Part shown: piece after piece, positions 1 to 64,000 of the stretch
Layout of the letters: each line of letters begins with the position of its first letter
Numbering within the stretch: position 1 is the stretch's first letter
Virus record (IMG/VR): IMGVR_UViG_3300035126_000631
Span: 10,044 to 74,043 of that record
DNA: 64,000 bases
Strand: one strand, 5' to 3'
Source of the DNA: a virus
The notes under the pieces: model-generated
Seen by the model: only the letters and a program-made list of their open reading frames with translations
Database searches by the model: none
What the model was told of the DNA's origin: nothing
Position numbers and translations under genes: made by a program

Positions 1-28
1 CCGAAGCCGTCAACGGAGGAACCCTCTA

Positions 29-187
29 ATGGCCGAAGTCAAAGAACTCTTCAGTTTGGATGATTCACTGACCACGGTTCAGGATTCATGGAGCAGTTTA
101 CCCGCCGGGCTCACACTGCTCATTGAAGATTCTCCGACTGAGTATACCTTACTGATCGACGACACCTTTTCTCTTTTGATCGAATAA
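29..187 (+). CDS. small hypothetical protein (52 aa), tail region
   Basis: Translated by hand (MAEVKELFSLDD...FSLLIE*). ATG overlaps the upstream TAA (TAATG). Confidence 0.6.
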   Translation: MAEVKELFSLDDSLTTVQDSWSSLPAGLTLLIEDSPTEYTLLIDDTFSLLIE

Positions 188-200
188 TAACCCCGCAACC

Positions 201-1889
201 ATGCCATACACCGCGAATAAGAAGATCGCAGGGCTAGACCCAGCAACGACGCCCTTGGCTGCGGCCAACGAGGTTCCGCTGAACCAAGCTGGGACGACAG
301 TGCGGGCTTCCCTGACCGCGATCGAGGCCAAGGTGTTTGATGCCAAGACGGCCCTGACTCCAGTGGCAGGGGAGACGGCAGTGGCCGTTGTCCGCCAGAC
401 GGACGGGTCGCTGCGTCAAGTGGCGCTGAACGACATCGTCCCGCCGCTGAATATTACCGACGCCAAAGTTGCGGCCGGAGCAGCCATCGTCGACACCAAG
501 CTCGCCACCATTGCAACGGCTAACAAGGTCGCCAACTCTGCGACTACGGCCACCAGTGCGAATACCGCCAATGCCATTGTGGCCCGAGATGCCAGCGGTA
601 ACTTCGCGGCTGGCACGATCACGGCAACTCTTTCCGGGAGCGTCGTCGGTAACGTCACCGGCAACGTGTCGGGAACTTCGGGATCCACCACCGGAAACGC
701 AGCCACCGCGACCACCCTTCAGACGGCACGGACGATTGCGATCAGCGGCGATGTCACCGGAACGGCGACTTCCTTCAATGGTTCGGCCAACATCGCCATT
801 GCTGCGGCGATTACGGCTGACACCATCGTCAATGCCGATGTGAACAGCGCGGCGGCGATTGCGGGAACGAAGATCACTCCGGCCTTCGGGTCGCAAAATA
901 TCAGCACGACGGGGACGTTGGCGGCGGGCGCGACGACCGTTACTGGAACGTGTGCGGCCACCGCTTTCAGCGGACCGTTGACGGGCAATGCCTCAACGGC
1001 CACGACACTAGCTACCGCAAGAAATCTTTCGCTGACTGGCGATGTCACCGCGACACTCTCAAGTTTCAACGGGTCGGCCAACGTCTCGGCGGCGGCAACC
1101 TTGGCTAATAGCGGTGTCGCTGCCGGAACCTACAACGACAACGCGGCCCAAGTGCGTCCGTTCACTGTTGACGCCAAGGGTCGAGTTACAGCAGTCGGAA
1201 CCGCCGTTCCCATTGCCGTCGACTATTCCGCCGTCACCGGGATGCCTTACAAAGACGCGGCGCGGCTGGCGACCACGGCCAACCTGACCGCGACTTATGC
1301 CAACGGCACTTCCGGTGTCGGAGCGACCCTGACCAACAACGGAACCATTGGCGCACTGTCTATCGACGGCGTGGCCGTTGCGACGAATGACCGCATTCTG
1401 GTCAAAGATCAGACCAGTGCCGCACACAACGGAATCTACAGCGTGACCAATACCGGAACTGTATCGGCTGCATGGGTGCTGACCCGTGTCACCGATGCCG
1501 ATACCAATGGCGAACTCGGCTCGGCGGTGGTCACCGTGACCTCCGGAACGGCCAATGGCGGTCGCGTCTACATGACTTTCTTCAAGGCGACGGACACAGT
1601 CGGAACCACCGTGATGCCTTGGTATCTCGTCCTGACCGGAGGCCCGAGCATCATCACCACCTCGATGTTGAACGATGGTGCCGTGACCGAAGCCAAGATC
1701 GATCCAAATGCCAAAATCCGTGGCGCTACCGGAGGCGGCACAGATCGTGTATTTTATGAGAACGACCAAACGGTCGATACGAATTACACAATAAGCACTA
1801 ACAAAAACGCCATGTCAGCCGGCCCGATTACGGTCGCCAACGGAATCACAGTCACCGTGCCCAATGGCTCAACCTGGACTGTCGTCTAA
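201..1889 (+). CDS. tail fibre protein
   Basis: 562 aa, Ala/Thr/Gly-rich with fibre-type repeats (GNAATATTLQTARTI / GNASTATTLATARNL) and a DRILVKDQT..NGIY segment typical of phage fibres. Confidence 0.8.
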   Translation: MPYTANKKIAGLDPATTPLAAANEVPLNQAGTTVRASLTAIEAKVFDAKTALTPVAGETAVAVVRQTDGSLRQVALNDIVPPLNITDAKVAAGAAIVDTKLATIATANKVANSATTATSANTANAIVARDASGNFAAGTITATLSGSVVGNVTGNVSGTSGSTTGNAATATTLQTARTIAISGDVTGTATSFNGSANIAIAAAITADTIVNADVNSAAAIAGTKITPAFGSQNISTTGTLAAGATTVTGTCAATAFSGPLTGNASTATTLATARNLSLTGDVTATLSSFNGSANVSAAATLANSGVAAGTYNDNAAQVRPFTVDAKGRVTAVGTAVPIAVDYSAVTGMPYKDAARLATTANLTATYANGTSGVGATLTNNGTIGALSIDGVAVATNDRILVKDQTSAAHNGIYSVTNTGTVSAAWVLTRVTDADTNGELGSAVVTVTSGTANGGRVYMTFFKATDTVGTTVMPWYLVLTGGPSIITTSMLNDGAVTEAKIDPNAKIRGATGGGTDRVFYENDQTVDTNYTISTNKNAMSAGPITVANGITVTVPNGSTWTVV

Positions 1890-1894
1890 GAATT

Positions 1895-2470
1895 ATGCCG
1901 ATCACCATCAACGGAACAGGAACAGTCGCCGGAATCACCGCAGGGGGATTGCCGGATGGGTGTGTGACTACAAGTGAGATCGCCGATGGTGCTGTTGTTA
2001 ATTCTAAGGTTGCCGATGGTGCCGTTGTTCAGGTTGTCTCGTCTACAGTGGCGACCGTATTGAGTATCAGCGCACCTATTCCTTCTGACGACACCATTCC
2101 GCAAAGCACAGAAGGCTGGGAATTGCTGACGGCAACGATCACGCCGAATAGCAGCACCAACAAAATACTTGTTCAGTTCAGCGGGTTCTGCGCATCGCCA
2201 AACACTGGCTTTGCAGCAAGCCACGTTTTGTTCCGTGGATCTACCGCAATCAACGTAATGGCCACAACTCACTCAGTAGCCAATGCCTTTACGCCGGTCT
2301 TCATTCAGCACCTAGATTCTCCGGCCAGCGGTTCAGCGATAACTTATTCTGTCCGTGTTGGCCCAAGTGTTGGAACCGTAAATTTTGCATACAACAGCAA
2401 CGGCGGAACACGCCGCTACGGCGGACAAGCATCTGCTGTGCTGACGCTGACCGAAATCAAAGACAGCTAA
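1895..2470 (+). CDS. tail fibre-associated protein
   Basis: 191 aa, beta-rich (TATITPNSSTNKILV), directly follows the fibre gene. Confidence 0.6.
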   Translation: MPITINGTGTVAGITAGGLPDGCVTTSEIADGAVVNSKVADGAVVQVVSSTVATVLSISAPIPSDDTIPQSTEGWELLTATITPNSSTNKILVQFSGFCASPNTGFAASHVLFRGSTAINVMATTHSVANAFTPVFIQHLDSPASGSAITYSVRVGPSVGTVNFAYNSNGGTRRYGGQASAVLTLTEIKDS

Positions 2471-2479
2471 CCATCTACT

Positions 2480-3010
2480 ATGGCCATCTCATTAGAAGCA
2501 GATCCAACACTCGCCCAAGGCTACATCAAGGTCAACGGGACGACCGCGGCGACCTTGGACGCGACGGGTATTACCACCGGAGGCGTCCCTGCTGGTGCGG
2601 TGATGGCATTCGCCATGAACAGCGCACCGACAGGATGGCTGGCGGCAGATGGCACCGCAGTTTCTCGTTCCACCTATGCAAGGCTCTTTGCTGCTGTCGG
2701 AACGACCCACGGAGTTGGCAACGGTAGCACGACTTTCAATGTGCCCGACCTGCGCGGCTACTTCGTGCGAGGCAGCGGAACCAACGGCGACGGCACGGCG
2801 GCGGGGACGTTTGGTGCAAAGCAGGCCGACGAATTGAAAAGCCATGCACATGATATCAATAATTTTTCAAGCACGGGCAACTTTGGAACTACAGGAACGC
2901 AATTTGGCCCAGTCCGATATGGGCCTACGGCAACAGGCGCGGCACTGGCCACCGGCGGCACCGAAACCCGCCCGAAGAACATCGCCATGCTGTATTGCAT
3001 CAAATTCTAA
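2480..3010 (+). CDS. phage tail collar domain protein
   Basis: VPAGAVMAFAMNSAPTGWLAADG..SRSTYARLF..FNVPDLRGYFVRG and C-terminal ETRPKNIAMLYCIK are collar-domain hallmarks. Confidence 0.9.
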   Translation: MAISLEADPTLAQGYIKVNGTTAATLDATGITTGGVPAGAVMAFAMNSAPTGWLAADGTAVSRSTYARLFAAVGTTHGVGNGSTTFNVPDLRGYFVRGSGTNGDGTAAGTFGAKQADELKSHAHDINNFSSTGNFGTTGTQFGPVRYGPTATGAALATGGTETRPKNIAMLYCIKF

Positions 3011-3012
3011 CC

Positions 3013-3459
3013 ATGCCAACCTCCATCACATCCTCCGGCATCACGTTCGACGACGCCACGACGCAGACGACTTCGGCCACTAAGGCACTTGGCATTGGAA
3101 CCGCGCAGCTTGCTAACGATGCAGTCACCGCTGCGAAGCTGGCCCCTAAAGTTACTTTTCCAAACTATGCGGCTGGAGTCGCGAGAGCATACAACACCGT
3201 CTATCAAGCGGCAGACGATGGATATTTGTGCGTTATTGTGTCGGGTAATTTTATCAACGGTATACAGATCTCCGTGGGCACGACAAGCAACCCTGATACG
3301 TGGGTCTGGCATTCGGGAGACGACATCAACAACAACACCAAACGCGCAGGTTCAGGAATGATTCCTATACCAAAAGACATTTATTACGAGGTTACTCCAA
3401 TTTCGGGGGTAGCCGCTTTTGAGAACATTACAATCACTTGGTATCCGGTCATTACCTAA
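3013..3459 (+). CDS. tail-associated protein
   Basis: Start reassigned to ATG 3013 (MPTSITSSG), 2 nt after the previous stop. Confidence 0.6.
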   Translation: MPTSITSSGITFDDATTQTTSATKALGIGTAQLANDAVTAAKLAPKVTFPNYAAGVARAYNTVYQAADDGYLCVIVSGNFINGIQISVGTTSNPDTWVWHSGDDINNNTKRAGSGMIPIPKDIYYEVTPISGVAAFENITITWYPVIT

Positions 3460-3464
3460 CAATT

Positions 3465-3887
3465 ATGGCACTAATCCCAGGAACACTCCCCACCGGAACC
3501 AAGTATCCCAACGACCCGCAGTCGTTGCTCGATACCTTTGCGTCCTACCTCACGGCACCTGAAGCCAAGAAGAATCGTGCCATTGTTACTCTTCCCGCGC
3601 CGCCCGCAGCGGGTGGCACGCTGAGTGCAGGGTCGAGCGGGATTGATGAGACTGTGGTGCTCAACAACACGACGACCTACGCGACTTTCACATTCACCTT
3701 CCCGAGCACGAACAATAGTGTGGTCGGACAGATTCTCCGGTTTTTCACACGCAGCATTGTCACGACCCTGACCGTCACGCTGAACGGCAATACCGTGCTG
3801 GGTGCGGCTTTGCCGGCTGGAACGACGGCTGGTCAATCCTTTGCGTGGCAAAAGATCGACGGGACGAATTGGATCCGACTGCAATAA
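3465..3887 (+). CDS. virion structural protein (hypothetical)
   Basis: ATG 3465 (MALIPGTLP), beta-rich, within the structural operon. Confidence 0.55.
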   Translation: MALIPGTLPTGTKYPNDPQSLLDTFASYLTAPEAKKNRAIVTLPAPPAAGGTLSAGSSGIDETVVLNNTTTYATFTFTFPSTNNSVVGQILRFFTRSIVTTLTVTLNGNTVLGAALPAGTTAGQSFAWQKIDGTNWIRLQ

Positions 3888-6800
3888 ATGGCGACTTACC
3901 TCGAAGCACGTAATCTGCTGGCACCCTACGTCGATAATGGCGTGGCGGTGACCGATACGACGCGCATCGACCAACGGATCAACGAGGCCCAGCGCCGTTT
4001 GATCGATCACTACAATTTCCTCTCCCGCCGCGAGGAGTTGGAGAAGTCGCCGCTCGTCTGGCAATCGGGTGGCACGACCGGCGTGCCGACCACGGGCGAC
4101 CTCATCCTCGACAACCTCGATGCGACCAAGACGATGATCTTGTCGCTCTGGCGCGAGGAGAACAACCAGTTGGAACTGGCCACCGCGCTGGAGACCAAGG
4201 CCAATTCCTACATCGAGCGCAACTTGATGAATGAAGTCGAGCGGGCGCGTCGGACGACCTTTCAATCACTGGCCACCTCAAACGGGCAGAACACCTTCGG
4301 CGGTATGACCGGACGGATCGGTCTGGAGACGCTCGTCCAATATCGGCTCCCAGAAAGTCGGCTCAAGAGTTACATCAACCAGGCTTACCAGCAGGCGGTC
4401 GATCACTACAATTTTGTCAGCCGCCGCGAAGACAAGGCCAAGACCAGCCTGACCTTTGCCGCGCTGACTTCGGATGCCGCGCAATTCGACTCCCTGCTTC
4501 CAGTCGAAGTAGTCCGGCTTCTTGCGCTTTCCATCATTGCCGCAGACAACGGGGCGGATGGTGCGGGGCTCAAGACACAAGCCTTGGAATTGATCGACCG
4601 CAATGTGACGGCCGACGTGGAGCGGACTCGGCGCGGACAGTCCGGTGAGGAAGGTCGTCTGCACAATGAGCTTCCGGACGGGGTAAAAATCCCGACAGCG
4701 CGGATGACGCAGTATCTCTCTCAAGCAGCTTCGGATGCTTCGCTGCACTACGACTTCTTGGCCCGGCGCGAGGACTACTCGACAGGGATCAAACCAAATC
4801 CATTCACCTTCGAAGTTCGCAAGAAACTAGTCGAATCCTACATTGCCACGGCCAATGCCGCCGCCGAGGTCGCCGCTTCGCTCAAGCAGGAAGCCTTTGC
4901 CCTGATCGAGCGTGACTTGATGGATGATGTCGAAACGGTGCGTCGTGCCGCAGGCGGCACGGAAGGTCAGCTTCACAATGAATTGCCGGAAGGGGTAAAG
5001 ATCCCGACGGCACGTCTGACCACGTATCTCGCTCAGGCCCAGACCGAAGCCTCGGCCCATTACTCTTTCCTTTCCCGCCGTGAGGACTATGCGGGCGGCA
5101 CGACACCGAGTCCTTTCCCCTACGAAGTCCGCAAAAAGTTGGTTGAGTCTTACTTGGCCACGACCAGCGCGGCGGTCGACGCGGCATCGGCTTTGAAACA
5201 AGAAGCCTTGGCCTTGGTCGAGCGCAACCTGATGCAGGAAATCGAAGCGGCCCGCCGAGTGGTTGGCGGCGAGGCGGGACGGCTGCATAACGAATTGCCG
5301 GAGGGCGTGAAGATTCCAACCTCGCGGATGAACGAGTATCTGACTCAGTCGGCCACGGATGCCGGAGCGCATTGGGATTTCTTGGCCCGACGTGAGGACT
5401 ATTCCAGCGGCACCAAGCCGAACCCTTTCCCTTTTGAGATCCGTGAGAAATTAGTCGAGTCATACATCGCGACGGCGACGGCGGCTCCGGATGTGGCGGC
5501 ATCCCTCAAGCAGGAGGCGTTTGCCGTCATCGAGCGCGACCTCATGGCCCAAGTCGAAGCGGCTCGCCGTGCGGAAGCAGGGGAAGAGGGTAAGCTGCAC
5601 AACGAATTGCCGGAGGGTGTGAAAATCTCCACAGCGCGGATGACAACTTACTTGGCCCAAGCGGCGACTGAAGCCGGAGCGCACTGGGATTTCTTGGCCC
5701 GCCGGGAAGATTACTCCAGTGGGACCAAGCCGAATCCTTTCTCCTACGAAGTCCGCAAGTCCTTGGTCGAAAGCTATGTCGCCGGGGCAACGGGTGCAGT
5801 GGAAGTGGCCACAGCGAAAAAGCAGGAAGCCTTGGCCGTCATCGAGCGCGACCTCATGGCGCAAGTCGAAGCCGCTCGCCGAGCCGCCGCAGGGGAAGAG
5901 GGTCGTCTGCACAACGAACTGACCAATGGCGTGGCCATCTCGACCGCCCGCCTGACGCAGCACTTGGCCCAAGCCGCGCTCGACGCCTCGGCCCATTACG
6001 ACTTTCTTGCCCGCCGCGAAGATTACTTCGGCGGCACCAAGCCGAATCCTTTCCCGTTTGAGGTCCGCAAGAAGCTGGTCGAATCCTATGTCGCGGCGAC
6101 CAATGCCGCTCCCGACGTGGCGGCGGCACTCAAGACCGAGGCTCAAGCGGTGATCGAGCGCGACCTCATGTTTGAGATTGAAGCAACCCGTCGCGGCGAA
6201 GCAGGGGAAGAAGGCCGTCTGCACAACGAGCTTCCGGAAGGGGTGAAAGTTTCCACCTCCCGCCTGACAACCTATCTCGGCCAAGCCGCCACGGAGGCTG
6301 GCACTCACTGGGACTTCTTGGCCCGTCGTGAGGATTATTCCAGTGGAACCAAACCCAATCCCTTTACCTATGAAGTGCGGAAAAAATACGTGGAGTCCTA
6401 TCTCGCGACCTCAACTGGTGCGATCGAAGCAGCGTCGGCCCTCAAAGCCGAAGCGCAAGCGTTGATCGAGCGCGACCTGATGACCCAGGTCGAGGCGGCG
6501 CGTCGAGCGGCAGCGGGTGATGAAGGCAATTTGCACAACGAACTGCCCGACGGCGTCACCATCCCGACGGGGCGTCTGACAACCTACCTTGGCCAAGCCT
6601 CGACGGAAATCGGAACGCACCAAGCCTTTGTCCAGCGCCGTGAGGAATACAACGGCACCGTCCCCGCGCCGACTTACGAACAGAAGAAATTGCTCGTCGA
6701 GGCATACCTCGCCACTTCGAAGGGGCAGTCGGACGTGGCCGCAGCCTTGAAGCAGCAAGCGGTCGCCTTGGTCGAGCGTGATGTGATGACCGAGATCGAA

Positions 6801-7478
6801 GGCACGCGCCGGGCAACTCGTGAAGCGTTGCTTGCTTCAGCCAATGACACCTTCGGCTACCACTGGGGCCGGATCGGTCTGGAACTTCCCGAGGCTTACA
6901 AGCTCTCGGACTCGGCGATCAAACGCATGGTCAATGCGGCCGAAGAGCAGTTGATGCTGGCCGGTAAGTGGGTCGGCACAGTGGCCGAGTATACCCTTTC
7001 GGTGAACGCCACGGGCGAGTTCTTCCTACCGGCCGAGGTGGAGACGATTCTTTTCATGTCTTTCGACGGAGATCCCAAGCCGGTCCACGATCGACTCAAC
7101 GAGTGGATCAAGGGCGGCACGGGCTACCGGGAGGCCGATGACAAGTGGCGGGAAGGGGCGGTCGATCGCGGTGAGTCGATTGATCCGGCCGACAACGTCC
7201 TCAAGCGCAAATACTGGATTACCCTACCGACGACGGTTCCGGTCGTTCGTATCCTAGCCAAACGCCGCTTCGTGCCGCATACGAGCGACTCGGAGAAAAT
7301 GTATCTCCGCAACTACCAAGCGGTCTACGAGGCGACCAAGGGGATCCTCCTCGGGGGCGAGCAAATCACCCCGCATATCGACAAGGCCAAGGAGATGCTT
7401 TCCGGCCAGATCGCCCAACAGAACTTCACAGGGAACCGCGGAGCCGCCCACACCCGTCGCGTTCTCATGTTTCGGTGA
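3888..7478 (+). CDS. putative head-tail adaptor / tail tubular protein A-like protein with internal 104-aa tandem repeats
   Basis: N-term RIDQRINEAQRRL and C-term MVNAAEEQL..GKWVGT..LPAEVETI resemble podoviral adaptor proteins. Position before the GNAT-like and internal virion genes fits. Family assignment is an inference. Confidence 0.55.
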   Translation: MATYLEARNLLAPYVDNGVAVTDTTRIDQRINEAQRRLIDHYNFLSRREELEKSPLVWQSGGTTGVPTTGDLILDNLDATKTMILSLWREENNQLELATALETKANSYIERNLMNEVERARRTTFQSLATSNGQNTFGGMTGRIGLETLVQYRLPESRLKSYINQAYQQAVDHYNFVSRREDKAKTSLTFAALTSDAAQFDSLLPVEVVRLLALSIIAADNGADGAGLKTQALELIDRNVTADVERTRRGQSGEEGRLHNELPDGVKIPTARMTQYLSQAASDASLHYDFLARREDYSTGIKPNPFTFEVRKKLVESYIATANAAAEVAASLKQEAFALIERDLMDDVETVRRAAGGTEGQLHNELPEGVKIPTARLTTYLAQAQTEASAHYSFLSRREDYAGGTTPSPFPYEVRKKLVESYLATTSAAVDAASALKQEALALVERNLMQEIEAARRVVGGEAGRLHNELPEGVKIPTSRMNEYLTQSATDAGAHWDFLARREDYSSGTKPNPFPFEIREKLVESYIATATAAPDVAASLKQEAFAVIERDLMAQVEAARRAEAGEEGKLHNELPEGVKISTARMTTYLAQAATEAGAHWDFLARREDYSSGTKPNPFSYEVRKSLVESYVAGATGAVEVATAKKQEALAVIERDLMAQVEAARRAAAGEEGRLHNELTNGVAISTARLTQHLAQAALDASAHYDFLARREDYFGGTKPNPFPFEVRKKLVESYVAATNAAPDVAAALKTEAQAVIERDLMFEIEATRRGEAGEEGRLHNELPEGVKVSTSRLTTYLGQAATEAGTHWDFLARREDYSSGTKPNPFTYEVRKKYVESYLATSTGAIEAASALKAEAQALIERDLMTQVEAARRAAAGDEGNLHNELPDGVTIPTGRLTTYLGQASTEIGTHQAFVQRREEYNGTVPAPTYEQKKLLVEAYLATSKGQSDVAAALKQQAVALVERDVMTEIEGTRRATREALLASANDTFGYHWGRIGLELPEAYKLSDSAIKRMVNAAEEQLMLAGKWVGTVAEYTLSVNATGEFFLPAEVETILFMSFDGDPKPVHDRLNEWIKGGTGYREADDKWREGAVDRGESIDPADNVLKRKYWITLPTTVPVVRILAKRRFVPHTSDSEKMYLRNYQAVYEATKGILLGGEQITPHIDKAKEMLSGQIAQQNFTGNRGAAHTRRVLMFR
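4659..6830 (+). repeat. 7 in-frame tandem repeats with a 312-bp (104-aa) period
   Basis: LHNEL codons begin at 4659, 4971, 5283, 5595, 5907, 6219 and 6531, each exactly 312 bp apart. The end coordinate is approximate. Confidence 0.95.
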
Positions 7479-7488
7479 TATAATAACT

Positions 7489-7836
7489 GTGCAACCCGCA
7501 TGGCAAATCGCAAAACAATGGCACGAGAAATACATCCCAGAGCAGCCGTTTTCGGAAGCTGTCGTGAACTGTCTGAAAGAGGGAGTTCTCTACTCTTCTC
7601 CGGAGATTTTTGTGTGCGGACGGGAAGTGCTTTGGGACGGGGAGACGGTCTACATGAGTAATCACCCTAACGCATGGTTTGTCCACATGGCCGCTTCGAG
7701 TGGTCACACCAATCCGGTCAGAGCCTTCATGCAGGCCGCGACAAAACCCCGTCGCTGGGTGTTGTGGCACCGTCGCAACGAAGACCGTCTCCGTATTTTT
7801 AAGTGGGAAACTCTAGCTAGGAAGGTGGGTCTCTAA
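7489..7836 (+). CDS. hypothetical protein, possibly GNAT-fold virion assembly protein
   Basis: 115 aa, GTG start, located between tail and internal virion genes where podoviruses often carry a GNAT-like gene. Confidence 0.45.
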   Translation: MQPAWQIAKQWHEKYIPEQPFSEAVVNCLKEGVLYSSPEIFVCGREVLWDGETVYMSNHPNAWFVHMAASSGHTNPVRAFMQAATKPRRWVLWHRRNEDRLRIFKWETLARKVGL

Positions 7837-10199
7837 TGGGTAATAAAAGCAGCGCACCGGCATACCCCAAAGCCGAGATCAACCGTCTAGCGGATCAATA
7901 CGTCCGCGACCAGCAAGCCGACGTAGGCCCATACCTCAAAGCCATCTCAAACTTTGGCGATCGGCTCACCAAAAAAGTCGACGACCTTGTCGAGAAAGGT
8001 GCGACCAAACTCGATGCTGAAGAGACGGCTTTACTCGGTCGCCTCGATGACTTCAACCAACGACTTGTCGAGTTCCAAGCGACCGAGAACACGGAACTCC
8101 TCAAGGATCTCGGGGATATCACCGGAGACTTCCGCTCGGCGATGTCCCTCTTGGATGAGACCGACCGCAAGGAATTCTCGACGGCGCTGAAAAACTTTGA
8201 AGAACGTGGAGCCGAGCTTGTCAAAACCTACGACGCACGGGCGACCGCGGAATCTGAACGCGGCTTCACTGACAGTCAGAGCGTTCTTGATAAATACGAG
8301 GAGGAACGCAAAGCCGACATCGCCAAGACAAAAGGTGAAGAGCTTTCGACGATTACCAAATATGGGACTGACTCAAAATCACTAGCTGACGAATTTCAGA
8401 GGAGTGCTGATGGGTTCCTAAAAAGCTCTTTAGATGAGGCCGACCAAAGAGCGAAAGACAGTAAAGACATCACGGGTCGCTTCGACTCTGAGACAAAGGC
8501 GCTGACCGACGAGCTTCGTAAAGACTCACTCAGCAACATCGAGCGCAATACCACCGAAAGGAAATCACTAGCGGATACTTTCCTGTCGATGTCGGGGACT
8601 TCTACTTCCGACTACAATCGCCGCTTGGAGGAAGCCCTCAGTCTTTCACCGGAACGCCTAGCGGAGTTTACCCAAGCGGCCGACTTCATCTCCAAAGCCG
8701 CCCTCCAGACCCGGATGGATATGCTGGCTACGGCAGATCCCCGCGCCTTGGAGCTTTCAGCCATTGCCGACGAAAATGCTGCGGCGCTGATGAGTGGCCG
8801 GATCTCGGCCGATGTGCAGGCAAATCTCGCTCGTTCGTCTGCGATGCGTGCTTTGCAGGGCGGCTTCGGCGCGGGCAGTGAAATGGGTCGTGGCTTGTCG
8901 GCACGCGACCTGGGACTGACCTCCTTGGACCTGATGAAGCAAGGCTCGGAGCTAAACGACGCGCAGCGTCGATTGAACTACGCGACAAGAGTTGAAGGAG
9001 TAGCTAGAGACGCGGGGGCCAATGCGGGTCAATTTCTCGCCAACGACCAGACGCTTCGGCGCAACCAAGCCGCCGATCTTCTCAGTGCGGAGACCGATCG
9101 GAATCGGACTTTCTTTGATGTGAGCGAGCGTGGGCTGGCCAATGAATTGGCGGAAAGAAATCGCGCTGCGTTAAACTACGCCGACCAAAGCCGGATGTCT
9201 TTGACCGACCGGCAAAGGGCTGAACTCGATCAACTCAACAAAGTTGGCGACACGCGACAGGCCGCATTCTTACAAGGACGGCAGGACGCACGCGGGGTCT
9301 TTGATTATCTGGGCCGCTCCCAAGATCTGATGCTTGGATCCAACCTGGCCGCGATCCGCTATGGTGCAGAGCGCACCGACAATACTCTCAACACCGCGCT
9401 GGCAGGGAATCTCGCCAACATCAACACGCGGACAACGCAGAATCTCGGCATCGCCCGCGATGTTTTTGCGGGTGAGAGTGATATCAACCGATTGGGCTTT
9501 GCCGCCGGTCAAGACAACTTGGCCCAGCGCACCCGCCGACAAGCCGACAATCTGACGAACATCTGGGACCGCGACTTCCAAGCGCGGCTTGGTGTTTACA
9601 ATACCAATGTCGGAACTGGGCGTTCGCTCTACGGCACAAATGTCCAAGCGGCCGGGAATATTTACAACACTAGCGCCGGGTTTATCCAAAATATGACTGG
9701 CAACCAGATCAATACGGCTGGAAATGTCTACCAAGGTGACACCCGTGCTCGGGAGAACGCTTTCAATACAATGGCGCAAGTCCGCGGATCGGCGATGGGC
9801 ACCAAGATAAATGCGGCACAAAAGGGCTGGGAAGTCGATCAAGCCAACTGGGCATCGGGGAAAAATAGCGACAACGCGATGTGGGGGAGCCTTGTAAACA
9901 TGGGGGCCACGATTGCCGGGGGAGTCATCGGGACGGCGGCTGGCGGCAACACTATGGCTGGTTTGCAAATCGGCAGCACTCTTGGTGGCATCGCCAGCAG
10001 TGGGATTAGCGGAGGCTCTGGATCGGGCGGAGGCAGTGGATCCAGTGGTGGCGGCAATCCGTTCAGCACGATGGGGATGTTTACCAGCGCGTTGGGGGGA
10101 ATGGGCAAGACCACCGGCTTCGACAATCAGTGGGGGATGTATGGTCGCAACACAAAAGGATTCGGTAACTTCGACTACGGATCAGGAACAGGAGCTTAA
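7836..10199 (+). CDS. internal virion (DNA ejection) protein
   Basis: 787 aa, helical/coiled-coil with a Gly-rich hydrophobic C-terminus (MGATIAGGVIGTAAGG). Start overlaps the upstream stop. Confidence 0.6.
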   Translation: MGNKSSAPAYPKAEINRLADQYVRDQQADVGPYLKAISNFGDRLTKKVDDLVEKGATKLDAEETALLGRLDDFNQRLVEFQATENTELLKDLGDITGDFRSAMSLLDETDRKEFSTALKNFEERGAELVKTYDARATAESERGFTDSQSVLDKYEEERKADIAKTKGEELSTITKYGTDSKSLADEFQRSADGFLKSSLDEADQRAKDSKDITGRFDSETKALTDELRKDSLSNIERNTTERKSLADTFLSMSGTSTSDYNRRLEEALSLSPERLAEFTQAADFISKAALQTRMDMLATADPRALELSAIADENAAALMSGRISADVQANLARSSAMRALQGGFGAGSEMGRGLSARDLGLTSLDLMKQGSELNDAQRRLNYATRVEGVARDAGANAGQFLANDQTLRRNQAADLLSAETDRNRTFFDVSERGLANELAERNRAALNYADQSRMSLTDRQRAELDQLNKVGDTRQAAFLQGRQDARGVFDYLGRSQDLMLGSNLAAIRYGAERTDNTLNTALAGNLANINTRTTQNLGIARDVFAGESDINRLGFAAGQDNLAQRTRRQADNLTNIWDRDFQARLGVYNTNVGTGRSLYGTNVQAAGNIYNTSAGFIQNMTGNQINTAGNVYQGDTRARENAFNTMAQVRGSAMGTKINAAQKGWEVDQANWASGKNSDNAMWGSLVNMGATIAGGVIGTAAGGNTMAGLQIGSTLGGIASSGISGGSGSGGGSGSSGGGNPFSTMGMFTSALGGMGKTTGFDNQWGMYGRNTKGFGNFDYGSGTGA

Positions 10200-10201
10200 C
10201 C

Positions 10202-10687
10202 ATGCTTACATCAGTCCTATCTCCCATTAGCATTGCCACTCCAGACACCGCGCCCCCTTGGGGCTGGAACCCGGCAGCGACGTTTCTGACTGCGTATAAC
10301 ACGCAAGCACAAGCGCGCCGCGATCAGGAAAAGTTTAACATGGCCATGCAGTTGGAAAGAATTCTTCTTCCAGCCAAAGCGGCTCAAGCCGAGTTCACCC
10401 TCAATCAACTCGCCTACGAGACGGAGAACATGGCGAACTCCTATCGTCTGCAAAACGAAATGGTCAACGAGCGCCGACGCATCATCAGAACTGGCGGCTC
10501 CGGTGCCAGCAGCAATGTTGCGGGGAACGGTGGTTCTTCGAATCAGGCTCCTGCTCAAGATGAGGATCCGACTAGCTTCAATTTGACGGGCACTAGTTAT
10601 GACCGGAAGCCGGCCGCTCAATCGCAGCCGCAGACGAGTAGTCAGCCGATGGCTAAGAAGAAAGTGGTAGACTTAACAGGGGTCTAA
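10202..10687 (+). CDS. putative internal virion protein
   Basis: 161 aa, Gln/Ala-rich helical, in the ejection-protein cluster. Confidence 0.5.
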   Translation: MLTSVLSPISIATPDTAPPWGWNPAATFLTAYNTQAQARRDQEKFNMAMQLERILLPAKAAQAEFTLNQLAYETENMANSYRLQNEMVNERRRIIRTGGSGASSNVAGNGGSSNQAPAQDEDPTSFNLTGTSYDRKPAAQSQPQTSSQPMAKKKVVDLTGV

Positions 10688-10691
10688 TAAC

Positions 10692-12371
10692 ATGGCTTTC
10701 GATATCACAAATCCGGCTACTTACAGCAAAGACTTCAAAAACCTTCTGCGGCAGAAGGGTTATGCTGGGAAGAAGGATGTCCCTGTCGAGGAACTGGAAG
10801 CTCTCTATGTGGACTACAGCGGAAAGCAGGAGCAGGACACCAAGGTAGCAACCAATCTGCTTTCGAGTGTGGCGGCAGATCCCGCGCCATATACCGGCGC
10901 AATGGCCAGCCAAGATACGTTTCAAGGCGATCAATCTTTCGACCTAACGCAGATAAACAACCAGGGCGGAAGCGGTCCGATTTTCTCGACGGTTCAAGCG
11001 GTCGATGAGCAAGAAGCCTTGAGGAGACAACAGGCGGAGCAAGCTGCCGCGCAACCTGACCCGAACGACCAGTTTCGGATGGTGGTGCAGGATCGTATTC
11101 TCCCCGCGATTGATGCGATCAAGCAGAAAAGATCGTCGGCAGCCGGCATCAAGAATACGTGGGAGCGGAAGATGCAGCAGGACAGTGTGGACCAGCTTGC
11201 CGCCACGAGGATCAATGACCTCGTAGCCAGCGGTCTCATCAACTCACAGGATGCTGGGTTGATTATGAAAAGAGCCGACGAATCCAAAGGTCTGACTTAC
11301 GAAGAGTCTTTGCGCGGATTCCTCTTTGACCGAATGAACCCGCAGCAACAGACCGAGGCGGGGGTCTCCGTAGATCCGGAAACGGCCGAGGCTTTGAAGG
11401 TCGCTGTGGATGTTTACAAGACGGCTGAAAGTGCAGCCGAATTACGCGCAGACGACCCGGCTGCTAGGCGTGCTGCTGATGACGCCTACAGAACGGTGCA
11501 GAATGTTAAGAAGAAAGCGGGTTTGTCAGTCGAGGTCAATCCCGTCGAAGACTATAAAACAGTGTTGCGAGATGTGAAGTTCTTGCAGAATGCACAGAAT
11601 GACGACACCCCGAGGGTGACCTTAAATGACCAAGTCATCGAAGAAGGTAGCTATGGTGACGCTTTACTCGGGTTGCAAACAAAGCTCGGAACAATAATGG
11701 CGTCTCCTGAATTTAGAGAAAAATTACCCGTAATTGATAGGAGAACCTTTGAAACCCCCGAAGACTACCAAGCCGCGATTCGGAAAGCGGGGCAACTCTA
11801 CCTAGACGAAAACGGGCAAGTGGTGACCCCAGATATTTTTGCGGAGAAAGAAAAGAAAGCCCGCTTTACTACTTTTAAGCCAAAGGAAAATGAACCTGTT
11901 CCTTCTACTCCGACGGCAGAGCAGCCGGCAAACAATCTCTCTAGAGCGAATAAGAACTTAATCCGCCGAATGATTCAAGAGGGCAAAGATTCGACAAATA
12001 CCAACTTCAAACCCACTCCCGAAATGATCGCCTCGGTCCGGGAAGAGATGAATGAGGAGCAGATCGAAAGTGCTCTACGTAGTCTTTATGCCGGCAACTC
12101 ATGGGCCAATAAGATCGGCTTCCGAAATCCGACGATTAAAGACGAAGATATGAGCGGCGTGCTCGGCCGGACCGAAGATCCCGAAGCAGCCAAGTTCCTC
12201 AGTGAAATCGATCCAGAGGTGGTTAAACAAGTCTACGAAAAAGCCGATCGACTCCAAGGATTCAGTGCTCGCGGGTTAAAGAATGAGGACGGCACATGGA
12301 GCCAGAAAGTCGACACCCCCGATAAGGTGCTGTCGCGTATCAGAGCATTAGCATCGAAGCGTGGTAAGTGA
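10692..12371 (+). CDS. putative internal virion protein
   Basis: 559 aa, charged helical protein directly before the giant ORF. Confidence 0.5.
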   Translation: MAFDITNPATYSKDFKNLLRQKGYAGKKDVPVEELEALYVDYSGKQEQDTKVATNLLSSVAADPAPYTGAMASQDTFQGDQSFDLTQINNQGGSGPIFSTVQAVDEQEALRRQQAEQAAAQPDPNDQFRMVVQDRILPAIDAIKQKRSSAAGIKNTWERKMQQDSVDQLAATRINDLVASGLINSQDAGLIMKRADESKGLTYEESLRGFLFDRMNPQQQTEAGVSVDPETAEALKVAVDVYKTAESAAELRADDPAARRAADDAYRTVQNVKKKAGLSVEVNPVEDYKTVLRDVKFLQNAQNDDTPRVTLNDQVIEEGSYGDALLGLQTKLGTIMASPEFREKLPVIDRRTFETPEDYQAAIRKAGQLYLDENGQVVTPDIFAEKEKKARFTTFKPKENEPVPSTPTAEQPANNLSRANKNLIRRMIQEGKDSTNTNFKPTPEMIASVREEMNEEQIESALRSLYAGNSWANKIGFRNPTIKDEDMSGVLGRTEDPEAAKFLSEIDPEVVKQVYEKADRLQGFSARGLKNEDGTWSQKVDTPDKVLSRIRALASKRGK

Positions 12372-12382
12372 TACCTTGACCG

Positions 12383-15300
12383 ATGGCTTGGTATGATGAC
12401 CCAGAAGAAGTCCGTCGCGTCACCGCAGAAGCTCTCGGACTCGGACTAGAGGATCCGGAATCCGCGGAGGAACCCGACCTCGGACCGCGGCTCAGTCTCA
12501 ATACGGTCGCCCCTGATGAGTCTCGTGCGGTTGAGGTGACCGAGAAGAAATGGTGGGAAGATCCGGATGCCGTCGAGGCGGCGATGCGGGAAGCGGGTGT
12601 TGCTGTGGCTGCTCCGATGCGGTCGAAACGGTCATTGACTGGAGAAATTGGCGCTGGATTGGAACGAGGCACAGACCAGACCCAGGGGCTTCTTTATGGA
12701 TTCAGCGGACTTCTTGGGCAGGCTATCGGGGTTGAAGAATTGGAGCAGTTTGGTTTGGAGAATTATGCCCGCAAGATGGAGGAGGCAGCGGAGAACCAAG
12801 CCTCGATCCAAGATCCGACCGAGGACATCGACGGGCTAGGGGACTTCGGTCTTTATGCGGCTGGGATAATAAGTGAGCAACTCCCGCAGCTTTTAATTTC
12901 TCTCGGTGGTGCAGGCTTGGGTGGGGCTGCGGCCAAAACAGCAGCCCAGCGCATCATCGCCAACGAAGTCGCCAAGCGCACGGCGGCAGGCATGGCCAAG
13001 AATGAAGCGGCAAAAGAAGTCGCGCAGCTTGTCGCACAGAACGCGCTGACCGCAGCCGGAACCGCCGCCAAGCGCGGGGCGGTCGGCGGGGCTTACTTGG
13101 CCAACTTCGGCCAGATCGCTGGCGGGAGTTTCGGGCAGATGGCACAGGAATTGGGTGAGGGTAATGCCGCGCAAGCGGCAGCATTTGCCGCGCCTGGAGC
13201 CGCACTCGACACGCTCGGGGAAGTCTTTGTCGCTGGAAAGTTTTTGAAGCCCCTCTCTCAAGCGCAACGTGCAGCCGTGGAAGGCGTGAAGCCTTTGACC
13301 CTCGGCCGCATCGGGGGAGGTCTTGCCGGTGGGGCGGCAAGTGGATCTGCTGTGGAGGGGCCGACTGAGTATATCCAAACCGGATTGGAGCAAGCGGCCC
13401 TCGGATCGGCAGACCCGAATCGCACGGTGGGGGATGTCGTTATGACGCCGGAAGCCGAACGTGAGCGTCAGATCGCCGCGGCGGCTGGTGCCACGGTCGG
13501 CGGTCTTCTCGGCGGTGCGGGTGGTGTGGTCGAAGTGGCGTTCTCCCCGCGGACGACCGAGGCGCTCCGGACAAAGAGGCAGCAACAGCAGACCGGAAGC
13601 GAATTGCCGCCCGAGCAAAGCCAAGAGCAGGAGCAACAGCAAGAAGCCCCCGCTGATGAAGAGTGGTCGGAGCCAATTACGATCCAGAGCCGCAACGAGG
13701 AATATAACAATCTCGAATACCGCCAGAACAAGGCGGGTCAGGTGTGGGCGTTCAATGTGCCAGAGGTGAGCCGCTTCGGAGCATTTGCCATCCCGACCAA
13801 ATACGGCCAAGGCGTTCTGCTTAATCCTGCGTTCGAAGGTGCTTCGGATATCCGCAGCGAAGTGAAGGCCAAGCTCGCGGAGATGGCCGATCCAGAGGCG
13901 TTCAAGGCACCGCCCGTCACACCGCCGAAGAAGGTCGAGGAGAACCTCGAAGATGCGGATCTGGTGGAGGGTGAAGAAGTTGCCTCCAACGCCGAGGAGC
14001 TTGCCGCTGCGGCCGAGCGCCGCCGTTTACGTGACCAAGAAATTTTGACCCGCGACTTGGAGTCCGCGGCGGCGACCTTGGCCCGCCCGCAAGAGGATGC
14101 CAAGGGCTTCGTCGACAATCTCAAGGAAGGCGACCAAGTCAGTGTGCTGACCGAGGACGGCGAAGGTAATGCCTTCGCGATCCCGATGACGTTCGTGCGG
14201 CTGAATCAAAACGGCCAAGCCCAACTCCGCAGTGAGCCGGATGAGGATAACAAAGTCGCCACCCGGCTTTACGATGCAGATGAGTTCAACCGGATCACGA
14301 CACGTCCGGCCGAGCAAGTGGCTCCCGCCGCCGCGACTACCGGAACTGGCATTAAGGTGTCGCCGCTAACCGCGCCGATCCGTCCTGCTGCCGAAGGTGA
14401 GCAGTTGAGTGAGGCCGAGCGGGCGCAGAATCTTCTCTACTTCAAAGATGTCGAGGGTTCGAAGATCGATGACAATCTTTGGATCAACTCGGCGCGTGAA
14501 CTCGGCGTGCCGATCACGCCGGAGACGACGGGTGCAATCGCCGAGCAGGAGATCCGCAACCGCTTCGGTGTCGAGCGCACTACGACCAAGCAGGATGATC
14601 CGGCGAGCCAAGTGCTCATGGACGCTCTCGGGCCGAACCCGACCAGACAGAAGCTCGAATCGATGACGGGCACGCGCTGGACGGGCAAGGGGAGCAAGTT
14701 CACCTGGATGTTGCCGGATAAGCTCGGCGGCAAAGGCATCCCAGTCACGACACGACTTTTCAATCGTAAGGCTCCGGCCGAGGCGTTGCCGATACCGCAG
14801 CGTTCGACGACCCGTGGATTCAAGCCCGAGGAGCAGGGCGGCACGGCTCCGGCTGCACCGGACATCCAGACCACAGGACCGGACCTCATTGCCAAGAGCA
14901 GCGCGGAATTTGTCGGTGTCCGCAAGGGCGAGAAAAACGAACTTGTCTCTGCCCGTCCGACCCGCGGGCAGGACAACGCGACTTATCTCCAAGAGGTCGA
15001 TACCGCTGCCGACACGACGATCCGGCAGATGAACTATCTTGGACAGCCCGTGCTGGTCACACCGGAGACGGCGCAATCGCTGGCCGAGGCCAACCAATTC
15101 TGGACTGAACACGAGCAGCGGCAGAAAGCAGGCACGGCTAAAGTGGATCGCCAGCCCGTGCGCTTCTATACGCAAGAGCGTTCGGATAAAGACGGCAACC
15201 GCAACACTTTCATCACGGGCGTCACCTATGAAGGGCGCACGTATCGTGTCGGCAAGACTCCGCAGGAATTTTCCGTAGATCGTGCGCTAACCCAGCGCGG

Positions 15301-18300
15301 AGCCAAGAGCCGACGCCGAGGCTTGGGGATCTACGATCCGATCCGTATCGCTTCGCCGTCCCGCATCGCACGAAGCGAGGCGGGTATGGCATCGGCCAAG
15401 ACAGAAGCAGGGGATGGTCCGCTGACAGAAGCCCTTCGCGGTGTGCAGGGTCGTGCCGCGATCGCAGAACTCAATGATGCCGAGAATGCGGTCTATGGCT
15501 TCTTCGATGATAAGATCACCAGTCCGATCCTGAATATCCAAGATCCGGCCGTGACGACCGAAGTGCGTGACACGGCGCTGGAAACAGCCAGGGGCAAGGT
15601 CGCGGCGGCATTCCTCAAAGCGAAGAAGGCCAACCCGAGCGAGAAGACCAAGGTGCTGCCCGGCCGTCAGCGCACGATCGGCGAAAAGGTCTCCGACAAA
15701 CTCATCGCCTACCAAGAAGCCAAGCGAGGTCTCGCGATTCAGGCTTTGCGCGACAAGTTCCGCGGGCTGAGTGAGAAGGCGACCGCAGCCAAAGCCGCAG
15801 CCCGCGGAACAGGCGCGGGTAAGGCGCTCAAGATGTCGCCGCAGGGGGCGATGAACCTCATCACCCGTGCCCGTCGAGGGCAGAAGGCCGGCATCCCCGA
15901 GGCCAAGCGTGCAACCCGCGATGAGGCGCTCACTGCGTTGCAGGAACTCGTGGACTTCGGTGCGCTCGATCAAGAGAAGAAGGACGCGCAGATCAGGCGC
16001 ATCCTCGATAAGGCCGAGAAGTTCTCCGAGGTCGATCGCGACTTCATGGCCGAGCAGATCATCTCGGAGTTGGCCGAAGCGGATAAAGCTCTTGCCACTC
16101 AGCAGGGGCGCAAGTATTCGCGCTCGACGGCCGAGGTTGCCCAAGATCGCCGCCTCGTCCTTTCCACTTTCAATCTCCTCAACGACTCCAGCATCCGCTC
16201 GCTCAATCCCTACAACATCGGCAATAGTGCCTTGAGCGCGGCCAAGCGCACGGCGACCCGCAAGGGTATGACCCGCGACGAGGTCAGCCTCGATGACGAG
16301 AACCAAGGGGCAGGCGATGAGGTGGCGCTAAAGGCCAGCCAGCCGGACGACAAGGGCCGGATCGATCAAGCCAAGCTGGCCGAGAGGGGCAAGCGGGTGG
16401 GCGTTGAGGACGCCGAGGGCGGGGAAATCGCACCGTTTACCAACAACATAGAGGAGGCTCTCAACCTGATGGACGAGTTGCCCGACTCTGACCGAGACCT
16501 TTTCCTGCGTTATGCCGGTATGGAGATTGAACGCCAAGCGGGCGAACGCAGTCAAACTAACCAACCACTCTCAGAAGTCGACCGACTCTGGGCCGGAAGG
16601 ATAAAATCATACCTCGATGGAAAAATTAACAGATCCCAGCTTGAATACTTCAGAAACGAAGAGCGTCGACTCGTCGAACGCACCACTCCCAGAGCGACCC
16701 CCGCTGAACTTACGAACCTTCGCCGCGGCGTATCAAATGAGGCGGCACTTTCCGGAGTTGCTGAATCGCGTGCCGCCCGAACTCCGGACACGGCTCCAAC
16801 AGGGCGAGCCGAGCGTGTTGTCGGATCTCCTGCGGACCCAGCCGGAACTGTTCAGGAATCAACTGCTGGGCAGACTGGAGGACGAGGCGTTCAGCCAACT
16901 CCTCGCCGGACAAGAGCCGTCGCCGCAGCAGCCCAGCGAGACTTCGCCGGAGCCATCCTTGGCCTAGACGAGGCCGAGACCGCGGCTCTGCCGCAAGGGA
17001 CAGTTGACCGCGTCTACCAGTCCTACCTTGCTACCTTTGATGGCGTCCTCGCGGAGCAGAGTAATAATCCCCTAACTGCATCCGCCGCACCCGCCGCCGA
17101 CACGGTGACGGCCGACGGCAAGAAGATGTTCGAGCGGTTCGCCGCCGCACGCCTCAATCCCAACCAGCAGCGTGCGGCCATCATCCGCAGCAACATGGCG
17201 CAAGCCTACCGCGCCGGACTCTTCGACGAAGATCCGGTCGTGTCGGCCATCAACAAGATCGCCACCGACAAGACGCAGCCGATGAACCTCCGGCTCATGG
17301 CCAAGGAGTTCGTCAAGAATGCCAAGCGCGGCGTGCGCTTCGACCGCGTCGTCCTCGACATCGGACGCTTCACCAAGCCGGGCAACAAGCAGACCACTTG
17401 GGCCGGACTCTTCAGCCTGACGCCCGAGGGCGCTCCGGTCGTCTCGATCAACCTGGACAACCTCCACGACAAGAACAGCGTCCCGCTCACTTTCCTCCAC
17501 GAACTCCAGCACGTCGTCATCCGCGACAAGGTGCGCCGCGCTATCCCGCTGACCCGCGCCGAGGAACAAGCCTTGGCCCGTCTGGAAGATCTCCGCAGCC
17601 AAGCGGTCATTGCCGCCGCCCGTCAGCAGGGCATTGAGGTCGGAGCCACACCGAACGTCAACGCGCTGGCCGAACGACTCTACGCCCTGACCGATCCGAA
17701 TAGCACGCAGAGCGGAGCCGCCGTCGACAACCGCCGCCTCGCCGGACTGGTCAACTTGGAAGAGTTCGTCATCGAGATGATCGGCAACCCCGACATGGTG
17801 CGGTTGCTCTCTGAACTTGGGTTCGGTGAAGCCCGCACCGACGGCAAACGCTTCAGCCTGACCGGCGCTCTCCGCAATGCTTGGAACGCGGTCGTCGAAC
17901 TTATCACCGGAGCTAAAGTTGACCCAACCAGTCCCTTGGCGATGGCGTTCAAGGATAGTTGGACGGTCAACTTCGGCACGGCTCGCAATCCTAACATCAC
18001 CGAGATCAAAGCGAGCAAACGCCTGGCCGACCGCCAGCAGGCCCAGACAAGGCAGCAGTATGTCGAAGGCGAGATCGAAGCCCGCGATATGGCCGGAACG
18101 ACCCGCGATCGCAACCGCATCATGCAGGAGATCACGGGTCCGGCCGACACGCAGACCGAAGCCATGCGTTCCTCGATGCTCGATGCCGCCCGCAACATGA
18201 CCGAGGATCAGTGGGTCGCCGCAGCCCGCGCTCAAGGATTCGACTTCGTCGATCCCGGTGCCGTCTACCGCCAAGCCAGAGCAGAAGCGGTGCAAGCTGC

Positions 18301-21300
18301 ACCGGAACAAGCTACAGGCGACACGGTTCAGGTTGCAGAGAGCCGTGCCGTAGCTCAACCAAGTGGCCAAGATCCTGAGAAGAGCATACAGGAGCAACTC
18401 GCAGAGAAGAGGCAACAACTCGCAGAGCTTCGAGCAGTCAATCGCGAAGAAACTGGACGTAGACTTCTTCAATTAGCTGAAGCTCGTGGAGAAAACTTTT
18501 TTCAACTTCCGAAAAACCTTTCAAACAGCGAAGACCTATTGACTGTTTTAGAGTCGACGGGCGCTCGGTTTTCAATGGTCAACATGAGACCTCCGGAGCA
18601 GGTGGAGGCTGGAGAATCACGTGAGATCATCCTTGGCTCACGCAACTCTGTTGTCCTCGGCCGTCGTGCCCTCTACGAAAAAGAAAACGGAGAGGTCTCA
18701 TCCGGAGACGTTGTTCGTAAGACGAACAGCGCAGTATTCATCCAAGACGGCAAAGATGTTGTGAGAATCCCCGCGGAAAGAGTTGTCGGGATCGACGGGA
18801 CGATAATGATTAAAGAGGAACCCGATCCATTTGGTTCTGTCTGGCCCGGTAAAGTATGGGCTGTTGATGCTTCAGACGGAGATACCAATGCTATTGTCGA
18901 TTCCACGCGCATCTATCAAGGGTTGTATCAATGGGCTGCAAATACAGGGCAAAAGATTGTCCCAGACAGCGCAGGGACTTCGCCGACTGGAAGCTACCGT
19001 CGCAACGCACAGCAGATCTCTAGTGCTCTTCGCCTACAATCGGCTGAACACTTCATACCGACAGAAGCTCAGTTGGACTTAATGTTCCCTGAGATAAGCA
19101 CTGATTCAGAAAAAGTAACCAAATGGTTAGGCTCTACTTTAGAAGAGAAGGTCGGGGCTTTGGCACTGGCCGAAGTCGGCTTCGTTGAACAGCTTCTCCC
19201 TGATCTTGTCTCACTTAGTTATGACCCAAACACTGATAGCTTCTTGGGAGAAGGCACACCCATTAGTAGAGACGAAGCAGGAAAACGACTTGATAACCTC
19301 CTTGCGGACCCGGAAGAGCAAGACCCAACTGATCCTATCCGAATCGGAGAGGCAACTCTTGTCAGGTATCTTGCAGCGAGATCCGCGCTTCAAGGGAGCT
19401 TCAGAGCAGACGCTCCGGTCTTGCGCTCTGAATCTACTTCTTTAGACAAGATCGCCTACAGCCGTGCCGTCGGTCGCCCGTTCGCATCCGACACGGCGAC
19501 GACTTACAACGGCAAGACCTACACGCGCCCTGGGCTGATCTTCGGCGAGAACGCCAACCTCGATCCCCAGGCTACGGAACTGGTCTCCATCCTCAAGAGG
19601 GTGAAGCGTGCGGCCGAGCAGTATGCCAATCTCAAGGGGCGGGAACTCAATCGCCTCATCAAGAAGTATTACAAGGACGAGCCGGTTCCGACCGACCTTA
19701 TCAACGATGCGCTGGGTAACCTCGACAACCCGCTGACCGATCAGCAGTTCGACGAGATCAAGCGGCTTGAATTGACCGACCCCGAAGCGGCGGTAGCCAA
19801 GCGAATCGCTTACCTCGGGGAGAACCGCGCACGTTTCCGCACCGAGCGTCAGGCTCCGGCCTTGCTTGCCCTGCCGGAAGAACTGGCCGAGTTCCTGCGT
19901 GAGATCGGCGGAAGCCGCGAAACTCCGGGCGACCTTTATCGTCTGCAAGAGGAAGCCCTCAAGCTCGGTATTCCGAAAGGTGACATGGCGACGGCTTTCA
20001 CTGAGAACCTCGGCATCTACCTGACCCGTAGTTACAACGCCTTCATCGATCAAGAAGGATGGGAGCGCACGCTCCGCGCCGAAGACGCCGCGCTCGGCGA
20101 GCAGTCGCGCATGGGGCAGTTCCGTAATCAAATCCGTTCCACGTTGATCGGCCAGCGGGCCGACGATCTGCTGACCAAGGCCCAAGAAGAGGGCCGCACG
20201 CTCTCCCGCGCCGAAGCCGAACGCCGCGCCAAGGAAGGCACGACGACCGAAGAGGTCGATCAAATGCTGGAGAGCTACATCGCCTACACCAAGGAAGAGG
20301 CTTCCTCGGAATCCTTCTCCGGTCTGCGTCTGCCCGGTCGCCAGAACATCAAGAGCTTGGAGCAGCGCAAGCGGCTCTCCGACGCCCTGCGCGAGTTCTA
20401 CGGCCAAGTGGAGAACCCGGCGGTCAACTTTGTCACCAGCTACGCGAAACTTTCCTCGCTCGTCGCCAACCATAAGTTCCAGACCGAACTGAAAAACCTC
20501 GGACTGAAAGAAGGCTGGCTCTGGGATCAGGAGAAGAACGTCGGACAGCGTCCTCCTTCCGGATACGAGCGCATCGCCGCCGACAACGACAAGTCCCTCA
20601 AGGTCTTGGCCGGACTCTACGCCCGCTCGGATCTTGTCCGTGGCTTGCGCGAGACGTTCCCGCCGAACTCGATGGAAGCGGCCCAGTGGTGGCTGCATCC
20701 GTTTATGAAGCTCACCGGACTTTCGATGGGCCTAAAGACTGTCGGCTCGATGGTATCCCAGATCCGCAACTACTGGAGTAGCTACGCTCCGATCATTGCC
20801 GGCGGCAACATGACGATCGCCGACTGGTTCCGCCCTGAGTGGCGCAAGAATTGGAAGGAGGCGCATGAGGTCTCGATCGCCAACGTGTTCCGTAAATACG
20901 GCGGCGACCGCCAGAAGATGACCAATCGGATCAAACGCCTCTACGAACTTGGCGTGATGGGTGAGTCGCTAACGGTCGGTCTCCTCAACGACCTAACCCG
21001 CCTCGGGAAAGATGCCTCGATCAGCGACGAGCAGTTCTTCAACAACTTCGAGAAGATCCTCAAGAAGCCGGGTCGCCGGGTCTGGAATGCGACCAAGCAA
21101 GTCTGGGAGAAAGCCGAGCAAGTCTACGGCATGACCGACGACATTTTCAAAGTGCTCACCTACCTCTCGGAGTTCGACAAATACCAGAAGGTCTATCCGA
21201 ATATGTCGGAGTCCGAGCTTGAGAAGAAAGCATCCGACATCGCCCGTGACATCCACTGGACGTATTCCAAGGCTCCTGCGGCGGTCAATGAACTCAAGAA

Positions 21301-22468
21301 GTTCCCCTTCATCGCGCCGTTCGTTACGTTCACGACCGAGACGATCCGGATCACGGCCAACCTCGGCAAGCTGGCCATCAACGAGCGCAAAGAAGGCCAG
21401 CGCCTTCGCGAGCAGGGATTGCGTGAGAACAATGCGGAACTGGTGCGCCAAGGCGACGAGCTTCTCAAGATCAGCAACAAACGTATGCGTGGTATGGCGG
21501 CAGTCGCCTTCGGTCCGTGGGCCGTCGGTTCTTTAGCTATGACCGCAGCCGGATTCTCCGGAGACGATGAAGAAGACCTCCGCCAGTTCCTCCCCGATTG
21601 GCAGAAGAACAGCCAGATTCTAATCCTCGGCCGCAACGGCTCCGACATTAACTATGTCGATGTCTCCTACCTCGATCCCTTTGAGGTCTGGAAGAAGCCG
21701 ATGACTGCCTTCATGCGCGGGCTCGGGCGTTCTGAGAACGTCGAAGAGTTCTTCACCGAAGCGGTGGTCGGAGCAGCCCTCGAAGCCGCCCGCCCGTTCA
21801 CCAGTGAGCAGATTCTTTCCGGCGCAGTTATGGATGTGATGCGGAACCGTGATGCCAACGGCCGTCAGGTCTACAACCCGCAGGATACGGGCACGGCGAT
21901 CGCCACAGCGGTCGGTGCTAAACTCGGTTCGGCATTCACCCCAGGGACGATGGACACCGTCGATCGCATCTATAAGGCCAGCGCCGGACAGATGAGCGAG
22001 ACGGGTCGCGCCTACCAACCATTCAATGAATGGGGCTCGCTGGTCTTCGGTCAGCGTGTCAGCGCGGTCGATGCCGAACAAGCCCTTGGCTTCAAGGCTT
22101 CGCAGTTCCTCCGCGCCCGTCGGGATGCCCGCAGCATCTTCAACCGCGACTACCTCTCCCGTGGTTCACGTTCGGAGTCCGATGTAGTAAGTGCATACCA
22201 GCGCAGCAACGCGGGTCTCCGCGATGTGACCGAGCGACTCCGCCGTGAGTATATCGCCGCGCTTAATCTCGGCGTCTCACCCGCCAAAGCCCGCAGCGTT
22301 CTTCGCGCCTCCGGACTGGACCGCGACTCGGCCCGCATGATCTCGACGGGCATCTACCGCCGTCTCACCCCGAGCGAGGAGCAGGACCGCATGGCCGCAC
22401 CGGATCGCAAGCGTGCCGCCCGCCAAGCAATTGCCGAGACCCCGCAGCGCGAAGTCCTGTTCCCGTAA
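12383..22468 (+). CDS. large polyvalent / internal virion protein (zincin HExxH domain, GNAT-like insert, LPD38-like C-terminus)
   Basis: 3361 aa. Gly/Ala hydrophobic N-terminal helices, FLHELQH...LEEF zincin motif near 17490-17770, C-terminal LPDWQKNS..YVDVSYLDPF resembling LPD38. Confidence 0.75.
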   Translation: MAWYDDPEEVRRVTAEALGLGLEDPESAEEPDLGPRLSLNTVAPDESRAVEVTEKKWWEDPDAVEAAMREAGVAVAAPMRSKRSLTGEIGAGLERGTDQTQGLLYGFSGLLGQAIGVEELEQFGLENYARKMEEAAENQASIQDPTEDIDGLGDFGLYAAGIISEQLPQLLISLGGAGLGGAAAKTAAQRIIANEVAKRTAAGMAKNEAAKEVAQLVAQNALTAAGTAAKRGAVGGAYLANFGQIAGGSFGQMAQELGEGNAAQAAAFAAPGAALDTLGEVFVAGKFLKPLSQAQRAAVEGVKPLTLGRIGGGLAGGAASGSAVEGPTEYIQTGLEQAALGSADPNRTVGDVVMTPEAERERQIAAAAGATVGGLLGGAGGVVEVAFSPRTTEALRTKRQQQQTGSELPPEQSQEQEQQQEAPADEEWSEPITIQSRNEEYNNLEYRQNKAGQVWAFNVPEVSRFGAFAIPTKYGQGVLLNPAFEGASDIRSEVKAKLAEMADPEAFKAPPVTPPKKVEENLEDADLVEGEEVASNAEELAAAAERRRLRDQEILTRDLESAAATLARPQEDAKGFVDNLKEGDQVSVLTEDGEGNAFAIPMTFVRLNQNGQAQLRSEPDEDNKVATRLYDADEFNRITTRPAEQVAPAAATTGTGIKVSPLTAPIRPAAEGEQLSEAERAQNLLYFKDVEGSKIDDNLWINSARELGVPITPETTGAIAEQEIRNRFGVERTTTKQDDPASQVLMDALGPNPTRQKLESMTGTRWTGKGSKFTWMLPDKLGGKGIPVTTRLFNRKAPAEALPIPQRSTTRGFKPEEQGGTAPAAPDIQTTGPDLIAKSSAEFVGVRKGEKNELVSARPTRGQDNATYLQEVDTAADTTIRQMNYLGQPVLVTPETAQSLAEANQFWTEHEQRQKAGTAKVDRQPVRFYTQERSDKDGNRNTFITGVTYEGRTYRVGKTPQEFSVDRALTQRGAKSRRRGLGIYDPIRIASPSRIARSEAGMASAKTEAGDGPLTEALRGVQGRAAIAELNDAENAVYGFFDDKITSPILNIQDPAVTTEVRDTALETARGKVAAAFLKAKKANPSEKTKVLPGRQRTIGEKVSDKLIAYQEAKRGLAIQALRDKFRGLSEKATAAKAAARGTGAGKALKMSPQGAMNLITRARRGQKAGIPEAKRATRDEALTALQELVDFGALDQEKKDAQIRRILDKAEKFSEVDRDFMAEQIISELAEADKALATQQGRKYSRSTAEVAQDRRLVLSTFNLLNDSSIRSLNPYNIGNSALSAAKRTATRKGMTRDEVSLDDENQGAGDEVALKASQPDDKGRIDQAKLAERGKRVGVEDAEGGEIAPFTNNIEEALNLMDELPDSDRDLFLRYAGMEIERQAGERSQTNQPLSEVDRLWAGRIKSYLDGKINRSQLEYFRNEERRLVERTTPRATPAELTNLRRGVSNEAALSGVAESRAARTPDTAPTGRAERVVGSPADPAGTVQESTAGQTGGRGVQPTPRRTRAVAAAAQRDFAGAILGLDEAETAALPQGTVDRVYQSYLATFDGVLAEQSNNPLTASAAPAADTVTADGKKMFERFAAARLNPNQQRAAIIRSNMAQAYRAGLFDEDPVVSAINKIATDKTQPMNLRLMAKEFVKNAKRGVRFDRVVLDIGRFTKPGNKQTTWAGLFSLTPEGAPVVSINLDNLHDKNSVPLTFLHELQHVVIRDKVRRAIPLTRAEEQALARLEDLRSQAVIAAARQQGIEVGATPNVNALAERLYALTDPNSTQSGAAVDNRRLAGLVNLEEFVIEMIGNPDMVRLLSELGFGEARTDGKRFSLTGALRNAWNAVVELITGAKVDPTSPLAMAFKDSWTVNFGTARNPNITEIKASKRLADRQQAQTRQQYVEGEIEARDMAGTTRDRNRIMQEITGPADTQTEAMRSSMLDAARNMTEDQWVAAARAQGFDFVDPGAVYRQARAEAVQAAPEQATGDTVQVAESRAVAQPSGQDPEKSIQEQLAEKRQQLAELRAVNREETGRRLLQLAEARGENFFQLPKNLSNSEDLLTVLESTGARFSMVNMRPPEQVEAGESREIILGSRNSVVLGRRALYEKENGEVSSGDVVRKTNSAVFIQDGKDVVRIPAERVVGIDGTIMIKEEPDPFGSVWPGKVWAVDASDGDTNAIVDSTRIYQGLYQWAANTGQKIVPDSAGTSPTGSYRRNAQQISSALRLQSAEHFIPTEAQLDLMFPEISTDSEKVTKWLGSTLEEKVGALALAEVGFVEQLLPDLVSLSYDPNTDSFLGEGTPISRDEAGKRLDNLLADPEEQDPTDPIRIGEATLVRYLAARSALQGSFRADAPVLRSESTSLDKIAYSRAVGRPFASDTATTYNGKTYTRPGLIFGENANLDPQATELVSILKRVKRAAEQYANLKGRELNRLIKKYYKDEPVPTDLINDALGNLDNPLTDQQFDEIKRLELTDPEAAVAKRIAYLGENRARFRTERQAPALLALPEELAEFLREIGGSRETPGDLYRLQEEALKLGIPKGDMATAFTENLGIYLTRSYNAFIDQEGWERTLRAEDAALGEQSRMGQFRNQIRSTLIGQRADDLLTKAQEEGRTLSRAEAERRAKEGTTTEEVDQMLESYIAYTKEEASSESFSGLRLPGRQNIKSLEQRKRLSDALREFYGQVENPAVNFVTSYAKLSSLVANHKFQTELKNLGLKEGWLWDQEKNVGQRPPSGYERIAADNDKSLKVLAGLYARSDLVRGLRETFPPNSMEAAQWWLHPFMKLTGLSMGLKTVGSMVSQIRNYWSSYAPIIAGGNMTIADWFRPEWRKNWKEAHEVSIANVFRKYGGDRQKMTNRIKRLYELGVMGESLTVGLLNDLTRLGKDASISDEQFFNNFEKILKKPGRRVWNATKQVWEKAEQVYGMTDDIFKVLTYLSEFDKYQKVYPNMSESELEKKASDIARDIHWTYSKAPAAVNELKKFPFIAPFVTFTTETIRITANLGKLAINERKEGQRLREQGLRENNAELVRQGDELLKISNKRMRGMAAVAFGPWAVGSLAMTAAGFSGDDEEDLRQFLPDWQKNSQILILGRNGSDINYVDVSYLDPFEVWKKPMTAFMRGLGRSENVEEFFTEAVVGAALEAARPFTSEQILSGAVMDVMRNRDANGRQVYNPQDTGTAIATAVGAKLGSAFTPGTMDTVDRIYKASAGQMSETGRAYQPFNEWGSLVFGQRVSAVDAEQALGFKASQFLRARRDARSIFNRDYLSRGSRSESDVVSAYQRSNAGLRDVTERLRREYIAALNLGVSPAKARSVLRASGLDRDSARMISTGIYRRLTPSEEQDRMAAPDRKRAARQAIAETPQREVLFP

Positions 22469-22479
22469 AAAGTGATAGT

Positions 22480-23073
22480 ATGATAGTCAAAGACACCCAC
22501 GTCATGCCGCCCGGAGGTTGGCGCTACATCCAGCCGGAGACGGGCTTCGAGTTCTCGGCCTCAACCCTGCGTGTGGTCATCCAAAAGGTGACCGAGCATC
22601 GCAAGGCCAACGGCCTACCCGTCGGCGATCCCTCGGCCGACATCCAAGACTTTGTCTGTGCCCAGCTTCCGGCCGGCAGTGACTCCTGCACCCACGTCCT
22701 CGATGGGGACTACGCCCTCAAGAAACACTTCACGATGGAAGACGTGAAGCGGTTCATCCAAGCGGCCATCTCCGCGCTCGGGAGCCGCGGTCTCGTCGAG
22801 CAGCCCGAAGCCGAACGCCGCGCCGCGATCTGTGCCGCCTGTCCCTTGAACACAACAGTCGGGGGATGCTGGCGGTGCAAGGGGTTAGCCGATTGGCTCT
22901 TCAAGCTGATCGGTGCGCGAAACACGGCACACGCTGGACGGCTCAATCAGTGCGGTGTGTGCGGCTGTTCTATTAAGGCGAAGATTTGGCTCCCGCTGGA
23001 TGTAGCGCAAGGAGTCAGTGAAGGATACAAGTTCCCGTCCTGGTGCTGGCTCAATGGAAACGGTCCGGAATAA
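22480..23073 (+). CDS. Cys-rich putative metal-binding protein with N-terminal PPGGW module
   Basis: CAACP, CWRC, CGVCGC and WCW motifs. Last gene of the plus-strand block. Confidence 0.7.
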   Translation: MIVKDTHVMPPGGWRYIQPETGFEFSASTLRVVIQKVTEHRKANGLPVGDPSADIQDFVCAQLPAGSDSCTHVLDGDYALKKHFTMEDVKRFIQAAISALGSRGLVEQPEAERRAAICAACPLNTTVGGCWRCKGLADWLFKLIGARNTAHAGRLNQCGVCGCSIKAKIWLPLDVAQGVSEGYKFPSWCWLNGNGPE

Positions 23074-23356
23074 TTATCTTGGACTCTTCCGCTGGTTCCT
23101 CCGGAAGCTCTTCCCCCTTCATCTTCGCAATCTCCCGCTGGAGAGCGCGATTGACCTGATTGGAAAGGGTGACCGAGGAATTGATCGCGTTAAGAAGAAG
23201 CGTCTGTTGGAAGAAGACTTGCTCCAGTAGCGCGTCTCCTTCGGACATTCCTTCCTTCTCAGCGGCCTCGTGTTTCTTGCCGAGGTAAGTGGCGACAGCT
23301 TTCAGGCTGTGGCTGTGGATGGGGGCATCGATGGGTTGTGTGTTTTCTTCAGTCAT
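23051..23356 (-). CDS. hypothetical protein
   Basis: MTEENTQ..., start overlaps the methyltransferase stop (ATGA). Confidence 0.6.
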   Translation of the reverse strand: MTEENTQPIDAPIHSHSLKAVATYLGKKHEAAEKEGMSEGDALLEQVFFQQTLLLNAINSSVTLSNQVNRALQREIAKMKGEELPEEPAEESKIIIPDRFH

Positions 23357-23880
23357 AAATCTTTCTCCAAAACAATCGCCCACGAGTAGTCGGGGAAATC
23401 TTCTTCAGCCAAAACCCTGGCGCGGATGTTGCCGGCCTTGAGCACGCGCTTCTTGAATGTCTTGAGGGAATAGTCCGCCTCTTTGTGCGCTTCGTTGATC
23501 GGCTGTCCCGTCGCCGCGCAGTGGGCCAAGAAGCGTTGCTGGTCGGGGGCTAGGATGAGAAGCCGACCGCCCGGCTTGAGCACGCGGAGCCACTCTTTAG
23601 CCATCGGGATCTGGTCCGCATAGCTGAAGTCCTCGATCAGGTGCGAGTTGTAGAGCCAGTCGAGCGTTCCGTTCTTGAGCGGGATACTACGGGCATCACC
23701 GCCGAGATGTTGCACCGAAGTCCCGACCGAGGTGTAGGGCTGGGGCATGTCGAAGGTGATGCAGTTCGGGGTGAGGGCATCGCCGCCGAAGCCGACATCC
23801 ATCCCGTAGCCTTGGGTGTAAGGCAAAAACCAAGCACGATGTTTGCTGGTTTCGCTAACGTATGAGGCGGTCGGCGTCAT
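23353..23880 (-). CDS. class I SAM-dependent methyltransferase
   Basis: MDVGFGGD motif I, SHLIED, and EWLRVLKPGGRL. Confidence 0.85.
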   Translation of the reverse strand: MTPTASYVSETSKHRAWFLPYTQGYGMDVGFGGDALTPNCITFDMPQPYTSVGTSVQHLGGDARSIPLKNGTLDWLYNSHLIEDFSYADQIPMAKEWLRVLKPGGRLLILAPDQQRFLAHCAATGQPINEAHKEADYSLKTFKKRVLKAGNIRARVLAEEDFPDYSWAIVLEKDL

Positions 23881-24116
23881 TGCACCCAATCCTCCGGTAT
23901 CTCCACATCCCACTCCCGCCCGTCCATCGGATTGCCGTAGACGCGGATATCCTCGGAGAAGAAGTGCTTAACTATGCCAGTATGGTGGAGGCGCACTACC
24001 CAGACGGAGTTTACCCCAGTGCCGGCCGAAACAATTCCATAGTCCACAAACAGAAAGGCATCACCTTGGCCGAGCGGAGTGTGGACTGAAATCGGTGCTT
24101 TGAACTCGTGGATCAT
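23877..24116 (-). CDS. hypothetical protein
   Basis: 79-aa ORF, translationally coupled in the minus-strand operon. Confidence 0.65.
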   Translation of the reverse strand: MIHEFKAPISVHTPLGQGDAFLFVDYGIVSAGTGVNSVWVVRLHHTGIVKHFFSEDIRVYGNPMDGREWDVEIPEDWVQ

Positions 24117-24365
24117 CTAATCCCAATACTTCTGTGATCCGGTCAGCTTTCCACCCATCATGCGTTCGAGCACAGCCTCGGCATCCCACGCATAGACCCC
24201 TCCCGCGTAGCATGTCTGCACCCCAAAGAGATCGCTGAACCTCTCACGGTCCAAGCCTGCCCCGTTGATCGCTTCATCCAACTCGGTCCACGGAACATGG
24301 TCCATCGGTTCACGCTTCACGTTGCAGCCGATCTGATGGAGGCGGGGGTATTCGGTTGCGGTCAT
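24117..24365 (-). CDS. hypothetical protein
   Basis: 82-aa coupled ORF. Confidence 0.6.
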   Translation of the reverse strand: MTATEYPRLHQIGCNVKREPMDHVPWTELDEAINGAGLDRERFSDLFGVQTCYAGGVYAWDAEAVLERMMGGKLTGSQKYWD

Positions 24366-24694
24366 GCTGCTGCTTTCGTTTCGCGGTATTCCCAGAGCCC
24401 GACATGCTCGGGGTGCATAAGGTCGAACAGTCTCGCTAAATAAGGGCTATGGTTATTATTGATTTTCCAGCCACCGTTATCGCTCTCTATGAGAGCACTA
24501 TGATGGCGTAGGAAATGAACAATCGTTCTGGCGCTGTAATGCTCGAAGCCTTCTTGGATGACCTTGAATGCCTCGGATTCAAAGGCTTCGTATACATGCA
24601 GATTGTCCGGTAAATACCGTAGGAAATCTTTCGTGAACATGTGCTCGTGTTGCAGCATGACACTGACTGGATCTTGTGAGGTTACTGTCACCAT
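24362..24694 (-). CDS. hypothetical phage protein
   Basis: HYSARTIVHFLRHH...WKINNNHSPYLAR, coupled ORF. Confidence 0.65.
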   Translation of the reverse strand: MVTVTSQDPVSVMLQHEHMFTKDFLRYLPDNLHVYEAFESEAFKVIQEGFEHYSARTIVHFLRHHSALIESDNGGWKINNNHSPYLARLFDLMHPEHVGLWEYRETKAAA

Positions 24695-24954
24695 AAATCT
24701 TTACAGGCCCAGTATCCCGCGGTGGATTTGTCCTTCTTGGCCGCGCAGTTGTGGCGGCTGCGGAAGTTGGCGCGGCGCTTCGGGTTCTTGTGCTTGGTGA
24801 AGTCCGACATCGAGGAGTCCCCGAAGTGGACGACCTTCGCGGTGCCAGCTTTCTTGCCCGGCACGAAGACTGACTTCTTCTTCGCGGCTGGAGTGATGCC
24901 AGCCATTTTGCGCGGTTTATACAGCGTGACCTTCTTGCCTTTGTAGGTAGCCAT
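24688..24954 (-). CDS. conserved basic viral protein (DUF5754-like)
   Basis: VHFGD..SDFTKHKNPKRRANFRSRH..K..AGYW motif common in viral genomes. Confidence 0.7.
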   Translation of the reverse strand: MATYKGKKVTLYKPRKMAGITPAAKKKSVFVPGKKAGTAKVVHFGDSSMSDFTKHKNPKRRANFRSRHNCAAKKDKSTAGYWACKDLW

Positions 24955-24956
24955 GA

Positions 24957-25094
24957 TTATCTCCGCTTCTTGGCCGAGAACCCGCCGCGCTTATTCTTCA
25001 TCTTCGCGTAGGTCTTAGGCTCGATGGTGGACTTGGACTTCGGACGGGACGTGCCCGCTTTCCGACGTTTGTTGATGTTTTCGTATAGGCTCAT
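24957..25094 (-). CDS. small basic protein (45 aa)
   Basis: Hand-translated MSLYENINKRRKAGTSRPKSKSTI...KKRR*. Confidence 0.6.
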   Translation of the reverse strand: MSLYENINKRRKAGTSRPKSKSTIEPKTYAKMKNKRGGFSAKKRR

Positions 25095-25195
25095 AAAATT
25101 CCGATCCAGTAGCTCGTCATCAGGAGCATCGCGAAGAACGCGACCAGCAAAGCCAGCGCATACTCCTCGGGTCCGATGGGGTCCGGATCTAACAT
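25091..25195 (-). CDS. small membrane peptide (34 aa)
   Basis: MLDPDPIGPEEYALALLVAFFAMLLMTSYWIGIL*, overlaps its neighbours at both ends. Confidence 0.5.
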   Translation of the reverse strand: MLDPDPIGPEEYALALLVAFFAMLLMTSYWIGIL

Positions 25196-25419
25196 CCGAC
25201 TAGTTTCCTGACCTCCTTGTCGTAGCGATCGAGGATCGCCCCGCACATACCGGACGCCTCGTCGTGACTCCCGAGGGAATGCAACCCGCAGAGGATGCGG
25301 ACCTCATCGTGGATGTCGCAGTAACGATCATAGAGTTCGATGTATCGGTGTTTCCAAGCAACGTCGCCGTCACTTTCCTCCTGAGTCAGTTTTCTTCTTG
25401 TTCGCTTTTTTGGTGGCAT
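25189..25419 (-). CDS. hypothetical protein
   Basis: MPPKKRTRR...; fills the operon gap and overlaps the upstream gene by about 50 bp. Confidence 0.5.
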   Translation of the reverse strand: MPPKKRTRRKLTQEESDGDVAWKHRYIELYDRYCDIHDEVRILCGLHSLGSHDEASGMCGAILDRYDKEVRKLVGC

Positions 25420-25690
25420 AAACTTTGTGCAAGGGCAGATTCCCAAAGACGGCGGACAGGGCTTCCTCGATGTTGGACATGACCGCCTTGGCCGCTTCCT
25501 TCTCAGCTTCTTCCAAGTCGCCTTCGGTGATCTCGGCGTGACGCTCGGCCATGTCCGTGCAACCCGCCTCATAGGCGGCGTTCCAGGTCAGGTCGAAGAA
25601 TCGGCGTAGCGACTCAGGCGTCAGGCACGGGTCGGTAGTCAGCCGAGGGTTCTGTTGGAGGAAGATCCCCCAAAGTTTCTCTTTGTTCAT
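25370..25690 (-). CDS. hypothetical protein
   Basis: Likely start MNKEKLWGIF at 25690, coupled to the upstream stop. Confidence 0.6.
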   Translation of the reverse strand: MNKEKLWGIFLQQNPRLTTDPCLTPESLRRFFDLTWNAAYEAGCTDMAERHAEITEGDLEEAEKEAAKAVMSNIEEALSAVFGNLPLHKVYATKKANKKKTDSGGK

Positions 25691-25974
25691 ACGAGGACTC
25701 CCCCGTTCTGTTTGGCCACCCAACGGCACACGTCCGAGGTCAGCCGCCCGATCTCGGCGACCGCTTCCTCGTCGATGTCGAAGAGGCGGGCATGGATAAG
25801 CTCGTGGCAGACAAGCTCGATGCCCCGATGGCCGATGGCGTCGGGGTGGAGGTAGATCGTCCGGTCGGTCTGGACGCACAGCCCGTCGTAGGCTTCGCGC
25901 CCCGGAGGGCGCTGGAGCCTGATCTTCCACGGCTTCCCGTCGATTTTGACCCGTTTGGTGCGGACTCGGCGCAT
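25687..25974 (-). CDS. minimal HExxH metallopeptidase-like protein
   Basis: DGLC...TIYLHP...VCHELIHA..DIDEEAV. Confidence 0.7.
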   Translation of the reverse strand: MRRVRTKRVKIDGKPWKIRLQRPPGREAYDGLCVQTDRTIYLHPDAIGHRGIELVCHELIHARLFDIDEEAVAEIGRLTSDVCRWVAKQNGGVLV

Positions 25975-26009
25975 CCACCACAGTTGCACAGTTATTATTA
26001 AGGGACAAC

Positions 26010-26387
26010 TCACTTGAGGGTCTTTCCGAGCGAGGGGTTGCGGATGACCACGCTTCTGGCATGGGATCGGGCGATCCGCTCCAGTTCCTCGACCGCCGCC
26101 TCGAGCGACTGGGGCTCGGGCATGGTCGCCAAGGTATACCGCACCTTGCCGTTGACCTCGGCCGGCACGTAGGCCGCGACCCGACTGAACGGGTGGTGCC
26201 GGGTATACTTGGCCCATTCGAGGATGTATCTCTTGACCCCCGCACGATTGACCATGTTCTTGGCCTCCTTGGTGTCGAGGTAGTGTTTGACCGCCGAGGG
26301 CACGACAAGGTAGCGGACGGTTGTCTGGAAGGGTGGCCGCTCGTAGGCCGGACACTCGGTTCGGGCAAGCCTCTGGATCTCAGTCAT
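26010..26387 (-). CDS. hypothetical protein
   Basis: 125-aa ORF in the operon. Confidence 0.6.
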   Translation of the reverse strand: MTEIQRLARTECPAYERPPFQTTVRYLVVPSAVKHYLDTKEAKNMVNRAGVKRYILEWAKYTRHHPFSRVAAYVPAEVNGKVRYTLATMPEPQSLEAAVEELERIARSHARSVVIRNPSLGKTLK

Positions 26388-26390
26388 GGG

Positions 26391-26720
26391 TCAGAGGGAG
26401 TAAGGGTTGCCTTCGGCCAAAGGCAGCGTCTTCGGACGCACCCCCTCGGGCTGTTCCCAGACCAGACTCTTGGGCTTTGGGGTTACCCCGTCGAAGACCA
26501 CCCGCAAGGGTAGGAGATGATGGGCCGGAGGATCAGCCAACGGCAGGAAGGTCGCCGCGACGATGACCGGAAGGGCCGCGCAGATCCGCGCCATCACGGC
26601 TCGGCAGTGCGACCACAGGGTCGGTTGCGGCTGGCTCGGGACGGACAATGCCGCCCAGAGGTAGGGATACGCCTCGGCTGGGAGGCAGGTATTGTTGGGG
26701 TCGAATTCTCGGTAGTTCAT
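26391..26720 (-). CDS. hypothetical membrane-associated protein
   Basis: MNYREFD preceded by an AGAAAGGAAACC RBS; one hydrophobic segment. Confidence 0.55.
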   Translation of the reverse strand: MNYREFDPNNTCLPAEAYPYLWAALSVPSQPQPTLWSHCRAVMARICAALPVIVAATFLPLADPPAHHLLPLRVVFDGVTPKPKSLVWEQPEGVRPKTLPLAEGNPYSL

Positions 26721-27064
26721 TTGGTTGGTTTCCTTTCTTGGTAGAACCACACGGGACCGCGCCCGACCCCCATCAATGTCGATGAGGACACGGGACACGG
26801 TGCGTGGTTCAGGGTTCATTTGGTTAATTAGACAATGTGGAGTTATTACTCGTTCAAACGGATGTTTGGGCTTACATCACGATGAGGTGATCCTTGGCCC
26901 ACTCTTTGTTGAGACCGCCGCGCTCGATCAACGCTTTCTTCAAAGCGGCTGGGGTCAAACGCTTGGCGGTTTTCTTCTTGGCTGCTTTCTTCACGGGTTT
27001 CTTTTTCATTGGTCTTGGGTTCTTTCTACTTGGTTCATGGTTCATGGTGCAATGACGGTGTGCG

Positions 27065-27364
27065 TCATACAGCCAGCCGTTCGAGTTCACGGGCGAACTC
27101 TTGGGCCAGCATGGTTTCAAAGCCCTCCTGATCGACAAGCACGATGAGCTTGCGGGCCTTGGGGTTTCTCTTGAGGACGATCAGCGCCGACTTGCGGGCG
27201 TGGGCGGGTAAGCCCTCGACCTCGGAGGCGCGGACCTCCTTGCAGAACTGCGGGGTGGGGCGGCGCTTGATGAAGCGCGGCGTCCCACCCGTAGTCCAGT
27301 CGGAGGCTTTGACTGCGCCTCCGCGTTTGTAGATTTCCAACGTGTTCTTGTGTGTTCCTTTCAT
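27065..27364 (-). CDS. hypothetical protein
   Basis: Strong AGAAAGGAAACC RBS. Confidence 0.65.
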   Translation of the reverse strand: MKGTHKNTLEIYKRGGAVKASDWTTGGTPRFIKRRPTPQFCKEVRASEVEGLPAHARKSALIVLKRNPKARKLIVLVDQEGFETMLAQEFARELERLAV

Positions 27365-27378
27365 GGTGGTTTCCTTTC

Positions 27379-28407
27379 TTATCTGGTTGTGGAGTTATTA
27401 CTCAAGCGGCAAGTGAGGTCGTGGAAGGCGACGGCGGCGCACTGGGGCACAACGCCGTTTCCTGCCAGACGTAACTCGTCCCAGCGCGAATCGCAGGACA
27501 CGCACAACTCGGCATAAGCCAGCCGATTGGCAGTCCCATCAAGGCTTCGCAAAACCTCGGATTCAGCTTGGCCTTCACCAGATAGCCACCCTCGGCCTGA
27601 CTCACATCCTGCCCGAGTGACTTCTGCTTTCTGCCGACCGCCATCCCAGCTTTGCCGTCCCCCGCGTTCGGTGTCGCCCAGCAAGACTCGGGGTGGTTCC
27701 CAGTCATGCTGCTCTTCGCCCGGACGGGCGGGCCAAGGATGCCCCCCTCCCGATAGGCTTGGACTGCCACATCCAAGGTGTCCATCGAGAGCTTCCCGTT
27801 CCGTATGCGGCCCCCTTGGTAGCCACCCTTCGAGTCCCGCGCCGAGGCGGTGGGCCAGGATAAAGACCCTGCGTCGTTGGTGAGGCGCTCCCGCATCGAC
27901 TGACGCCGAGTATAGTCCCGCCTCTGCTCGGTAACCCACGCGCTCCAATTCTCGGAGGACATGGAGCAGAACCGGAGTGCCGGCAGGGTCGCTCCACCCG
28001 TCTCCCTTGAGCTTGGCCGAGACGATGCCTTCGACGTTCTCCAAGAAAACAGCGGTAGGTCGTGCTCGGCGGATGCCGTCGAGGATGAAGGGGAAGAGGT
28101 GTCTCGGGTCTTCATCTCCGGCGCGGACTCCGGCAGCACTGAATGGCTGACATGGAAAACCGCCCGAGATGATCGAGACTCCGGCGAACTCTTCCCAAGG
28201 GAAAGTGCGGAGATCAGGCCAGATCGGAGCCGCATCAAGTTGCCCGCCCTCCATGCGCGAGAGAAGTAACTCGCACGCGAAGGCTTCGATTTCACTGTAA
28301 GCGACTGTCCGCAGACGTTCGCCAACGACTCTACGGATTCCGAGGTCAAGACCTCCATATCCGGTGCATAGACTGATGTGTGTGATGGTAGGATCCACAT
28401 GGTTCAT
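27379..28407 (-). CDS. DNA cytosine-5 methyltransferase, catalytic (alpha-type) chain
   Basis: Motif I SLCTGYGG, IV GGFPCQPFS, VI FLENV, VIII HQRRRVFI and X LRLAGNGVVPQCA. No motif IX visible in this frame. Confidence 0.9.
   Translation of the reverse strand: MNHVDPTITHISLCTGYGGLDLGIRRVVGERLRTVAYSEIEAFACELLLSRMEGGQLDAAPIWPDLRTFPWEEFAGVSIISGGFPCQPFSAAGVRAGDEDPRHLFPFILDGIRRARPTAVFLENVEGIVSAKLKGDGWSDPAGTPVLLHVLRELERVGYRAEAGLYSASVDAGAPHQRRRVFILAHRLGAGLEGWLPRGPHTEREALDGHLGCGSPSLSGGGHPWPARPGEEQHDWEPPRVLLGDTERGGRQSWDGGRQKAEVTRAGCESGRGWLSGEGQAESEVLRSLDGTANRLAYAELCVSCDSRWDELRLAGNGVVPQCAAVAFHDLTCRLSNNSTTR
27402..28400 (-). CDS. overlapping alternate-frame C5-MTase beta-type chain (TRD + motif IX)
   Basis: 332-codon same-strand frame nested in the MTase, with WPTASARD, WATPNAGD and LNPRFCEALMGLPIGW (motif IX). 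The true start is uncertain. Confidence 0.7.
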   Translation of the reverse strand: MWILPSHTSVYAPDMEVLTSESVESLANVCGQSLTVKSKPSRASYFSRAWRAGNLMRLRSGLISALSLGKSSPESRSSRAVFHVSHSVLPESAPEMKTRDTSSPSSSTASAEHDLPLFSWRTSKASSRPSSRETGGATLPALRFCSMSSENWSAWVTEQRRDYTRRQSMRERLTNDAGSLSWPTASARDSKGGYQGGRIRNGKLSMDTLDVAVQAYREGGILGPPVRAKSSMTGNHPESCWATPNAGDGKAGMAVGRKQKSLGQDVSQAEGGYLVKAKLNPRFCEALMGLPIGWLMPSCACPAIRAGTSYVWQETALCPSAPPSPSTTSLAA

Positions 28408-28423
28408 TTGGTGTATGGAGTTA

Positions 28424-28744
28424 TTACTCTACTCCGACATAGACTTGTCGGGTGTAGAACGTGTTGTTGCTATGGAGTTCGCGGTCGCCGATCTTGCCCA
28501 AGGCTTCGATGTCCGCCGCCAAGGCATCCGCCGTGGCCGCGTCTTTCTTGTCCTCGATGCAGCGATCCCACCGCCCGGCCACCGGATCGTAGTCGGGGTT
28601 GTCGTGCTTGTGCGTCAGGATGTGGACGCAGTATGCCTCCTCCTTGCAGCCCCAAGCCTCGGGGTCGAGCGGGTGAATGGTGACGAAGCGGATGCTGATC
28701 GGGTGACGCTGCACCGCTTCAAGGATCTTGGTTCGTAGGTTCAT
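28424..28744 (-). CDS. early hypothetical protein
   Basis: MNLRTK after AGAAAGGAACCAAGTAAC. Confidence 0.6.
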   Translation of the reverse strand: MNLRTKILEAVQRHPISIRFVTIHPLDPEAWGCKEEAYCVHILTHKHDNPDYDPVAGRWDRCIEDKKDAATADALAADIEALGKIGDRELHSNNTFYTRQVYVGVE

Positions 28745-28760
28745 GTTACTTGGTTCCTTT

Positions 28761-28946
28761 CTATTTGGATGAAGACAGACTGTCTTCGAGTTCACCGACT
28801 TTGATTTCCAACTTGTCGTAAAGTGACGACAGTTGCTTGGCAGTTTCCGAATCTCCTCCGGCGTAGGCGTCAGCCAGATAAATGGCTTCGGATGCCAACG
28901 TCATTGCTTCATGGAGGTGCTTCATGGCGGTTGCTGCATGGTTCAT
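28761..28946 (-). CDS. early hypothetical protein
   Basis: MNHAATA after an identical AGAAAGGAACCAAGTAAC leader. Confidence 0.6.
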   Translation of the reverse strand: MNHAATAMKHLHEAMTLASEAIYLADAYAGGDSETAKQLSSLYDKLEIKVGELEDSLSSSK

Positions 28947-28966
28947 GTTACTTGGTTCCTTTCTGG

Positions 28967-29110
28967 TTATTGTTCGATTTCTGAAACGTCCCGCTCTTCG
29001 ATGCTGCACGGGAACTCGGTGATGTTGCCGTTGAGGAACAACTCTTCCGCTTCCTCGGCGGAGTCGGCTTCAACGTGGTAGTGGGCTACTTCTCGGATTA
29101 GGTATTTCAT
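28967..29110 (-). CDS. early small protein
   Basis: MKYLIRE..VEADSAEEAEELF, strong RBS. Confidence 0.6.
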   Translation of the reverse strand: MKYLIREVAHYHVEADSAEEAEELFLNGNITEFPCSIEERDVSEIEQ

Positions 29111-29135
29111 ATGGTGTTTCCTTTCTGGTTGGTTG

Positions 29136-29477
29136 TTATTTGAGTGCCTCGGCGAGTTCGTTCTCGTTGCCCATGAGCGCAGCGAGTTTCTCCACCGCGT
29201 CTGTGAGGCTGATGATCTGCTCATCAGTAGCCTCTTGCTCGTCAGCGACCTCGGCCTTACTGCCGTCGAGAACGCCGGAGCATCCCTCTCCATCAGACCA
29301 GATGTAGACCCCCGCACCATGCAGGGCGTCTATGGTCTCGCCGTCTGTGCTCTCCAAGAGGTTGGAGACTGGCGTGTAGACCGCCGCAGCGGCGATGCGC
29401 TTGGCTTGTTCTTCGGATTCCGCTGCGACATCGAGGGCGATGACTGCGGGGATATGGACTCTGTATTCTTTCTTCAT
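29136..29477 (-). CDS. early hypothetical protein
   Basis: Strong RBS; VAAESEEQA motif similar to the downstream gene. Confidence 0.6.
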   Translation of the reverse strand: MKKEYRVHIPAVIALDVAAESEEQAKRIAAAAVYTPVSNLLESTDGETIDALHGAGVYIWSDGEGCSGVLDGSKAEVADEQEATDEQIISLTDAVEKLAALMGNENELAEALK

Positions 29478-29506
29478 GTGTATGTTTCCTTTCTGTTATG
29501 GTTTTA

Positions 29507-29830
29507 TTACTTGGACGCACGCCTCACCTCTTCACATCGAAGTAGGTCGTGGATGTCCGATAGAACGGAGGACACTGCATCCTTAACTCTCTTCGGCGGT
29601 CTGACATCATCCCCGAAATCGAAGCTCGGGCCTTTGGCATATCGGTAATACGGCTCGGGTATGTCGTCTTCGCCGACCTCTTTGTAGACCCTGACGAGGT
29701 ATTGCTCCCAACTCGGGAGTGTGACGTAGATGTCCACATCCACATACTCCTCGATGTTGTCGATGAGTTTATACTCAAGCAGGAGTCCGTCTTCAGTTTC
29801 CTTGGTTGTCGTTTCGTATTTGCTACTCAC
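29507..29830 (-). CDS. early acidic hypothetical protein
   Basis: GTG start after AGAAAGGAAC. Confidence 0.55.
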   Translation of the reverse strand: MSSKYETTTKETEDGLLLEYKLIDNIEEYVDVDIYVTLPSWEQYLVRVYKEVGEDDIPEPYYRYAKGPSFDFGDDVRPPKRVKDAVSSVLSDIHDLLRCEEVRRASK

Positions 29831-29858
29831 GGTGTTTAGTTCCTTTCTTATTATGGGT

Positions 29859-30287
29859 TTATGATTTGGTCGCACGGGCGATAGCCTCGTCGACGATGTT
29901 GGCCGTGCCTCCGATCTCATCCTTCACATCTTCCAGCCGCCCATCAGCAGCGGCATCGAGACAAGTCAGGGCCAAGCGCAGTGCGTCGAGCATCGCCGGT
30001 GCAGCAGCAACCAAGTTGACTGTCGCTTGCCATCCCTTGTCGGAGAGGCAGGCAGCCTTGTGGTCGGTGTCGGAGACTTCGTCGGGACGAACCCGATGCA
30101 GCGTGGCAATATCCAATCCATCCTCATTGCAGAGGAAGGAGCAGTTGTTGTCGCTCGCTTCAACATGGGCGAAGGCTCGGTCTTCGCGATTGCCGTGAAG
30201 AACGCAGTCGTCGGAAGGGCAGGGGTATTTCCACTTGCCGCCATCTTCGCGTCCGCATTCAGGACAGGGTTGGTTGAGTGTAGTCAT
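29859..30287 (-). CDS. early hypothetical protein (CxxC; NLVAAAPAMLDAL motif)
   Basis: MTTLNQPCPEC; the AAAP-type motif is common in phage early genes. Confidence 0.6.
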   Translation of the reverse strand: MTTLNQPCPECGREDGGKWKYPCPSDDCVLHGNREDRAFAHVEASDNNCSFLCNEDGLDIATLHRVRPDEVSDTDHKAACLSDKGWQATVNLVAAAPAMLDALRLALTCLDAAADGRLEDVKDEIGGTANIVDEAIARATKS

Positions 30288-30318
30288 TAGTATTGGTTCC
30301 TTTCTTGTTGTGGGTTTA

Positions 30319-30618
30319 TTACTGCTTCGCCAACTTGATCGCCTCGGTGAGGACATGGACTCGGGCGTCGAGCATATCCTGTGACGGGAAACAATCCTCA
30401 TTGGTGGCATCCTGCTTGCACCACGCGAGGGCTTCACGCAGCACGTTGCAGAGTTTCTTGTGACGCTTCTCGACTTCGTAGATGCCTGGAACGACATCCT
30501 CGTCGATGAGGTCGAGGCCGTTCTCTACTTGGATCGCGTCCGCCGGATTGCTGCAATAGAACGATGCAGCCTCGGCGGCGAGCTTAAGTTGGTTAATCAT
30601 TTCGGATGTTGGTTTCAT
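30319..30618 (-). CDS. early hypothetical protein
   Basis: Strong RBS. Confidence 0.6.
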   Translation of the reverse strand: MKPTSEMINQLKLAAEAASFYCSNPADAIQVENGLDLIDEDVVPGIYEVEKRHKKLCNVLREALAWCKQDATNEDCFPSQDMLDARVHVLTEAIKLAKQ

Positions 30619-30639
30619 TGGGTTCCTTTCGTTGGTTGT

Positions 30640-30774
30640 TTAATCCTGACACTCCGCCGGCAACTCCAGGTCGCCGCACTCACGCTCCGAGTCGCAATCG
30701 CGACAGGTCAGCGAGAACTCATTGGTGTGTTGCTTCTCGCAGCACACGCACTCGTAACTCGGTTCAGGGTTCAT
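30640..30774 (-). CDS. small zinc-finger-like protein (44 aa)
   Basis: Hand-translated MNPEPSYECVCCEK...CRDC...QD*, ATGA-coupled. Confidence 0.5.
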   Translation of the reverse strand: MNPEPSYECVCCEKQHTNEFSLTCRDCDSERECGDLELPAECQD

Positions 30775-30983
30775 AGGTCGAACGTGTGATGCTCCATGTC
30801 CGACTCGCACAGGAGCTTGAAGACCGCCGCATCGTTGCCGTGAGGCCCGTAGGGGTCAGGGTCGTCCAAGCGCAGATGCTCGGTGTGGGTGTATGCCTTG
30901 CCGTTGGGGGCAAGGATGTGAACCTCGGCGTTCGAACCATCGGTGCAGACGTAGAGGGTGGATTCGGTGTCGATCTCAATCAT
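30771..30983 (-). CDS. early acidic small protein
   Basis: Strong RBS. Confidence 0.6.
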   Translation of the reverse strand: MIEIDTESTLYVCTDGSNAEVHILAPNGKAYTHTEHLRLDDPDPYGPHGNDAAVFKLLCESDMEHHTFDL

Positions 30984-31012
30984 GGTTTTGGTTTCCTTTC
31001 GTTGTTGGTTGT

Positions 31013-31198
31013 TTAATCCTCAATGCCGACTGCTTCTTTGTAAGCATCCTCAATGTCGGAGAGGCGTTCTTTGAACTCCTCCAGCATTTCCCTGCGGGAG
31101 TCGTAGCCGATGTCTTTATATGACTGTCCGTTGAGTAGATCGCATACGTCGAAGTAGCACTGCTGAATGTCGGCCAGTCGGTTTCCCTGTATTCCCAT
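31013..31198 (-). CDS. early small protein
   Basis: MGIQGNR after AGAAAGGAAC. Confidence 0.55.
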   Translation of the reverse strand: MGIQGNRLADIQQCYFDVCDLLNGQSYKDIGYDSRREMLEEFKERLSDIEDAYKEAVGIED

Positions 31199-31212
31199 AT
31201 TGATGTTCCTTT

Positions 31213-31401
31213 CTATTTGTCGTGTTGGTTGTTCGGGTCTTTGACCCACTCGATGTCGATGCCTAACTCGGTCAGCGCGTCGAGGTCGCGATGATCGATG
31301 GTGGTCTTTCCGGTCAGACGTTGGACATAAGGGCCAAGGTGTCCGGTCGGATAGATGCTCTGGCGTCCGTAGACGCTGCGCTCGAATAGTTGCAGTCTCA
31401 T
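31213..31401 (-). CDS. early small protein
   Basis: MRLQLFERSVYG...LTGKTTI..LDALTELG. Confidence 0.6.
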   Translation of the reverse strand: MRLQLFERSVYGRQSIYPTGHLGPYVQRLTGKTTIDHRDLDALTELGIDIEWVKDPNNQHDK

Positions 31402-31580
31402 GGTTCCATTTCCTTTCGTTTGTTGTTGCAGACTTGCACCAGCATCTCTTGCGTGATGTGCATCCCGCATGGTGCTGTGTAGTCGATTGGTTGATCGGGG
31501 AATTCGGAACTCGTCACTCGTTCGCCGTCGAACAAGACGCGCACTTTCTCCCCCGCAATGTTGAGCGTGATCGGTTCCAT
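31398..31580 (-). CDS. early small protein
   Basis: MEPITLNIAG, coupled at both ends. Confidence 0.5.
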   Translation of the reverse strand: MEPITLNIAGEKVRVLFDGERVTSSEFPDQPIDYTAPCGMHITQEMLVQVCNNKRKEMEP

Positions 31581-32149
31581 CAGTTCCTCCCGCTCATCTG
31601 CTTCCACGTTGCCAAGTCGAACTCGGCAAACGTCATGGCAGGGAACATCTCGCGCACCTTGCGCTTGGCCCGTGCCTCGATGTTCAAGTATTTCGGCGAC
31701 AGCTTGTCGGGTGTGGTTGCTGGAATGCCGCGCAGCTTGGCGACCTTGCGGAGCCAACGCAGAATGTGAACGTCGAGCACGACATACTCCTGATGCGGTC
31801 TGCTGTGCAGCAGAAACATCCGCGCCGTCTTATGGCCGATGCCGTGGATCGACAGTAGATCGTGCAGCGAACAGCCGCGCAGATCCAAGTCGAGCACGGC
31901 ACTCGTTGCGGGGATCGTCCGTTCCTCGTAAGGGCCGAGGCCGATGTGGCGCATGATGTCGCCGATCCGGTTGCGGTGCTGGCGCAACTCGGCGAACGGA
32001 CTCGGGTTGCCGAGGTAGGTCAACAGATCGTTGACCTTCGTCGCTGCGAGGTCTGATTTCTTCCCTGCCACGGCAATGCAGAAGAGCATGAACTCTTCGA
32101 GTTGCTCGTCGGTGCGGTGGTAGTTGGTGACTTCGGTGGGTATAATCAT
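31580..32149 (-). CDS. helix-hairpin-helix DNA glycosylase (Ogg-like)
   Basis: LLSIHGIGHKTARMF (HhH with Lys) followed by VVLDVHILRWL (catalytic Asp). Confidence 0.75.
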   Translation of the reverse strand: MIIPTEVTNYHRTDEQLEEFMLFCIAVAGKKSDLAATKVNDLLTYLGNPSPFAELRQHRNRIGDIMRHIGLGPYEERTIPATSAVLDLDLRGCSLHDLLSIHGIGHKTARMFLLHSRPHQEYVVLDVHILRWLRKVAKLRGIPATTPDKLSPKYLNIEARAKRKVREMFPAMTFAEFDLATWKQMSGRN

Positions 32150-32175
32150 ATTAGTTCCTTTCTTGTGTGGGGTTA

Positions 32176-32358
32176 TTACAAAGCCTCATCGAATTCGATG
32201 GGTAGGGTGAGTTGCGGGTCGGCTTGCTCTTTCCGGGCAAGCTGGACGAGGTGCGCGTGACGCAAGACGAGTGAAGAGAGGCGCAATGCCGCCTCGATGT
32301 CGTAGTCGTGGGTCGCATTGAAGTGCGCCGCCGACTCAAGGATCAGTGATTTGTTCAT
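32176..32358 (-). CDS. early small protein
   Basis: MNKSLILE after an RBS. Confidence 0.55.
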   Translation of the reverse strand: MNKSLILESAAHFNATHDYDIEAALRLSSLVLRHAHLVQLARKEQADPQLTLPIEFDEAL

Positions 32359-32378
32359 GTGGTTTCCTTTCTGTTTGG

Positions 32379-32717
32379 TTAAGCGGCCTCGCACGAAACG
32401 CTTCGCGCAAAAGCCAAGACTTGTTCCGGCGTGTCCAAGACAAAGTGAACAGTCGGGGTGGAGTTGTCTGCCGGATCGCCGTCGATATGCCAGATCTCCG
32501 ACCTCTCATTGCTGATGTGCCGGATGCTGACATGGATCCGGTCGCCGACTTCGGGGACGCTGGCATCCTCAAATGCGGTGAGCATGATCTCGGTGTTCCA
32601 GTTCTCGTCGGTGAACTCGGGGTATCGATGGGTGACGAGGGCATCGCAGCCCCCGCCAGTCCCGATCTTGCAGAACCCGCACTTGCGGAGTTCTTCGTGT
32701 AGTTCTTCGGTTGTCAT
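32379..32717 (-). CDS. early hypothetical protein
   Basis: Strong RBS; TGGGCDAL motif. Confidence 0.6.
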   Translation of the reverse strand: MTTEELHEELRKCGFCKIGTGGGCDALVTHRYPEFTDENWNTEIMLTAFEDASVPEVGDRIHVSIRHISNERSEIWHIDGDPADNSTPTVHFVLDTPEQVLAFARSVSCEAA

Positions 32718-32729
32718 GTTGGTTCCTTT

Positions 32730-33233
32730 CTATTTGGTTAGTTCGGTGACGACGTAATCGTTCTTCACTCGGGAGTCCTTGAGGATGTCGCGGATGTCGT
32801 CCTTGGTGAACGCAGTCGTGGCATACGCTTGCACTTGGTAGTCGTCACCCTCCGAAGGATGAATCCACGCAGACAAGCGGTGCTTGTATCCCTGCCGGAT
32901 CATCTTGGCATCCAACGCCGCTTGCTCCTTGGCTTTCTTCGCTTCGATCTTGGCCCACTCGCGTTGGAACTTTGCGGCCCGCTTGGCGTAGCTCTTCTCC
33001 TTGCGCTCCAACTTGGCGATGCCTTTGCCGTCGATGAACTCGGCAAGCAACTCTTTGGCTCGCTTGTTGAAGTCCTCCTTGTCGATGGTCTTGTCGCGCA
33101 GGAACTCGGACTCGGCATTACAAGCGCCATTACGGAGCGCGACTTTCAACTGCAAGCCGTAGCCCGCATACATATTGGAACATGGGCTGATCTCGTAGTA
33201 AACGGACTGCCCTTTGCGTGTGTATTTCTTCAT
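32730..33233 (-). CDS. early hypothetical protein
   Basis: 167 aa, strong RBS. Confidence 0.65.
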   Translation of the reverse strand: MKKYTRKGQSVYYEISPCSNMYAGYGLQLKVALRNGACNAESEFLRDKTIDKEDFNKRAKELLAEFIDGKGIAKLERKEKSYAKRAAKFQREWAKIEAKKAKEQAALDAKMIRQGYKHRLSAWIHPSEGDDYQVQAYATTAFTKDDIRDILKDSRVKNDYVVTELTK

Positions 33234-33263
33234 GTGTTTTCCTTTCGTTGTCCGGTGATCGGA

Positions 33264-33536
33264 CTAATCATTGGTGATAGTGGTTTTCGGTGTGACGCCT
33301 TCGTTCTCCATCCACGCAAACAAGCGGGGTTCGAGGTCGGCGAGTTTGTCGGAGATGAACGAGTCGTTCTCGAGGACGAGCATATATTTGCCGTTGTCGG
33401 TCTCCTCGATGATGTAGTTGGCATACGGCTCCACCGGATCGTGGATGCCGTTGTAAACCCATGCGACCATTGGGCCATCAGGGTTCTTGAACTCGTCCTT
33501 CGGGAACGTGTGCAGTTGTTTCGGGTATGTTTTCAT
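33264..33536 (-). CDS. early hypothetical protein
   Basis: MKTYPKQ; its TAG stop lies inside a palindrome copy. Confidence 0.6.
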   Translation of the reverse strand: MKTYPKQLHTFPKDEFKNPDGPMVAWVYNGIHDPVEPYANYIIEETDNGKYMLVLENDSFISDKLADLEPRLFAWMENEGVTPKTTITND

Positions 33537-33859
33537 TTGACCTCCCATTTGATTTCTTCAGTTAGCTTCACGACTTCCGACCAATCGTTCGTCGCAAGCA
33601 GTGTCTTCATCTCGTTCTCACCAGCGTGAGGAGTGAGCAGCACTACGGCATAGCGAAACCCTTGGTCGCCGTTCTCGCGTAGTGACGGGTCTTTGTAATC
33701 GACGAAGACCATGAGCGTCTTCGGGTGAACAGCACCCGCGTCGATCTCTCGTGCGATACTCGGACACGCATCGTGGCTCCACGACGAGTCGTTGAATCCT
33801 TCCAACTCTGGAAGGGTGTCGTCGTAATCAGGGAACATTACTTTGTATTTTGGTTTCAT
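33533..33859 (-). CDS. early hypothetical protein
   Basis: MKPKYKV..FNDSSWSHDACPS. Confidence 0.65.
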   Translation of the reverse strand: MKPKYKVMFPDYDDTLPELEGFNDSSWSHDACPSIAREIDAGAVHPKTLMVFVDYKDPSLRENGDQGFRYAVVLLTPHAGENEMKTLLATNDWSEVVKLTEEIKWEVK

Positions 33860-33861
33860 AT

Positions 33862-34227
33862 TCAGTTTCCTTTCTGTGGTAGGTTTGCTTCTTCGATCCC
33901 CAGCCAAGACCAACGCTCCAAGGTGCGCTTGTATCCGGTGGGCTTTTCTTTCGTGCTGCTCAAGCTGGCGATGATGCTGTCGGCATACTCGCACAGCGTG
34001 TCGGTGTCGGTGTCGATGGGTAGCCCTGTGCAGTAGGACGCATCGTCCAGTCCCTCCCAATCGCTGTTGGCGTTTTCGCGCCAGTCGATTGAGAAGCGCA
34101 AGAGCGGCGTATCGTCTGGATCTTCATCGTTGTAGTCGCCGCTCCATCCCTCGCCGATGTCCTCCCAAACGAAGCGGATGTTGTCTTTGATTACTTCGAT
34201 GTCGGTGAATGGTGGATATGTTTTCAT
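33862..34227 (-). CDS. early acidic protein
   Basis: EDIGEGWSGDYNDEDPDDTPLLRF..DDASYCT; strongly acidic. Confidence 0.65.
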   Translation of the reverse strand: MKTYPPFTDIEVIKDNIRFVWEDIGEGWSGDYNDEDPDDTPLLRFSIDWRENANSDWEGLDDASYCTGLPIDTDTDTLCEYADSIIASLSSTKEKPTGYKRTLERWSWLGIEEANLPQKGN

Positions 34228-34243
34228 ATTCAGTTTCCTTTCT

Positions 34244-34519
34244 TTAGTTGTTGAGTTTGGGATGCTGCTGCACCCACTTCAGTTCCTTGTGCGCCTTACT
34301 CATCTCAAGCATGACGCACAGTTTCCGCCACGCCTTGCGGGCATGGTCGTTGGCAATACCGAATTGCCTCTCGTCGAGAGCGTGCGAGGCACGCTCCATC
34401 TCCGCATCGGCACAATCGAAGTGCTCCACGATGCACGCTTCATGCTGCATGATGCGGTAATCCAGCCACGGGATCATCGTGCCGCCCGTCTCGATCGGCT
34501 TGAGTAGTGTCCTGCTCAT
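34244..34519 (-). CDS. early hypothetical protein
   Basis: 91-aa ORF immediately downstream of a palindrome copy. Confidence 0.55.
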   Translation of the reverse strand: MSRTLLKPIETGGTMIPWLDYRIMQHEACIVEHFDCADAEMERASHALDERQFGIANDHARKAWRKLCVMLEMSKAHKELKWVQQHPKLNN

Positions 34520-34542
34520 AGGTCAGTTGTCCGGTGACCGGA

Positions 34543-35661
34543 CTACACGATGCCGTCGAGAAGACGCTGGCTCTGCGGGATGAAGCTGCTCATACCCTGC
34601 AACTGTTCGAGTTCCTCTTCCGCCGTCAGATCGACCTCGCGCATCGTGGCGTAGGTCGCCAGATCGTCGTCGAGGTTGTGCTGCGTCAGACCAATGTCCT
34701 CGGAACGTGCGGCCAAGCCGTCATACTTTCCGCTCGGCACTGTGACTGTGCTGTATGCACCTTCGGACTTCTTCTCGAAGCGGAACTCCGAGAGCTTGGG
34801 CTGCGAACCTCGGGGGCCGGAAGCCCATGAGGTGTCGATGGGGGCAAGGCTGCGACCGAGGCTGGCCGAAGCGTATTGCGACTCGCGGCTGGTCGTGTCG
34901 CCGTGCAGCCAGCGACTCACCTTGGGATCGCCGCCGTTCTTCGGGAACTCCAACCATGACCAGTCGTCGATGGCGAAGGCTTCGAGCGACTTGCAACGCC
35001 ACGCATCGCCGATCGCTTCGACAATCTCCGGCTTCGTGCCGAAGATCCAGCGACCTTTCTTGGTGATGCCAGCATACAACGACGCCATCGAATCGACGGC
35101 GACGATGAGCTTGCCGCTCGGGGCGAGGGCGAGGAACGCAGCGTAGCCCGTGATGTGCATCATGGCTTCCCGCTGTTTCTCCGGATCGCCAGCGTTGTCG
35201 GTCAACGCATAGAGCAAGTGCTGCGAATCGCACGTTGCCTTGTTGTGGTGCTTGGTCTGCTTGCCGTGCCAAGTGACCACGCCATTGTGGGCCAACGACC
35301 AGCCGTCATGCCGGAACGGGTGCGTGTTGCCAAGGTTCACGGCACACGTTGCAGTGCGTCCGTGGACGATGGTGGACTTCATCCGGTTGTAGTATCCGGT
35401 CTGCTCGAACCGCTTGCTGGCGGCGAAGGCGGAGAAGCCGTCTCCCGCGAGCTTGGACAACTGGGGCAACGCATCGAGCGTGCGGAAGTCATCGGGTTTC
35501 ACATAGCGACCGCGCAGACCATTGGGTCCGGCTTGGGCGAAACCGAAGCCGTGACGCTCGGTTCTGCCGATTGCTTCTGCCGCTGCGACAAGGGCTTTGT
35601 CGGCGGAGTGTCGGGTCAAAGGCGAGGCTTTGCTCGCTGTCCATCCTGCTAATTTACACAT
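34543..35661 (-). CDS. class II (Ntn) glutamine amidotransferase
   Basis: N-terminal Met-Cys, HGFG, HGRTAT, NTHPF, LAHNGVV and CDSQ. Confidence 0.9.
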   Translation of the reverse strand: MCKLAGWTASKASPLTRHSADKALVAAAEAIGRTERHGFGFAQAGPNGLRGRYVKPDDFRTLDALPQLSKLAGDGFSAFAASKRFEQTGYYNRMKSTIVHGRTATCAVNLGNTHPFRHDGWSLAHNGVVTWHGKQTKHHNKATCDSQHLLYALTDNAGDPEKQREAMMHITGYAAFLALAPSGKLIVAVDSMASLYAGITKKGRWIFGTKPEIVEAIGDAWRCKSLEAFAIDDWSWLEFPKNGGDPKVSRWLHGDTTSRESQYASASLGRSLAPIDTSWASGPRGSQPKLSEFRFEKKSEGAYSTVTVPSGKYDGLAARSEDIGLTQHNLDDDLATYATMREVDLTAEEELEQLQGMSSFIPQSQRLLDGIV

Positions 35662-35716
35662 GGTATTTGTTTCCTTTCGTTATGGTTGATGTTGTTTGTC
35701 CGGTGATCGGACTAGT

Positions 35717-37048
35717 TCACTGATCGTCCGTGCTGCAAACGGCAGTCACGGCTTGGCGCGGCATCCGGCGGTAGCCGGACAAGCGCGTGTCGGAAGCGTC
35801 GAACTGACGCACGAACTCGTCGCACTTGACCGCCCCGTAGCGGTCAACACTGCGCGAGGTGTTGTTGATGGTGCGGACTTTGGCCTTCATCGCTTTGATG
35901 ATGTCCTTGAGCGTCTCCGGCTCATGGATCGCGGCCCACCGATAGAACGATGCCCACGCTTGCGGCGCGGTTTCGTTGGTGACGGACGCCTCGGGCGTCA
36001 CGTTGTCCTCGCTCCACCGGGCGATGGCTTGCATGAGGGCGGCACGCATCCGCCACTCGCTCGGCTTGCGACTCGTCGGCCACAAGCGGACTTCGATCGT
36101 GCCGAGTCGCTCGAACTGGGCGGCACTGACCGCCGAATACTTGCGACCCAAGGCGTCATCCCAATTCTCGCAGCAAGCGTTGACCGCACACCAACGAGAG
36201 CGGCGGCGGGTCAACGGCGCAAGATACCGGAACCATGACAAGTGGTAACGCAACGAGTAGTAGACGGCTTGGCCGTAGTCCTCGGCACGTTTGCAGTTGA
36301 TGTGGATGTGACCGCCGTTGCGCTCGATCGAACCGAGGTTGCTGACCAAGTTGCAAGCGACATCGGGCAACTTCTGCGTGATGCGGAAGCGGATCTCATG
36401 CTGACCGCCGCCATCGCGACCGACATCCCAGTAGGGTTTCTGGTAGCTGCGGATGCGGTTGGTGCTGACGCTGCGTCCGGTCGGCGTGGTCTTGTAACCA
36501 TGCAAGCCAGTCGCTTCCAACTCACCACTGCACTCGTAGAGCGGAAGCCGATCCCAATACTCCGGAGTCAGAGGCTCGGGGAGCATCTGCTTGATCTTGG
36601 ACTTCTCGATCGACTTGAGGAACTGACCGACTCCCTTGACGACCTCACGCTGATTTGCAGATCCGAACCAGTCGTTGCCGAAGTGACAGCGGATGCGCTC
36701 GATGAGATCCTGCAACGTGCCGCCATCCTTGCGGAAGGTGCGACGATACAGCTTGCGATGCCGGAGACATCCGACGATGACCGAAGCCACGCCGCGCAGA
36801 TGCCGACGCTGACGCTCGGCCCGCTCGTCGCGGTAACGCCGATAGACTCGTTCATAAGCCCTCTTGAGCACCGCCTTGTCGTCGTAATTGAGGACGTAGT
36901 AGTTCGGTGCCGAGTCGAGCGTGACCGGACTGTCCTTGGACTTCGCCCAGTTGTTGCGGAGATACCAATAGGCATACCGACCATCCTCCGAGAGATGCAT
37001 CGGCTTCGATGCGACCTCGGCCAGTTGTAGTGTGGAGTTATTACTCAT
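35717..37048 (-). CDS. putative amidoligase (COOH-NH2 ligase type 2)
   Basis: GELE, RDGGGQHE, GGHIHIN, KYSAVS and GTIEVR motifs in canonical order, adjacent to the GATase. Start MSNNSTLQ follows an RBS. Confidence 0.75.
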   Translation of the reverse strand: MSNNSTLQLAEVASKPMHLSEDGRYAYWYLRNNWAKSKDSPVTLDSAPNYYVLNYDDKAVLKRAYERVYRRYRDERAERQRRHLRGVASVIVGCLRHRKLYRRTFRKDGGTLQDLIERIRCHFGNDWFGSANQREVVKGVGQFLKSIEKSKIKQMLPEPLTPEYWDRLPLYECSGELEATGLHGYKTTPTGRSVSTNRIRSYQKPYWDVGRDGGGQHEIRFRITQKLPDVACNLVSNLGSIERNGGHIHINCKRAEDYGQAVYYSLRYHLSWFRYLAPLTRRRSRWCAVNACCENWDDALGRKYSAVSAAQFERLGTIEVRLWPTSRKPSEWRMRAALMQAIARWSEDNVTPEASVTNETAPQAWASFYRWAAIHEPETLKDIIKAMKAKVRTINNTSRSVDRYGAVKCDEFVRQFDASDTRLSGYRRMPRQAVTAVCSTDDQ

Positions 37049-37123
37049 AGGTCTAACTTTCCTTTCATGTGTTGTTTGGTTGTTGCTTGTCCGGTGATCG
37101 GACAACTCTGTCCGGTTTGAACA

Positions 37124-37161
37124 AGCCATCCGCCCCCTCGCATGGAAGGGGCGGTGCGGCT
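37124..37161 (-). terminator. GC-rich hairpin, possible terminator or processing site
   Basis: AGCCGCACCGCCCC...GGGGCGGATGGCT stem with a weak U tract. Confidence 0.35.
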
Positions 37162-37171
37162 TGCACAGTTA

Positions 37172-37531
37172 TTACTTGTCGGCGAACTGACCGACGAACT
37201 TGCGAGGGTTGATCCACTCGCCGTGCGGCATCTCGATGGCGTCATGCCATACCAACTCGAAGTCGTGGCCTCGGTCGTAAGTGTTGACCTTGGTCACGCC
37301 CCGATCACGGAACACCGAGAACGATGCGCGGCGTCCGACTCCATTGAGCCGTTCGCGTGTCGTCACAGTGTCCCATCCAGCCAACGTGATCTCGATGTCG
37401 CCGTTGTCTGCATGACGCGCAATCGCATTGCCATGCAGCCAGATCGTCGTGCCATCGGTTCGGGTATTGCCGCACTTGCGGGGACGCCGATTGAAGAAGG
37501 CGTCAGTCACTTCTCTCGTTACTTTTCTCAT
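37172..37531 (-). CDS. early hypothetical protein
   Basis: IWLHGNAIA..ITLAGWDTVTTRERLNG, a recurrent phage early-gene type. Confidence 0.7.
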   Translation of the reverse strand: MRKVTREVTDAFFNRRPRKCGNTRTDGTTIWLHGNAIARHADNGDIEITLAGWDTVTTRERLNGVGRRASFSVFRDRGVTKVNTYDRGHDFELVWHDAIEMPHGEWINPRKFVGQFADK

Positions 37532-37583
37532 ACTGTTTCTCTCTTTCTAAATGTCCGGAATTCCGGACAAGGTTGTGGAGTTA

Positions 37584-37682
37584 TTACTTGGTGATCTCGA
37601 TGAGGAGCCAGACAGCAACGAAGCACAAGGCCGCGAAGCTGAAGAGCAATTCGTCGAGTTGATTCGGGGTGGGCCGTTTCAT
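37584..37682 (-). CDS. small membrane peptide (32 aa)
   Basis: MKRPTPNQLDELLFSFAALCFVAVWLLIEITK*, flanked on both sides by TAATAACTCCAC. Confidence 0.45.
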   Translation of the reverse strand: MKRPTPNQLDELLFSFAALCFVAVWLLIEITK

Positions 37683-37694
37683 CGTGTGGAGTTA

Positions 37695-37910
37695 TTATCC
37701 GAGTTGAGCCACCTTGGGAAGCAAATCCGCAAAGGGGTTGAACGTGAGCGGATTAGCCGCCGCCCGATAATCGTTGCCGCCGATCAGATCGACCGCAGCG
37801 TTGCGCTTCTCCTCAACCGAAAGACCACGAGCGTTGCGCTCGGATGTCCGGTCAAGTCTGTAGTCTGTTTTGCTGGCACTCGCCAACAGGATGTGGATGG
37901 TTCGTTTCAT
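37695..37910 (-). CDS. early small protein
   Basis: MKRTIHIL..., downstream of a palindrome copy. Confidence 0.45.
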   Translation of the reverse strand: MKRTIHILLASASKTDYRLDRTSERNARGLSVEEKRNAAVDLIGGNDYRAAANPLTFNPFADLLPKVAQLG

Positions 37911-38103
37911 CTGTCTGTTTTGATTCCTTGTCCGATCACCGGACAAGTCTCGCCGTATTGGGCAAGGGACAACGCAAGACGGATGGAACGTCTTGCGCTG
38001 ATACTTTGCTCACCTCGGACATGATGCACCGCAACGGGTCGGACGTTGCATGGTGCATGGTTCATGGTTCACGCTGCGGGGTTCGCGTTGTCCGGTCACC
38101 GGA

Positions 38104-38505
38104 CTATTTGCGGAACAAGCGAGCGACGACAGCGCGATACAGCTTCTTGTCTCCGCCTACGAGTTTGAGCAGCGCGGCTTCCGCCTTGGGAAGCATGGCG
38201 TCGATCTTCTCGCTGGCCTCTGCACGGCTCTTCGACTTGGCGCGACGAGTGATGCCGTAGGATTGGAGCAACTCACTGATGCGCTGTTTCGCGTAGCCAT
38301 TCGCCTTGAGCGTGGCCGTGACCTCTGCAACGTCGATCGCTTCGCGATTGTCCTTGATGAACGCGCAAAGCGTTTCGCGTTGCATTGTCGCCGCTTGGGT
38401 CAGGGTTTCGATTTGATGGATCTCGCGAGCGATTGCATCGTTCACGCTGTCCTTCGTTTCTGCCACGCGGTAGTTGATGCTGATGGTGATGTGGTTCTTT
38501 TTCAT
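38104..38505 (-). CDS. first gene of the early operon, basic putative DNA-binding protein
   Basis: 133 aa, basic and helical, bracketed by palindromes at 38090 and 38535. Confidence 0.6.
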   Translation of the reverse strand: MKKNHITISINYRVAETKDSVNDAIAREIHQIETLTQAATMQRETLCAFIKDNREAIDVAEVTATLKANGYAKQRISELLQSYGITRRAKSKSRAEASEKIDAMLPKAEAALLKLVGGDKKLYRAVVARLFRK

Positions 38506-38639
38506 ATACTGATCTTTCTTTCTGTTTGGTTGTTGTCCGGTGATCGGACAGCGTCTTGCTGCCCTTTCCGGTTCATTAATAAGTGACCAGCAGCGCGATT
38601 TACTCTGTTAGGAGAGGGGAAAATGTGCGATTATTACGG

Positions 38640-39242
38640 ATGCCCAGACCGCCCCTTTCTGTAGACTGGCAAGCAATTCGCGGACTCTACCTTCAAGGAG
38701 TCGAACCTTTGACGTTAGCGAATAAGTTTGCAATCAAGATAAGCACCTTGAATTCAAGGATTTACAGAGAGAAGTGGCATGAGATATTGCAAGGGGAAAA
38801 GAAAACGAATGAGAAGGCGAGAGAGGAAAGCGTAGCAATCGCAAGGGACATCTGGACAGAGAGACGAGAGACAATCCGAGAGCGCATCCATCTCATAGGT
38901 GATCGAATGACCCTTGCAGCTTCGCAACTCTCTGAAGATCAACTAATTAACAAAGCAGACAAGATCAAGATTGCGACAGAGATTGCTGGCAAATCAGTAG
39001 GCTTGGACAGAGAGGAAGACCGGAACCAAGTAAACATCGCCATCTTGGGCGCAATAGGCTCAAAATCAGGTGCTTATGATGATATTGTGCAAGGTGAGGT
39101 CTGGTCAGAATCGGGTCGAAACCTACCCGCTAACAGTGTAGAGCACACGGAATCCGAATCCGTGAACACCACCACCCAACCCACCACTGTCCCCCTCGAC
39201 CCAGCCGCGCCACTGTATGATAATATAAATAATGGGTTCTAA
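38640..39242 (+). CDS. putative terminase small subunit
   Basis: DWQAIRGLYLQG..LTLANKFAIKISTLNSRIYREKW N-terminal HTH followed by helices; TerS-like by inference. Confidence 0.6.
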   Translation: MPRPPLSVDWQAIRGLYLQGVEPLTLANKFAIKISTLNSRIYREKWHEILQGEKKTNEKAREESVAIARDIWTERRETIRERIHLIGDRMTLAASQLSEDQLINKADKIKIATEIAGKSVGLDREEDRNQVNIAILGAIGSKSGAYDDIVQGEVWSESGRNLPANSVEHTESESVNTTTQPTTVPLDPAAPLYDNINNGF

Positions 39243-39318
39243 ATTTTTTGCCCGTTTTTAGAATTATTAACTTTTAGGGGAGGGGAGAGCCGGATCGGAC
39301 GGAACTCCCCCTGGCGCG

Positions 39319-39456
39319 TTAGAGAAGCGAACACAGATACTTCAGGAAACGACGCCACCGGAAAGAAGTCACGACAGCCTTCAGGTCACCCCGCTCGAAG
39401 TATCCAAGCCCGCCGTAGGGTCCGTAGACCAAGCCAAGATCGTTCGATCGATACAT
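39319..39456 (-). CDS. stand-alone 45-aa peptide
   Basis: MYRSNDLGLVYGPYGGLGYFERGDLKAVVTSFRWRRFLKYLCSLL*, with a perfect AAAGGAGGTGA SD and a downstream hairpin. Confidence 0.6.
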   Translation of the reverse strand: MYRSNDLGLVYGPYGGLGYFERGDLKAVVTSFRWRRFLKYLCSLL

Positions 39457-39522
39457 ACACATTCACCTCCTTTCATCGGCGCGTAATAAAGCACGGATCA
39501 GGCCAAGTGCTATAGTAATACC

Positions 39523-39596
39523 GGCGGGGTGCTGCCTGTGTCACCGTATGGTGCGCCGAAAGCAGCCCGATGCGGCTAAAACCCGGCCCCGCCTCC
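39523..39596 (+). ncRNA. tRNA-sized structured RNA candidate
   Basis: GGCGGGG/CCCCGCC closing stem, internal GCTGC/GCAGC and CACC/GGTG stems, upstream TGCTATAGT extended -10. Confidence 0.35.
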
Positions 39597-39601
39597 TCTT
39601 T

Positions 39602-39823
39602 ATGAAAGCCACCCTGGAGTTCAACCTACCCCAAGACGACGAGGCCTTGACCGACGCCCGAAAGGGCTCCGATTGGAAGTGGGCGGTGTCAGACCTCTCG
39701 GACTACCTCCGGAACCAGATCAAGCACGTCGACCACTCGGCCGAGGAATACCGCATCTTGGAGGCCGTCCAAGAGCGCATCTCTGGGATCCTTGATGACC
39801 GAGGGCTCAACCTTTACGAATGA
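39602..39823 (+). CDS. hypothetical phage protein
   Basis: MKATLEFNLPQD...LRNQIKH. Confidence 0.7.
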   Translation: MKATLEFNLPQDDEALTDARKGSDWKWAVSDLSDYLRNQIKHVDHSAEEYRILEAVQERISGILDDRGLNLYE

Positions 39824-39975
39824 CCTTCTGGCCTCTACTGATAACGACACTGCTTTATCTCATTACCGCGGCCGGCTGGTATCGAGAGGGTAATGTAGGA
39901 CTTGCGATAGCCTTCGCAGGTTATGCCGCAGCGAACCTCGGGTTTCTGTATATAACAATGTTCGGACAGCCTTAA
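39820..39975 (+). CDS. small two-TM membrane protein (51 aa)
   Basis: MTFWPLLITTLLYL...GLAIAFAGYAAANLGFLY, ATGA-coupled. Confidence 0.6.
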   Translation: MTFWPLLITTLLYLITAAGWYREGNVGLAIAFAGYAAANLGFLYITMFGQP

Positions 39976-39997
39976 AGGCTCGATTTCGGCCGATTAG

Positions 39998-40313
39998 GTG
40001 GGAACTCACTTGTCAGTTCCCCTAAGTTCCCACCCTGAGTTCCCGAGGTTAAGTCGCTGATTTACAGTATACTTACGACAAACGGGAACTGAGGAACTTA
40101 CCCCTATATCTTTTCTTAAAGAAAAAGTATATATACCCCGTAAGTTCTCCCCCCACGGTCGCCGGGGGCGGCACCCCAGTCCCCCGAAAACCACCATGCC
40201 TCTACCCCCCAAAATGAGTTCCTCAGTTCCCTTTTACCCTAAACCCCTAACCATGAACCACTTACCCTTGGGAACTTAGGGTGGAACTAAGAACATGAGT
40301 TCCCCAGTTCCCC
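39998..40313. other. putative replication origin (iteron-like AGTTCC(C) repeats around an AT-rich core)
   Basis: About 12 AGTTCC/GGAACT copies in both orientations with a central TATATCTTTTCTTAAAGAAAAAGTATATATA, in a non-coding gap between convergent operons. Confidence 0.6.
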
Positions 40314-40476
40314 TGCAGGCTGTAGCCCTGTATCATGTTCCTCTGTAGCCCGTATTTCGACACATGAACCCTGTCATGTCGAAGCCGTCGACAGGTTGCC
40401 TAGACCCACCGGAGCATACCAAAAGGCCGCTTTGTTCAAGCCAACCTTGAACTGCTGCGCAAAAGCTACTCCGCGG

Positions 40477-40902
40477 TCAGATCCACCGGACCACGCAGCC
40501 CGCTTCATGGAACATGGTGCGTGCTGCATGGAACGAGTCAGCCCACCTGCAGGCGTCGGGCACTGTGGGGCAGATGACTTCAGTGATCCCCGCCTGGATG
40601 ATGGCGGCGGCGCACTGAGCGCATGGTTGGAAGGGGTAGACCACGATTGAGCAACCGTGGAGCGGCTCGCGGGCAGCAAGGATCGCGTTAAGCTCTGCGT
40701 GGACTGTGTAGAGGAGTTTCTGGTCTCGGTCGGCCAATCGTGCCGGATCGTCGGAAACGGCCCTGGGGAGGCCGTTGAAGCCTACGCTGGCCACCGAGCG
40801 GTCGGGTCGGATAATAACCGCGCCGACTTGGGTCGAGTCTTTTGACCAGCCGGCAACGTGTGCGGCTAAGTTAATAAACCTCGCGGTCCACTTGGCGTTC
40901 AT
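40477..40902 (-). CDS. dCMP deaminase
   Basis: SKDSTQVGA, GFNG, HAELNA and PCAQC zinc motifs. Confidence 0.92.
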   Translation of the reverse strand: MNAKWTARFINLAAHVAGWSKDSTQVGAVIIRPDRSVASVGFNGLPRAVSDDPARLADRDQKLLYTVHAELNAILAAREPLHGCSIVVYPFQPCAQCAAAIIQAGITEVICPTVPDACRWADSFHAARTMFHEAGCVVRWI

Positions 40903-40908
40903 ATTTTA

Positions 40909-41009
40909 GGCGGCGGTGGCAGGACTCGACACCTGCTTTTGTCACATATTCTCGTGTTATTTTGTGACGCTCCGCTGTCCGGCCGCGTGTCCTTCCACGC
41001 CGCACCGCC
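40909..41009 (-). ncRNA. tRNA-like RNA lacking a canonical anticodon arm
   Basis: Acceptor GGCGGTG/CACCGCC, D-arm GCGT-GGAAGGAC-ACGC, T-arm GCAGG-TGTCGAGT-CCTGC, and a 48-nt non-canonical middle. Confidence 0.6.
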
Positions 41010-41013
41010 ATGA

Positions 41014-43371
41014 TTAAAATGGATCATTCGACTCCGGCTCCGCCGTCTCCGGGGTCGGCTTGGTCAGCCGGTATTTGTGGAGCTTGGCCTTGCCGCAGCG
41101 TTTGGCGATCAACTCGACGTTCGGGTCACCTTGGGTCTGGAGTTCGGCGAGGCGGCGTCCGAGGACGCGAACCGGCCACTCACGGGTCAGGGAGACGTTG
41201 TCGAAGACATCGTTGAAGGATTGGTGCAGTTCGACCGCGGTTCCTTCCCACGGTTCGTCGGTGCCACGGCGCTCCCACCAAGCGTTGAGCGTGTCGCGCA
41301 ATTCGGCGGTGCGGCTTGAGGCTTCGATCTTCTCGCGCACTTCTTGGGCGATGTAGCTACGGATGAAGTAGCGGTTGGCTGCGTCGATGTATTTCGGTGG
41401 GATATCCCACGCCTTGAGCCAAGCGAGGAGGGCGGGGAGTTCGGATTCCACGTCCTTGAGTTCATCGACCGTCGGGCCTTCCTCGAAGGTTCTCATAGCC
41501 AGCGCGATGATCTTGTCCTCATTCGAGATGTTGAGCGCCGGCACGGCCTTGATTGACACCGGATCGTCGTTGGCTGCGATGACCACACGGCCGCGCCACT
41601 CGACCATGATGGGGGTCAGGTATTTCTCGTGGTATTTATGGGTGCCGTGGGCGACGAGCTTCTTGATTGCGCTCGCGTAGCGGTTGAGTTGCGCCTCGGA
41701 TTCCGCGGCACGAGAGTCATCGATGATGGCCAGTGGCGACTGGAAGAGGTCGGCGTTGAATCCGTTGCCTTCGCCCGAGACGATCGAGGAGAGATCCGCG
41801 TAGCCGCCCATTGCGGGCTTGAGGAACTTCTCGATGAAGAAGGTCTTATAGCAGTGGACCGGACCGACCAGGATCATGGCTTGGCCCATGCAGAGTTTGC
41901 CACGTTCCGCGGATTCGTAGAACCGTTTGAACCACGCGAGGAAGATGTCGCGGTATTCATCGGAGGCGAAGACGTTGTCGAGGATGGCCGCGTAGCGTGG
42001 GAAGCCTTCGCCCCAAGCCCCGGCGGTCTCGGCCGCTTTGACGATATGGACGTTCTTGGCGGTGTTGAGGTATTTCTTGCCGCCTTCGAACCAAAGTTCG
42101 TTCTTGTTGTAGAGCGACGGTCCTGCACCGTCCACGCGACGGTGTTCGCGAATGAAGGCTTTGGCGCGGTCCATCGGTGACATGGCGGCACCCTTCGGGG
42201 CGCGGTCACTGAACCCGCGGCATTTGAGTTCGCTGGACAGCATCGCGACCATTTCGTATCGCCAAATCCCGTCGTCGGCTTTCATAAAGAAGGTTTTGCC
42301 GTCGTAATATATGTCGTCAAACTGTCCGCTCTTGTTCGCATTGGTGGACGGTTTGGACACCTCTGGTGAGGTGCTATCCCCGTTTTCGGCGGCTAAAGCG
42401 TCATTTGTGCGGTCCTCGGTAAGGGGGGCGGCAATTTGACCCCCTCCTTCTAAACCCGTGGATTTCGACGGGTTCACGCGCCCAGCCTCCGGGTTGAAGT
42501 AGATGAGGGTCTGTGCCTTTCCGGTGTCTTTCCTCATGCACCCTGGCACACGAGTCAGGCGCACGGCCGACATGGCAGCGGGATCGGCACCGAGCGGGAC
42601 GAGGACATCGGCAATCTCGGAGGCTTTCTCCAGATACTCGGCACGGTTTTTAGTATTTACGCGGACGAGAGCGTGAGCCGACTTCGAGCCGGAGGTCGTG
42701 ACCGAGACGATCGGGAGGTTGAGATTGGAGAGCACACGTAGCCATAGTTCGAGATCGACCGAGTCGGATTCGATGAGGAGGTATTCGTAGGCCACGAGAT
42801 TCTCTTCGGCCCGGCGGGACTTCTTGCCGAGGCGCTCGATCGCTTTGAATTGACCGTCGACCGGATTGACCATGATCCATGCGCCCTCTGTGTTGTTGGC
42901 GATGATTTGATCGACGGCCAGATCCGGCACCTTGTCGTGCCACACCAGCTTCCCCTGAGTCTGCTGATCGACGAAAACGATGTTATGCTTGCCGCCGTAG
43001 AGACGACGGAGGAACTCGGAGGTCGAGACATCGGCTGTCGGGATGGGTGAGGAGGCTTTGAAATCCTCGATCGAGAGCGGGCCTTCTTTGGTCAGTTCGG
43101 TCAGACGATCCTCATCCTTCTCGCGCTTCAGTGAAACCTTCGGGCGCGGCTCGATGAGACCCTCGGCCTCGGCGCGGACGTTGGCGAGCGTGTCGACGAT
43201 CTCGCGTGGCTGTGGGTCACGCTGGAGGTGGTGCGTGATCCATTGCTCGATGAAGGCATCGTCATAGGCGTTAGCAACCAGCGCGTGCGCTGCGCCGAAC
43301 ATCCATGTGTGGCATCCTTGGCCGGAGGTTGGGCAGGGGTTGAGTCCGAGTTCTTCAGGTGTAGGTGACAT
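41014..43371 (-). CDS. primase-helicase (RepB-like AEP primase + SF3/NrS-1-like helicase)
   Basis: YLLIESD, TSGSKSAHAL and RLTRVPG primase motifs; degenerate Walker A GPVHCYKT, IIDD and IAAN. Confidence 0.8.
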   Translation of the reverse strand: MSPTPEELGLNPCPTSGQGCHTWMFGAAHALVANAYDDAFIEQWITHHLQRDPQPREIVDTLANVRAEAEGLIEPRPKVSLKREKDEDRLTELTKEGPLSIEDFKASSPIPTADVSTSEFLRRLYGGKHNIVFVDQQTQGKLVWHDKVPDLAVDQIIANNTEGAWIMVNPVDGQFKAIERLGKKSRRAEENLVAYEYLLIESDSVDLELWLRVLSNLNLPIVSVTTSGSKSAHALVRVNTKNRAEYLEKASEIADVLVPLGADPAAMSAVRLTRVPGCMRKDTGKAQTLIYFNPEAGRVNPSKSTGLEGGGQIAAPLTEDRTNDALAAENGDSTSPEVSKPSTNANKSGQFDDIYYDGKTFFMKADDGIWRYEMVAMLSSELKCRGFSDRAPKGAAMSPMDRAKAFIREHRRVDGAGPSLYNKNELWFEGGKKYLNTAKNVHIVKAAETAGAWGEGFPRYAAILDNVFASDEYRDIFLAWFKRFYESAERGKLCMGQAMILVGPVHCYKTFFIEKFLKPAMGGYADLSSIVSGEGNGFNADLFQSPLAIIDDSRAAESEAQLNRYASAIKKLVAHGTHKYHEKYLTPIMVEWRGRVVIAANDDPVSIKAVPALNISNEDKIIALAMRTFEEGPTVDELKDVESELPALLAWLKAWDIPPKYIDAANRYFIRSYIAQEVREKIEASSRTAELRDTLNAWWERRGTDEPWEGTAVELHQSFNDVFDNVSLTREWPVRVLGRRLAELQTQGDPNVELIAKRCGKAKLHKYRLTKPTPETAEPESNDPF

Positions 43372-43388
43372 ATTGAGTGGTGGAGTTA

Positions 43389-44765
43389 TTATTTACGGTA
43401 ATGTTTGGATACGATGGCTTCGGCTCCCAGCGGGAGGTCCGAGGCCCAAATTGGTGGGGTCGACATGATTTCTTCGATCACTTGGCGGTGATCTTCGGCG
43501 TCATATTCATCGACGAGGACGACGACTTCATCGTGGATACGCATGAGGATTTCATAACCAGCGTCTTCCAGTGCCATGCAGCGGTCCATGAAGACATCAC
43601 GGGCAAGCGCCTGCGTGGCATTTTCCGCCAGCAAGCCCCCATACAGCTTTACGTCCATGAGCTTCCCGAGTCTCGGGAGCTTGGCGACGATGTTGCCGGT
43701 GATGCGCCGAACGTCGCGGTAAACGAGTTCTCGTCCGGAGGGTAGGGGAATTTCCAAAGTCTTGTCGTTTGGGTCGGTGGCGATGCGGAGCGCACGATCG
43801 AGCTTGGCCCACAGTGCGGTGATCTTCGGAGACGACTCGCGGTAGGACTGCACAATTTGTTGCGATTCCTCGAAAGATATGTCGAGTCCGGCCAGCATCT
43901 TGGCGACGAGTTGGAACTTCGCCGCACCGCAGCCATAACCAAGACCAAGCACACGGGCCTTGGCGAGAAAGCGCATCTTCGGATCCACTTCCTTGAGTGG
44001 GCGGGGGTCGTTGTATCCCATCGTCGCCCTGGCGTGCGCCTCGTAGATGTCGATACCGGAGGCGATCAGTTTGAGGAGATCCTTGTCGCCCGCGAGGTAG
44101 GGGAGGCAGCGTGCTTCGATCTGGGCAAGATCGCAGATGACGAGTGTATTCCCCGCGGGAGCCTCGATGAGGTTGCGGATATCCACGCCGGCCACTTCTC
44201 CTTTGGGGATATTCTGGGCGTTCCAGCCGCCCCCTCCGCTATCCCGTCCGGTTGTGGCACCGAAGTATTTAAGCTCGTAGCCCATCCGACCGTCGGGCCG
44301 CGTCCGGGCAATCATCGCCTGCACGGTCTTCAAATGTTTGTTGGCCTTACGGTAGTCGCGCACAGCGCGAACCCACGGAAACTTGTCGGCGAACTCCGCT
44401 TCCCATGCCGCACCCTCGGGATCTTTCTCCGCAAAGGACTTCGGTGAGCGGATACCTTCCTTCTCGCACTGGTCGCGGATCGCTTGCAGGGAGAGGGGAG
44501 GATATTCACCACCGATCCAAGGAAGAAGAGCCTCGGTCCGGCGCTTCTCCTCGATGAGCTTGGCTTCCGCGGCCTTGAGCTTCTCCATGTTGACTGGCAC
44601 CCCGCGCATTCCCATCCGGCGCGTCATAGCCGAGATCCGCCACTCATGGTCGGGCATCTTATGGCCATGCTCCTTCCAGAGCATGAAGGTGGCCTTCGCG
44701 TCATGGAGCGCGTAGCGGGCGACTTCTTTTTTGAAGTCGTTGGTCATGTAAGGGCTCTTAGGCAT
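43389..44765 (-). CDS. family A DNA polymerase, C-terminal part (Exo III + polymerase)
   Basis: YALHD, TTGRDS, NAQN, motif A DLAQIEAR, motif B KARVLGLGYG and motif C IHDE. Confidence 0.92.
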   Translation of the reverse strand: MPKSPYMTNDFKKEVARYALHDAKATFMLWKEHGHKMPDHEWRISAMTRRMGMRGVPVNMEKLKAAEAKLIEEKRRTEALLPWIGGEYPPLSLQAIRDQCEKEGIRSPKSFAEKDPEGAAWEAEFADKFPWVRAVRDYRKANKHLKTVQAMIARTRPDGRMGYELKYFGATTGRDSGGGGWNAQNIPKGEVAGVDIRNLIEAPAGNTLVICDLAQIEARCLPYLAGDKDLLKLIASGIDIYEAHARATMGYNDPRPLKEVDPKMRFLAKARVLGLGYGCGAAKFQLVAKMLAGLDISFEESQQIVQSYRESSPKITALWAKLDRALRIATDPNDKTLEIPLPSGRELVYRDVRRITGNIVAKLPRLGKLMDVKLYGGLLAENATQALARDVFMDRCMALEDAGYEILMRIHDEVVVLVDEYDAEDHRQVIEEIMSTPPIWASDLPLGAEAIVSKHYRK

Positions 44766-45000
44766 CGGGTTTCTTCAATACAAAGGGTCTTGGTAGGAGG
44801 ATCGGCCGCTGTCCCGCTTTCCGGCTGGTTGTCTTGCGGCGGTAGCCGATCAGGGCCAGGTCGTCTCCCGACTTCGCGATGATTGGGATGAGCCGGCCCT
44901 GCTTCACGAGGCGCTCGATCTTCGGCATACCTTGGCGTTGTTTTGCTTGGTTGGTGGCTGTTCGTTGCACGACAGACCCGTCTTTCAGTCCGTAGCTCAT
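44758..45000 (-). CDS. basic hypothetical protein inserted within the polymerase locus
   Basis: 80 aa, overlaps its neighbours at both ends. Confidence 0.55.
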   Translation of the reverse strand: MSYGLKDGSVVQRTATNQAKQRQGMPKIERLVKQGRLIPIIAKSGDDLALIGYRRKTTSRKAGQRPILLPRPFVLKKPDA

Positions 45001-45185
45001 CGTCTTACGAAGGTCTGGTCACTCAGCCACATGGCGTTGAGATGCTCGTGAGACATGTCTGCTTTCCAGAAGAAAGCCGACTTGCGTTGGGTTTTCGGAT
45101 CGGGTTCGAAGGTGACGTAGCCATCGTTGTCGTGACCGAAATCCTCCGGTGTCTGCCATCCGCTGATCGCGGTGAATACGCGCAT
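44997..45185 (-). CDS. hypothetical protein inserted within the polymerase locus
   Basis: MRVFTAISGW..., TAATG-coupled to the exonuclease stop. Confidence 0.55.
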   Translation of the reverse strand: MRVFTAISGWQTPEDFGHDNDGYVTFEPDPKTQRKSAFFWKADMSHEHLNAMWLSDQTFVRR

Positions 45186-45682
45186 TAGTCCTTTGTCCAT
45201 ATCATCCCTTTCATATTGGTTCGGGTGTCTTTCTTGATTTTGATTTTGAGCAGTTCGGCCGAGGCTTGGGCCAGACTCCTGGGGTAGCCTAGATAGGCCG
45301 CGAGGTCGGCTGTATCGAAGACGAAGCGAGGCTTCACTGGAGGCACCGTGCCGGACTCGACGAGCGCGTCGAAGAGCGTCAGGTCGAAGGCAGCGTTGTG
45401 CATGATCCAGTTGAGCCCGTCGCACTCGTCCCACGGCGCGTCGAAGGGTGATCCGACATAGGCATCCCCGTCGTCGAAATACATGCTTACCATGTAAATG
45501 TCGGTAGCGCGGGCGTAGTGCCATGCCCCCATCGTGGTGACTGAGGTGTCGGTGTCGTAGTAGCTCTCGAAGTCGATTGCTACGGAAGAGCACTGGGAGA
45601 CTGCGTTTTTCGCGCAAACCCCGCCCCCCAGCGGAGTTGTTTGTGTTTTAATTGTGCAGTCCCCCAGTAAAGTCGTTGTCAT
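45185..45682 (-). CDS. family A DNA polymerase, N-terminal 3'-5' exonuclease part (Exo I + II)
   Basis: AIDFESYY, HNAAFD and FDTA; the ORF ends before Exo III. Confidence 0.85.
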   Translation of the reverse strand: MTTTLLGDCTIKTQTTPLGGGVCAKNAVSQCSSVAIDFESYYDTDTSVTTMGAWHYARATDIYMVSMYFDDGDAYVGSPFDAPWDECDGLNWIMHNAAFDLTLFDALVESGTVPPVKPRFVFDTADLAAYLGYPRSLAQASAELLKIKIKKDTRTNMKGMIWTKD

Positions 45683-45894
45683 AGTTCGTAGCATGGTCGC
45701 GTGGGGTCGAACGCTGCCGGCGGTGGAAGCTGTGAGCGTAGCCACTCGATCTCGGTGAGAAGGTCTCCAGCAAAGAGGCAAAGGTCATCGACCAGTTCCT
45801 CTTGGGCGGCGATTTCGTCAATCAACTGCCCAAGCGTTGTGAAAGAATCACGCGGCCCGAAGTTGATGCGCCCGATGGTGTATTCTGCGTTCAT
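45679..45894 (-). CDS. hypothetical protein
   Basis: 71-aa coupled ORF. Confidence 0.55.
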   Translation of the reverse strand: MNAEYTIGRINFGPRDSFTTLGQLIDEIAAQEELVDDLCLFAGDLLTEIEWLRSQLPPPAAFDPTRPCYEL

Positions 45895-46066
45895 AGTATT
45901 TTTGCCGTTGCTGCTTTGTGAATTTTCGCTTTTTGGATTTCGGAGTTGTCCGGTGCCAGTTTCCGCAATACAGGCAGAGATAGATGTCTTGCCCGGGAAA
46001 CCGTGCCTGCTCCTCGGTCAGGTAGGCGCGTTTTGTCATGCAGCCGGATATAAAATCGGTCTTCAC
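45891..46066 (-). CDS. small putative zinc-finger protein
   Basis: YLCLYCGNWH motif (ORF track 45848-46066). Exact limits are uncertain. Confidence 0.4.
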
Positions 46067-46069
46067 AAC

Positions 46070-46258
46070 TCATTCCTCCTCCTCCTCTTCCGCCTTGCGA
46101 TCCGCTTCACGTTCTTCTTCGCAGTCACACTCTCCGTAGAAGCCTTCGCAATACTCGCAGTATTGTTCCATTGGGTCGTTGCGTCTGGCCCAGTAGTGAG
46201 CTTCTTCAGCGTCCATGCCTTGCGCTTCGTCGCGGTCCTGATCTGGGTCACTCGGCAT
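46070..46258 (-). CDS. small acidic Cys-containing protein
   Basis: YCEYCEGFYGECDC. Confidence 0.5.
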   Translation of the reverse strand: MPSDPDQDRDEAQGMDAEEAHYWARRNDPMEQYCEYCEGFYGECDCEEEREADRKAEEEEEE

Positions 46259-46373
46259 TTTGATCCTCCCGTAGCTTATAGCCCATCGCCCATGCGAAGA
46301 TGGCTCCGTAGGTTGCGAGTCCGCCGAGCATAATGCCGACGGCGAGACCGATGAGAAACCAGCCGGCGCTCAT
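46248..46373 (-). CDS. small membrane protein (41 aa)
   Basis: MSAGWFLIGLAVGIMLGGLATYG... Confidence 0.5.
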   Translation of the reverse strand: MSAGWFLIGLAVGIMLGGLATYGAIFAWAMGYKLREDQNAE

Positions 46374-46642
46374 GCTGTCCTCCAGAAACGAAGGCGATCA
46401 ACGCCCTCTCCGTCAGTGACGAGTCTAGTCGCGAACTTCTTACCGGAGCGACGGCCAGTGCTTGAGGCAATGGACCGCAGCCCATTGAAGCCTTCACAAG
46501 TCGAAGCCGGATAGACGAACGAGTCGCCGACGTTGAGCTTGGATAAAAGCCACGACAGCGGGTGTTGATACCGCGACTGTTCACCGGGCTTCTTGTCCGC
46601 GAGTGGAACGTCCTCATCGATGACGATTTGGTAAGTCCTCAC
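46370..46642 (-). CDS. putative DNA-binding protein
   Basis: IDEDVPL..SRYQHP..LNVGDSF..KFATR..RFWR, a common phage family pattern. Confidence 0.65.
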   Translation of the reverse strand: MRTYQIVIDEDVPLADKKPGEQSRYQHPLSWLLSKLNVGDSFVYPASTCEGFNGLRSIASSTGRRSGKKFATRLVTDGEGVDRLRFWRTA

Positions 46643-46724
46643 TTTGCGTCCCCTCCTTTAGCAGCGAGCCATGCGCCGAACCCGAGAAGTCCTAGCCACG
46701 AGAAGAATAGTCCGATGGCCGCGG

Positions 46725-46919
46725 TCATTTGATCCCCCCGACAAATTCACGCTGGCGCTCGGTCAGCAGATTTTCCTTCCACTCCTGTAACTCCCATTGC
46801 GCGAGTTCTTCCGACATCTGGTGGCGCTTATGAACCTCCAGATAGGCGGAGCCAAACCCGACAACCACGGCGGTGGTGACAGCCATCGCCATGACGGAAC
46901 AGAATCGACGTGCGGTCAT
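46725..46919 (-). CDS. small membrane-anchored protein
   Basis: MTARRFCSVMAMAVTTAVVVGFG. Confidence 0.5.
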   Translation of the reverse strand: MTARRFCSVMAMAVTTAVVVGFGSAYLEVHKRHQMSEELAQWELQEWKENLLTERQREFVGGIK

Positions 46920-47272
46920 TTCCACTCCTTCCGGTGGCAGAGGAGGCCGATGATCCCGTAATTCGCGATATCCAACCAAGTGTCGGAAACCTTCTCGTGC
47001 TCTGGCGACTTGTCCTTCCAGACGAGCGTCTTGAGGCGCTCGACCTTATCATTCATCCGGACGATGATTCCCTTCTCGCCGAAGGCGGAGATGTTCGCGC
47101 TGCCGTAGTCGCGCTGTTTGGAGTCGAGGAGAACAGCAGATTCGCAAAAGGCACGGAACGCTTTACGTCCCATGTCGGTTTTGATGCCGAGAGCTTCGGC
47201 GGTTTTGTCCATCAATCCTTCGGCATCGAGTTCGAAGGCTTTCGGGTCGTAGGTAATAGTTTCAGTAGTCAT
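46916..47272 (-). CDS. nucleotide-modification-associated / MazG-like domain protein (DUF1599-like)
   Basis: KQRDYG..GIIVRMNDKVERL..DTWLDIANYGII. Confidence 0.8.
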   Translation of the reverse strand: MTTETITYDPKAFELDAEGLMDKTAEALGIKTDMGRKAFRAFCESAVLLDSKQRDYGSANISAFGEKGIIVRMNDKVERLKTLVWKDKSPEHEKVSDTWLDIANYGIIGLLCHRKEWK

Positions 47273-47291
47273 AAAAATTATTTTGAAGAAG

Positions 47292-47354
47292 TCCCCGGAG
47301 AGGGAGAACACAGGGACGCCAACCAAAGCGCCCCAACAAGACCCTCTCCGGGGA
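47292..47354 (-). other. long intergenic RNA hairpin
   Basis: Perfect 13-bp TCCCCGGAGAGGG/CCCTCTCCGGGGA stem plus an inner 8-bp stem. Confidence 0.6.
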
Positions 47355-47361
47355 AATTCAT

Positions 47362-47559
47362 TTAGCGTTTGCTTCGTTGCCAGACTTCGACGGAGTAGCA
47401 ATCTCCGCTGAAGGCCACGTCTTTGTTGTTACGCCTCGCGTCAGACACGACACGCAACAGCCAATCCTCTTGCTTGGGTGAGTAGTGACCCGCCAAGCTG
47501 ACATACCCGTCGTCTTTCAACTGCTTCGGGGTATGGAAGCGGAGATTCTGGTAGCCCAT
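47362..47559 (-). CDS. hypothetical protein
   Basis: MGYQNLRF, TAATG-coupled to the SSB gene. Confidence 0.55.
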   Translation of the reverse strand: MGYQNLRFHTPKQLKDDGYVSLAGHYSPKQEDWLLRVVSDARRNNKDVAFSGDCYSVEVWQRSKR

Positions 47560-48302
47560 TAGATGAGGCTTTTGATTTCCGCCTGAACTGCCTCCGGCAC
47601 TTCGCCGGCCGTCTTGAGGGACGGCACCCACCAGGAGCCCTTGTCTCCGGTCTTGGTCTTCGCCCCGAGCAGATAGAACCCGCCCATGAGGCCGGTCTTG
47701 TTCAAATGCCCGACGCGGTAATCCGAGTAGAGGATCTGAGCCGTCTCCGCGTAAGCGGTGGAGGACGCCGTGTAGAGGACGCGAGCGTATTCCTTGTCTC
47801 CGAGCAAGTAGAAGAACTCGGAGGACGCTTCCTCACTGAGCTTCTCGGGTTTCTCGATCAGGAACTCGATGTGCCCGACTTTGGCAAAGATGCCTTCACC
47901 GCGGCCGTAGGCGACACGACCGCCGTTCATACGAACTTGCTCGGCCGTCGCGAAGACGCGAGGACGGACGTTCGGGTCGTAGGGGAGGGACTCTTGGTAT
48001 TCCACCTTAAGTCGGACCGCGATGACCTTGAGCGAGCCAGCTTCACCTTTCACGACATCGGTAAGCTGGTGCTCTTTCTTGAGAACCCACGCTCCGGGCG
48101 TGAAGAGGTTGGAGAGATCGCCAACTTTGTTGACGAGATTCAGGCGCGGCAACTTGATGTCGTCACTGCCGAACTCGCCAAAGATTCCTTTTTCCGGCGC
48201 TTCGCCGATGATGGCGACCTGTGTTTCGGGACGAACCGCGATGGCGCTGCTCTCCTCGATGACTGTAGCCTCAACGGCCTCTTCGAATGATACTTTTCCC
48301 AT
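47559..48302 (-). CDS. putative ssDNA-binding protein
   Basis: DDIKLPRLNLV and C-terminal KGSWWVP; located between nuclease and polymerase genes. Confidence 0.55.
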   Translation of the reverse strand: MGKVSFEEAVEATVIEESSAIAVRPETQVAIIGEAPEKGIFGEFGSDDIKLPRLNLVNKVGDLSNLFTPGAWVLKKEHQLTDVVKGEAGSLKVIAVRLKVEYQESLPYDPNVRPRVFATAEQVRMNGGRVAYGRGEGIFAKVGHIEFLIEKPEKLSEEASSEFFYLLGDKEYARVLYTASSTAYAETAQILYSDYRVGHLNKTGLMGGFYLLGAKTKTGDKGSWWVPSLKTAGEVPEAVQAEIKSLI

Positions 48303-48319
48303 ATATAGTGATGGAGTTA

Positions 48320-50734
48320 TTATTTCTGTTTCTTGAGGTAGTGATACGCTCCCTCTGAGCGGGCCGCATCGGCGTCAACCAATGCGTCACGAAGGTTGTC
48401 TTTGGCCCGTTTCATCTCACCGCGGGGTGCGGTGCGGGCGATGGCTTTCTCTAGCGCACCGATGGAGACTTCGGCGCAGGCGGCGAATGCCTCGGGGCTG
48501 ATCCGGTCGCGGACCACGTCCCACGCTTTCTGGGCGTCGGTGACCTTGAAGGGGAGGGCACGTTCGGCCAGTTCGTAGCCTGGGATCTCGATACCCTCTT
48601 CGAGTCGCATTTGAAGGGCACGTTGATCGACCTTCTCAGCCCACGACTTCATAATCGGCGCGGCCCGTTTGGCGAGCGCAATAACGTGCGGGTCGGCGAT
48701 GTTCGCCGGATCGTATTGCGCCGGCAGTGCGAGTTCGTCGGCCTTGTATTGGGTGGCGATCGTCAGTGCGAGTGACGACAACTTCGGGCAACTCGCCTGT
48801 TTCGCGCACCAAGCGCAATGCGATCCGGTTAAATAGGTCGCGGGGTCATCCCGCCTAGCAGCAGCTATAATGGCGGTGATTTGCGCGGAGAGACGCTCAT
48901 AGTCTTTTTCCCGAGACCACGTCTCCTTGTCGATGACCCCGCGAAAGGGCAAAAGCACATGCACAGTTATTTCACTGACCTCCGGATGAGCGTCCCAGAG
49001 GCCGACGGCATACGCCCAGAATTGCGGTGAATCGGCGACGTATTCACCGAAGGCAAATTTGTAATCAATCAACTCGGCTTTGTCGCCGTGTAGGATGATG
49101 TGGTCGACATGACCGAACTGGTCCTGCATGTAATATTTTTGCTCCCGAAGCTCCTTGTGCGGGCCGACTTGTTTGCGGAGCGATGCTAAGTATTTGAGGC
49201 ACTGGTCGGCCGCTTCCCGCAGCTTCGGGTCATCTGGCGGGATGACATCGAGATTTTCTTTCTCCACCGCGAGGTGCCCGAGAGTTCCGCGGTTCGCTGC
49301 GCTCTTGTCGCGGGTCTGGTCGTTGCGAAAACCGGGGCACTTGGCCTTCTCTTTGAGGCTCGAAGGGGAGTGCTCGCTGTGCTCTTTTTCTTCGGGTTGT
49401 GGAGTTATTTCAGCGGGCATGGAAGTAGAGACATCACCCCATTTACTTTCGTTCAAATTATTTTCTCCGCGGTTTAAGATCGCCACATTTTCACGTTTTT
49501 CGGCGGTCAATTTCAACGCAGCTTGCTCAACGGTGCCGCCAGCAAAGAGTCGGATGGCCAGCGCACGGGACTTGGCACCGACCCTGCAAATACGACCCAC
49601 CGCCTGTTCCTCGACGGTTCCGGAAAACTGCGGACATAGCAGAGCAACTCGCGGGTAACGTCCGTCCAGATCGTGAAGGTCGATGGACTGTCCACCGGCT
49701 GCGATCTGCACGATGACGGCCCGGAGGTCGTTCCTTTGAAAGGAATCTTGGGTCTTTTTTCTCTCAGTTTGGGGGACGCGGCCGTCGATGACTTCTGCCT
49801 CGGGGAACTGCTTTTTCGCTGTGTCGATGCTTTCATGGAAATTCAAAAAGAGGACGACCGAGCCACCGGACTCGACGATCTCCTTCGCCCGTTCGACGAT
49901 GTAGGGCACTTTGACCAGTTCGATCGCCTGACGTTGCCGCAGGTTTTTGACCCCACCAGGATCATCCGGATCGGCCATCTCGTCATAGAGTTCCTTGATC
50001 GTCGCCTTGTCCTTCGGACTCAACCACAGCGGGTCATCCTCGGTCATCAGTTCCGGCAACTGCTCCCTGAGTGTTTCCTCGGAAACGCGGTATCCTCTGT
50101 TCGCGAATACCGAATGGTGCAGCCGTTCCATTGCGACCTTGTTGGCCGGTAGTTTGGGATTCCATTCGATGCCACCCCAGCGTGATTCTTCGGCCCCCAT
50201 CTCACGGACCCACTTCCAAAAGTAGCCGGAGGTGAAGAGCCGGAGATTCACCCCGATCGCCTTCATCCGGAGGGGATTTTCTGCCGCCGTGGCCGAAAGC
50301 ATGAGGACATAGTTCCCCGCCGCGGCCTCCAGCATCTTCCCGTTCTGCGAGTTGTAGGCTCCGAACATGTGAACCTCATCGAATATGAAGAGACACCGAG
50401 CGGGAACCTGCCACTCGTAGGCAAACTTCTTTCCTCCTTTGGAGACCTTTTTGAGCCAGGGCGTGTTCCCGTTCCGTAACTTTTCTGGGTTCAGGACGAA
50501 GAGCGGATCGACCCCGAAGCTGGACAGGGTATCTGTCCATTTCGAGAGGACCGACTTTGGGGCGATCACCCCAATGGGCAAAGCGAACCGAGCCGCTACA
50601 CTACTGGCAATGACTGTCTTTCCTCCCCCGCACCCTGTCCCGTCGAGTGACGATCCGACAGAGTCGAGGATTTTGAGGTGGCGGTCGACTGCTTCCTTCT
50701 GGTAGGGAAAAAGGTTGAACGTCTTGGTGGGCAT
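48320..50734 (-). CDS. SF2/SNF2-like helicase fused to a Cas4-like PD-(D/E)xK nuclease (DUF2800-like)
   Basis: LFPYQ, GGGKT, DEVH, SAT and QAVGRICRVG, then HSPSSL..CPG, GTLGH, GHVD..IDYKF and HCAWC..C. Confidence 0.85.
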   Translation of the reverse strand: MPTKTFNLFPYQKEAVDRHLKILDSVGSSLDGTGCGGGKTVIASSVAARFALPIGVIAPKSVLSKWTDTLSSFGVDPLFVLNPEKLRNGNTPWLKKVSKGGKKFAYEWQVPARCLFIFDEVHMFGAYNSQNGKMLEAAAGNYVLMLSATAAENPLRMKAIGVNLRLFTSGYFWKWVREMGAEESRWGGIEWNPKLPANKVAMERLHHSVFANRGYRVSEETLREQLPELMTEDDPLWLSPKDKATIKELYDEMADPDDPGGVKNLRQRQAIELVKVPYIVERAKEIVESGGSVVLFLNFHESIDTAKKQFPEAEVIDGRVPQTERKKTQDSFQRNDLRAVIVQIAAGGQSIDLHDLDGRYPRVALLCPQFSGTVEEQAVGRICRVGAKSRALAIRLFAGGTVEQAALKLTAEKRENVAILNRGENNLNESKWGDVSTSMPAEITPQPEEKEHSEHSPSSLKEKAKCPGFRNDQTRDKSAANRGTLGHLAVEKENLDVIPPDDPKLREAADQCLKYLASLRKQVGPHKELREQKYYMQDQFGHVDHIILHGDKAELIDYKFAFGEYVADSPQFWAYAVGLWDAHPEVSEITVHVLLPFRGVIDKETWSREKDYERLSAQITAIIAAARRDDPATYLTGSHCAWCAKQASCPKLSSLALTIATQYKADELALPAQYDPANIADPHVIALAKRAAPIMKSWAEKVDQRALQMRLEEGIEIPGYELAERALPFKVTDAQKAWDVVRDRISPEAFAACAEVSIGALEKAIARTAPRGEMKRAKDNLRDALVDADAARSEGAYHYLKKQK

Positions 50735-50747
50735 AACGTCTAAAAAT

Positions 50748-50993
50748 ATGATGAAAATTATTAACTCAGTAGTCGTAGCAAGTTTGTTAGCTGGAAGTGC
50801 ATGGGCCGGAGAGGTTTCCTATATCGTCGACCCGAGCGGGAATAACCAAATCGTCTGGGTCCAGAGGCAGGGCAATATCCTGTATGTCACAGAGTCGGAT
50901 GACATGAAGCTGGAGCGCATGTCTCGTCGCATGTCGGAACGCCGTCGCATGTCGTCGGAGAGTTTGCTTGGCGATCTTCTGGACATTCGCTAA
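50748..50993 (+). CDS. small exported protein, counter-oriented
   Basis: Signal peptide MMKIINSVVVASLLAGSAWA, low GC. Confidence 0.55.
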   Translation: MMKIINSVVVASLLAGSAWAGEVSYIVDPSGNNQIVWVQRQGNILYVTESDDMKLERMSRRMSERRRMSSESLLGDLLDIR

Positions 50994-51315
50994 CCACGCG
51001 GTCGGACTCCTTTACGAGTTCCAACCAATCAGCGGCGAGCATCGTGACTAACCACGGCTCGCCGTTTTTCTTGTGCGCGACGACCGGCGTCTTCGTGCCG
51101 CTATCGGCAATCGCCTGCTTCATCGCGTTGAGCACGTTGAGATTCTGCACCCCTTTCACTTCGAAGTGCATTGAAGGCAATTCAGGACAAACCACATCGG
51201 CATTGCCTGCGGCACCGCAATACTGCTGACCGCGGAAAGCCTTGAGGAATCCGGCCTCGCGGAGTTGATCCCGCCAGAGCCGCTCGACCCGTTTGCCTTT
51301 CTGCCGCGAGTTCAC
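50887..51315 (-). CDS. Holliday junction resolvase (Hjc-like PD-(D/E)xK)
   Basis: NSRQKGKRVER..RGQQY..ADV..HFEVK; GTG start. Confidence 0.8.
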   Translation of the reverse strand: MNSRQKGKRVERLWRDQLREAGFLKAFRGQQYCGAAGNADVVCPELPSMHFEVKGVQNLNVLNAMKQAIADSGTKTPVVAHKKNGEPWLVTMLAADWLELVKESDRVVSECPEDRQANSPTTCDGVPTCDETCAPASCHPTL

Positions 51316-51602
51316 GGCAACGCGCTCCCCAGTCGGCCTTGCGCCCACAGCACGAGATCATCGTCGTTGTAGACGATCTTCTTGTCCCCGAGCCGGACGA
51401 AGGGGAGACCCTGTTTTCGCCAGTAGTTCAACGAAGCGTAAGTGAAAGGTTTACCTAAAAGTTCACTCAGCCGGGCGACAGCCTCGCCGGCACTATAGAC
51501 CGCTTTGCGCGGTTGCGCGGGCTCGGCTATTTCTAGTCGGACCCGACCTTCTCCTATCGGTGTCGCCCTGAATGAGGCGCACTCGATCGTCATGGTGGTC
51601 AT
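51312..51602 (-). CDS. excisionase-like HTH DNA-binding protein
   Basis: SLNYWRKQGLPFVRLGDKKIVY..DLVLW. Confidence 0.65.
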   Translation of the reverse strand: MTTMTIECASFRATPIGEGRVRLEIAEPAQPRKAVYSAGEAVARLSELLGKPFTYASLNYWRKQGLPFVRLGDKKIVYNDDDLVLWAQGRLGSALP

Positions 51603-51615
51603 GTGGAGTTATTAT

Positions 51616-51792
51616 CTAGAGCCCGAAGAAGTTACGCAAAGCCTTACGTATGACCGCGCTCATTGAGCGCCCCGAACTCTCTGACTCCTTTTTCAGGCGG
51701 TCTTCAAGCTCGGGGTCGCTGGCGAATGAGCGGATCAGCTTCGGGTTGCGAAGATTACTCAGCTTCTCCGTCAAGGGTGCCTCTGAATTCAT
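51616..51792 (-). CDS. ribbon-helix-helix (CopG-like) regulator
   Basis: RSFASDPELEDRLKKESESSGRSMSAVIRKAL. Confidence 0.7.
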   Translation of the reverse strand: MNSEAPLTEKLSNLRNPKLIRSFASDPELEDRLKKESESSGRSMSAVIRKALRNFFGL

Positions 51793-51928
51793 TGGGTTCT
51801 CTACGATACAACGCGAGACCGTCTTCGACAAACAGAGCCGCTAACTTCTCTGGGGGGAGAGAGCAACGGTGGGCAGCTTCGATTAGTTCTTGGCTGTGGG
51901 TATTATTTAAGGCTATCTGCATGGGCAT
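51755..51928 (-). CDS. small putative RHH-like regulator (57 aa)
   Basis: Hand-translated MPMQIALNNTHSQELIEAAHRCSLPPEKLAALFVEDGL..., with a GAGG RBS. Confidence 0.5.
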   Translation of the reverse strand: MPMQIALNNTHSQELIEAAHRCSLPPEKLAALFVEDGLALYRREPNEFRGTLDGEAE

Positions 51929-51980
51929 ATCTGTATTCCTCTCTTATGTGTGTGTGGTTGTGGTTTTATGCTGGCGTAGT

Positions 51981-52017
51981 GAAAAAGAAGCTGCGGGGAG
52001 TGGGGCGTCCCCGCAGC
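51981..52017 (-). terminator. Rho-independent terminator
   Basis: GCTGCGGGGA..TCCCCGCAGC stem followed by TTCTTTTTC, right after the 52024 stop. Confidence 0.75.
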
Positions 52018-52023
52018 GGTGAT

Positions 52024-52320
52024 TTACTTCTTCCTGAGTTTCCCCAGGACTTTGGCGAGAGCGCGTTGAGTGTCATCATCGACGACATCTTGCATTCTTT
52101 CGTTTTTATCATCTGGTAGGTTGTTGGCAAGCGTTTGCGCGATTTTACGCAAGTCGCCGTCCGTATCGTGCTTTGCCAGGTATTCAGCGGTCGCTTCGCG
52201 GACGAGGGCGGACAGGTTAGTGTCTTTTGCCGCGGCCATAATATCGAGCGCCTTGTAGGTGGCGTTCTCTTCGATGTATGACACTCTCCGCATTCCTGGT
52301 TTTGGTTTTCCTTGGCTCAT
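52024..52320 (-). CDS. ribbon-helix-helix regulator (candidate repressor)
   Basis: RRVSYIEENATYKALDIMAAAKDTNLSALVREAT. Confidence 0.7.
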   Translation of the reverse strand: MSQGKPKPGMRRVSYIEENATYKALDIMAAAKDTNLSALVREATAEYLAKHDTDGDLRKIAQTLANNLPDDKNERMQDVVDDDTQRALAKVLGKLRKK

Positions 52321-52362
52321 TGTGTTGGTTTCCTTTCTGTGTTCTCTAACGAAAGCGATAGT

Positions 52363-53577
52363 CTACCAAGATATTAAATGCGTCAATCCTTGTTTCTCCG
52401 CATATGCACGCACTGATATCGGTGAGATATTAAACCACTCTTCGGCGGCACGTTTACTCACCAAGGCTACGTAGTGTTTTGATAACATCTTGATCGAGGT
52501 TCCTCCGTGGTAGGCGGTGTTGTGTGGATTTTGGAAAGCTGCAAGGTGGTAGCTCAAGAACGAGTGTCGGAGGATATTGTCCTCCCATCCGGCTAGACCG
52601 ACTTGCTTGAGCTTGGCTACGTCACGGGAGATATTTCCGACTTTGCGCTCGGTCATTATTGGGCCGTAATCCGGAAAGGTCGCTAGGTTGAGCCATTCGA
52701 AGAGACAATCAGGGGTGAAGATGTGCCGCGGCAGAGTCTTTTTGGCGATCACCCGGTCAACGTGCGCGGTCTTCTCCTCAAAGTTGAAGTGCGCTTTGGT
52801 CATCTGAGTGCATTCGTTGCGTCTTGCCCCGCCGAACGCCATTGTCGCGACATAGGCCAATTCCTTGGGTTTCACTACGATGAGGAACCTCATCAACTGC
52901 TCCGGCGTGAATACAGGGTAGTTACCTTCCGGTATCGCCATGAGCGTGACTTGGTCGGCGATCGTCTGGTGGTCGTCTGCGAGGTAGCGCCGTTTTTTGG
53001 CGAAGTTCTCGATCGTCCGGTAAAAGCTCAGAAACTTGTGTTGCGTGTAGGGCGCGAAATGAGATTCCCGCAGCCGACGCTCTAGGCTTTGTGGAGTGAT
53101 CTGCTGCATCGTCTCTTTCGGGAACCACGACTTCAAGGTTCTCACTTGGGAATTGACCGTCTGCTCGTGGTCTTTCGAGAGCTTCTTTATCTTGATGTCG
53201 GCGACCAACTCATCGCAGATCACGCCAAAGTTCTTCCCCTTCGAACTCAAAACGTGGAACTTCCGGAAGAACTCACACGCCTTGTGGAGTTGATGGGGGG
53301 CCACGCTTTTCTCGCACTCCAGTAGGTAGACCAGACGGGCTGCATCGACCTTGGTGTGTTCTCCCTCGGCGCGGGAGAGATGTCGGACCTTCTGCTTCGC
53401 TAGGTCGATCGCCTCGTTCTTGTCGGCGCGTGTGACCCGGAAGCGTTTGTCTCCGACATACCAAGTGAGGCGGTAGGCTGGGTAGCGCCCGGTGGATATT
53501 GCGTTTATCTTAACGACTGAATCTCCCAGCCGAACTTCTGTGCCTTTTTTCGATTCGAGAACCTTCAAATTGTCCAT
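52363..53577 (-). CDS. int: tyrosine recombinase / integrase
   Basis: GARRNE (R), IAKK (K), NILRHSF (xxR) and C-terminal KHY (Y). Start MDNLKV is likely. Confidence 0.85.
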   Translation of the reverse strand: MDNLKVLESKKGTEVRLGDSVVKINAISTGRYPAYRLTWYVGDKRFRVTRADKNEAIDLAKQKVRHLSRAEGEHTKVDAARLVYLLECEKSVAPHQLHKACEFFRKFHVLSSKGKNFGVICDELVADIKIKKLSKDHEQTVNSQVRTLKSWFPKETMQQITPQSLERRLRESHFAPYTQHKFLSFYRTIENFAKKRRYLADDHQTIADQVTLMAIPEGNYPVFTPEQLMRFLIVVKPKELAYVATMAFGGARRNECTQMTKAHFNFEEKTAHVDRVIAKKTLPRHIFTPDCLFEWLNLATFPDYGPIMTERKVGNISRDVAKLKQVGLAGWEDNILRHSFLSYHLAAFQNPHNTAYHGGTSIKMLSKHYVALVSKRAAEEWFNISPISVRAYAEKQGLTHLISW

Positions 53578-53695
53578 GTGGATTATGACCAGAATTGGGT
53601 CGAATCGTTCAAAATTCGACATAACCGCATATAAAAATAAACAAAAGATCCTTCGTAAACCGCTGTCCTACAGAGAAATGGACAATTTGAAAATA

Positions 53696-53717
53696 TGCAG
53701 CGCGCACGGGATTCGAA
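53696..53717 (-). other. attP core matching a tRNA 3' end
   Basis: Minus strand reads TTCGAATCCCGTGCGCGCTGCA (T-loop, T-stem and acceptor 3' strand), about 120 bp upstream of int, flanked by inverted repeats. Confidence 0.75.
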
Positions 53718-53810
53718 GCGGTGTGTCATCTTGCGTAAAACTCTGACGGGCAGAGGAATAAACATTATCAAATTAGGTCTCGACCCAATTCTACCCAGCT
53801 TTTTAATTCG

Positions 53811-55589
53811 ATGTCTTTGATTTTAGTGAAATCCGGCATTCAACCGCCGGCCGGCTCGATCCAACGCTACGGTGCTTGGTGGCCGCAGCACACCGCTGAC
53901 TGGGCGATTGAGTTGTTTTGTTTCCGTGGGATGGACACCGCGGGGATGGATGTTCTTTCGAGGGAACAGCACTTCAAAAACGCAGCCCAAATGTTCTTCC
54001 ACAAGAAATCGGAGAACTTCATCTGGCACCCCTGGGCGGACGATATGCTTTACGAGTGCTGCCATCAGAAGTTTGTCGGTTTCGCTGGTTGCGGTTCGAG
54101 CGGAAAGTCGGAATTCATGGCGGTCTGGGCTCTACTCAACTGGCTTTCGGCCCCGTTCCACACGCTCTCGCTCGTCACGAGCACGAGTATTCGGGATGCG
54201 AAGAAGCGGGTCTGGGGAGCTATTCAGAGGTATTGGCCGTGCATTAAATCCGTAGCCCCCGGCAAGCTGGCCGATACTCCGACTCCGGCCATCTACGCGA
54301 TCCGCAACGGCGAGCGGATGGAACAGGCGGGTGTGTATTTGATTCCGGCCGAAGCCAAGAAGACCTCGGAGGTCACCGGAAAAATGAGAGGCATGAAAGC
54401 CCACCGGGTCATCGTCGCGGCGGACGAGCTTTCGGAACTTGGACATGCTTTCCTCGATACCGCCCTTTCGAACCTCTCCAACAACCCCGAGCTTCATATC
54501 TGCGCGGCGGCGAACCCTGTCAGCTATTACGACCCTTTCGGCCGCTTCGTCGAGCCGACGAACGGTTGGGGGAGCATCACGGTGAACGACGAGCGGTGGG
54601 AGACGAAGATCGGCGGGGTCTGTCTGCACCTCGACGCGCTCAAGAATCCGAACTACTTGGCCGGTGAGAACAAATGGCCGATCCAAAAATGGGAGAAGAT
54701 CGACGAGGCTCGTGAACGGCTCGGTGAGGACAACCCGATCTTCTGGCGCGATTACCGCGGGTTCTGGCCTCCGCAGGCGGTCAGTAAGGCGATCTACTCC
54801 GAGGCCGAGATCGTCCGGTTTCAGGCCGATCAAAAGCCCGTTTGGAAGGGCCGAGTCGAGCGAGTAGCCGGACTCGACCCTTCCTTTGTGAGCGGCGGAG
54901 ATAGATGTGTGCTTTATCTCGGGAGCTTCGGCCAGAACAAAGATGGGGCCGATCAGGTTTCTTTCGATGAGTTCCACTTCCTCGACGAGGAGGCGAGCAA
55001 TCCCGAACCGCGCACTTTTCAGATCGCGAAGAAAATTAAAGACATCGTGACTGAGGCGGGCGTTCCTTGGAGGAATATCGGGGTAGATGTGACGGGCGGC
55101 GGGGTGCCGTTTTGCGATGCGCTGGCGACGGTGTGTGGCTCGAATGAATTTCAGCGCGTTCACTTCGGCGGAGCCCCGTCGAGCCGATCACTCTCGGCTT
55201 ACGATTCCACCCCTGCCGACGAAAAGTATGTCAACAAAGTCACCGAGCTTTGGTTCGGGGCGAAAGAGTTCCTGTCGAGCGGGCAGCTTCGCGGGATCGG
55301 TCCGGATCTGGCCCGAGAGATGACCAGCCGGAACTACGATACCAGAAAGTCTGGTTCGATGAAGGTCGTGGTTGAGAGCAAGACTGACATGAAGGCCAGG
55401 ATCGGTCGCTCGCCGGATGTGGCCGATGCCGCCTTTGTCATGCTCGATGTTGTCCGCGAAAGGTTTGGGATGCGTCCGCCGCAGGAGGGTGGCAGTGGGA
55501 AAAGGGGAGGGCAGACGAAATGGAAGCACACAATGACGACCGGCAAGTTTGCTCCGAGGCGCACGGCCAATTTGCTCAGTTCTTTCTGA
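53811..55589 (+). CDS. terL: terminase large subunit
   Basis: Walker A GCGSSGKS, Walker B VIVAADE, AANP, nuclease GLDPS..GD and SPDVADA. Confidence 0.92.
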   Translation: MSLILVKSGIQPPAGSIQRYGAWWPQHTADWAIELFCFRGMDTAGMDVLSREQHFKNAAQMFFHKKSENFIWHPWADDMLYECCHQKFVGFAGCGSSGKSEFMAVWALLNWLSAPFHTLSLVTSTSIRDAKKRVWGAIQRYWPCIKSVAPGKLADTPTPAIYAIRNGERMEQAGVYLIPAEAKKTSEVTGKMRGMKAHRVIVAADELSELGHAFLDTALSNLSNNPELHICAAANPVSYYDPFGRFVEPTNGWGSITVNDERWETKIGGVCLHLDALKNPNYLAGENKWPIQKWEKIDEARERLGEDNPIFWRDYRGFWPPQAVSKAIYSEAEIVRFQADQKPVWKGRVERVAGLDPSFVSGGDRCVLYLGSFGQNKDGADQVSFDEFHFLDEEASNPEPRTFQIAKKIKDIVTEAGVPWRNIGVDVTGGGVPFCDALATVCGSNEFQRVHFGGAPSSRSLSAYDSTPADEKYVNKVTELWFGAKEFLSSGQLRGIGPDLAREMTSRNYDTRKSGSMKVVVESKTDMKARIGRSPDVADAAFVMLDVVRERFGMRPPQEGGSGKRGGQTKWKHTMTTGKFAPRRTANLLSSF

Positions 55590-55593
55590 GCGG

Positions 55594-55607
55594 TATAATA
55601 ACTCCAC
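55594..55607 (+). promoter_or_regulatory. TATAATAACTCCAC motif directly before an ATG (representative of about 17 copies)
   Basis: TATAAT + AACTCCAC + ATG; the same motif-ATG geometry occurs at 51603-51614 on the minus strand. Confidence 0.6.
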
Positions 55608-55799
55608 ATGTCGTATCGGGTCACAGTCGAGGAATTACGCAAAGGCGCACCGCCGCTGCGGATGATTTCGTTGACGGGTGTTGATTGGCTTCAGGCGATC
55701 GACGCGGTGACGGAGGTGCTTTCCCGTGAGGACGGCTACTTCAACCAAGACGAGCAGGAAAACACGGCCACTGAGCCGGATGATGAATTACTTCCATAG
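55608..55799 (+). CDS. small hypothetical protein
   Basis: 63 aa following the motif. Confidence 0.55.
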   Translation: MSYRVTVEELRKGAPPLRMISLTGVDWLQAIDAVTEVLSREDGYFNQDEQENTATEPDDELLP

Positions 55800-56757
55800 C
55801 GGGGATCTAGGTGATGTCATCTACGCTCTGCCCGCGATCCGGGCTTTGGGTAAGGGCAACTTGTATCTGAACTCCCGTCCGTGGACCGCGAAGATGACGC
55901 CCGAGCGGGCCAACGTGCTTCGTCCACTCCTTGAATCCCAAGACTACATCGGTAAGGTGATTCACGGGGATGCGCCGAAGAACGAGCACTGCGTCAATTT
56001 CTCCACGTTCCGTAATGGCGGGCTGATCTACGGCGTCAGCCTCATGGAGCTTCAGAGCGATTGGGTTAATGCCAATGCGGAGTCGGAACCTTGGTTGAAG
56101 GTCGCGCCGTCGGCCAAATCCCGAGGCCGCATCGTTTGTCATCGCAGCCCGCGATACCACAATCCTTACTTCCGCTGGGATGAGATCGGCGAGAAGTTCG
56201 GCACACAACTTCTCTTTGTCGGTCTACCGCACGAAGTCGAGGAACTGCGACGGGTCAGCAAGGTTCATGCGGAGTATGCGATCACCAATGACTACCTCGA
56301 ACTCGCCCGGCTGATCGCGGGCGCGGATCTTTTCATCGGCAACCAGTCTTCGCCGATGAGCTTGGCGATCGGTCTCGGAGTTCCGTTTATCCAAGAGACA
56401 TGCCTCTGGACGCCCGACTGCCTCTACCCGCGCAAGAATGGTTTCTACTCCTACGATGGAGGAATCCCGAGCCTGGATATCCCTGAGTTTATCCCACCAC
56501 CGGATGTCGACCGCAACGTCCTACCTCCGGGCGGCTGGCAAGTGATTTCACGGAGAACGGGCGAGCGGGTCACCTTCAAGTCACATCGTCTGGCGACTAA
56601 GCACCTTAAAGGTTACGACCGCTACCTCAACGACGAATCCGCCGCCCAAGAGGTCGACCGGCAGAATGCGGTCCGCATCCCGCACCTCGTCCGGCGCGAC
56701 AGCGCATTCCAAATCTTCGGTAAAGTTAAGCCGCTGGTCGACGCGGTCTCTAAATGA
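55780..56757 (+). CDS. GT9 / heptosyltransferase-like glycosyltransferase with C-terminal PPGGW module
   Basis: GDLGDVIYALPAI and LELARLIAGADLFIGNQSSPMSLAIGLGVP. Confidence 0.8.
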   Translation: MMNYFHSGDLGDVIYALPAIRALGKGNLYLNSRPWTAKMTPERANVLRPLLESQDYIGKVIHGDAPKNEHCVNFSTFRNGGLIYGVSLMELQSDWVNANAESEPWLKVAPSAKSRGRIVCHRSPRYHNPYFRWDEIGEKFGTQLLFVGLPHEVEELRRVSKVHAEYAITNDYLELARLIAGADLFIGNQSSPMSLAIGLGVPFIQETCLWTPDCLYPRKNGFYSYDGGIPSLDIPEFIPPPDVDRNVLPPGGWQVISRRTGERVTFKSHRLATKHLKGYDRYLNDESAAQEVDRQNAVRIPHLVRRDSAFQIFGKVKPLVDAVSK

Positions 56758-57182
56758 ACGACGCCTGTAAAACCGGAGACATCTCCGAGTCGATCTTCGC
56801 CACCCAAGCTCTGCGACGGGGCTGGTGGGTTTACACGTCCAATGGTCATGCGCGGCCGGCGGATGCGATCGTGGTCCGACCGCCAATGCGTCCGGTCTCT
56901 ATTCAAATCAAGACTGCCTCGATCTATGCCGATCGCGACAATACTTACGGCGTGATGGTCTGCCGCGGGAGAGGTCCGGTCAAAGTGTCCTATCTTAAAG
57001 GCGACTTCGATATCTTGGCCGCTTGGTTACCGGACGTGGAGAAGTTCGTCTTCTGGCGATTTGACGAGATCGCCGAGCGGAAGAAAATTAACTATTCGCC
57101 GCGGCTGCATCGTCAGCCGGACAACTGGGATTTGTTGGAGACCGCATTTGCAGATATAATAACCCCACAACCATGCTGCTAG
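56754..57182 (+). CDS. free-standing PD-(D/E)xK endonuclease
   Basis: GDISE..ADAIV..IQIKT..DFDILA. Confidence 0.75.
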   Translation: MNDACKTGDISESIFATQALRRGWWVYTSNGHARPADAIVVRPPMRPVSIQIKTASIYADRDNTYGVMVCRGRGPVKVSYLKGDFDILAAWLPDVEKFVFWRFDEIAERKKINYSPRLHRQPDNWDLLETAFADIITPQPCC

Positions 57183-57928
57183 TCCTTCCTGTGTCCAAGG
57201 CCGACCTGAAGCTCGCCACCGCTCTGGCTGGCCATCTTGAGCTATTGGGCGGCTTGTCGCGCCACAAGCTCCTCCTCGTCGGCACGATCCAGACCAAGGA
57301 CGAAGCCGCCGCCCTGAAAGAGAGATTGGCCCCGCTCTTCGCCTCGGCCGACCTCTTTGTTCCGGATTCCGAATGCGAACTCGGCTGGCCCCAGAGTGCC
57401 AACCACCTCTGGGCTCGCACGGTTCGCCACCTCCAGCACAGTGGAAACAAGGACACTTGGTATTGGTTCGAGGCCGATAATACGCCGATCCGTGAGGATT
57501 GGCTCGATGCCATTGAGACCGAATACAATCAAGCCCAGAAGCCCTTTCTGGGAGCCGTCCAGCCGACCCGAATGCTCGACCGCAAGTCGGGCGAATTCGT
57601 CAAAGTCGATGGCGAGCATGTTATCGGGACGTGCGTTTATCCGGCTGATTTCCATAACCGCTCACTCCTTTGGAGCTATGTCCGGATCGACGACGGCCCA
57701 AATGTCGAACCCTTCGACGTTTACCTCCGCCACGAGATGCGTCCGAACACGGCAGTTTCCCAACTCATTCACAACAACTGGCGGACGAAGAACTACGAGA
57801 TCGGACCGAAGGGCGAGATCTACTGCGATCCGATCGACGACCTCTCGGTCTACGGTCCTGTGCCCGCCGATGCCGCCGTGGTTCACGGATGTAAAGACGG
57901 TTCGCTCATAGAAGCCCTGCAAAAATGA
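57173..57928 (+). CDS. putative GT-A-fold glycosyltransferase
   Basis: GWPQSAN, WYWFEAD (DxD-like), GTCVYP, PFDVY and VVHGCKD; inference. Confidence 0.45.
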   Translation: MLLVLPVSKADLKLATALAGHLELLGGLSRHKLLLVGTIQTKDEAAALKERLAPLFASADLFVPDSECELGWPQSANHLWARTVRHLQHSGNKDTWYWFEADNTPIREDWLDAIETEYNQAQKPFLGAVQPTRMLDRKSGEFVKVDGEHVIGTCVYPADFHNRSLLWSYVRIDDGPNVEPFDVYLRHEMRPNTAVSQLIHNNWRTKNYEIGPKGEIYCDPIDDLSVYGPVPADAAVVHGCKDGSLIEALQK

Positions 57929-60246
57929 CAAATTCCGAACTAGCCCCCCTCGAAATCCTCGGCCTCGACGAAAATGGAAAGGCTCCGAAGATGCGCGTCG
58001 ACAACGTCAATTCGGCTCGATCGATCTACAAAGCGATCAAGGACTCCGATCAGGGATCATCCAAGAACCGCGCCTTGGTCGATGCCATGTTCAATGGCGC
58101 GGCTCCCTTCAATCAGCAGGATCTCATCGAGATGGGGCAAGGCGAGCGGACCAATCTCGATTTCGGTGAAGCCGCCTCCCTCAAGGAGCAAGCCTTGGCT
58201 GGATACTACGACCTGACCTCCTCAGTCGATGTTATGGCGCGGATCACCATCGACTACGGCTCGCCCGAGCAGCGCGTCGAGTGGGAGCGCGTCTTGGCCG
58301 AAGAATTTCATCGGACGCTCAAAGAGTGGCAGGAGTTTGAATTTAACCATCAAATGCTGGCCGACCAGTTCGTCTCGCATGGTGTCGGGGTTTGTTATTT
58401 TGAGGACGAGGTCGATTGGCGTTGGCGCGTGGCTGGCTTGTCCGAGTTCCGCATTCCGCGTGGAACACGCGCTTCCGAGTGGGAGATCGAGGTCGCCACA
58501 GTCGACCGCGAATACCAAGCGCATCAGCTTTACAAGTTCATTGAAGACCCCGCCGTGGCTAAAGACCTTGGCTGGAACGTGAAGATGGTCAAAGAGGCAC
58601 TAATCCGTGCCTGCCGCGACAGTTCGTTCCAAGAGGCCGGTGAGTGGGAGAAGCTCGAAGTCGAACTCAAGAATAACGACCTCCTCTACGGCAACAGCCG
58701 CGGGAAGAAAGTCCACGTCGTCCACATGTGGGTGCGCGAGTTCGACAAGAAAGTCAGCCACCTCATCTTCCTTAAAGATCCGATCGGATCCGACGAGAAC
58801 GCCAAAGAAGAGGACTTCCTCTTCAAGAAGCCGAATCGCTTCGACGCCCCGACGAATTGCTTTGTTACCTTTTGTTACGGTGTCGGCAACGGCACCTACC
58901 ACGGCATCCGTGGACTTGGATACAAGGTGTATCCACACATCCAGCTTTTGAATCGCCTCCGCTGCGGCATGGTCGACGGGGCTTTGCTTTCGAGCGCGTT
59001 GATCGTCCAGCCCGGCGACAACGGCTCCCGTGCCCTCGAAGATCTGACCCTTTCTTACTACGGCCCCTACGCGCTGTTCCCCCCAGGGCTGAAGATCGTC
59101 GACAAGGCGATCCCGAACTACCAGCAGAACCTCATCCCAGTCCTCAATGATCTGACGATGAATATGCAGAACCGCACCGTCGGCTATCAGTCACGGGCGG
59201 TCACGCCGGATGGTCAGTCGAGGACGGCTTACGAGGTTCGCGCCCAGTTGCAGCAGGAAGCGGTGCTCGGTGCAGCGGCGATCAATTTATTTTACCATCC
59301 TTGGAAACGTCTTCTTCGTGAAGCATACAGGCGTTTAGTGTCACGGGATTATGCCGCGAACGAACCCGGCGGTCGCGAGGCGATCGAGTTCAAGCGCCGT
59401 TGTATGGCGCGTGGGGTTCCAGAGGAAGCGATCCACCGCTTCAATACGGTCGAGCCCGTCCGTGCCATCGGCTACGGAAGCCCTGGGATGCGGAGTGCGG
59501 CGATCGACGAGACGATGCAGATCTTCGGGTCGCTCGACGAGGCGGGGCGGATCAATCTTCTCCGCGACCGCATCGCCGCCCGCTTCGGGCAGGAAGTAGT
59601 CGACCGCTATCTGCCGTCGCCGTCCACGACTTTGCGGACTCCGATCGACGACAAGATTGCGCTCCTCGAAAACGCCACGATGACGGCTGGCACCGGGTTG
59701 CCGGTGTCCTCGGGCGAAAACCATTTCATCCACGCTTCACGTCACCTCACCGCCCTCGACGGACTCGACCAAGCTATCTCGCAAGGTCAGGCCGACCCTG
59801 CCGCCGCGCTTGCCGCTTACCAGACGATGTTGCCGCACTTGGGCGAACACTTGCAGTTGCTCGCCCCCGACGTGGCCCGTCAGGACCAGATCGGTCTCAT
59901 GCGCCAGCGGTTCCAGCAACTCAATGCCTCGGCACAGCGTTTGGGTGATGAGCTTCAGGCCGCAGCCGAGCAGCAAGCGAAAGCACAAGAGGCCGAGCAA
60001 GCCCGTGCGATCGAAGCCGAGAGAGCGCGGATTGCCCAGATGGAGCAGCAGTTGGCCGAAGCGCAGATGCTTTCTCCGAAGGCGCAAGCCGACCTCGCCG
60101 AGCGTCGGGCCAAACTTCAGATGCAGATCGAGAAGCACCAGATCGACATGCAGACCAAACAGGCCAAGACGATGCAGGAGCTTGCCCTCAAGGATGCCAA
60201 AACCGCCGCCGAGATTGCCCCGGCTGCACAACCGATGATGCCATGA
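57925..60246 (+). CDS. portal protein
   Basis: 773 aa downstream of TerL with a long Gln/Ala coiled-coil C-terminus (P22-like barrel); positional and architectural inference. Confidence 0.7.
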   Translation: MTNSELAPLEILGLDENGKAPKMRVDNVNSARSIYKAIKDSDQGSSKNRALVDAMFNGAAPFNQQDLIEMGQGERTNLDFGEAASLKEQALAGYYDLTSSVDVMARITIDYGSPEQRVEWERVLAEEFHRTLKEWQEFEFNHQMLADQFVSHGVGVCYFEDEVDWRWRVAGLSEFRIPRGTRASEWEIEVATVDREYQAHQLYKFIEDPAVAKDLGWNVKMVKEALIRACRDSSFQEAGEWEKLEVELKNNDLLYGNSRGKKVHVVHMWVREFDKKVSHLIFLKDPIGSDENAKEEDFLFKKPNRFDAPTNCFVTFCYGVGNGTYHGIRGLGYKVYPHIQLLNRLRCGMVDGALLSSALIVQPGDNGSRALEDLTLSYYGPYALFPPGLKIVDKAIPNYQQNLIPVLNDLTMNMQNRTVGYQSRAVTPDGQSRTAYEVRAQLQQEAVLGAAAINLFYHPWKRLLREAYRRLVSRDYAANEPGGREAIEFKRRCMARGVPEEAIHRFNTVEPVRAIGYGSPGMRSAAIDETMQIFGSLDEAGRINLLRDRIAARFGQEVVDRYLPSPSTTLRTPIDDKIALLENATMTAGTGLPVSSGENHFIHASRHLTALDGLDQAISQGQADPAAALAAYQTMLPHLGEHLQLLAPDVARQDQIGLMRQRFQQLNASAQRLGDELQAAAEQQAKAQEAEQARAIEAERARIAQMEQQLAEAQMLSPKAQADLAERRAKLQMQIEKHQIDMQTKQAKTMQELALKDAKTAAEIAPAAQPMMP

Positions 60247-60455
60247 GGGACTATAAAAAAGAATACGAGAGCTACCATGCTTCGCCGATCCAGAAGAAGC
60301 GCCGCGCTCAACGCAATGCGGCCCGCCGCAAGATGACTAAAGCGGGCTACGTGAGCAAAGGCGACGGCAAGGACGTGCATCATAAAAACGGCATGAGCAA
60401 CCACTCCAGCAATCTGGCCGTGTTGCCGAGGTCCGTGAACCGGAGTATTAAGTAA
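60243..60455 (+). CDS. small HNH-like protein
   Basis: KGDGKDVHHKNG..N..SNL..L.RSVNRS. Confidence 0.75.
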   Translation: MRDYKKEYESYHASPIQKKRRAQRNAARRKMTKAGYVSKGDGKDVHHKNGMSNHSSNLAVLPRSVNRSIK

Positions 60456-60459
60456 TAAC

Positions 60460-60693
60460 ATGCCCGCTTATTATCCAGAAGGAAACACACCCCTGCGCGA
60501 GGACTATACCGAGCGGTCGTTGCAGAAGATCAACGACATCATGCACTCGAATACTCCGACCTGGGACGACATCGCGCTGACCTATGCCGGAAGCAACCTG
60601 ACGAAGGTCGAGTATAAGCTCAACGGCTCGGTCGTCGAGACCCGCAACTTTTCCTACAGCGGCACCAATCTCACCCGCGTTCTAAAGAGTTAA
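60460..60693 (+). CDS. small structural protein
   Basis: Internal repeat YAGSNLTKV / YSGTNLTRV. Confidence 0.6.
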   Translation: MPAYYPEGNTPLREDYTERSLQKINDIMHSNTPTWDDIALTYAGSNLTKVEYKLNGSVVETRNFSYSGTNLTRVLKS

Positions 60694-60694
60694 G

Positions 60695-62266
60695 ATGGCT
60701 TGGAGCTTCAACCCCTTTACCGGAAACCTCGACATCACGGGGTCAAGCGGTGCCGTCGTCTTCGAGGGTGAAGTCGCCACCTTTGCCGATTTGCCTATTA
60801 CGATCGGCGATCCTGCCGTCGGGGCGGCTTTCTTAGTTCGGGAATCTACAGGGGTGTGGCTGGTCAACCGTCACGTAGCGGGCATTTATATTCGACGCAA
60901 CAATGCCGGACTGGCGACCGATTGGGAATATGCTGGCGACTATCCGGTCAATAGCGTGAATGGGCAGAGCGGGAATGTTGTTCTCGGGGCTTCAAGTGTG
61001 GGCGCTGATCCGGCCAACTTCCAGATCCGGGCAGCGAACTACACGGCGGCGGTCGGAGACAAAGTTGCCGCCGATACAACCAGCGCAGCATGGACGCTCA
61101 CCCTGCCCGCGACCCCGTCGAATGGCGACACGATCACCGTCCTCGACTACGCGGGAACCTTCGACACCAACAACCTCACCATCGCCCGCAACGGATCGAA
61201 CATCGAATCCTTGGCCGAGGATATGACCTGCAATGTCGAGGATGCCGCTTTCACGCTGGTCTTTGTCGGTTCCACGGTCGGGTGGAAGGTGGTTCCCTAT
61301 TTCGGCAACAAGACCAACTTTGCTTCGCCTGATCCGATCGGTAGTTCGGTTCCGAATACGGGGAGATTCACGACCCTGACGGCCAACAACGGCACGCTCA
61401 CGGCGTCCGCGCCTGTGCTGGATTTGGCGCAGACTTGGAACGCCAGCGGCACGACTTTTACGGGACTGCGCTTCAATGTCACGAATACGGCAAGCGCATC
61501 AGCTTCTAACTTAATTGACATTCAAGTCGGTGGAACAACGCGCATGATGCTCACGCGAGGCGGCGTCTTGCATTTAGGCCAGTTTACTAACAGTGGCTTT
61601 TATAGCCCTGCTCCAACATGGCACGGCTCTACGGCTGGGCTACTGGCCGCAACGAATCTGGCCATCGGATCAACGTTAGACACCATCCTTGAGCGCGGTG
61701 GCGCGGGAATCATCGAGCAGAGAAATGCGGCCAACGCCCAAACCTTCCGAATTTACGGCACATATACGGACGCATCGAACTATGAACGTGGATTTGTCCG
61801 CTGGAGCGCGGCAGGAGGAAATTTTGAAATAGGAACAGAAGGTGCAGGCACAGGCTCTGGGCGGCACATGACTTTGCGGGCAGGGGCAAACACCTTTTCT
61901 TTTTTCAATAACGGGGAGTTTTCCAGCCCTACTTCAATCCGGATCACCAGCAGGATGGTTATCAACTCGTCTGCAAGCGGAGTTGTGGCTATACGCAATG
62001 ATGCTGGAAATGATTTTAACCGCCTTCAATTTGGCGGCACAGACGCTAACTTTCCCGCGCTGAAGCGCAGCAGCACCGCACTGCAAGTTCGTCTCGCGGA
62101 TGATTCGGCTTACAGCGTCATGGACGCACAGCACCGCCTGCAAGGCACCGCACCCGCCAGCGCAACTGCGACAGGCACGGCGGGCGATATTCGCTATGAC
62201 GCCGACTACATCTATGTCTGCACGGCGGCAAACACATGGAAACGCGCAGCCATCGCAACGTGGTAA
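60695..62266 (+). CDS. tail fibre / receptor-binding protein
   Basis: VNSVNGQSGNV, TLTLPATPSNGDTITVLD and C-terminal GTAGDIRYDADYIYVCTAANTWKR. Confidence 0.75.
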   Translation: MAWSFNPFTGNLDITGSSGAVVFEGEVATFADLPITIGDPAVGAAFLVRESTGVWLVNRHVAGIYIRRNNAGLATDWEYAGDYPVNSVNGQSGNVVLGASSVGADPANFQIRAANYTAAVGDKVAADTTSAAWTLTLPATPSNGDTITVLDYAGTFDTNNLTIARNGSNIESLAEDMTCNVEDAAFTLVFVGSTVGWKVVPYFGNKTNFASPDPIGSSVPNTGRFTTLTANNGTLTASAPVLDLAQTWNASGTTFTGLRFNVTNTASASASNLIDIQVGGTTRMMLTRGGVLHLGQFTNSGFYSPAPTWHGSTAGLLAATNLAIGSTLDTILERGGAGIIEQRNAANAQTFRIYGTYTDASNYERGFVRWSAAGGNFEIGTEGAGTGSGRHMTLRAGANTFSFFNNGEFSSPTSIRITSRMVINSSASGVVAIRNDAGNDFNRLQFGGTDANFPALKRSSTALQVRLADDSAYSVMDAQHRLQGTAPASATATGTAGDIRYDADYIYVCTAANTWKRAAIATW

Positions 62267-62427
62267 AATAGACTATGGCCAACCTTTCGACATATTACCC
62301 CGCTCCGATCACCGCCGCCGATCTCGGCTTGGGTGCGGGCAGCAACGCGACCTTCGGCTCGCTCACCGCCAACAACGGCACGCTCACGGCGTCCGCGCCT
62401 GTGCTGGATTTGGCGCAGACTTGGAAC
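61382..62427 (+). repeat. identical 60-bp direct repeat shared by two fibre genes
   Basis: 61382-61441 equals 62368-62427 (ANNGTLTASAPVLDLAQTWN). Confidence 0.9.
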
Positions 62428-63522
62428 AATGCGGCGGTGACTTTTACTGGTGCGCGTATTGATATCACGAACACAGCCAGTGGCACTGGCTCACGCTTTC
62501 TTGATTGTATGGTCGGAGGCGCATCGGCAATACGTCTCGCTAGAATTGGGTCTACTCCATACGCGCTTTTTGGAACGGCAGACAACGGCATAGGAGCGAT
62601 CTCGACATCACAACCAGCACTCATTGCAAACGGAGGCGTTGCCTTTGTTGTCAATTCGGGTTCTGGCGGTGCATACATTCGATCAGATTCTCCGTATGCA
62701 TGGGCATCCGGCACTAACCTGACTGGAGCAACCACAGATTTATTTCTTCGCCGCGATGCCGCCAACACCCTCGCGCAATACAACGGCACCGCAGCCCAAA
62801 CCTTCCGAATCTACAATACTTTCACCAGTGCCACGAACTTCGAGCGTCTAAACATCATCGCGCAAGCGGCAGGCTCCGTCATCATCGGCACGGAGAAGGG
62901 ATCGGGCGGAGGCTCTGCGAGGTCGCTGGAGTTTCAGACGGATGGTGTGACGCGGCTTACGTTGGCGACCAATGGTGCGGCTACGTTTTCTGCGGGTGTG
63001 ACGTGCGCTGGCATCAGTTCAATCGGAGGAGGCATCAGCACAAACCAATCGTTCACTCTATCCTCAAATTTCAGTATGTCGTCGCAGGTTCTGACGGCAA
63101 CGCTTGATTGCACAAGCAATCCCGCTGGAATCCGCCTTTATGGTTTGGGCAACACTGGCGGCAGCGCGACAAACACCGAGCGCCTCCATATCTCAACGCG
63201 AACGGGCAACTCCTATTTTATTTCGACGCAGGCCACAGGAACAGGCACGGCGCGGGCTTTGGAAATACGCACCGCTGACGTTGCTCGTCTGACCTTTGAG
63301 GCAGCGGGAGGTTTAACCATTGCGGACGCAAACAACATTGCCGTTGGAACCACCACGGGAACGCGCATCGGCACAGGCACAACACAGCTTTTGGGATTTT
63401 GGAACGCCACGCCCGCCGCGCAACCCGCCGCCGTGGCAGACGCAACGGACGCCGCCAGCACGCAAGCCCGCCTCAATGACCTGCTCGCCCGACTCCGCAC
63501 CATCGGAATCATTGCCGCCTAA
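62275..63522 (+). CDS. tail fibre / receptor-binding protein (paralog)
   Basis: Shares blocks with the upstream fibre; C-terminal LNDLLARLRTIGII. Confidence 0.75.
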   Translation: MANLSTYYPAPITAADLGLGAGSNATFGSLTANNGTLTASAPVLDLAQTWNNAAVTFTGARIDITNTASGTGSRFLDCMVGGASAIRLARIGSTPYALFGTADNGIGAISTSQPALIANGGVAFVVNSGSGGAYIRSDSPYAWASGTNLTGATTDLFLRRDAANTLAQYNGTAAQTFRIYNTFTSATNFERLNIIAQAAGSVIIGTEKGSGGGSARSLEFQTDGVTRLTLATNGAATFSAGVTCAGISSIGGGISTNQSFTLSSNFSMSSQVLTATLDCTSNPAGIRLYGLGNTGGSATNTERLHISTRTGNSYFISTQATGTGTARALEIRTADVARLTFEAAGGLTIADANNIAVGTTTGTRIGTGTTQLLGFWNATPAAQPAAVADATDAASTQARLNDLLARLRTIGIIAA

Positions 63523-63526
63523 TCTT

Positions 63527-63835
63527 ATGCTAACCAACCCAACACCCATAACCGTCGAACCCATCCCAGCGAAGGTGTTCGATAAACTCCATGTCTACAC
63601 GCTCTCGGCCATTCAGCCGACAACGGATAGCGGATCAATCACCGTCGAGTTGCTCCCCGCAACCGCAGACGGCGAACTCGCCAACGGAAGCCTCGTCCAG
63701 AAGATGACCGCGCCGTTGAGTCCCGAAATTCTTACAGCGGTTCCAGAACTCGCCGCCGCGTTTGAGGCAGTCCTCGCCGCGATTCCCGCGACCCAAGCGT
63801 ATCTGGCCAGCCAGCAGGAGGTTCCCAATGAGTAA
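63527..63835 (+). CDS. tail fibre assembly-like hypothetical protein
   Basis: MLTNPTPITVE, directly after the fibre gene. Confidence 0.5.
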   Translation: MLTNPTPITVEPIPAKVFDKLHVYTLSAIQPTTDSGSITVELLPATADGELANGSLVQKMTAPLSPEILTAVPELAAAFEAVLAAIPATQAYLASQQEVPNE

Positions 63836-63998
63836 GCAAGTCACACTCACGGAAGCCGAGGCCAAGGTCGTCATGCAGTGTCTCGACATTGCGACCAAAG
63901 CGGGCGGGTTGAACGCAGCAGCAGGCATCTTGCCGGTGGCGATGAGTATCGAAAAACAACTCACCGCGACCGAGGAGCCTCAGTTGCAGGAGTCCTGA
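63828..63998 (+). CDS. small hypothetical protein
   Basis: MSKQVTLTEAE..LDIATKAGG, overlapping the upstream stop. Confidence 0.55.
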   Translation: MSKQVTLTEAEAKVVMQCLDIATKAGGLNAAAGILPVAMSIEKQLTATEEPQLQES

Positions 63999-64000
63999 TC

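Follow-up and report, generated by a model that had tools for sequence, protein, structure and literature searches.

A phage protein that joins a predicted head-to-tail adaptor domain to an array of adaptor-like helical modules

We found that one gene of an uncultured and probably short-tailed phage with a genome of ~74 kb encodes a single chain in which a head-to-tail adaptor follows a long array of repeated modules. Structure modeling showed that the last 212 aa of this 1196-aa protein (P0001, the poly-adaptor protein) have the fold of a complete podovirus head-to-tail adaptor of the tail tubular protein A type. The 980 aa before the adaptor domain form nine helical modules, and the models give the repeat unit the helix-bundle fold of adaptors. 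The gene, its parts and its neighbors are listed below by position in the window, that is, the whole 64,000-nucleotide stretch of DNA that was analyzed. The ATG of the gene abuts the TAA of the preceding open reading frame (TAAATG).

3438..3887, + strand: upstream neighbor, 149 aa, conserved, no assigned function
3888..7478, + strand: whole gene, poly-adaptor protein P0001, 1196 aa; frame open for 1196 codons
3888..4292, + strand: module N1, aa 1-135; hhalign versus the unit 98.4%, E 7e-15
4293..4646, + strand: module N2, aa 136-253, a diverged helical module; hhalign versus the unit 99.6%, E 5e-24
4647..6518, + strand: regular 104-aa units U0-U5, starting at 4647, 4959, 5271, 5583, 5895 and 6207
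6519..6827, + strand: unit U6, aa 878-980, 103 aa, 1 aa shorter than the other units
6840..6959, + strand: adaptor domain, N-terminal bundle helices, aa 985-1024 (AF2 model 1, helices 112-147)
6981..7265, + strand: beta-sandwich, fiber-dock-like, aa 1032-1126 (AF2 model 1, strands 155-249)
7314..7409, + strand: adaptor domain, C-terminal bundle helices, aa 1143-1174 (AF2 model 1, helices 266-297)
7410..7475, + strand: low-confidence C-terminal tail, aa 1175-1196 (pLDDT <50, model residues 298-319)
7836..10199, + strand: downstream neighbor P0195, 787 aa

Known podovirus adaptors form a 12-subunit ring on the portal. We took a helix bundle split by a beta-sandwich fiber dock and followed by a disordered C-terminal tail as the mark of such an adaptor, and the model of aa 878-1196 (AF2 model 1, pLDDT 78.8) satisfied it: helices, strands 155-249, helices 266-297 and a disordered tail came in that order. 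The beta-sandwich is inserted within the bundle and aligned with the SU10, GP4 and T7 adaptors. Foldseek matched the C-terminal domain to the tail adaptors of SU10, GP4, crAss001, KHP30 and N4 with a probability of 1.0. VIA gave full-length coverage against SU10, GP4, Pa223, A4, N4 and T7 gp11 (Z 11.5 to 5.8). The best alignment, to SU10 gp11 (Z 11.5), spanned residues 3-221 of 227; T7 gp11 scored 5.8-6.1, and KP32 TTPA was also among the matches. The adaptor fold that the initial annotation had suggested looking for in the last ~200 aa was thus recovered by two structure searches. The podovirus adaptors T7 gp11, SU10 gp11, GP4, N4 and KP32 share the three-part layout and align over their full length (Z 11.5 to 4.9). 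However, they are single-domain proteins of 185-240 aa, whereas in the 1196-aa protein described here the adaptor is only the last 212 aa. The tail at aa 1175-1196 sits where known adaptors have the segment that embraces the portal (PMC6702177, PMC9509320), and a similar role for it is inferred from that analogy.

Sequence searches did not identify the protein. No known adaptor family was matched in Pfam or PHROGs, PDB sequence searches with the whole protein and with the A1 and A2 profiles gave chance matches only, and tblastn of the protein against 50,697 phage records found no match.

We found that the seven regular units are exactly periodic. The motif LHNEL occurs at aa 258, 362, 466, 570, 674, 778 and 882 (nucleotides 4659, 4971, 5283, 5595, 5907, 6219 and 6531), and all intervals are 104 aa, or 312 bp. 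This bears out, for every spacing in the reading frame (3888-7478), the seven LHNEL-anchored units at an exact 312-bp period described in the initial annotation. Units were 62-81% identical to one another in protein and 64-74% in DNA, with no identical DNA run longer than 26 nt. Tandem Repeats Finder (TRF) detected the 312-bp period over 3.5 copies only (5276-6369, score 923, 71% matches), as the DNA of the copies has diverged. Between units, synonymous differences reached a proportion of 0.60-0.81 (saturated), and dN was ~0.22. Saturation at synonymous sites, together with a dN/dS of ~0.1, shows that the units are old. This agrees with the earlier description of old repeats that diverged synonymously yet kept a constant length. 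Each regular unit contains one short helix and three helices of ~25, 15 and 28-30 residues. Units are joined by a short non-helical linker (consensus A-G-E-E-G), without a continuous linking helix. The columns that are invariant across modules are often charged (R19, R40, R41, E42, R89, E96, R99 and R100).

The sequences on both sides of the regular units are related to them, to different extents. Module pairs within the chain gave hhalign probabilities of 98-99.6%, including 99.1% for N2 against N1. N1 is the most diverged helical module, with ~30 additional residues in the loop past its first long helix; it is presumably the portal-distal, N-terminal end of the chain. The start of the adaptor domain matched a module over its first 37-46 residues, at 91-93% with N2 (E 1e-6 to 3e-7) and more weakly with a regular unit (E 9e-4). 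There was no hhalign signal between the unit and the C-terminal helices of the adaptor domain, even with the beta-sandwich columns removed, so sequence homology between unit and adaptor domain is confined to the first ~40 residues. Beyond these residues, the case that the unit is an adaptor bundle is structural. The earlier proposal that both flanks echo the unit holds for N1 and N2 and, by sequence, for the C-terminal domain over ~40 residues only. With nine helical modules and the bundle inside the C-terminal domain, the ~10 homologous modules per chain that had been proposed are accounted for.

Our structural results support the inference of the initial annotation that the unit is the helical core of a head-to-tail adaptor. 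We modeled two units with AF2 (pLDDT 95.3, pTM 0.81) and compared the model with 48,161 PDB chains in an exhaustive VIA search that was independent of Foldseek. Among the 30 best entries, 27 were phage or gene transfer agent (GTA) adaptor or neck structures; Z was 9.8 for Pa223, 9.5 for VP1, 7.8 for Mu, 5.8 for YqbG and 5.5 for HK97 gp6. One unit aligned with adaptors over 90-96 residues at 2.5-3.7 Å rmsd, with their beta-sandwich skipped. The fold search of the repeat that had been suggested was successful only in part. The two-unit model had no Foldseek match in the PDB or BFVD, and the adaptors were recovered by the exhaustive VIA search alone. Furthermore, VIA Z values of 8-10 can be reached by chance with helical models. 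Our argument rests on the identity of the matched proteins and not on Z: we infer from the model that the unit is an adaptor core because the matched proteins were nearly all adaptors or neck proteins of phages, aligned via their helix bundles.

Two kinds of known protein are similar in size to one unit. The small all-helical adaptors of long-tailed phages, namely HK97 gp6, the Mu neck subunit, SaPI1, JBD30 and B. subtilis YqbG, are helical bundles of ~100-130 aa with the fold of one unit, and they aligned with it over 79-93 residues (Z 5.5-7.8; 7.8 for 5ydn_A, 90/109 residues; 5.5 for 3jvo_A; 5.8 for 1xn8). In contrast to the modules described here, they stand alone, one ring per virion, and their sequence models do not match the modules. 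Spectrin repeats are three-helix bundles of ~104-106 aa arranged in tandem in a rod, and pairs of them (1cun, 3f57) also resembled the two-unit model, weakly (Z 5.4, rmsd 8.5-9 Å). Spectrin has a continuous linking helix where the present protein has a non-helical linker, and the adaptor matches are better and span the whole unit. Pfam matches of the whole protein to DUF3615, DUF3199, LDB19 and PAX were rejected as sums of weak repeats that fail per module. DUF3199 reached 27.3 bits summed with no single stretch passing, and it matched in only one of nine modules (E 0.047). In this array the adaptor helix bundle acts as a self-standing building block that can be duplicated.

We found that the number of modules varies among relatives. 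The seven-unit array itself was present in five independent assemblies (L003, L004, L013, L014 and L045; 84-98% identity). The repeat counts in homologs, a check proposed in the initial annotation, were informative: 124 full-length relatives had 2 to 9 helical modules per protein (1 in forms of 355 aa), and the count changed at least 43 times on the tree of the flanks. DNA insertions and deletions were exactly 312 or 624 bp where checked, and anchor spacing was exactly 104 aa in 275 of 326 cases. The end modules N1, N2, U5 and U6 are specialized and constant in position, and it is the number of internal modules that varies. The N1 loop takes up insertions in relatives. All genomes with 2 to 9 modules were ~67-75 kb. 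In distant relatives the N-terminal end, too, is a full adaptor-like domain with a beta-sandwich, and 1-4 helical modules lie between the two adaptor-like domains; no such double-ended relative was found in the P0204 scan of viral contigs. Two stand-alone, single-module proteins of 131-132 aa (P0218 and P0221) were considered as split forms and rejected; P0218 is probably a fragment, because it shares 99% identity with the N-terminal end of 415-aa forms (contigs L041-44). No prophage copy turned up when prokaryotic genomes, one for each species, were scanned.

How might such a chain be used? We lean, if only slightly, toward the inference that twelve chains stack into rings and so form a one-polypeptide counterpart of the tail barrel of crAss001, although we have neither a model of the oligomer nor an image of the virion. 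The C-terminal domains would hold the twelve chains together on the portal. Each further module would pack with its counterpart in the eleven other chains and create a new 12-fold ring. The outcome would be ~10 stacked rings forming a barrel of ~40-45 nm, with N1 at the far end contacting the next tail component. Module count would set barrel length, and in-register recombination between units would change the count by one ring (~4.5 nm) per step. Barrel length may in turn match the thickness of host surface layers. A tube whose length follows repeat count, as the initial annotation had envisaged, is plausible but not shown.

Several observations fit a lattice of stacked rings. The exact 104-aa spacing, the fixed end modules and the frequent changes in module count by 312/624-bp insertions and deletions count in its favor. 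So, by analogy, do the invariant charged columns, as electrostatic contacts are what mainly keeps T7 gp11 rings together (PMC6702177). The second adaptor-like domain of the distant relatives and the lengthening of the downstream protein P0195 with module count also speak for the barrel. The C-terminus of adaptors embraces the portal (PMC6702177, PMC9509320), and therefore N-to-C fusion would stack modules naturally away from it. Against ring stacking, the helical modules lack the beta-sandwich found in every crAss001 ring, and the resemblance to spectrin pairs is equally compatible with free rods.

The crAss001 barrel is 23 nm long and consists of five stacked dodecameric rings of the adaptor fold (R1-R5), which are products of four separate paralogous genes (gp43, gp40, gp35 and gp34). 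Crassviruses differ in the number of ring genes, which was proposed to set barrel length, and the last ring touches the muzzle with its N-terminal residues (PMC10172136). Both systems use several paralogous copies of the adaptor fold, per virion or per chain, and in crAss001 the N-terminus points away from the portal, as we propose here. However, the crAss001 rings come from a fixed set of 3-4 separate genes, are 14.9-30.6% identical and each have a beta-sandwich. In the poly-adaptor protein up to ten modules are fused, nine of them without a beta-sandwich; they are 62-81% identical and their count is labile among close relatives. The crassvirus criterion of three conserved helices and a sandwich in each ring subunit is thus not satisfied, as the modules are all-helical and the sandwich is in the C-terminal domain only (plus the N-terminal domain of the distant relatives). 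We found no sequence relation to crassvirus ring proteins by PHROG matches, and structural matches to crAss001 chains reached only Z 5.1-7.7.

Tail length in long-tailed phages is set by the tape measure protein; in crAss001, the one long-barrelled podovirus that has been studied well, it follows from how many separate ring genes there are. As in the proposed barrel, the length of a tape measure is encoded by the gene, differs with the number of its internal repeats and may determine how long the tail is. In contrast to the proposed barrel, in which the wall carries the count, it is an extended ruler inside a tube made of many copies of a separate tube protein. That the barrel wall is one polypeptide species with its length written as module count, perhaps with P0195 filling the lumen, is a proposal we make tentatively and one that could well fail. 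Under it, the distant relatives that end in an adaptor domain on either side would be a two-collar form of this barrel design. If true, a fused, fast-varying adaptor array would be a third solution to tail length, legible from sequence. Because the relatives range naturally from 1 to ~10 modules while their ~70-kb genomes are otherwise similar, they could be used to test tail reach against host envelope thickness.

Our results might also indicate that the twelve chains project as separate spectrin-like rods of three-helix bundles, serving as neck whiskers, capsid struts or spacer arms, so that repeat number tunes the length of an arm and not of a tube. Helical bundles of ~104 aa arranged in tandem, each with its N-terminus at the end opposite to its C-terminus, would suit a rod, as would the pTM of the two-unit model and its weak spectrin matches. 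T7 gp11 is monomeric when off the portal (PMC6702177), so bundle modules need not self-associate, and the insertions in the N1 loop are what a distal binding tip might have. However, the strict unit length and the charged positions exceed the needs of a passive spacer, the fold is specifically the one of a ring-forming protein, no receptor-binding or enzymatic domain is present at the tip, and the far-end adaptor-like domain of the distant relatives resembles a second ring more than a fiber tip. We consider rods unlikely but a serious alternative. We have less regard for the possibility that the modules, whether stacked or not, are mainly serial attachment sites for sets of tail fibers or spikes, with the count following the number of fiber types and not tail length, which seems to us improbable. 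Several proteins that match tail fiber and tail collar families are encoded nearby, at 201-3010 and 60695-62266 of the window and in the genome's upstream 10 kb, upstream gene sets vary between loci, and R1 and R2 of crAss001 anchor fiber hubs (PMC10172136). But in known adaptors it is the beta-sandwich that receives the fibers, and the helical modules have none (PMC6702177, PMC9509320), and genomes remain ~67-75 kb whether there are 2 modules or 9.

The variation in module count also bears on a suggestion of the initial annotation that the modules of one chain close a single ring around the axis as a pseudo-oligomer. The ten bundles of the present protein are near twelve. But relatives with near-identical flanks have anywhere from 2 to 9 modules, numbers that could not all fit one ring symmetry, and the portal-binding tail and beta-sandwich are in the last module only. 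Because close relatives differ in this way, we regard a pseudo-oligomer as very improbable. Still harder to credit is a mis-assembled repeat or a non-functional, decaying expansion. The contig is metagenomic and repeats are prone to mis-assembly, but the units differ by 26-36% in DNA and share runs of at most 26 nt, 1196 codons are open with dN/dS of ~0.1, and the array recurs in five other assemblies, so it is not an artefact. Either an artefact or a lack of adaptor likeness would have refuted the original inference; the five assemblies and the adaptor and neck matches spoke against both.

No nozzle, portal or capsid gene was confirmed in the genome by family and PDB sequence searches, which counts against the stacked-ring barrel; PDB sequence searches with a 773-aa candidate portal and a candidate terminase were blank, and ESM Atlas was uninformative for the 787-aa and 559-aa neighbors and identified no nozzle. 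Most virion genes are still unassigned, since no relative of the lineage has been cultured or annotated. P0195 had no family match, and tblastn against the 50,697 phage records was blank. From its sequence it looks mostly helical and highly charged, with a Gly-rich, hydrophobic C-terminal region. It may be a lumen or ejection protein, although a role in the lumen is untested. The length of P0195 grew with module count (Spearman 0.71, N 31) by ~35 aa per module; 35 aa as a straight helix would span ~5 nm, close to the height of one ring. This correlation was not shown to be independent of phylogeny, as an independent-pairs test had too few supported contrasts. There were also counter-examples: L016 and L017 have 7 and 8 modules and P0195 counterparts of 734 and 735 aa, the counterparts in L028-30 are 506-507 aa long despite 8-9 modules, and that in L018, with 6 modules, is 801 aa long. 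On the other side of the gene, the upstream neighbor is 137-146 aa in the closest relatives.

The adaptor gene of the window (protein P0001) is a single open frame of 1196 codons at window 3888-7478 (+). We found seven LHNEL motifs, the first at residue 258 and the last at 882; neighboring copies are always exactly 104 residues (312 bp) apart, as the initial annotation had described. Parsing the protein with profile HMMs gave the following layout:

aa 1-135: N1, N-terminal module
aa 136-253: N2, second N-terminal module
aa 254-980: seven regular units (U0-U6), the last of 103 aa
aa 985-1196: CT, the C-terminal domain, 212 aa

The suggestion that the N-terminal flank echoes the unit held up. 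The hhalign probability against the unit was 98.4% for N1 and 99.6% for N2, and 99.1% for N1 against N2. Judged by these profile comparisons, both N-terminal modules derive from the regular unit and have diverged from it. Eleven columns are invariant across the nine-module alignment, including R19, H34, F37, R40, R41, E42, E96, R99 and R100.

The unit copies in the window gene are, on sequence evidence, old. Units are 62-81% identical in protein and 64-74% in DNA, synonymous differences between them are saturated (0.60-0.81), and dN is ~0.22 with dN/dS of ~0.1. The longest exact DNA run common to units is 26 nt, and because of this divergence TRF picks up just 3.5 copies of the array. An assembly artefact, which would have refuted the array, is excluded for practical purposes: the seven-unit gene recurs in five other assemblies, with 84-98% identity.

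We modeled U6 plus CT from an alignment of 23 relatives (pLDDT 78.8). The model of CT runs from N-terminal helices through a beta-sandwich to two C-terminal helices and a 22-residue low-confidence tail. A Foldseek search matched CT at probability 1.0 to the tail adaptors of SU10, GP4, crAss001, KHP30 and N4. VIA-align alignments of CT spanned the full length of known adaptor proteins (SU10 gp11, Z 11.5, residues 3-221 of 227; GP4, Z 10.5; N4, Z 7.8; T7 gp11, Z 5.8-6.1; KP32 tail tubular protein A, Z 4.9). CT has the same three-part organisation as the adaptors of T7 and SU10, in which a helix bundle and a fibre dock are joined by a portal-embracing segment at the C terminus (PMC6702177, PMC9509320).

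The regular unit had been proposed to copy the helical core of a head-tail adaptor, and structural comparison supports this. A model of two regular units (aa 462-669), built from 53 two-unit segments of the window and related loci, was very confident (pLDDT 95.3, pTM 0.81); each unit consists of one short helix and three further helices. In an exhaustive search of 48,161 PDB representatives with this model, 27 of the 30 top matches were phage adaptor or neck proteins. Podovirus adaptors match the unit through their N- and C-terminal helices, skipping the sandwich (Pa223 adaptor, Z 9.8; VP1, Z 9.5, 96 residues at 2.5 A). For the small all-helical adaptors of long-tailed phages, the alignment takes in almost the entire protein (Mu, 7.8; HK97 gp6, 5.5; YqbG, 5.8). 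Z values by themselves are not decisive for a helical model, and our argument rests on which proteins match. The first 37-46 residues of CT are also homologous to the module start (N2 vs CT probability 91-93%), an independent link between unit and adaptor domain; hhalign found no sequence signal between the module and CT's remaining helices. Since the unit model matches adaptor and neck bundles and CT folds as an adaptor, the chain holds ten adaptor-type bundles, in line with the roughly ten homologous helical modules first suggested. Of these, only the last still has a sandwich and a portal-binding tail.

Module number varies widely among relatives. A search of 5.8 billion proteins gave 119 relatives of near length, whose lengths step by 104 aa (676, 780, 884, 988, 1092, 1196); shorter complete forms reach 355 aa, one module plus CT. 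Anchor spacings in relatives were exactly 104 in 275 of 326 cases. On a tree of the non-repeat flanks (N1 + CT) of 124 full-length proteins, the number of helical modules ranges from 2 to 9 and at least 43 changes are needed. Pairs whose flanks are identical differ by a single unit; the positions of U5 and U6 are fixed, and internal units vary. At the DNA level, locus L017 differs from L013 by one 312-bp block, L016 from L017 by one such block and a single-codon indel, and L016 from L013 by 624 bp. The adaptor genes of L016 and L017 are ~99-100% identical in their 3' third, but identity falls to 62-69% in the array, which is therefore also exchanged by recombination and is a mosaic. With the module profile, just 44 clusters were recovered from 1.84 billion representatives, and the family is thus rare. 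In 10 of these 44 clusters there is a second adaptor-like domain, with sandwich, at the N terminus, and one to four helical modules separate it from the C-terminal one (P0200, P0204, P0205, P0210, P0212, P0214, P0222, P0225, P0226, P0228). By BLASTP against the window CT, the N-terminal domain of P0204 scored E 6e-7 and its C-terminal domain E 3e-21.

The window protein combines an adaptor with nine additional adaptor-core modules; it is under purifying selection, and the number of modules is highly variable. The adaptor/ring fold and multi-ring barrels are already known, and literature searches turned up no account of a fused multi-adaptor protein. What is new is the fusion of adaptor modules into one chain, the loss of the sandwich from the spacer modules, and a module count that changes rapidly, one unit at a time.

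Our inference is that twelve chains come together so that their modules build a stack of rings. The initial annotation had raised a stacked, elongated neck or tail tube with length set by repeat count; the variable count (2-9) is observed, and the stacking remains an inference. The closest precedent is the crAss001 tail barrel, 23 nm long, with five stacked dodecameric rings built from four paralogues that share the adaptor fold; crassviruses differ in their number of ring genes, and barrel length was tied to reach through a ~30 nm capsule (PMC10172136). Adaptor C-termini are directed at the portal (PMC6702177, PMC9509320), and in the last crAss001 ring the N-terminal residues contact the muzzle (PMC10172136); a module fused N-terminal to another would therefore sit one level farther from the portal. 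This polarity, derived by analogy, fits stacked rings. Consecutive modules would be joined by a short linker (consensus A-G-E-E-G), and if each ring added 4.6 nm, as in crAss001, ten rings would span ~45 nm. The strict unit length, conserved charged positions, specialised end modules and double-headed relatives agree with lattice packing, and do not prove it. The array might instead form free spectrin-like arms, the main alternative, which we consider less likely: the two-unit model weakly matches spectrin pairs too, and adaptors are monomeric off the portal (PMC6702177). It is also possible, though we give this little weight, that the modules act as a docking ladder to which several sets of fibres attach. 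Closure of one chain's modules into a single ring, the pseudo-oligomer also suggested at the outset, is unlikely because module count differs between close relatives.

A neighboring gene bears on the inferred stacked rings:

window 7836-10199 (+): 787-aa protein, with homologues at related loci L003-L061

By sequence appearance it is largely helical with a high content of charged residues, and its C-terminal region is Gly-rich and hydrophobic. Across loci the protein measures 413 to 801 aa, the differences falling in several separate blocks that are not tandem repeats. Its length climbs with module number (Spearman 0.71, N = 31 distinct loci); the ~35 aa gained per module would, as a straight helix, come close to the height of one ring. 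This trend points the same way as stacked rings. However, it ignores shared ancestry, a pair test was without power, and there are exceptions (L016/L017, L018, L028-30).

The window comes from a virus record of 74,043 bp that is rated complete, and covers its bases 10044-74043. Upstream of the adaptor gene are tail fibre and collar proteins; downstream come a 115-aa ORF, the 787-aa protein, two further proteins (161 and 559 aa) and a virion protein of 3361 aa. The opposite strand carries replication genes and an integrase. Most virion genes lack a family match. The two virion proteins tested had no matching record in the phage collection, and prokaryote reference genomes contained no adaptor relatives. 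Unconfirmed candidates for terminase (592 aa), portal (773 aa), capsid (391 aa) and nozzle (whole record G000, window 53811-63522, and L002) had no sequence match in Pfam, PHROGs or the PDB. The phage lineage is deeply divergent and its host unidentified. The motif TAATAACTGTGCAA lies at window 7478-7495, immediately 3' of the adaptor stop codon (TGATATAATAACTGTGCAAC) and ahead of the next ORF, and may be a gene-boundary signal.

Some relatives have other architectures. In one clade the adaptor gene is broken within a loop of the beta-sandwich by an in-frame TAA followed by ACC ATG (L042:5542-7263), identically in L041, L043 and L044; 415-aa first ORFs occur in L058-L061 too. The second ORF opens with ~90 extra, possibly Ig-like, residues and then provides the last strand, C-terminal helices and tail. 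Such a gene is either a split adaptor or read through at the stop codon. Four long relatives (P0112, P0117, P0118 and P0120; 897-1951 aa) carry extra sequence, including matches to the lamin-tail domain (PF00932). In P0112 and P0118 just the first half of the adaptor domain was detected, followed by ~740 more residues, which suggests that extra domains were grafted onto the adaptor. Another clade (L066-L076, ORF 4974-6698) has 574-aa forms whose first module carries a ~75-residue insertion in the loop after the first helix. This loop is already longer in N1 of the window protein than in the regular units.

Follow-up and report, generated by a model that had tools for sequence, protein, structure and literature searches.

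A single phage regulator acting at many sites across early regions is known from the operators of P1 C1 and from the conserved inverted repeats of phiC31, the binders being lysogeny repressors in both cases. At the level of RNA, lambdoid phages possess two nut sites that each combine a boxA with a GNRA-like loop; they are served by the N protein, which is unstructured and carries an arginine-rich motif at its N-terminus. Particularly close to the locus described here are the stoperators and operators of cluster A mycobacteriophages, i.e., many short protein-binding sites located in short intergenic spaces within transcription units and bound by repressors such as L5 gp71 and TipsytheTRex Rep (PMC9283540, PMC6550527). 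Their motif varies from one related phage to another in step with the sequence of the binder, the repressor reads the site by two regions (the HTH and a C-terminal domain), and their proposed action is a block of elongation (PMC9283540, PMC6550527). Stoperators are asymmetric 13-mers which are bound by a monomer in an orientation-dependent manner, and more than 20–30 of them are spread genome-wide (PMC9283540, PMC6550527).

The window, that is, the whole stretch of 64,000 nucleotides that was analysed, belongs to a 74,043-bp virus record (G000); its phage group is uncultivated, temperate and has genomes of ~70 kb. Between positions 33248 and 38551 the window contains seven copies of GTCCG-N5-CGGAC and one N6 variant (Table 1). 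An earlier, sequence-only reading had listed these seven copies, which our scan recovered with starts two bases before the cores given there, as well as the variant, which it had placed at 37553. The scan yielded 10 strand-hits; shuffles gave an expectation of 0.03, and none of them came to 10. The earlier remark that no copies were noticed elsewhere holds for the 10 kb of the record outside the window, where scanning of the whole record revealed no further copy, but not for the window itself, since one additional copy matches in the arms; its centre is unrelated, and it is probably a chance occurrence.

Table 1. Palindromes, genes and neighbouring elements, in window coordinates.
Feature	Position	Strand	Sequence	Remarks
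Site 1	38533..38551	-	CTGTCCG-ATCAC-CGGACAA (coding strand)	RNA fold -8.7 kcal/mol; in 134-bp divergent intergenic region, 27 nt 5' of gene 1 ATG
Gene 1 (Gp1)	38104..38505	-		133 aa, pI 9.8; first gene of the operon
Site 2	38088..38106	-	TAGTCCG-GTGAC-CGGACAA	TAG is the gene 1 stop
Stretch between sites 2 and 3	37947..38087	-		looks non-coding
Heptad repeats	~38050-38070		GAACCAT	within the stretch between sites 2 and 3
Hairpin A	37973-37997			within the same stretch
Hairpin B	37949-37966			within the same stretch
Site 3	37928..37946	-	TTGTCCG-GTGAT-CGGACAA	arms full 7 bp; centre flipped relative to the majority
Site 4 (N6 variant)	37551..37570	-	ATGTCCGGAATTCCGGACAA; coding strand TTGTCCGGAATTCCGGACAT	centre is the type found throughout relative G002
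Site 5	37087..37105	-	TTGTCCG-ATCAC-CGGACAA	5' of the 443-aa gene; additional half-site CCGGACA 4 nt upstream
Site 6	35696..35714	-	TAGTCCG-ATCAC-CGGACAA	TAG is the stop of the 443-aa gene; GATase gene downstream
Site 7	34527..34545	-	TAGTCCG-GTCAC-CGGACAA	TAG is the GATase stop; next ATG 7 nt on
Site 8	33248..33266	-	TAGTCCG-ATCAC-CGGACAA	TAG is the stop of the 90-aa gene; 167-aa gene downstream
Arm-matching copy	388-404		TTGTCCGCCAGACGGAC	inside a 562-aa structural gene
Giant virion protein	12383-22468			3361 aa
Integrase	52363-53577			the only integrase

Read along the coding strand, the consensus is (T/C)(T/A)GTCCG-N5-CGGACAA, with the next ATG 7–38 nt further on. Both spacer orientations reported before are indeed present: the centre is ATCAC in four copies and GTCAC, GTGAC and GTGAT in one copy each, being flipped in two of the seven. 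The copies are located at cistron boundaries of a minus-strand operon, as had been stated for all of them, except that site 3 is less clear in this respect: it lies in a ~140-nt stretch of non-coding appearance and not at an obvious boundary of a protein gene. Four copies, and not three as previously counted, contain the TAG stop of the gene upstream of them (at 33264, 34543, 35717 and 38104). Copies bracket each of the 133-aa, 443-aa and GATase genes, in agreement with the sequence-only reading; the GATase assignment is corroborated by a match to family PF13522, while the label ‘amidoligase’ given to the 443-aa gene finds no match in Pfam or PHROG. All copies reside inside one transcription unit, and none coincides with a clear promoter. 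Promoter-like matches in the region amount to 4 (3.7 in shuffles), none of them adjoins a palindrome, and no U-tract follows the palindromes.

Conservation in related phages takes a particular form: related uncultivated phages contain 4–9 copies each of a palindrome type peculiar to them, placed at the same junctions. In complete genomes the palindromes are limited to the start of this operon; in G000, G006, G007 and G008 they occupy only the first 4–6 kb of one operon. The arms differ between phages with compensated changes, and the centres are uniform within one phage. Seven types can be distinguished, five of which are palindromic through the centre; in types of odd length the central base varies freely. 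Common to the palindromes, which measure 15–20 bp overall, are a GTC and a GAC located 11–13 bp apart. The asymmetric centres AAAC (12/12) and CATC (7/7) maintain a constant orientation relative to transcription. Sites 2 and 3 of contig L143 retain their AATT centre, with 2–3 compensated changes in the lower stem. Imperfect copies exhibit A·C over G·U on the mRNA strand (7 to 2), and it is the template strand that keeps G·T.

Gp1, the product of gene 1, appears to comprise a conserved HTH-like core (residues ~45–93) and a variable C-terminal two-helix module (~88–133), and is predicted to be folded and helical (pLDDT 77), without an N-terminal arginine-rich motif. Its 101 homologues, which are metagenomic, display at least 15 interchangeable C-terminal modules on one conserved scaffold. 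No Pfam family matches Gp1, and fold searches returned nothing significant and no solved fold. The core is similar to the helix 2-turn-helix 3 part of the winged-helix domain of ArgR (PDB 1aoy), the match being weak (E 0.11 for the A2 profile; hhalign probability 50%, P 1.6e-4, 30 columns), and the PF01316 model has no match in this genome.

Pairwise comparison across the relatives reveals that the palindrome type tracks the C-terminal ~45 residues of Gp1. Pairs of the same type share 82–98% of the Gp1 C-terminus and only 56–91% of the N-terminus, while pairs of different type share at most 60% of the C-terminus and up to 87% of the N-terminus. In contig L158, the Gp1 N-terminus is 85% like that of G000 and the C-terminus is like that of G001, and all palindromes, including one upstream of gene 1, are of the G001 type; judged by its sequence, L158 is a natural domain swap which obeys the type rule. 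Gene 1 is found in every palindrome-bearing relative, including the distant L152 (E 2e-7), and three contigs in which the neighbouring anchor gene is present (L148, L149 and L154) possess neither gene 1 nor palindromes. The HTH of the anchor protein does not covary with the palindrome type. Physical linkage to site 2 might make the covariation of the Gp1 C-terminus look stronger than it is, yet site 1 and the distal sites agree with it. Because palindrome type and Gp1 C-terminus change together across related phages, the palindromes are probably cognate recognition sites of Gp1. This would represent a protein-site recognition system that is compact and modular by nature, in which each C-terminal module presumably matches its own 15–20-bp site, and would provide a testable function for a protein family currently without annotation as well as, possibly, a source of orthogonal regulator-operator pairs for engineering.

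As to the mode of action, we favour, if only tentatively, that the palindromes are double-stranded DNA operators which serve as distributed roadblocks in the manner of stoperators. The core of Gp1 would then read the conserved outer GTC...GAC, its C-terminal module would determine specificity for the inner part and the centre of the palindrome, and each phage lineage would have its own matched pair of module and palindrome type. Bound as a dimer, Gp1 might regulate its own synthesis through the palindrome in the leader of gene 1, and the other palindromes, located at cistron boundaries in the first 4–6 kb, would act as distributed roadblocks or insulators by which the variable early accessory genes are shut down or silenced. 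Operators had been among the alternatives put forward in the sequence-only reading and come closest to the present data with the 133-aa protein as the binder, which covaries and co-occurs with the sites; the RHH proteins near the integrase gene, also proposed there, exhibit no such link. Action on DNA is supported by the palindromic centres, the free central base, the 11–13-bp spacing of GTC and GAC within elements of 15–20 bp, the preference for A·C (hairpins A and B nearby exhibit sense-strand G·U instead), the TAG stops abutting the stem and the weak similarity of the Gp1 core to ArgR. What counts against it is that the lower-stem changes in L143 fit a hairpin better than a fixed half-site, that the AAAC and CATC centres are fixed in orientation, and that the copies share one transcription unit devoid of a clear promoter.

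The parallel with stoperators lies in the multiple intergenic copies within an operon (8 in G000, 4–9 in relatives) and in a motif that covaries with the presumed binder, here with the C-terminal module of Gp1. Unlike the asymmetric, monomer-bound 13-bp stoperators, however, the present sites are inverted repeats of 15–20 bp, and instead of being spread over the genome they are few and confined to the start of one operon. Considering orientation, the AAAC and CATC types are constant relative to transcription, and two of the seven copies in G000 are flipped. Moreover, the presumed binder is the first gene product of the same operon and has no detectable homology to gp71; nor is it known to be related in sequence to the binders of the P1 C1 and phiC31 sites. 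If Gp1 indeed recognises the sites, this would reveal how variable early accessory genes are controlled or silenced in uncultivated ~70-kb temperate phages, and would show that the stoperator idea also applies outside actinophages, in a palindromic variant limited to a single operon which itself encodes the binder.

The main rival, which we regard as possible but not probable, states that Gp1 reads the elements on the early polycistronic transcript, where they would form RNA hairpins, such that the first gene product controls the cistrons behind each hairpin, similar to lambda N/boxB (processive antitermination), HK022 Nun, Mu Com or T4 RegA. Mu Com and T4 RegA are regulators of translation or stability. 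The elements fold stably (-7.6 to -12.8 kcal/mol), stem pairing survives sequence change both between phages and within L143, asymmetric loops are fixed in orientation, and all copies are intercistronic in a single operon. As with N and Nun, the gene directly following the first hairpin of an early operon codes for a small basic protein, the 5-bp stem and ~5-nt loop resemble boxB (stems overall comprise 5–9 bp), and the succession of site, first gene, site and structured leader with terminator-like hairpins recalls PL-nutL-N-tL1. Hairpins A and B of that leader are kept in relatives, with sense-strand G·U changes (3 to 0). Specificities of protein and hairpin that vary together between related phages would also be expected for N and boxB. 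The palindromes differ from nut sites, however, in their number, in their mostly palindromic centres and in being associated with a folded protein whose specificity resides at the C-terminus. Self-complementarity of most loops (AAUU, UUAA, U-N-A, G-N-C) is not needed by an RNA loop, none of the loops (AUCAC/UCA, GCC, AAUU, UUAA, AAAC, CAUC) is GNRA-like, and boxA is missing (YGCTCTTWA with one mismatch: 17 matches versus 32 expected, none adjoining a palindrome). Further arguments against RNA hairpins are the sense-strand preference for A·C over G·U, the flipped copies in G000, the helical fold of Gp1 devoid of an arginine-rich N-terminus, the stop codons abutting the stem, where terminating ribosomes would melt the hairpin, and the absence of Rfam matches.

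A broader and rather doubtful view is that Gp1 and the palindromes serve the accessory-gene arrays of phages as a system of programmable ‘punctuation’. Equipped with a swappable module, Gp1 would read extruded DNA hairpins or nascent RNA at each cassette boundary and thereby insulate the expression of each cassette or set its timing, and type-specific palindromes would limit which phages exchange cassettes productively. Such a system, if real, would be a hitherto uncharacterised counterpart of integron attC arrays or of N/nut, built on a new protein family in which specificity modules number at least 15.

It appears unlikely that the palindromes are mainly recombination linkers, that is, short boundary sequences at which early gene cassettes are exchanged between phages as at T4-type PeSL elements or, more loosely, integron attC sites. 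The latter are imperfect palindromes of 57–141 bp with R and L boxes and an adjacent IntI integrase, while the elements considered here are far shorter and the integrase, at a distance of 14 kb, belongs by its PHROG match to the ordinary phage integrases. Cassette shuffling had been raised in the sequence-only reading, together with a comparison of cassette order, and the units between palindromes do vary among relatives: G001 is devoid of the GATase and 443-aa genes, the 167-aa gene of G000 is absent from G001 and G002 and present only in G000, and G000 and G002 show abrupt changes in per-gene identity at several palindromes. Homology breakpoints within 25 nt of a palindrome are about twofold enriched (30/274 versus 15.7 expected if uniform). 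The published precedent is shuffling mediated by PeSL (promoter-early stem-loop) elements of T4-type phages, ~100-bp composites of a sigma-70 promoter and a terminator stem-loop which are demonstrated crossover points (PMC2839356). Like these, the palindromes are repeated stem-loop boundary elements between small variable early genes whose content differs among close relatives; unlike these, they measure 19 bp and are accompanied by neither a promoter part nor, as far as we found, a recombinase. Furthermore, 89% of the breakpoints lie elsewhere (11% at palindromes), identity jumps occur at palindrome-free junctions too, the recipient genome's palindrome type is kept even between genes 93–99% identical to those of a phage of another type, and the covariation with Gp1 is left without explanation.

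Quite improbable are RNA hairpins acting independently of a protein, namely as 3' stabilisers, processing signals or attenuators of each cistron, in the manner of REP elements or of RNase III sites in the early region of T7. Stable intercistronic folds right after stop codons would suit this role, but stems of 5–9 bp are too short for RNase III, a U-tract is lacking, centres specific to each phage despite near-identical flanking genes require a trans-acting partner, and relatives without gene 1 are entirely without the elements. Of the mRNA hairpins considered in the sequence-only reading, those read by a protein survive and RNase sites do not.

Template-strand DNA hairpin promoters of the phage N4 kind, read by an RNA polymerase that is delivered with the virion, are very improbable. 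In line with this idea, each early gene is preceded by a short GC stem whose centre is AT-rich, imperfect copies keep template-strand G·T, and a giant virion protein has about the size of N4 vRNAP. Yet that protein matches only LPD37 and a structural PHROG, with neither RNA-polymerase similarity nor a PDB sequence match, the ATG distance varies, and covariation with a small early protein which itself needs prior transcription would be left unexplained. Finally, the suggestion that the palindromes mark first-entering DNA is unsupported: the operon of one relative with terminal repeats starts ~7 kb away from a genome end.

The early minus-strand operon of the phage under study (G000) carries, within its first 5.3 kb, seven palindromes of the form TTGTCCG-N5-CGGAC, for which 0.03 copies are expected by chance, and one N6 variant, so that the count given by the sequence-only reading of this DNA is borne out. 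Read on the coding strand, which is the minus strand, the elements have the form (T/C)(T/A)GTCCG-N5-CGGACAA. The accompanying remark that none was noticed elsewhere needs a small correction: the whole record contains one further arm match, an isolated TTGTCCGCCAGACGGAC within a 562-aa structural gene, which has the same arms with an unrelated centre and is probably due to chance. The sites split the first 5.3 kb of the gene array into units, each comprising between one and four genes. As had been noticed before, the palindromes provide the gene upstream with its TAG stop codon, albeit in four cases and not in three, and the downstream ATG is located 7-38 nt beyond the element, mostly after a leader rich in A and C and a ribosome-binding site of the GAAAGGA type. 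RNA folding energies of the elements range from -7.6 to -12.8 kcal/mol. Neither a U-tract terminator nor a sigma-70 promoter-like box adjoins the sites, and Rfam yielded no match over the window (gathering thresholds) or over 33000-41100 (E<=1).

The gene layout was derived from a simple codon-based gene call and family scans (see table). CheckV rates the 74,043-bp record, of which the window comprises bases 10044-74043, as 100% complete. The first 2.3 kb of the record match its last 2.4 kb at 80-87% identity; the record probably overruns one genome length, joining two strain variants, which would leave about 71.7 kb as the true unit. Nucleotide and protein searches with the region, the giant virion protein, the primase and Gp1 (the product of gene 1, the first gene of the operon) revealed no close relative among the cultured phages of INPHARED, and the divergently transcribed anchor protein has no relative among GTDB genomes. 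An N4-like virion RNA polymerase was looked for in the 3361-aa protein and was not found.

Coordinates of features in the window (sites numbered along the operon)
Feature	Position	Strand
Structural genes, including that of a 3361-aa virion protein		plus
Isolated arm match	388-404	
Array of ~45 mostly small genes	38505 down to 23051	minus
Site 8	33248	
Site 7	34527	
Site 6	35696	
Site 5	37087	
Site 4 (N6 variant)	37551	
Site 3	37928	
Site 2	38088	
Site 1	38533	
Gene 1	38104-38505	minus
Hairpins A and B	37949-37997	minus
GAACCAT heptad repeats	38050-38070	minus
Junction motif	37575, 37686, 37032, elsewhere	
Conserved 11-mer	38599-38609	minus
Small island	38640-39975	plus
Anchor protein gene (200 aa, HTH-like), in the island	38640-39242	plus
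Tyrosine integrase	52363-53577	minus
Replication block (helicase, family A polymerase, primase, dCMP deaminase)		minus
Terminal similarity	61635-64000 and genome bases 1-2317 (outside the window)	

With the 443-aa gene and the 200-aa anchor protein as anchors, about ten related viral contigs were gathered, to which a Gp1 search contributed three more short metagenome contigs; later IMG/VR scans yielded no contigs beyond these. Every site-bearing relative possesses 4-9 copies of its own palindrome type where the same operon begins, and the system is conserved in related phages. The types are GTCCG-(A/G)T(C/G)A(C/T)-CGGAC (G000, L141, L157), GTCCG-TGCCA-CGGAC (G001, L158, L159), GTCCG-GAATTC-CGGAC (G002), GTCGG-AATT-CCGAC (L143), GAGTCGC-AAAC-GCGACTC (L144, L146), AGTCCG-TTAA-CGGACT (L150) and TTGTTCG-CATC-CGAACAA (L152). 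In the three relatives rated 97-100% complete, type-specific sites are limited to that operon. Arm changes between types are compensated, and the centres are uniform within one genome. G000 and G002, although 92.7% identical in nucleotide sequence over 4.6 kb and 99.5% identical in their GATase proteins, differ in the centres at four of five shared junctions: since neutral drift cannot give differing centres amid near-identical DNA, a trans-acting partner is implied.

Comparison of the sequences suggests that this partner, that is, the reader of the palindromes, is quite probably Gp1. Gene 1 (133 aa, pI 9.8) is flanked by sites 1 and 2, and homologues are present in all site-bearing relatives, including the distant L152, whereas three contigs that keep the anchor gene and lack gene 1 (L148, L149, L154) have no repeated palindrome. 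An alignment of ten Gp1 proteins, split after the conserved ...YGI motif into N- and C-terminal parts, reveals a modular architecture: pairs of the same type are 82-98% identical in the C-terminal part versus 56-91% in the N-terminal part, while pairs of different types share at most 60% in the C-terminus and up to 87% in the N-terminus, a co-variation based on seven types in about thirteen contigs. L158 represents a natural domain swap, with an N-terminus 85% like that of G000 and a C-terminus like that of G001, and its sites, including the copy upstream of gene 1, are all of the G001 type, which argues against mere linkage of the 3' end of gene 1 with site 2. For the HTH region of the anchor protein, no correspondence with site type is seen. 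A database search identified 101 Gp1 homologues, all unannotated, with at least 15 C-terminal clusters combined with several N-terminal variants. When operators had been proposed earlier, the 133-aa protein was named as a candidate binder; this choice gains support from the tracking of site type by the Gp1 C-terminus and from the co-occurrence of sites and gene 1.

Provided that Gp1 is the reader, it would recognize the palindromes as double-stranded DNA operators, a mode of action which, judged from the following features, we propose tentatively: (i) five of the seven types are palindromic through the whole centre (chance 1/16 each), (ii) odd-length types vary at the central base only, (iii) GTC and GAC, both conserved, stand 11-13 bp from each other in a site of 15-20 bp, and (iv) mRNA-strand mismatches in imperfect copies are A.C versus G.U in a ratio of 7 to 2, a wobble-direction test that is suggestive of DNA, though the numbers are small. 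In contrast, hairpins A and B, which are conserved and lie next to the sites, have G.U changes on the sense strand (3 to 0). Under the same proviso, it appears only somewhat less likely that the sites are instead read as RNA hairpins; a hairpin, be it RNA or extruded DNA, is favored by sites 2 and 3 of L143, which retain the AATT centre and have a lower stem with compensated changes, by the constant orientation of the asymmetric AAAC and CATC centres, by the presence of all copies in one transcription unit, and by the order site-gene 1-site-structured leader, which recalls PL-nutL-N-tL1. However, boxA was searched for and not found, the elements exhibit no GNRA-like loop, and, with the stop codon right next to the stem, a hairpin in the RNA would be melted by ribosomes that terminate there. 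Layout features are shared with N/nut, but the traits that define that system are lacking here.

The palindromes may also aid exchange as short linkers, in the manner of PeSLs (PMC2839356), but their main signature lies elsewhere. The units between sites vary among the relatives, as the earlier proposal of cassette recombination implied, but only 30 of 274 blastn breakpoints fall within 25 nt of a site versus 15.7 expected for a uniform distribution. Most breakpoints are thus away from the sites, identity jumps also occur at site-free junctions, and the sites keep the resident type whatever the ancestry of the flanking genes.

For DNA operators read by Gp1, the closest concept, by analogy, would be the repressor-stoperator system of cluster A mycobacteriophages, which comprises many intergenic sites with a motif tracking the repressor, the latter contacting DNA through two domains (PMC9283540, PMC6550527). 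Unlike stoperators, however, the sites described here are palindromic and restricted to one operon, their reader would be the product of that operon's first gene, and the protein is unrelated.

The AlphaFold model of Gp1 (pLDDT 77) features a long helix, two short helices that surround the invariant motif ATLKANGY-KQRIS-LL-YGI, a linker of basic character and a pair of helices at the C-terminus. Neither the full nor the core-only model gave a significant match in Pfam, PHROGs, PDB sequences, Foldseek or VIA-align, and the ESM Atlas provided no more than a weak lead to DUF3102. The core bears a weak resemblance to helix 2-turn-helix 3 of the ArgR winged-helix domain (1aoy, E 0.11; hhalign P 1.6e-4, probability 50%); the ArgR Pfam model itself does not match Gp1, and the likeness is a lead only.

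Other repeats were observed as well. L155 and L156, having a distant anchor protein and no Gp1 homologue, contain repeated hairpin pairs of another kind (ACTCAAC-attg-GTTGAGT and GAATCAGA-aggt-TCTGATTC), which may constitute a different boundary system. Viral contigs that are unrelated also bear the arm motif of G000, either as single copies or in small clusters resembling operators, e.g., L047 (3638-3765, four GTCCGGGAGACGGAC copies 33-44 bp apart) and L120 (12666-13915); neither of these loci encodes a Gp1 homologue, and such loci were therefore treated as unrelated.

Near the operon, hairpins A (CGCAAGACG...CGTCTTGCG) and B (CTTGCC...GGCGAG), which shortly precede site 3, are shared by eight relatives as conserved elements whose sense strand shows G.U and compensated changes. 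They have no Rfam match and resemble a structured leader RNA or an attenuator. Directly after site 2, GAACCAT heptad repeats (2 to 6 copies among relatives) frequently extend into the start codon that comes next, with no Shine-Dalgarno sequence. Relatives also conserve the 11-mer AACAGAGTAAA of the divergent control region, which occurs in opposite orientation in the gene-1-less L148, L149 and L154 and is a candidate operator of another regulator, perhaps the 200-aa anchor protein. Finally, the strand-polarised junction motif TAATAACTCCAC, present immediately upstream of site 4 and at junctions close by, is a genome-wide signal separate from the palindromes.

Follow-up and report, generated by a model that had tools for sequence, protein, structure and literature searches.

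A phage family A DNA polymerase gene with an inherited split inside its proofreading exonuclease domain, and a probable two-chain enzyme as its product

We examined a window of 64,000 nucleotides (positions 10,044 to 74,043 of IMG/VR virus record IMGVR_UViG_3300035126_000631) containing a family A DNA polymerase (PolA) encoded in two pieces. Four overlapping ORFs were confirmed in a row on the minus strand, as a preliminary description of this DNA had placed them: an N-terminal polymerase fragment (N), two small genes (o67 and o80) and a C-terminal polymerase fragment (C). These and the neighbouring features are given below in the direction of the genes.

45679..45894, minus strand: conserved upstream ORF of 71 aa (MNAEYTIGRINFGPRDSF..), the TGA stop of which overlaps the ATG of N
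45185..45682, minus strand: PolA N fragment, 165 aa, with Exo I and Exo II
44997..45200, minus strand: o67, a small protein of 67 aa between N and o80
44758..45000, minus strand: o80, a small, basic protein of 80 aa and a variable island member
43389..44765, minus strand: PolA C fragment, 458 aa, with Exo III and motifs A, B and C
43380..43391, minus strand: gene-junction motif TAATAACTCCAC, which includes the C stop codon and lies between C and the primase start
41014..43371, minus strand: primase-like protein with DUF5906, 785 aa (phrog_2597, PF19263)

The primase-like gene begins 17 nt downstream of C, and the 71-aa ORF upstream of N is syntenic with the gene preceding the fused polymerase in relatives. 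The gap between N and C measures 422 bp and is filled by two genes in overlapping ORFs, without non-coding DNA, and neither promoter-like nor terminator-like sites were found on the minus strand inside the gene string. ORFs overlap at each junction, which bears out the earlier view of an organized, translationally coupled string rather than a simple frameshift. The overlaps are of the previously described ATGA type between the 71-aa ORF and N and between o67 and o80, and that between o80 and C comprises 8 nt within GATGCCTAA. The TAATG junction proposed between N and a 62-aa ORF probably does not hold. The most likely start of this gene is ATG 45200 (MDKGLMRVF.., 67 aa), five codons before the 62-aa start, because 12/12 database homologs and the locus copies are 67–71 aa in length with that start; o67 would therefore share 16 nt with the 3' end of N. 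A −1 frameshift fusing N to o67 was also considered and dropped, because a slippery heptamer is absent and o67 does not adjoin N in L008-type loci (L008, L037 and L038).

C begins MPKSPYMTNDFKKEVARYALHD and runs from a loop remnant (MPKSPYM) through the Exo III helix (YALHD) to the thumb, palm and fingers, with polymerase motifs A (CDLAQIEAR), B (RFLAKARVLGLGYG) and C (RIHDEV). On the strength of these motifs and a PF00476 match of 100.5 bits (Pfam gathering cut-off 34.3), C is a family A DNA polymerase. N comprises a variable N-terminal extension of ~30 aa, a 3'-5' exonuclease fold core with Exo I (IDFES) and Exo II (HNAAFD), and an end loop that closes with ..NMKGMIWTKD-TAA. N corresponds to positions 673–787 of the phrog_17 profile and C to positions 804–1231 (E-value 1.8e-76), and the two are therefore consecutive parts of one polymerase. 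Scored alone against PF01612 (DNA_pol_A_exo1), N reached 18.7 bits, below the 23.6-bit Pfam cut-off, which fits a truncated domain. The preliminary description had allowed that N might be a complete exonuclease with its own Exo III; however, Exo II is not followed by a Y-x3-D motif in N. All three DEDDy exonuclease motifs are present, spread over two ORFs (I and II in N, III in C), and the reported separation of Exo III from Exo I and II holds. The identity of C to polymerases of cultured phages does not exceed 29 %, and tblastn of N against cultured phages gave no match. Motif B was correctly described as having Leu at the 762-equivalent position. This residue has been correlated with temperate phages (PMC6302109), but the correlation says little here because no PF00589 tyrosine integrase was found in this 74-kb genome.

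Alignment with unsplit homologs placed the break between Exo II and Exo III, in a variable-length surface coil loop directly before the Exo III helix. N and C aligned end to end with the fused homologs, N covering residues 1 to ~135; only the loop was affected, and only 4–10 residues at the break were non-homologous. AlphaFold modelled the fused sister polymerase L046 (pLDDT 91.4) with residues 124–145 as a coil, where confidence dips, and with Exo III residues Y155 and D159 on helix 146–173. A profile of the fused homologs matched Klenow, Taq and Bst structures (E 1e-25 to 1e-33), and the profile alignment put the break just upstream of the Klenow segment ..NQLTFNQIALEEAGRYAAED.

Mapping the split across relatives revealed that all those with a C fragment of at least 79 % identity are cut at the same loop, and that more distant relatives (C at most 67 % identical) have a fused polymerase. 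The same architecture was present in ~25 loci of other IMG/VR viral contigs (some contigs counted twice). We also identified 48 stand-alone N protein clusters, defined at 90 % identity, from JGI, ENA, Logan and NCBI; Exo II (HNAAFD) was kept in 48/48 and Exo I in 44/48, and every cluster ended within ~10 residues after the loop sequence [NS]MK[GN]. The split clade is monophyletic (support 100/100), nested among fused relatives and sister to the fused L043/L046 clade (support 96/89), with internal divergence reaching a dS of ~0.7–1.0. In the split-clade relatives studied in detail (n=14), Exo I, II and III and motifs A–C were kept in 14/14, and the C start codon was ATG or GTG throughout. The last codon of N differed among members (D, S, W or L), and low-complexity sequence has been added at the N-terminus of most N fragments. 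Purifying selection acts on both halves (dN/dS 0.19 in the N core, 0.12 in C); the N-core value is somewhat above that of fused relatives (0.12), but dS was saturated in the fused set. Further C-type singletons (P0108, P0137, P0147 and P0155) were also noted; viral-contig scans found no close relatives of these four, and a metagenome scan for P0137 found nothing.

The genes between the halves displayed two contrasting patterns of conservation. o67 was present in the island of every split-clade member and lay directly after N in all split-clade loci except those of L008 type. In the fused sister clade it directly follows the polymerase, coupled by ATGA to the polymerase end. Rather than being unrelated, as first described, it is a conserved polymerase neighbour, located directly 3' of the fused gene in that clade, and it is under purifying selection (dN/dS 0.21). 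Its fold, predicted with confidence (pLDDT 89), contains two helices and four strands. o67 had no match in Pfam or PHROG, its model had no significant match in PDB (Foldseek), BFVD or a wide VIA-align search (best Z 3.5, VIA-align), and a protein-atlas search returned a weak lead only (score 0.86). o80, usually present in the split-clade island, has alleles of 56 to 80 aa and likewise had no match in Pfam or PHROG; in its protein-atlas search, Arm-type DNA-binding domains were the sole lead, and a weak one (score 0.76). It is 95–99 % identical to copies in L012, L013 and L035, whereas the flanks are only 71–80 % identical, and by this measure o80 is exchanged between lineages by recombination. 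Across relatives the gap is between 350 and 3,450 bp long; it is mosaic in its identity and differs in the genes it contains, with up to ~10 further small genes besides o67 and o80. Ten island ORFs from relatives matched only phrog_18407 (two ORFs) in searches of Pfam and PHROGs, and no endonuclease domain was found with these databases in o67, o80 or the ten ORFs. Comparison of islands with fused sister loci by tblastx found no relics of polymerase N or C, o67 being the sole match.

These data are best explained by a true inherited fission of a phage family A polymerase gene, probably giving rise to a two-chain enzyme with a composite exonuclease site. The carboxylates of Exo I and Exo II would come from the N product, on its beta-sheet core; the C product would contribute the whole polymerase domain and the long helix that bears Tyr and Asp of Exo III. 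Both chains would most likely be translated, coupled, from one mRNA and then associate non-covalently, with N packing onto the first helix of C. Such association would restore a proofreading polymerase whose exonuclease active site is formed across two polypeptides. The DNA between the halves is not an intron but a gene island in which small accessory genes are taken up and exchanged. The fission probably arose once, in the clade ancestor, from a fused gene with o67 immediately 3', through a rearrangement that left o67 before the C part instead of after it. A plausible route, which we offer as conjecture, would be a tandem duplication with subsequent reciprocal deletions; as the island lacks polymerase relics, the only direct trace of this route would be a shared 5-nt sequence (ATGAA) in front of the o67 start codon.

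The preliminary description had left three options standing, namely assembly of the exonuclease from two chains, rejoining by splicing or bypassing, and loss of proofreading; our results favour the first and argue against the others. Loss of proofreading, with C an exonuclease-deficient polymerase and N kept, for instance, as a structural prop, stand-alone nucleic-acid-binding protein or regulator, appears unlikely. It would accommodate an N fragment that lacks Exo III and is probably inactive alone, that has a higher dN/dS than C, and that has in most cases acquired low-complexity sequence at its N-terminus. Nevertheless, 14 diverged members do not differ at the residues of Exo I, II and III, Exo II is invariant in 48 clusters, and the Exo III Tyr and Asp are still present on C. 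At a dS of ~0.7–1.0, disuse should already have eroded the catalytic residues of at least one chain, yet they are uneroded.

We find it very unlikely that the split reflects a recent homing endonuclease or mobile cassette insertion, or an assembly or sequencing artefact, without long-term functional meaning. The island is indeed hypervariable and recombinogenic, and there is a precedent in T4-like phages, the genes of which are split by free-standing homing endonucleases (PMC2988022). However, Pfam and PHROGs revealed no endonuclease domain in the ten island ORFs, and the split is common to a monophyletic clade that has diverged to a dS near 1. Misassembly, which had been named as a possible refutation, is ruled against by recurrence of the split in the ~25 IMG/VR loci and in dozens of independent assemblies from four sources: at least 45 stand-alone N clusters come from these four, and the split is therefore not a misassembly.

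Phage polymerase genes commonly contain introns and inteins, and polymerase-family relatives with inteins do occur (P0065; long multi-stretch matches). Together with a GAC-TAA take-off codon in the window, this would favour covalent rejoining of the halves by RNA splicing of an ORF-bearing intron, ribosomal bypassing or protein trans-splicing. The hallmarks of these processes are absent, as first described. No group I or group II ribozyme core RNA, nor any other Rfam family, was matched in 44300–45700 at E values up to 1. The gap is protein-coding at all its lengths, and here its 422 bp are fully taken up by two ORFs, one of them (o67) under purifying selection. In a 'fractured gene' with a split intein, the break carries intein halves of ~100 aa (N side) and ~35 aa (C side) as well as splice-junction residues (PMC2677866). 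No intein halves were found at the end of N or the start of C, where the flanking residues are homologous to the fused protein, and N and C have no extra residues able to form them. The variable last codon of N means that the take-off codon is not conserved, and no matched, conserved take-off and landing codons of the T4 gene 60 type were found among clade members. With the C start codon conserved in addition, we regard covalent rejoining as extremely improbable.

Several split polymerases have been described in other phages. The PolA of S-SBP1/S-TIP37-like T7-type cyanophages (PMC10201439; MH540083) is, as here, encoded in two genes, for which gene fission rather than programmed frameshifting was proposed and non-covalent reassembly predicted (PMC10201439). 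That cut falls at the exonuclease/polymerase domain boundary, whereas the present one lies inside the exonuclease domain; S-TIP37 17A carries its own Exo III (DYCVQD), which here is on the polymerase chain; and the S-TIP37 ORFs overlap without genes between them, whilst here two genes (422 bp) separate the halves. The complete exonuclease ORF, overlapping ORFs and lack of inserted genes that mark the S-SBP1-like fission were thus not found at this locus. A very similar layout occurs in LUZ24-like phages (Bruynoghevirus), with a 'DNA polymerase exonuclease subunit' (gp25) and a 'part II' (gp34) (NC_010325; PMC3890496). There, an N-terminal exonuclease piece of ~170 aa is followed by ~2.3 kb with 8 small genes and then the remaining PolA, and an endonuclease VII gene lies between two further polymerase pieces. 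LUZ24 gp25 has Exo III (EYCLQD) and is therefore a whole exonuclease domain, unlike N, and the LUZ24 polymerase, of another PolA subfamily, was split independently. The OM43 phages MEP401 and MEP402 also carry PolA in two ORFs with a small ORF between, for which the authors guessed an intron (PMC10580990). According to their Pfam mapping, the cut lies within the polymerase domain, ORF13 containing the exonuclease and the N-terminal polymerase part. The family B polymerase of PhiKZ is split in the palm domain into DNAP-N and DNAP-C, which form a stable 1:1 complex (PMC13648687). As here, a within-domain split of a replicative polymerase is tolerated, although PhiKZ differs in polymerase family, in its palm-domain cut and in that its genes are far apart. 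In T4-like 'genes in pieces', mobile DNA fractures essential genes with function kept (PMC2988022); these are family B enzymes with recognizable homing endonucleases, none of which was found here with Pfam or PHROGs. Since the published PolA fissions (S-SBP1/S-TIP37-, LUZ24- and MEP401-like) cut elsewhere, the cut site described here is new.

Family A polymerases are normally single-chain enzymes. The earliest reported PolA gene fission, from 2023, was a between-domain cut (PMC10201439), whereas the present cut passes through the catalytic exonuclease domain. Its persistence to a dS near 1 with catalytic residues intact implies a two-polypeptide active site in a replicative enzyme. For protein engineers, the loop would represent a natural, evolution-tested split site in a Klenow-type fold. 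The locus also indicates that a gene island is able to live inside an essential gene, and it carries a warning for annotation, in that exonuclease-less PolA proteins and stand-alone hypothetical proteins of ~160 aa may be halves of one enzyme.

A second fission between Exo II and Exo III was identified in marine contigs L200, L204, L211 and L213. It has no gene island and is independent of the split clade, which suggests that the Exo II–Exo III region is a general weak point. We give only a small chance to the broader proposal that selection has repeatedly favoured a cut proofreading domain in this uncultured PolA family, as a state represented by two independent lineages and possibly by P0108, P0137, P0147 and P0155. 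If so, a separate Exo I and II chain would allow proofreading to be tuned against polymerization through stoichiometry or timing. Alternatively, under the same proposal, o67, which keeps next to whichever polymerase ORF precedes it, might serve the polymerase as an accessory or assembly subunit.

The virus record of 74,043 bp containing the window was rated complete by CheckV. We judged the locus to be a fission of a family A DNA polymerase (PolA) gene inside its proofreading domain, the halves being separated by an embedded, variable gene island. The two polymerase halves, N and C, and the small ORFs between them, o67 and o80, belonged to a string of five minus-strand ORFs in head-to-tail overlap:

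45679-45894, minus strand: conserved 71-aa ORF, its TGA stop overlapping the ATG of N
45185-45682, minus strand: N, 165 aa, with Exo I (IDFES) and Exo II (HNAAFD)
start ATG 45200, minus strand: o67, 67 aa
44758-45000, minus strand: o80, an 80-aa ORF
44758-44765 (position 4001-4008 in L002-L015): fixed junction (G/A)TGCCTAA at the start of C
43389-44765, minus strand: C, 458 aa, with Exo III and motifs A, B and C
17 nt past C, minus strand: next gene, encoding a primase-like protein with DUF5906

The N-terminus of C, MPKSPYMTNDFKKEVARYALHD, contained Exo III, and no Y-x3-D motif was found in N. The split within the proofreading domain reported in the preliminary description was thereby confirmed, and it held clade-wide; N is not a complete exonuclease with an Exo III of its own. 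N and C matched positions 673-787 and 804-1231 of the phrog_17 profile, respectively; C matched PF00476 at 100.5 bits, and N alone scored slightly below the PF01612 cut-off. The first small ORF, initially given as 62 aa, is better read as 67 aa from ATG 45200, because all its homologs were 67-71 aa and began M-D/S-x-G-L-(L/M)-K-V-F.

Using C and N as separate queries against IMG/VR, we recovered about 100 loci, and tblastn of all four proteins separated these without ambiguity. N and C were separate, 350 to 3,450 bp apart, in every contig with a C at least 79 % identical (about 25 loci, some contigs counted twice), and in a single frame in every contig with a C at most 67 % identical, the parts lying 2-9 codons apart in a gene of 580-618 aa. 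Among 5.8 billion proteins (JGI, ENA, Logan, NCBI), stand-alone N formed 48 clusters at 90 % identity, with every end point no more than about 10 residues from the loop sequence [NS]MK[GN]. HNAAFD was kept in 48/48 and the Exo I motif in 44/48, the remainder probably being truncated. Misassembly, a concern at the outset, was excluded because the recurrent split loci and these clusters from all four sources share one architecture. In a maximum-likelihood tree of the C region, the split clade was monophyletic (support 100/100) and sister to the fused L043/L046/L052 clade (96/89), indicating that the split is the derived state and arose once.

Alignment with unsplit homologs placed the cut in the loop ahead of the Exo III helix. 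Across the break, fused sisters read ..TRDNMKGRHYHLPPG--VIVPKRKRMDNDFKKEIARYALKD, and split members read ..TRDNMKGMKWTKDS* followed by (M/V)PKSPYMTNDFKKEVARYALxD. Some 14 residues were missing at this point in more distant fused relatives, which shows that the length of the loop varies naturally. In the AlphaFold model of fused L046 (26-sequence alignment, pLDDT 91.4), residues 124-145 formed a coil, the least confident part of the exonuclease domain, followed by a helix (146-173) bearing Exo III Y155 and D159; a profile of fused homologs gave ..NQLTFNQIALEEAGRYAAEDADV as the Klenow counterpart of the break stretch. From this model and alignment, N is predicted to comprise the sheet core with the Exo I/II carboxylates, and C to begin at the Exo III helix. 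Nucleotide homology to the fused gene restarted precisely at the C start codon, which was ATG or GTG in 14/14 members; the fused sister has a Val codon at this point.

The 422 bp gap in the window was entirely coding, and no promoter-like or terminator-like site was found inside the gene string on the minus strand. Gaps in relatives held as many as about 10 small ORFs; coiled-coil 'MSETPET..' proteins, a membrane protein and phrog_18407 were among those encoded. Their content was mosaic: o80 of the window matched the copies in L012, L013 and L035 at 95-99 % identity, whereas the flanks were only 71-80 % identical, and L002 had near-identical C and o67 but a different o80 allele. The gap is therefore a gene island within an essential gene. 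The gene abutting C, whether o80 or one of several unrelated ORFs, always ended -DA* because its stop codon sits in the fixed junction GATGCCTAA, and recombination in the island thus has a sharply defined right-hand limit.

The preliminary description had offered three outcomes: an active site assembled from two chains, rejoining of the halves, or loss of proofreading. Assembly from two chains was best supported. Across 14 split-clade members (Nei-Gojobori, dS about 0.7-1.0), dN/dS was 0.19 for the N core, 0.12 for C and 0.21 for o67; fused relatives gave 0.12 and 0.10, with dS saturated. Exo I, Exo II, the Exo III Tyr and Asp, and motifs A-C were invariant in 14/14, which argues against loss of proofreading. 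Rejoining of the halves was rejected. The reported lack of intron or intein hallmarks was borne out, there being no Rfam match, no non-coding RNA left over in the gap and no extra residues at the break; for bypassing, the take-off codon was unconserved and the gap long and variable. Nor was a homing endonuclease found, no nuclease domain being recognisable among island ORFs of relatives. We infer that N and C associate physically and retain exonuclease activity.

In split contigs o67 directly followed N, except in L008-type contigs, which had one extra ORF between them. The fused sister clade had an o67 homolog (45-49 % identity) immediately behind the polymerase, whose TGA overlapped the o67 ATG in L046. 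In effect, the fission thus made the C part trade places with o67 and whatever came after it. Tandem duplication of the C part/o67 segment followed by two deletions would give the observed order. Ahead of the o67 ATG, most split members also carried ATGAA, 5 nt that represent the fused polymerase's last two codons; as the sole trace of such a route this is no more than suggestive, and no relic of polymerase sequence was found in the islands. The predicted fold of o67 (two helices and four strands) was confident (pLDDT 89), and sequence and structure searches returned no significant relatives, leaving its constant adjacency to the polymerase as the only clue to function. An in-frame stop (Y to stop) interrupted o67 in L015 (3297-3500), and in the L011 type (3240-3632; also L016, L026-L028) its stop was lost and the frame ran on through a hydrophobic tail, giving 130 aa. 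The conservation of o67 is therefore not absolute. After o67, the fused sisters carried what looks, from translations read by eye, like a cytosine-C5 DNA methyltransferase gene (L043:6009-7556, L046:6035-7372, L052:6035-7576), absent at the corresponding place in the window.

When 242 loci of this PolA family were screened for a break separating the N part from the C part, four marine viral contigs from four samples were flagged:

L200:4265-6189, L204:2219-4140, L211:1352-3285, L213:5522-7458: second fission

Here N' (92-93 aa; Exo I LDFET, Exo II HNASFD) ended in a TGA overlapping the C' ATG (GTATGA), with no inserted gene. C' (548-552 aa; N-terminus M(R/S)..KKL(E/D)V.W.CSADM) held the rest of the exonuclease domain, including Exo III, and the polymerase. 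Fused sisters such as L230 read through uninterrupted (..IIPQNIKVEWECSADM). This is an independent event without an island, one loop earlier than the window cut and also inside the exonuclease domain. With C as query against 1.84 billion representative proteins, fused proteins of 575-650 aa made up nearly all of the best 150 hits. Only the clade of the window itself and four singleton C-type proteins departed from this pattern, the latter beginning 10-28 residues ahead of Exo III.

The report of PolA fission 'for the first time' concerns S-SBP1-like T7-type cyanophages, which are cut at the exonuclease/polymerase domain boundary (PMC10201439). Our sequence check found Exo III (DYCVQD) in S-TIP37 17A, which overlaps 17B without an insert; that cut lies between domains, with Exo III on the exonuclease piece, unlike the cut inside the exonuclease domain in the window. 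The LUZ24-like layout (NC_010325, PMC3890496) of 'exonuclease subunit' gp25, eight small genes and 'part II' is strikingly like the window island, but gp25 contains Exo III (EYCLQD), unlike N. MEP401-like phages (PMC10580990) are cut inside the polymerase domain. In PhiKZ (PMC13648687) the cut in the family B enzyme falls inside the palm domain, and the two parts make a stable 1:1 complex, so splits within a domain can work. The literature searched yielded no description of a PolA cut lying between Exo II and Exo III.

Several minor features were also observed. TAATAACTCCAC lay directly on the C stop codon (43380-43391, minus strand), ahead of the primase start, with no copy between N and C. 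Motif B carried Leu at the 762-equivalent position, a variant tied to temperate phages in the literature, yet no PF00589 tyrosine integrase was found in the 74-kb genome. Most split-clade N fragments began with about 30 low-complexity residues (45584-45682 in the window, the first ~33 codons), an N-terminal extension missing in all fused relatives and in split member L005. In P0065, a split-clade C fragment, the sequence after motif B (..KAR) ran on as CLAGTTPVLTDQGY.., resembling the N-terminus of an intein; inteins are probably also present in many other members of the family, 750-1284 aa long, whose matches fell into 2-4 stretches.
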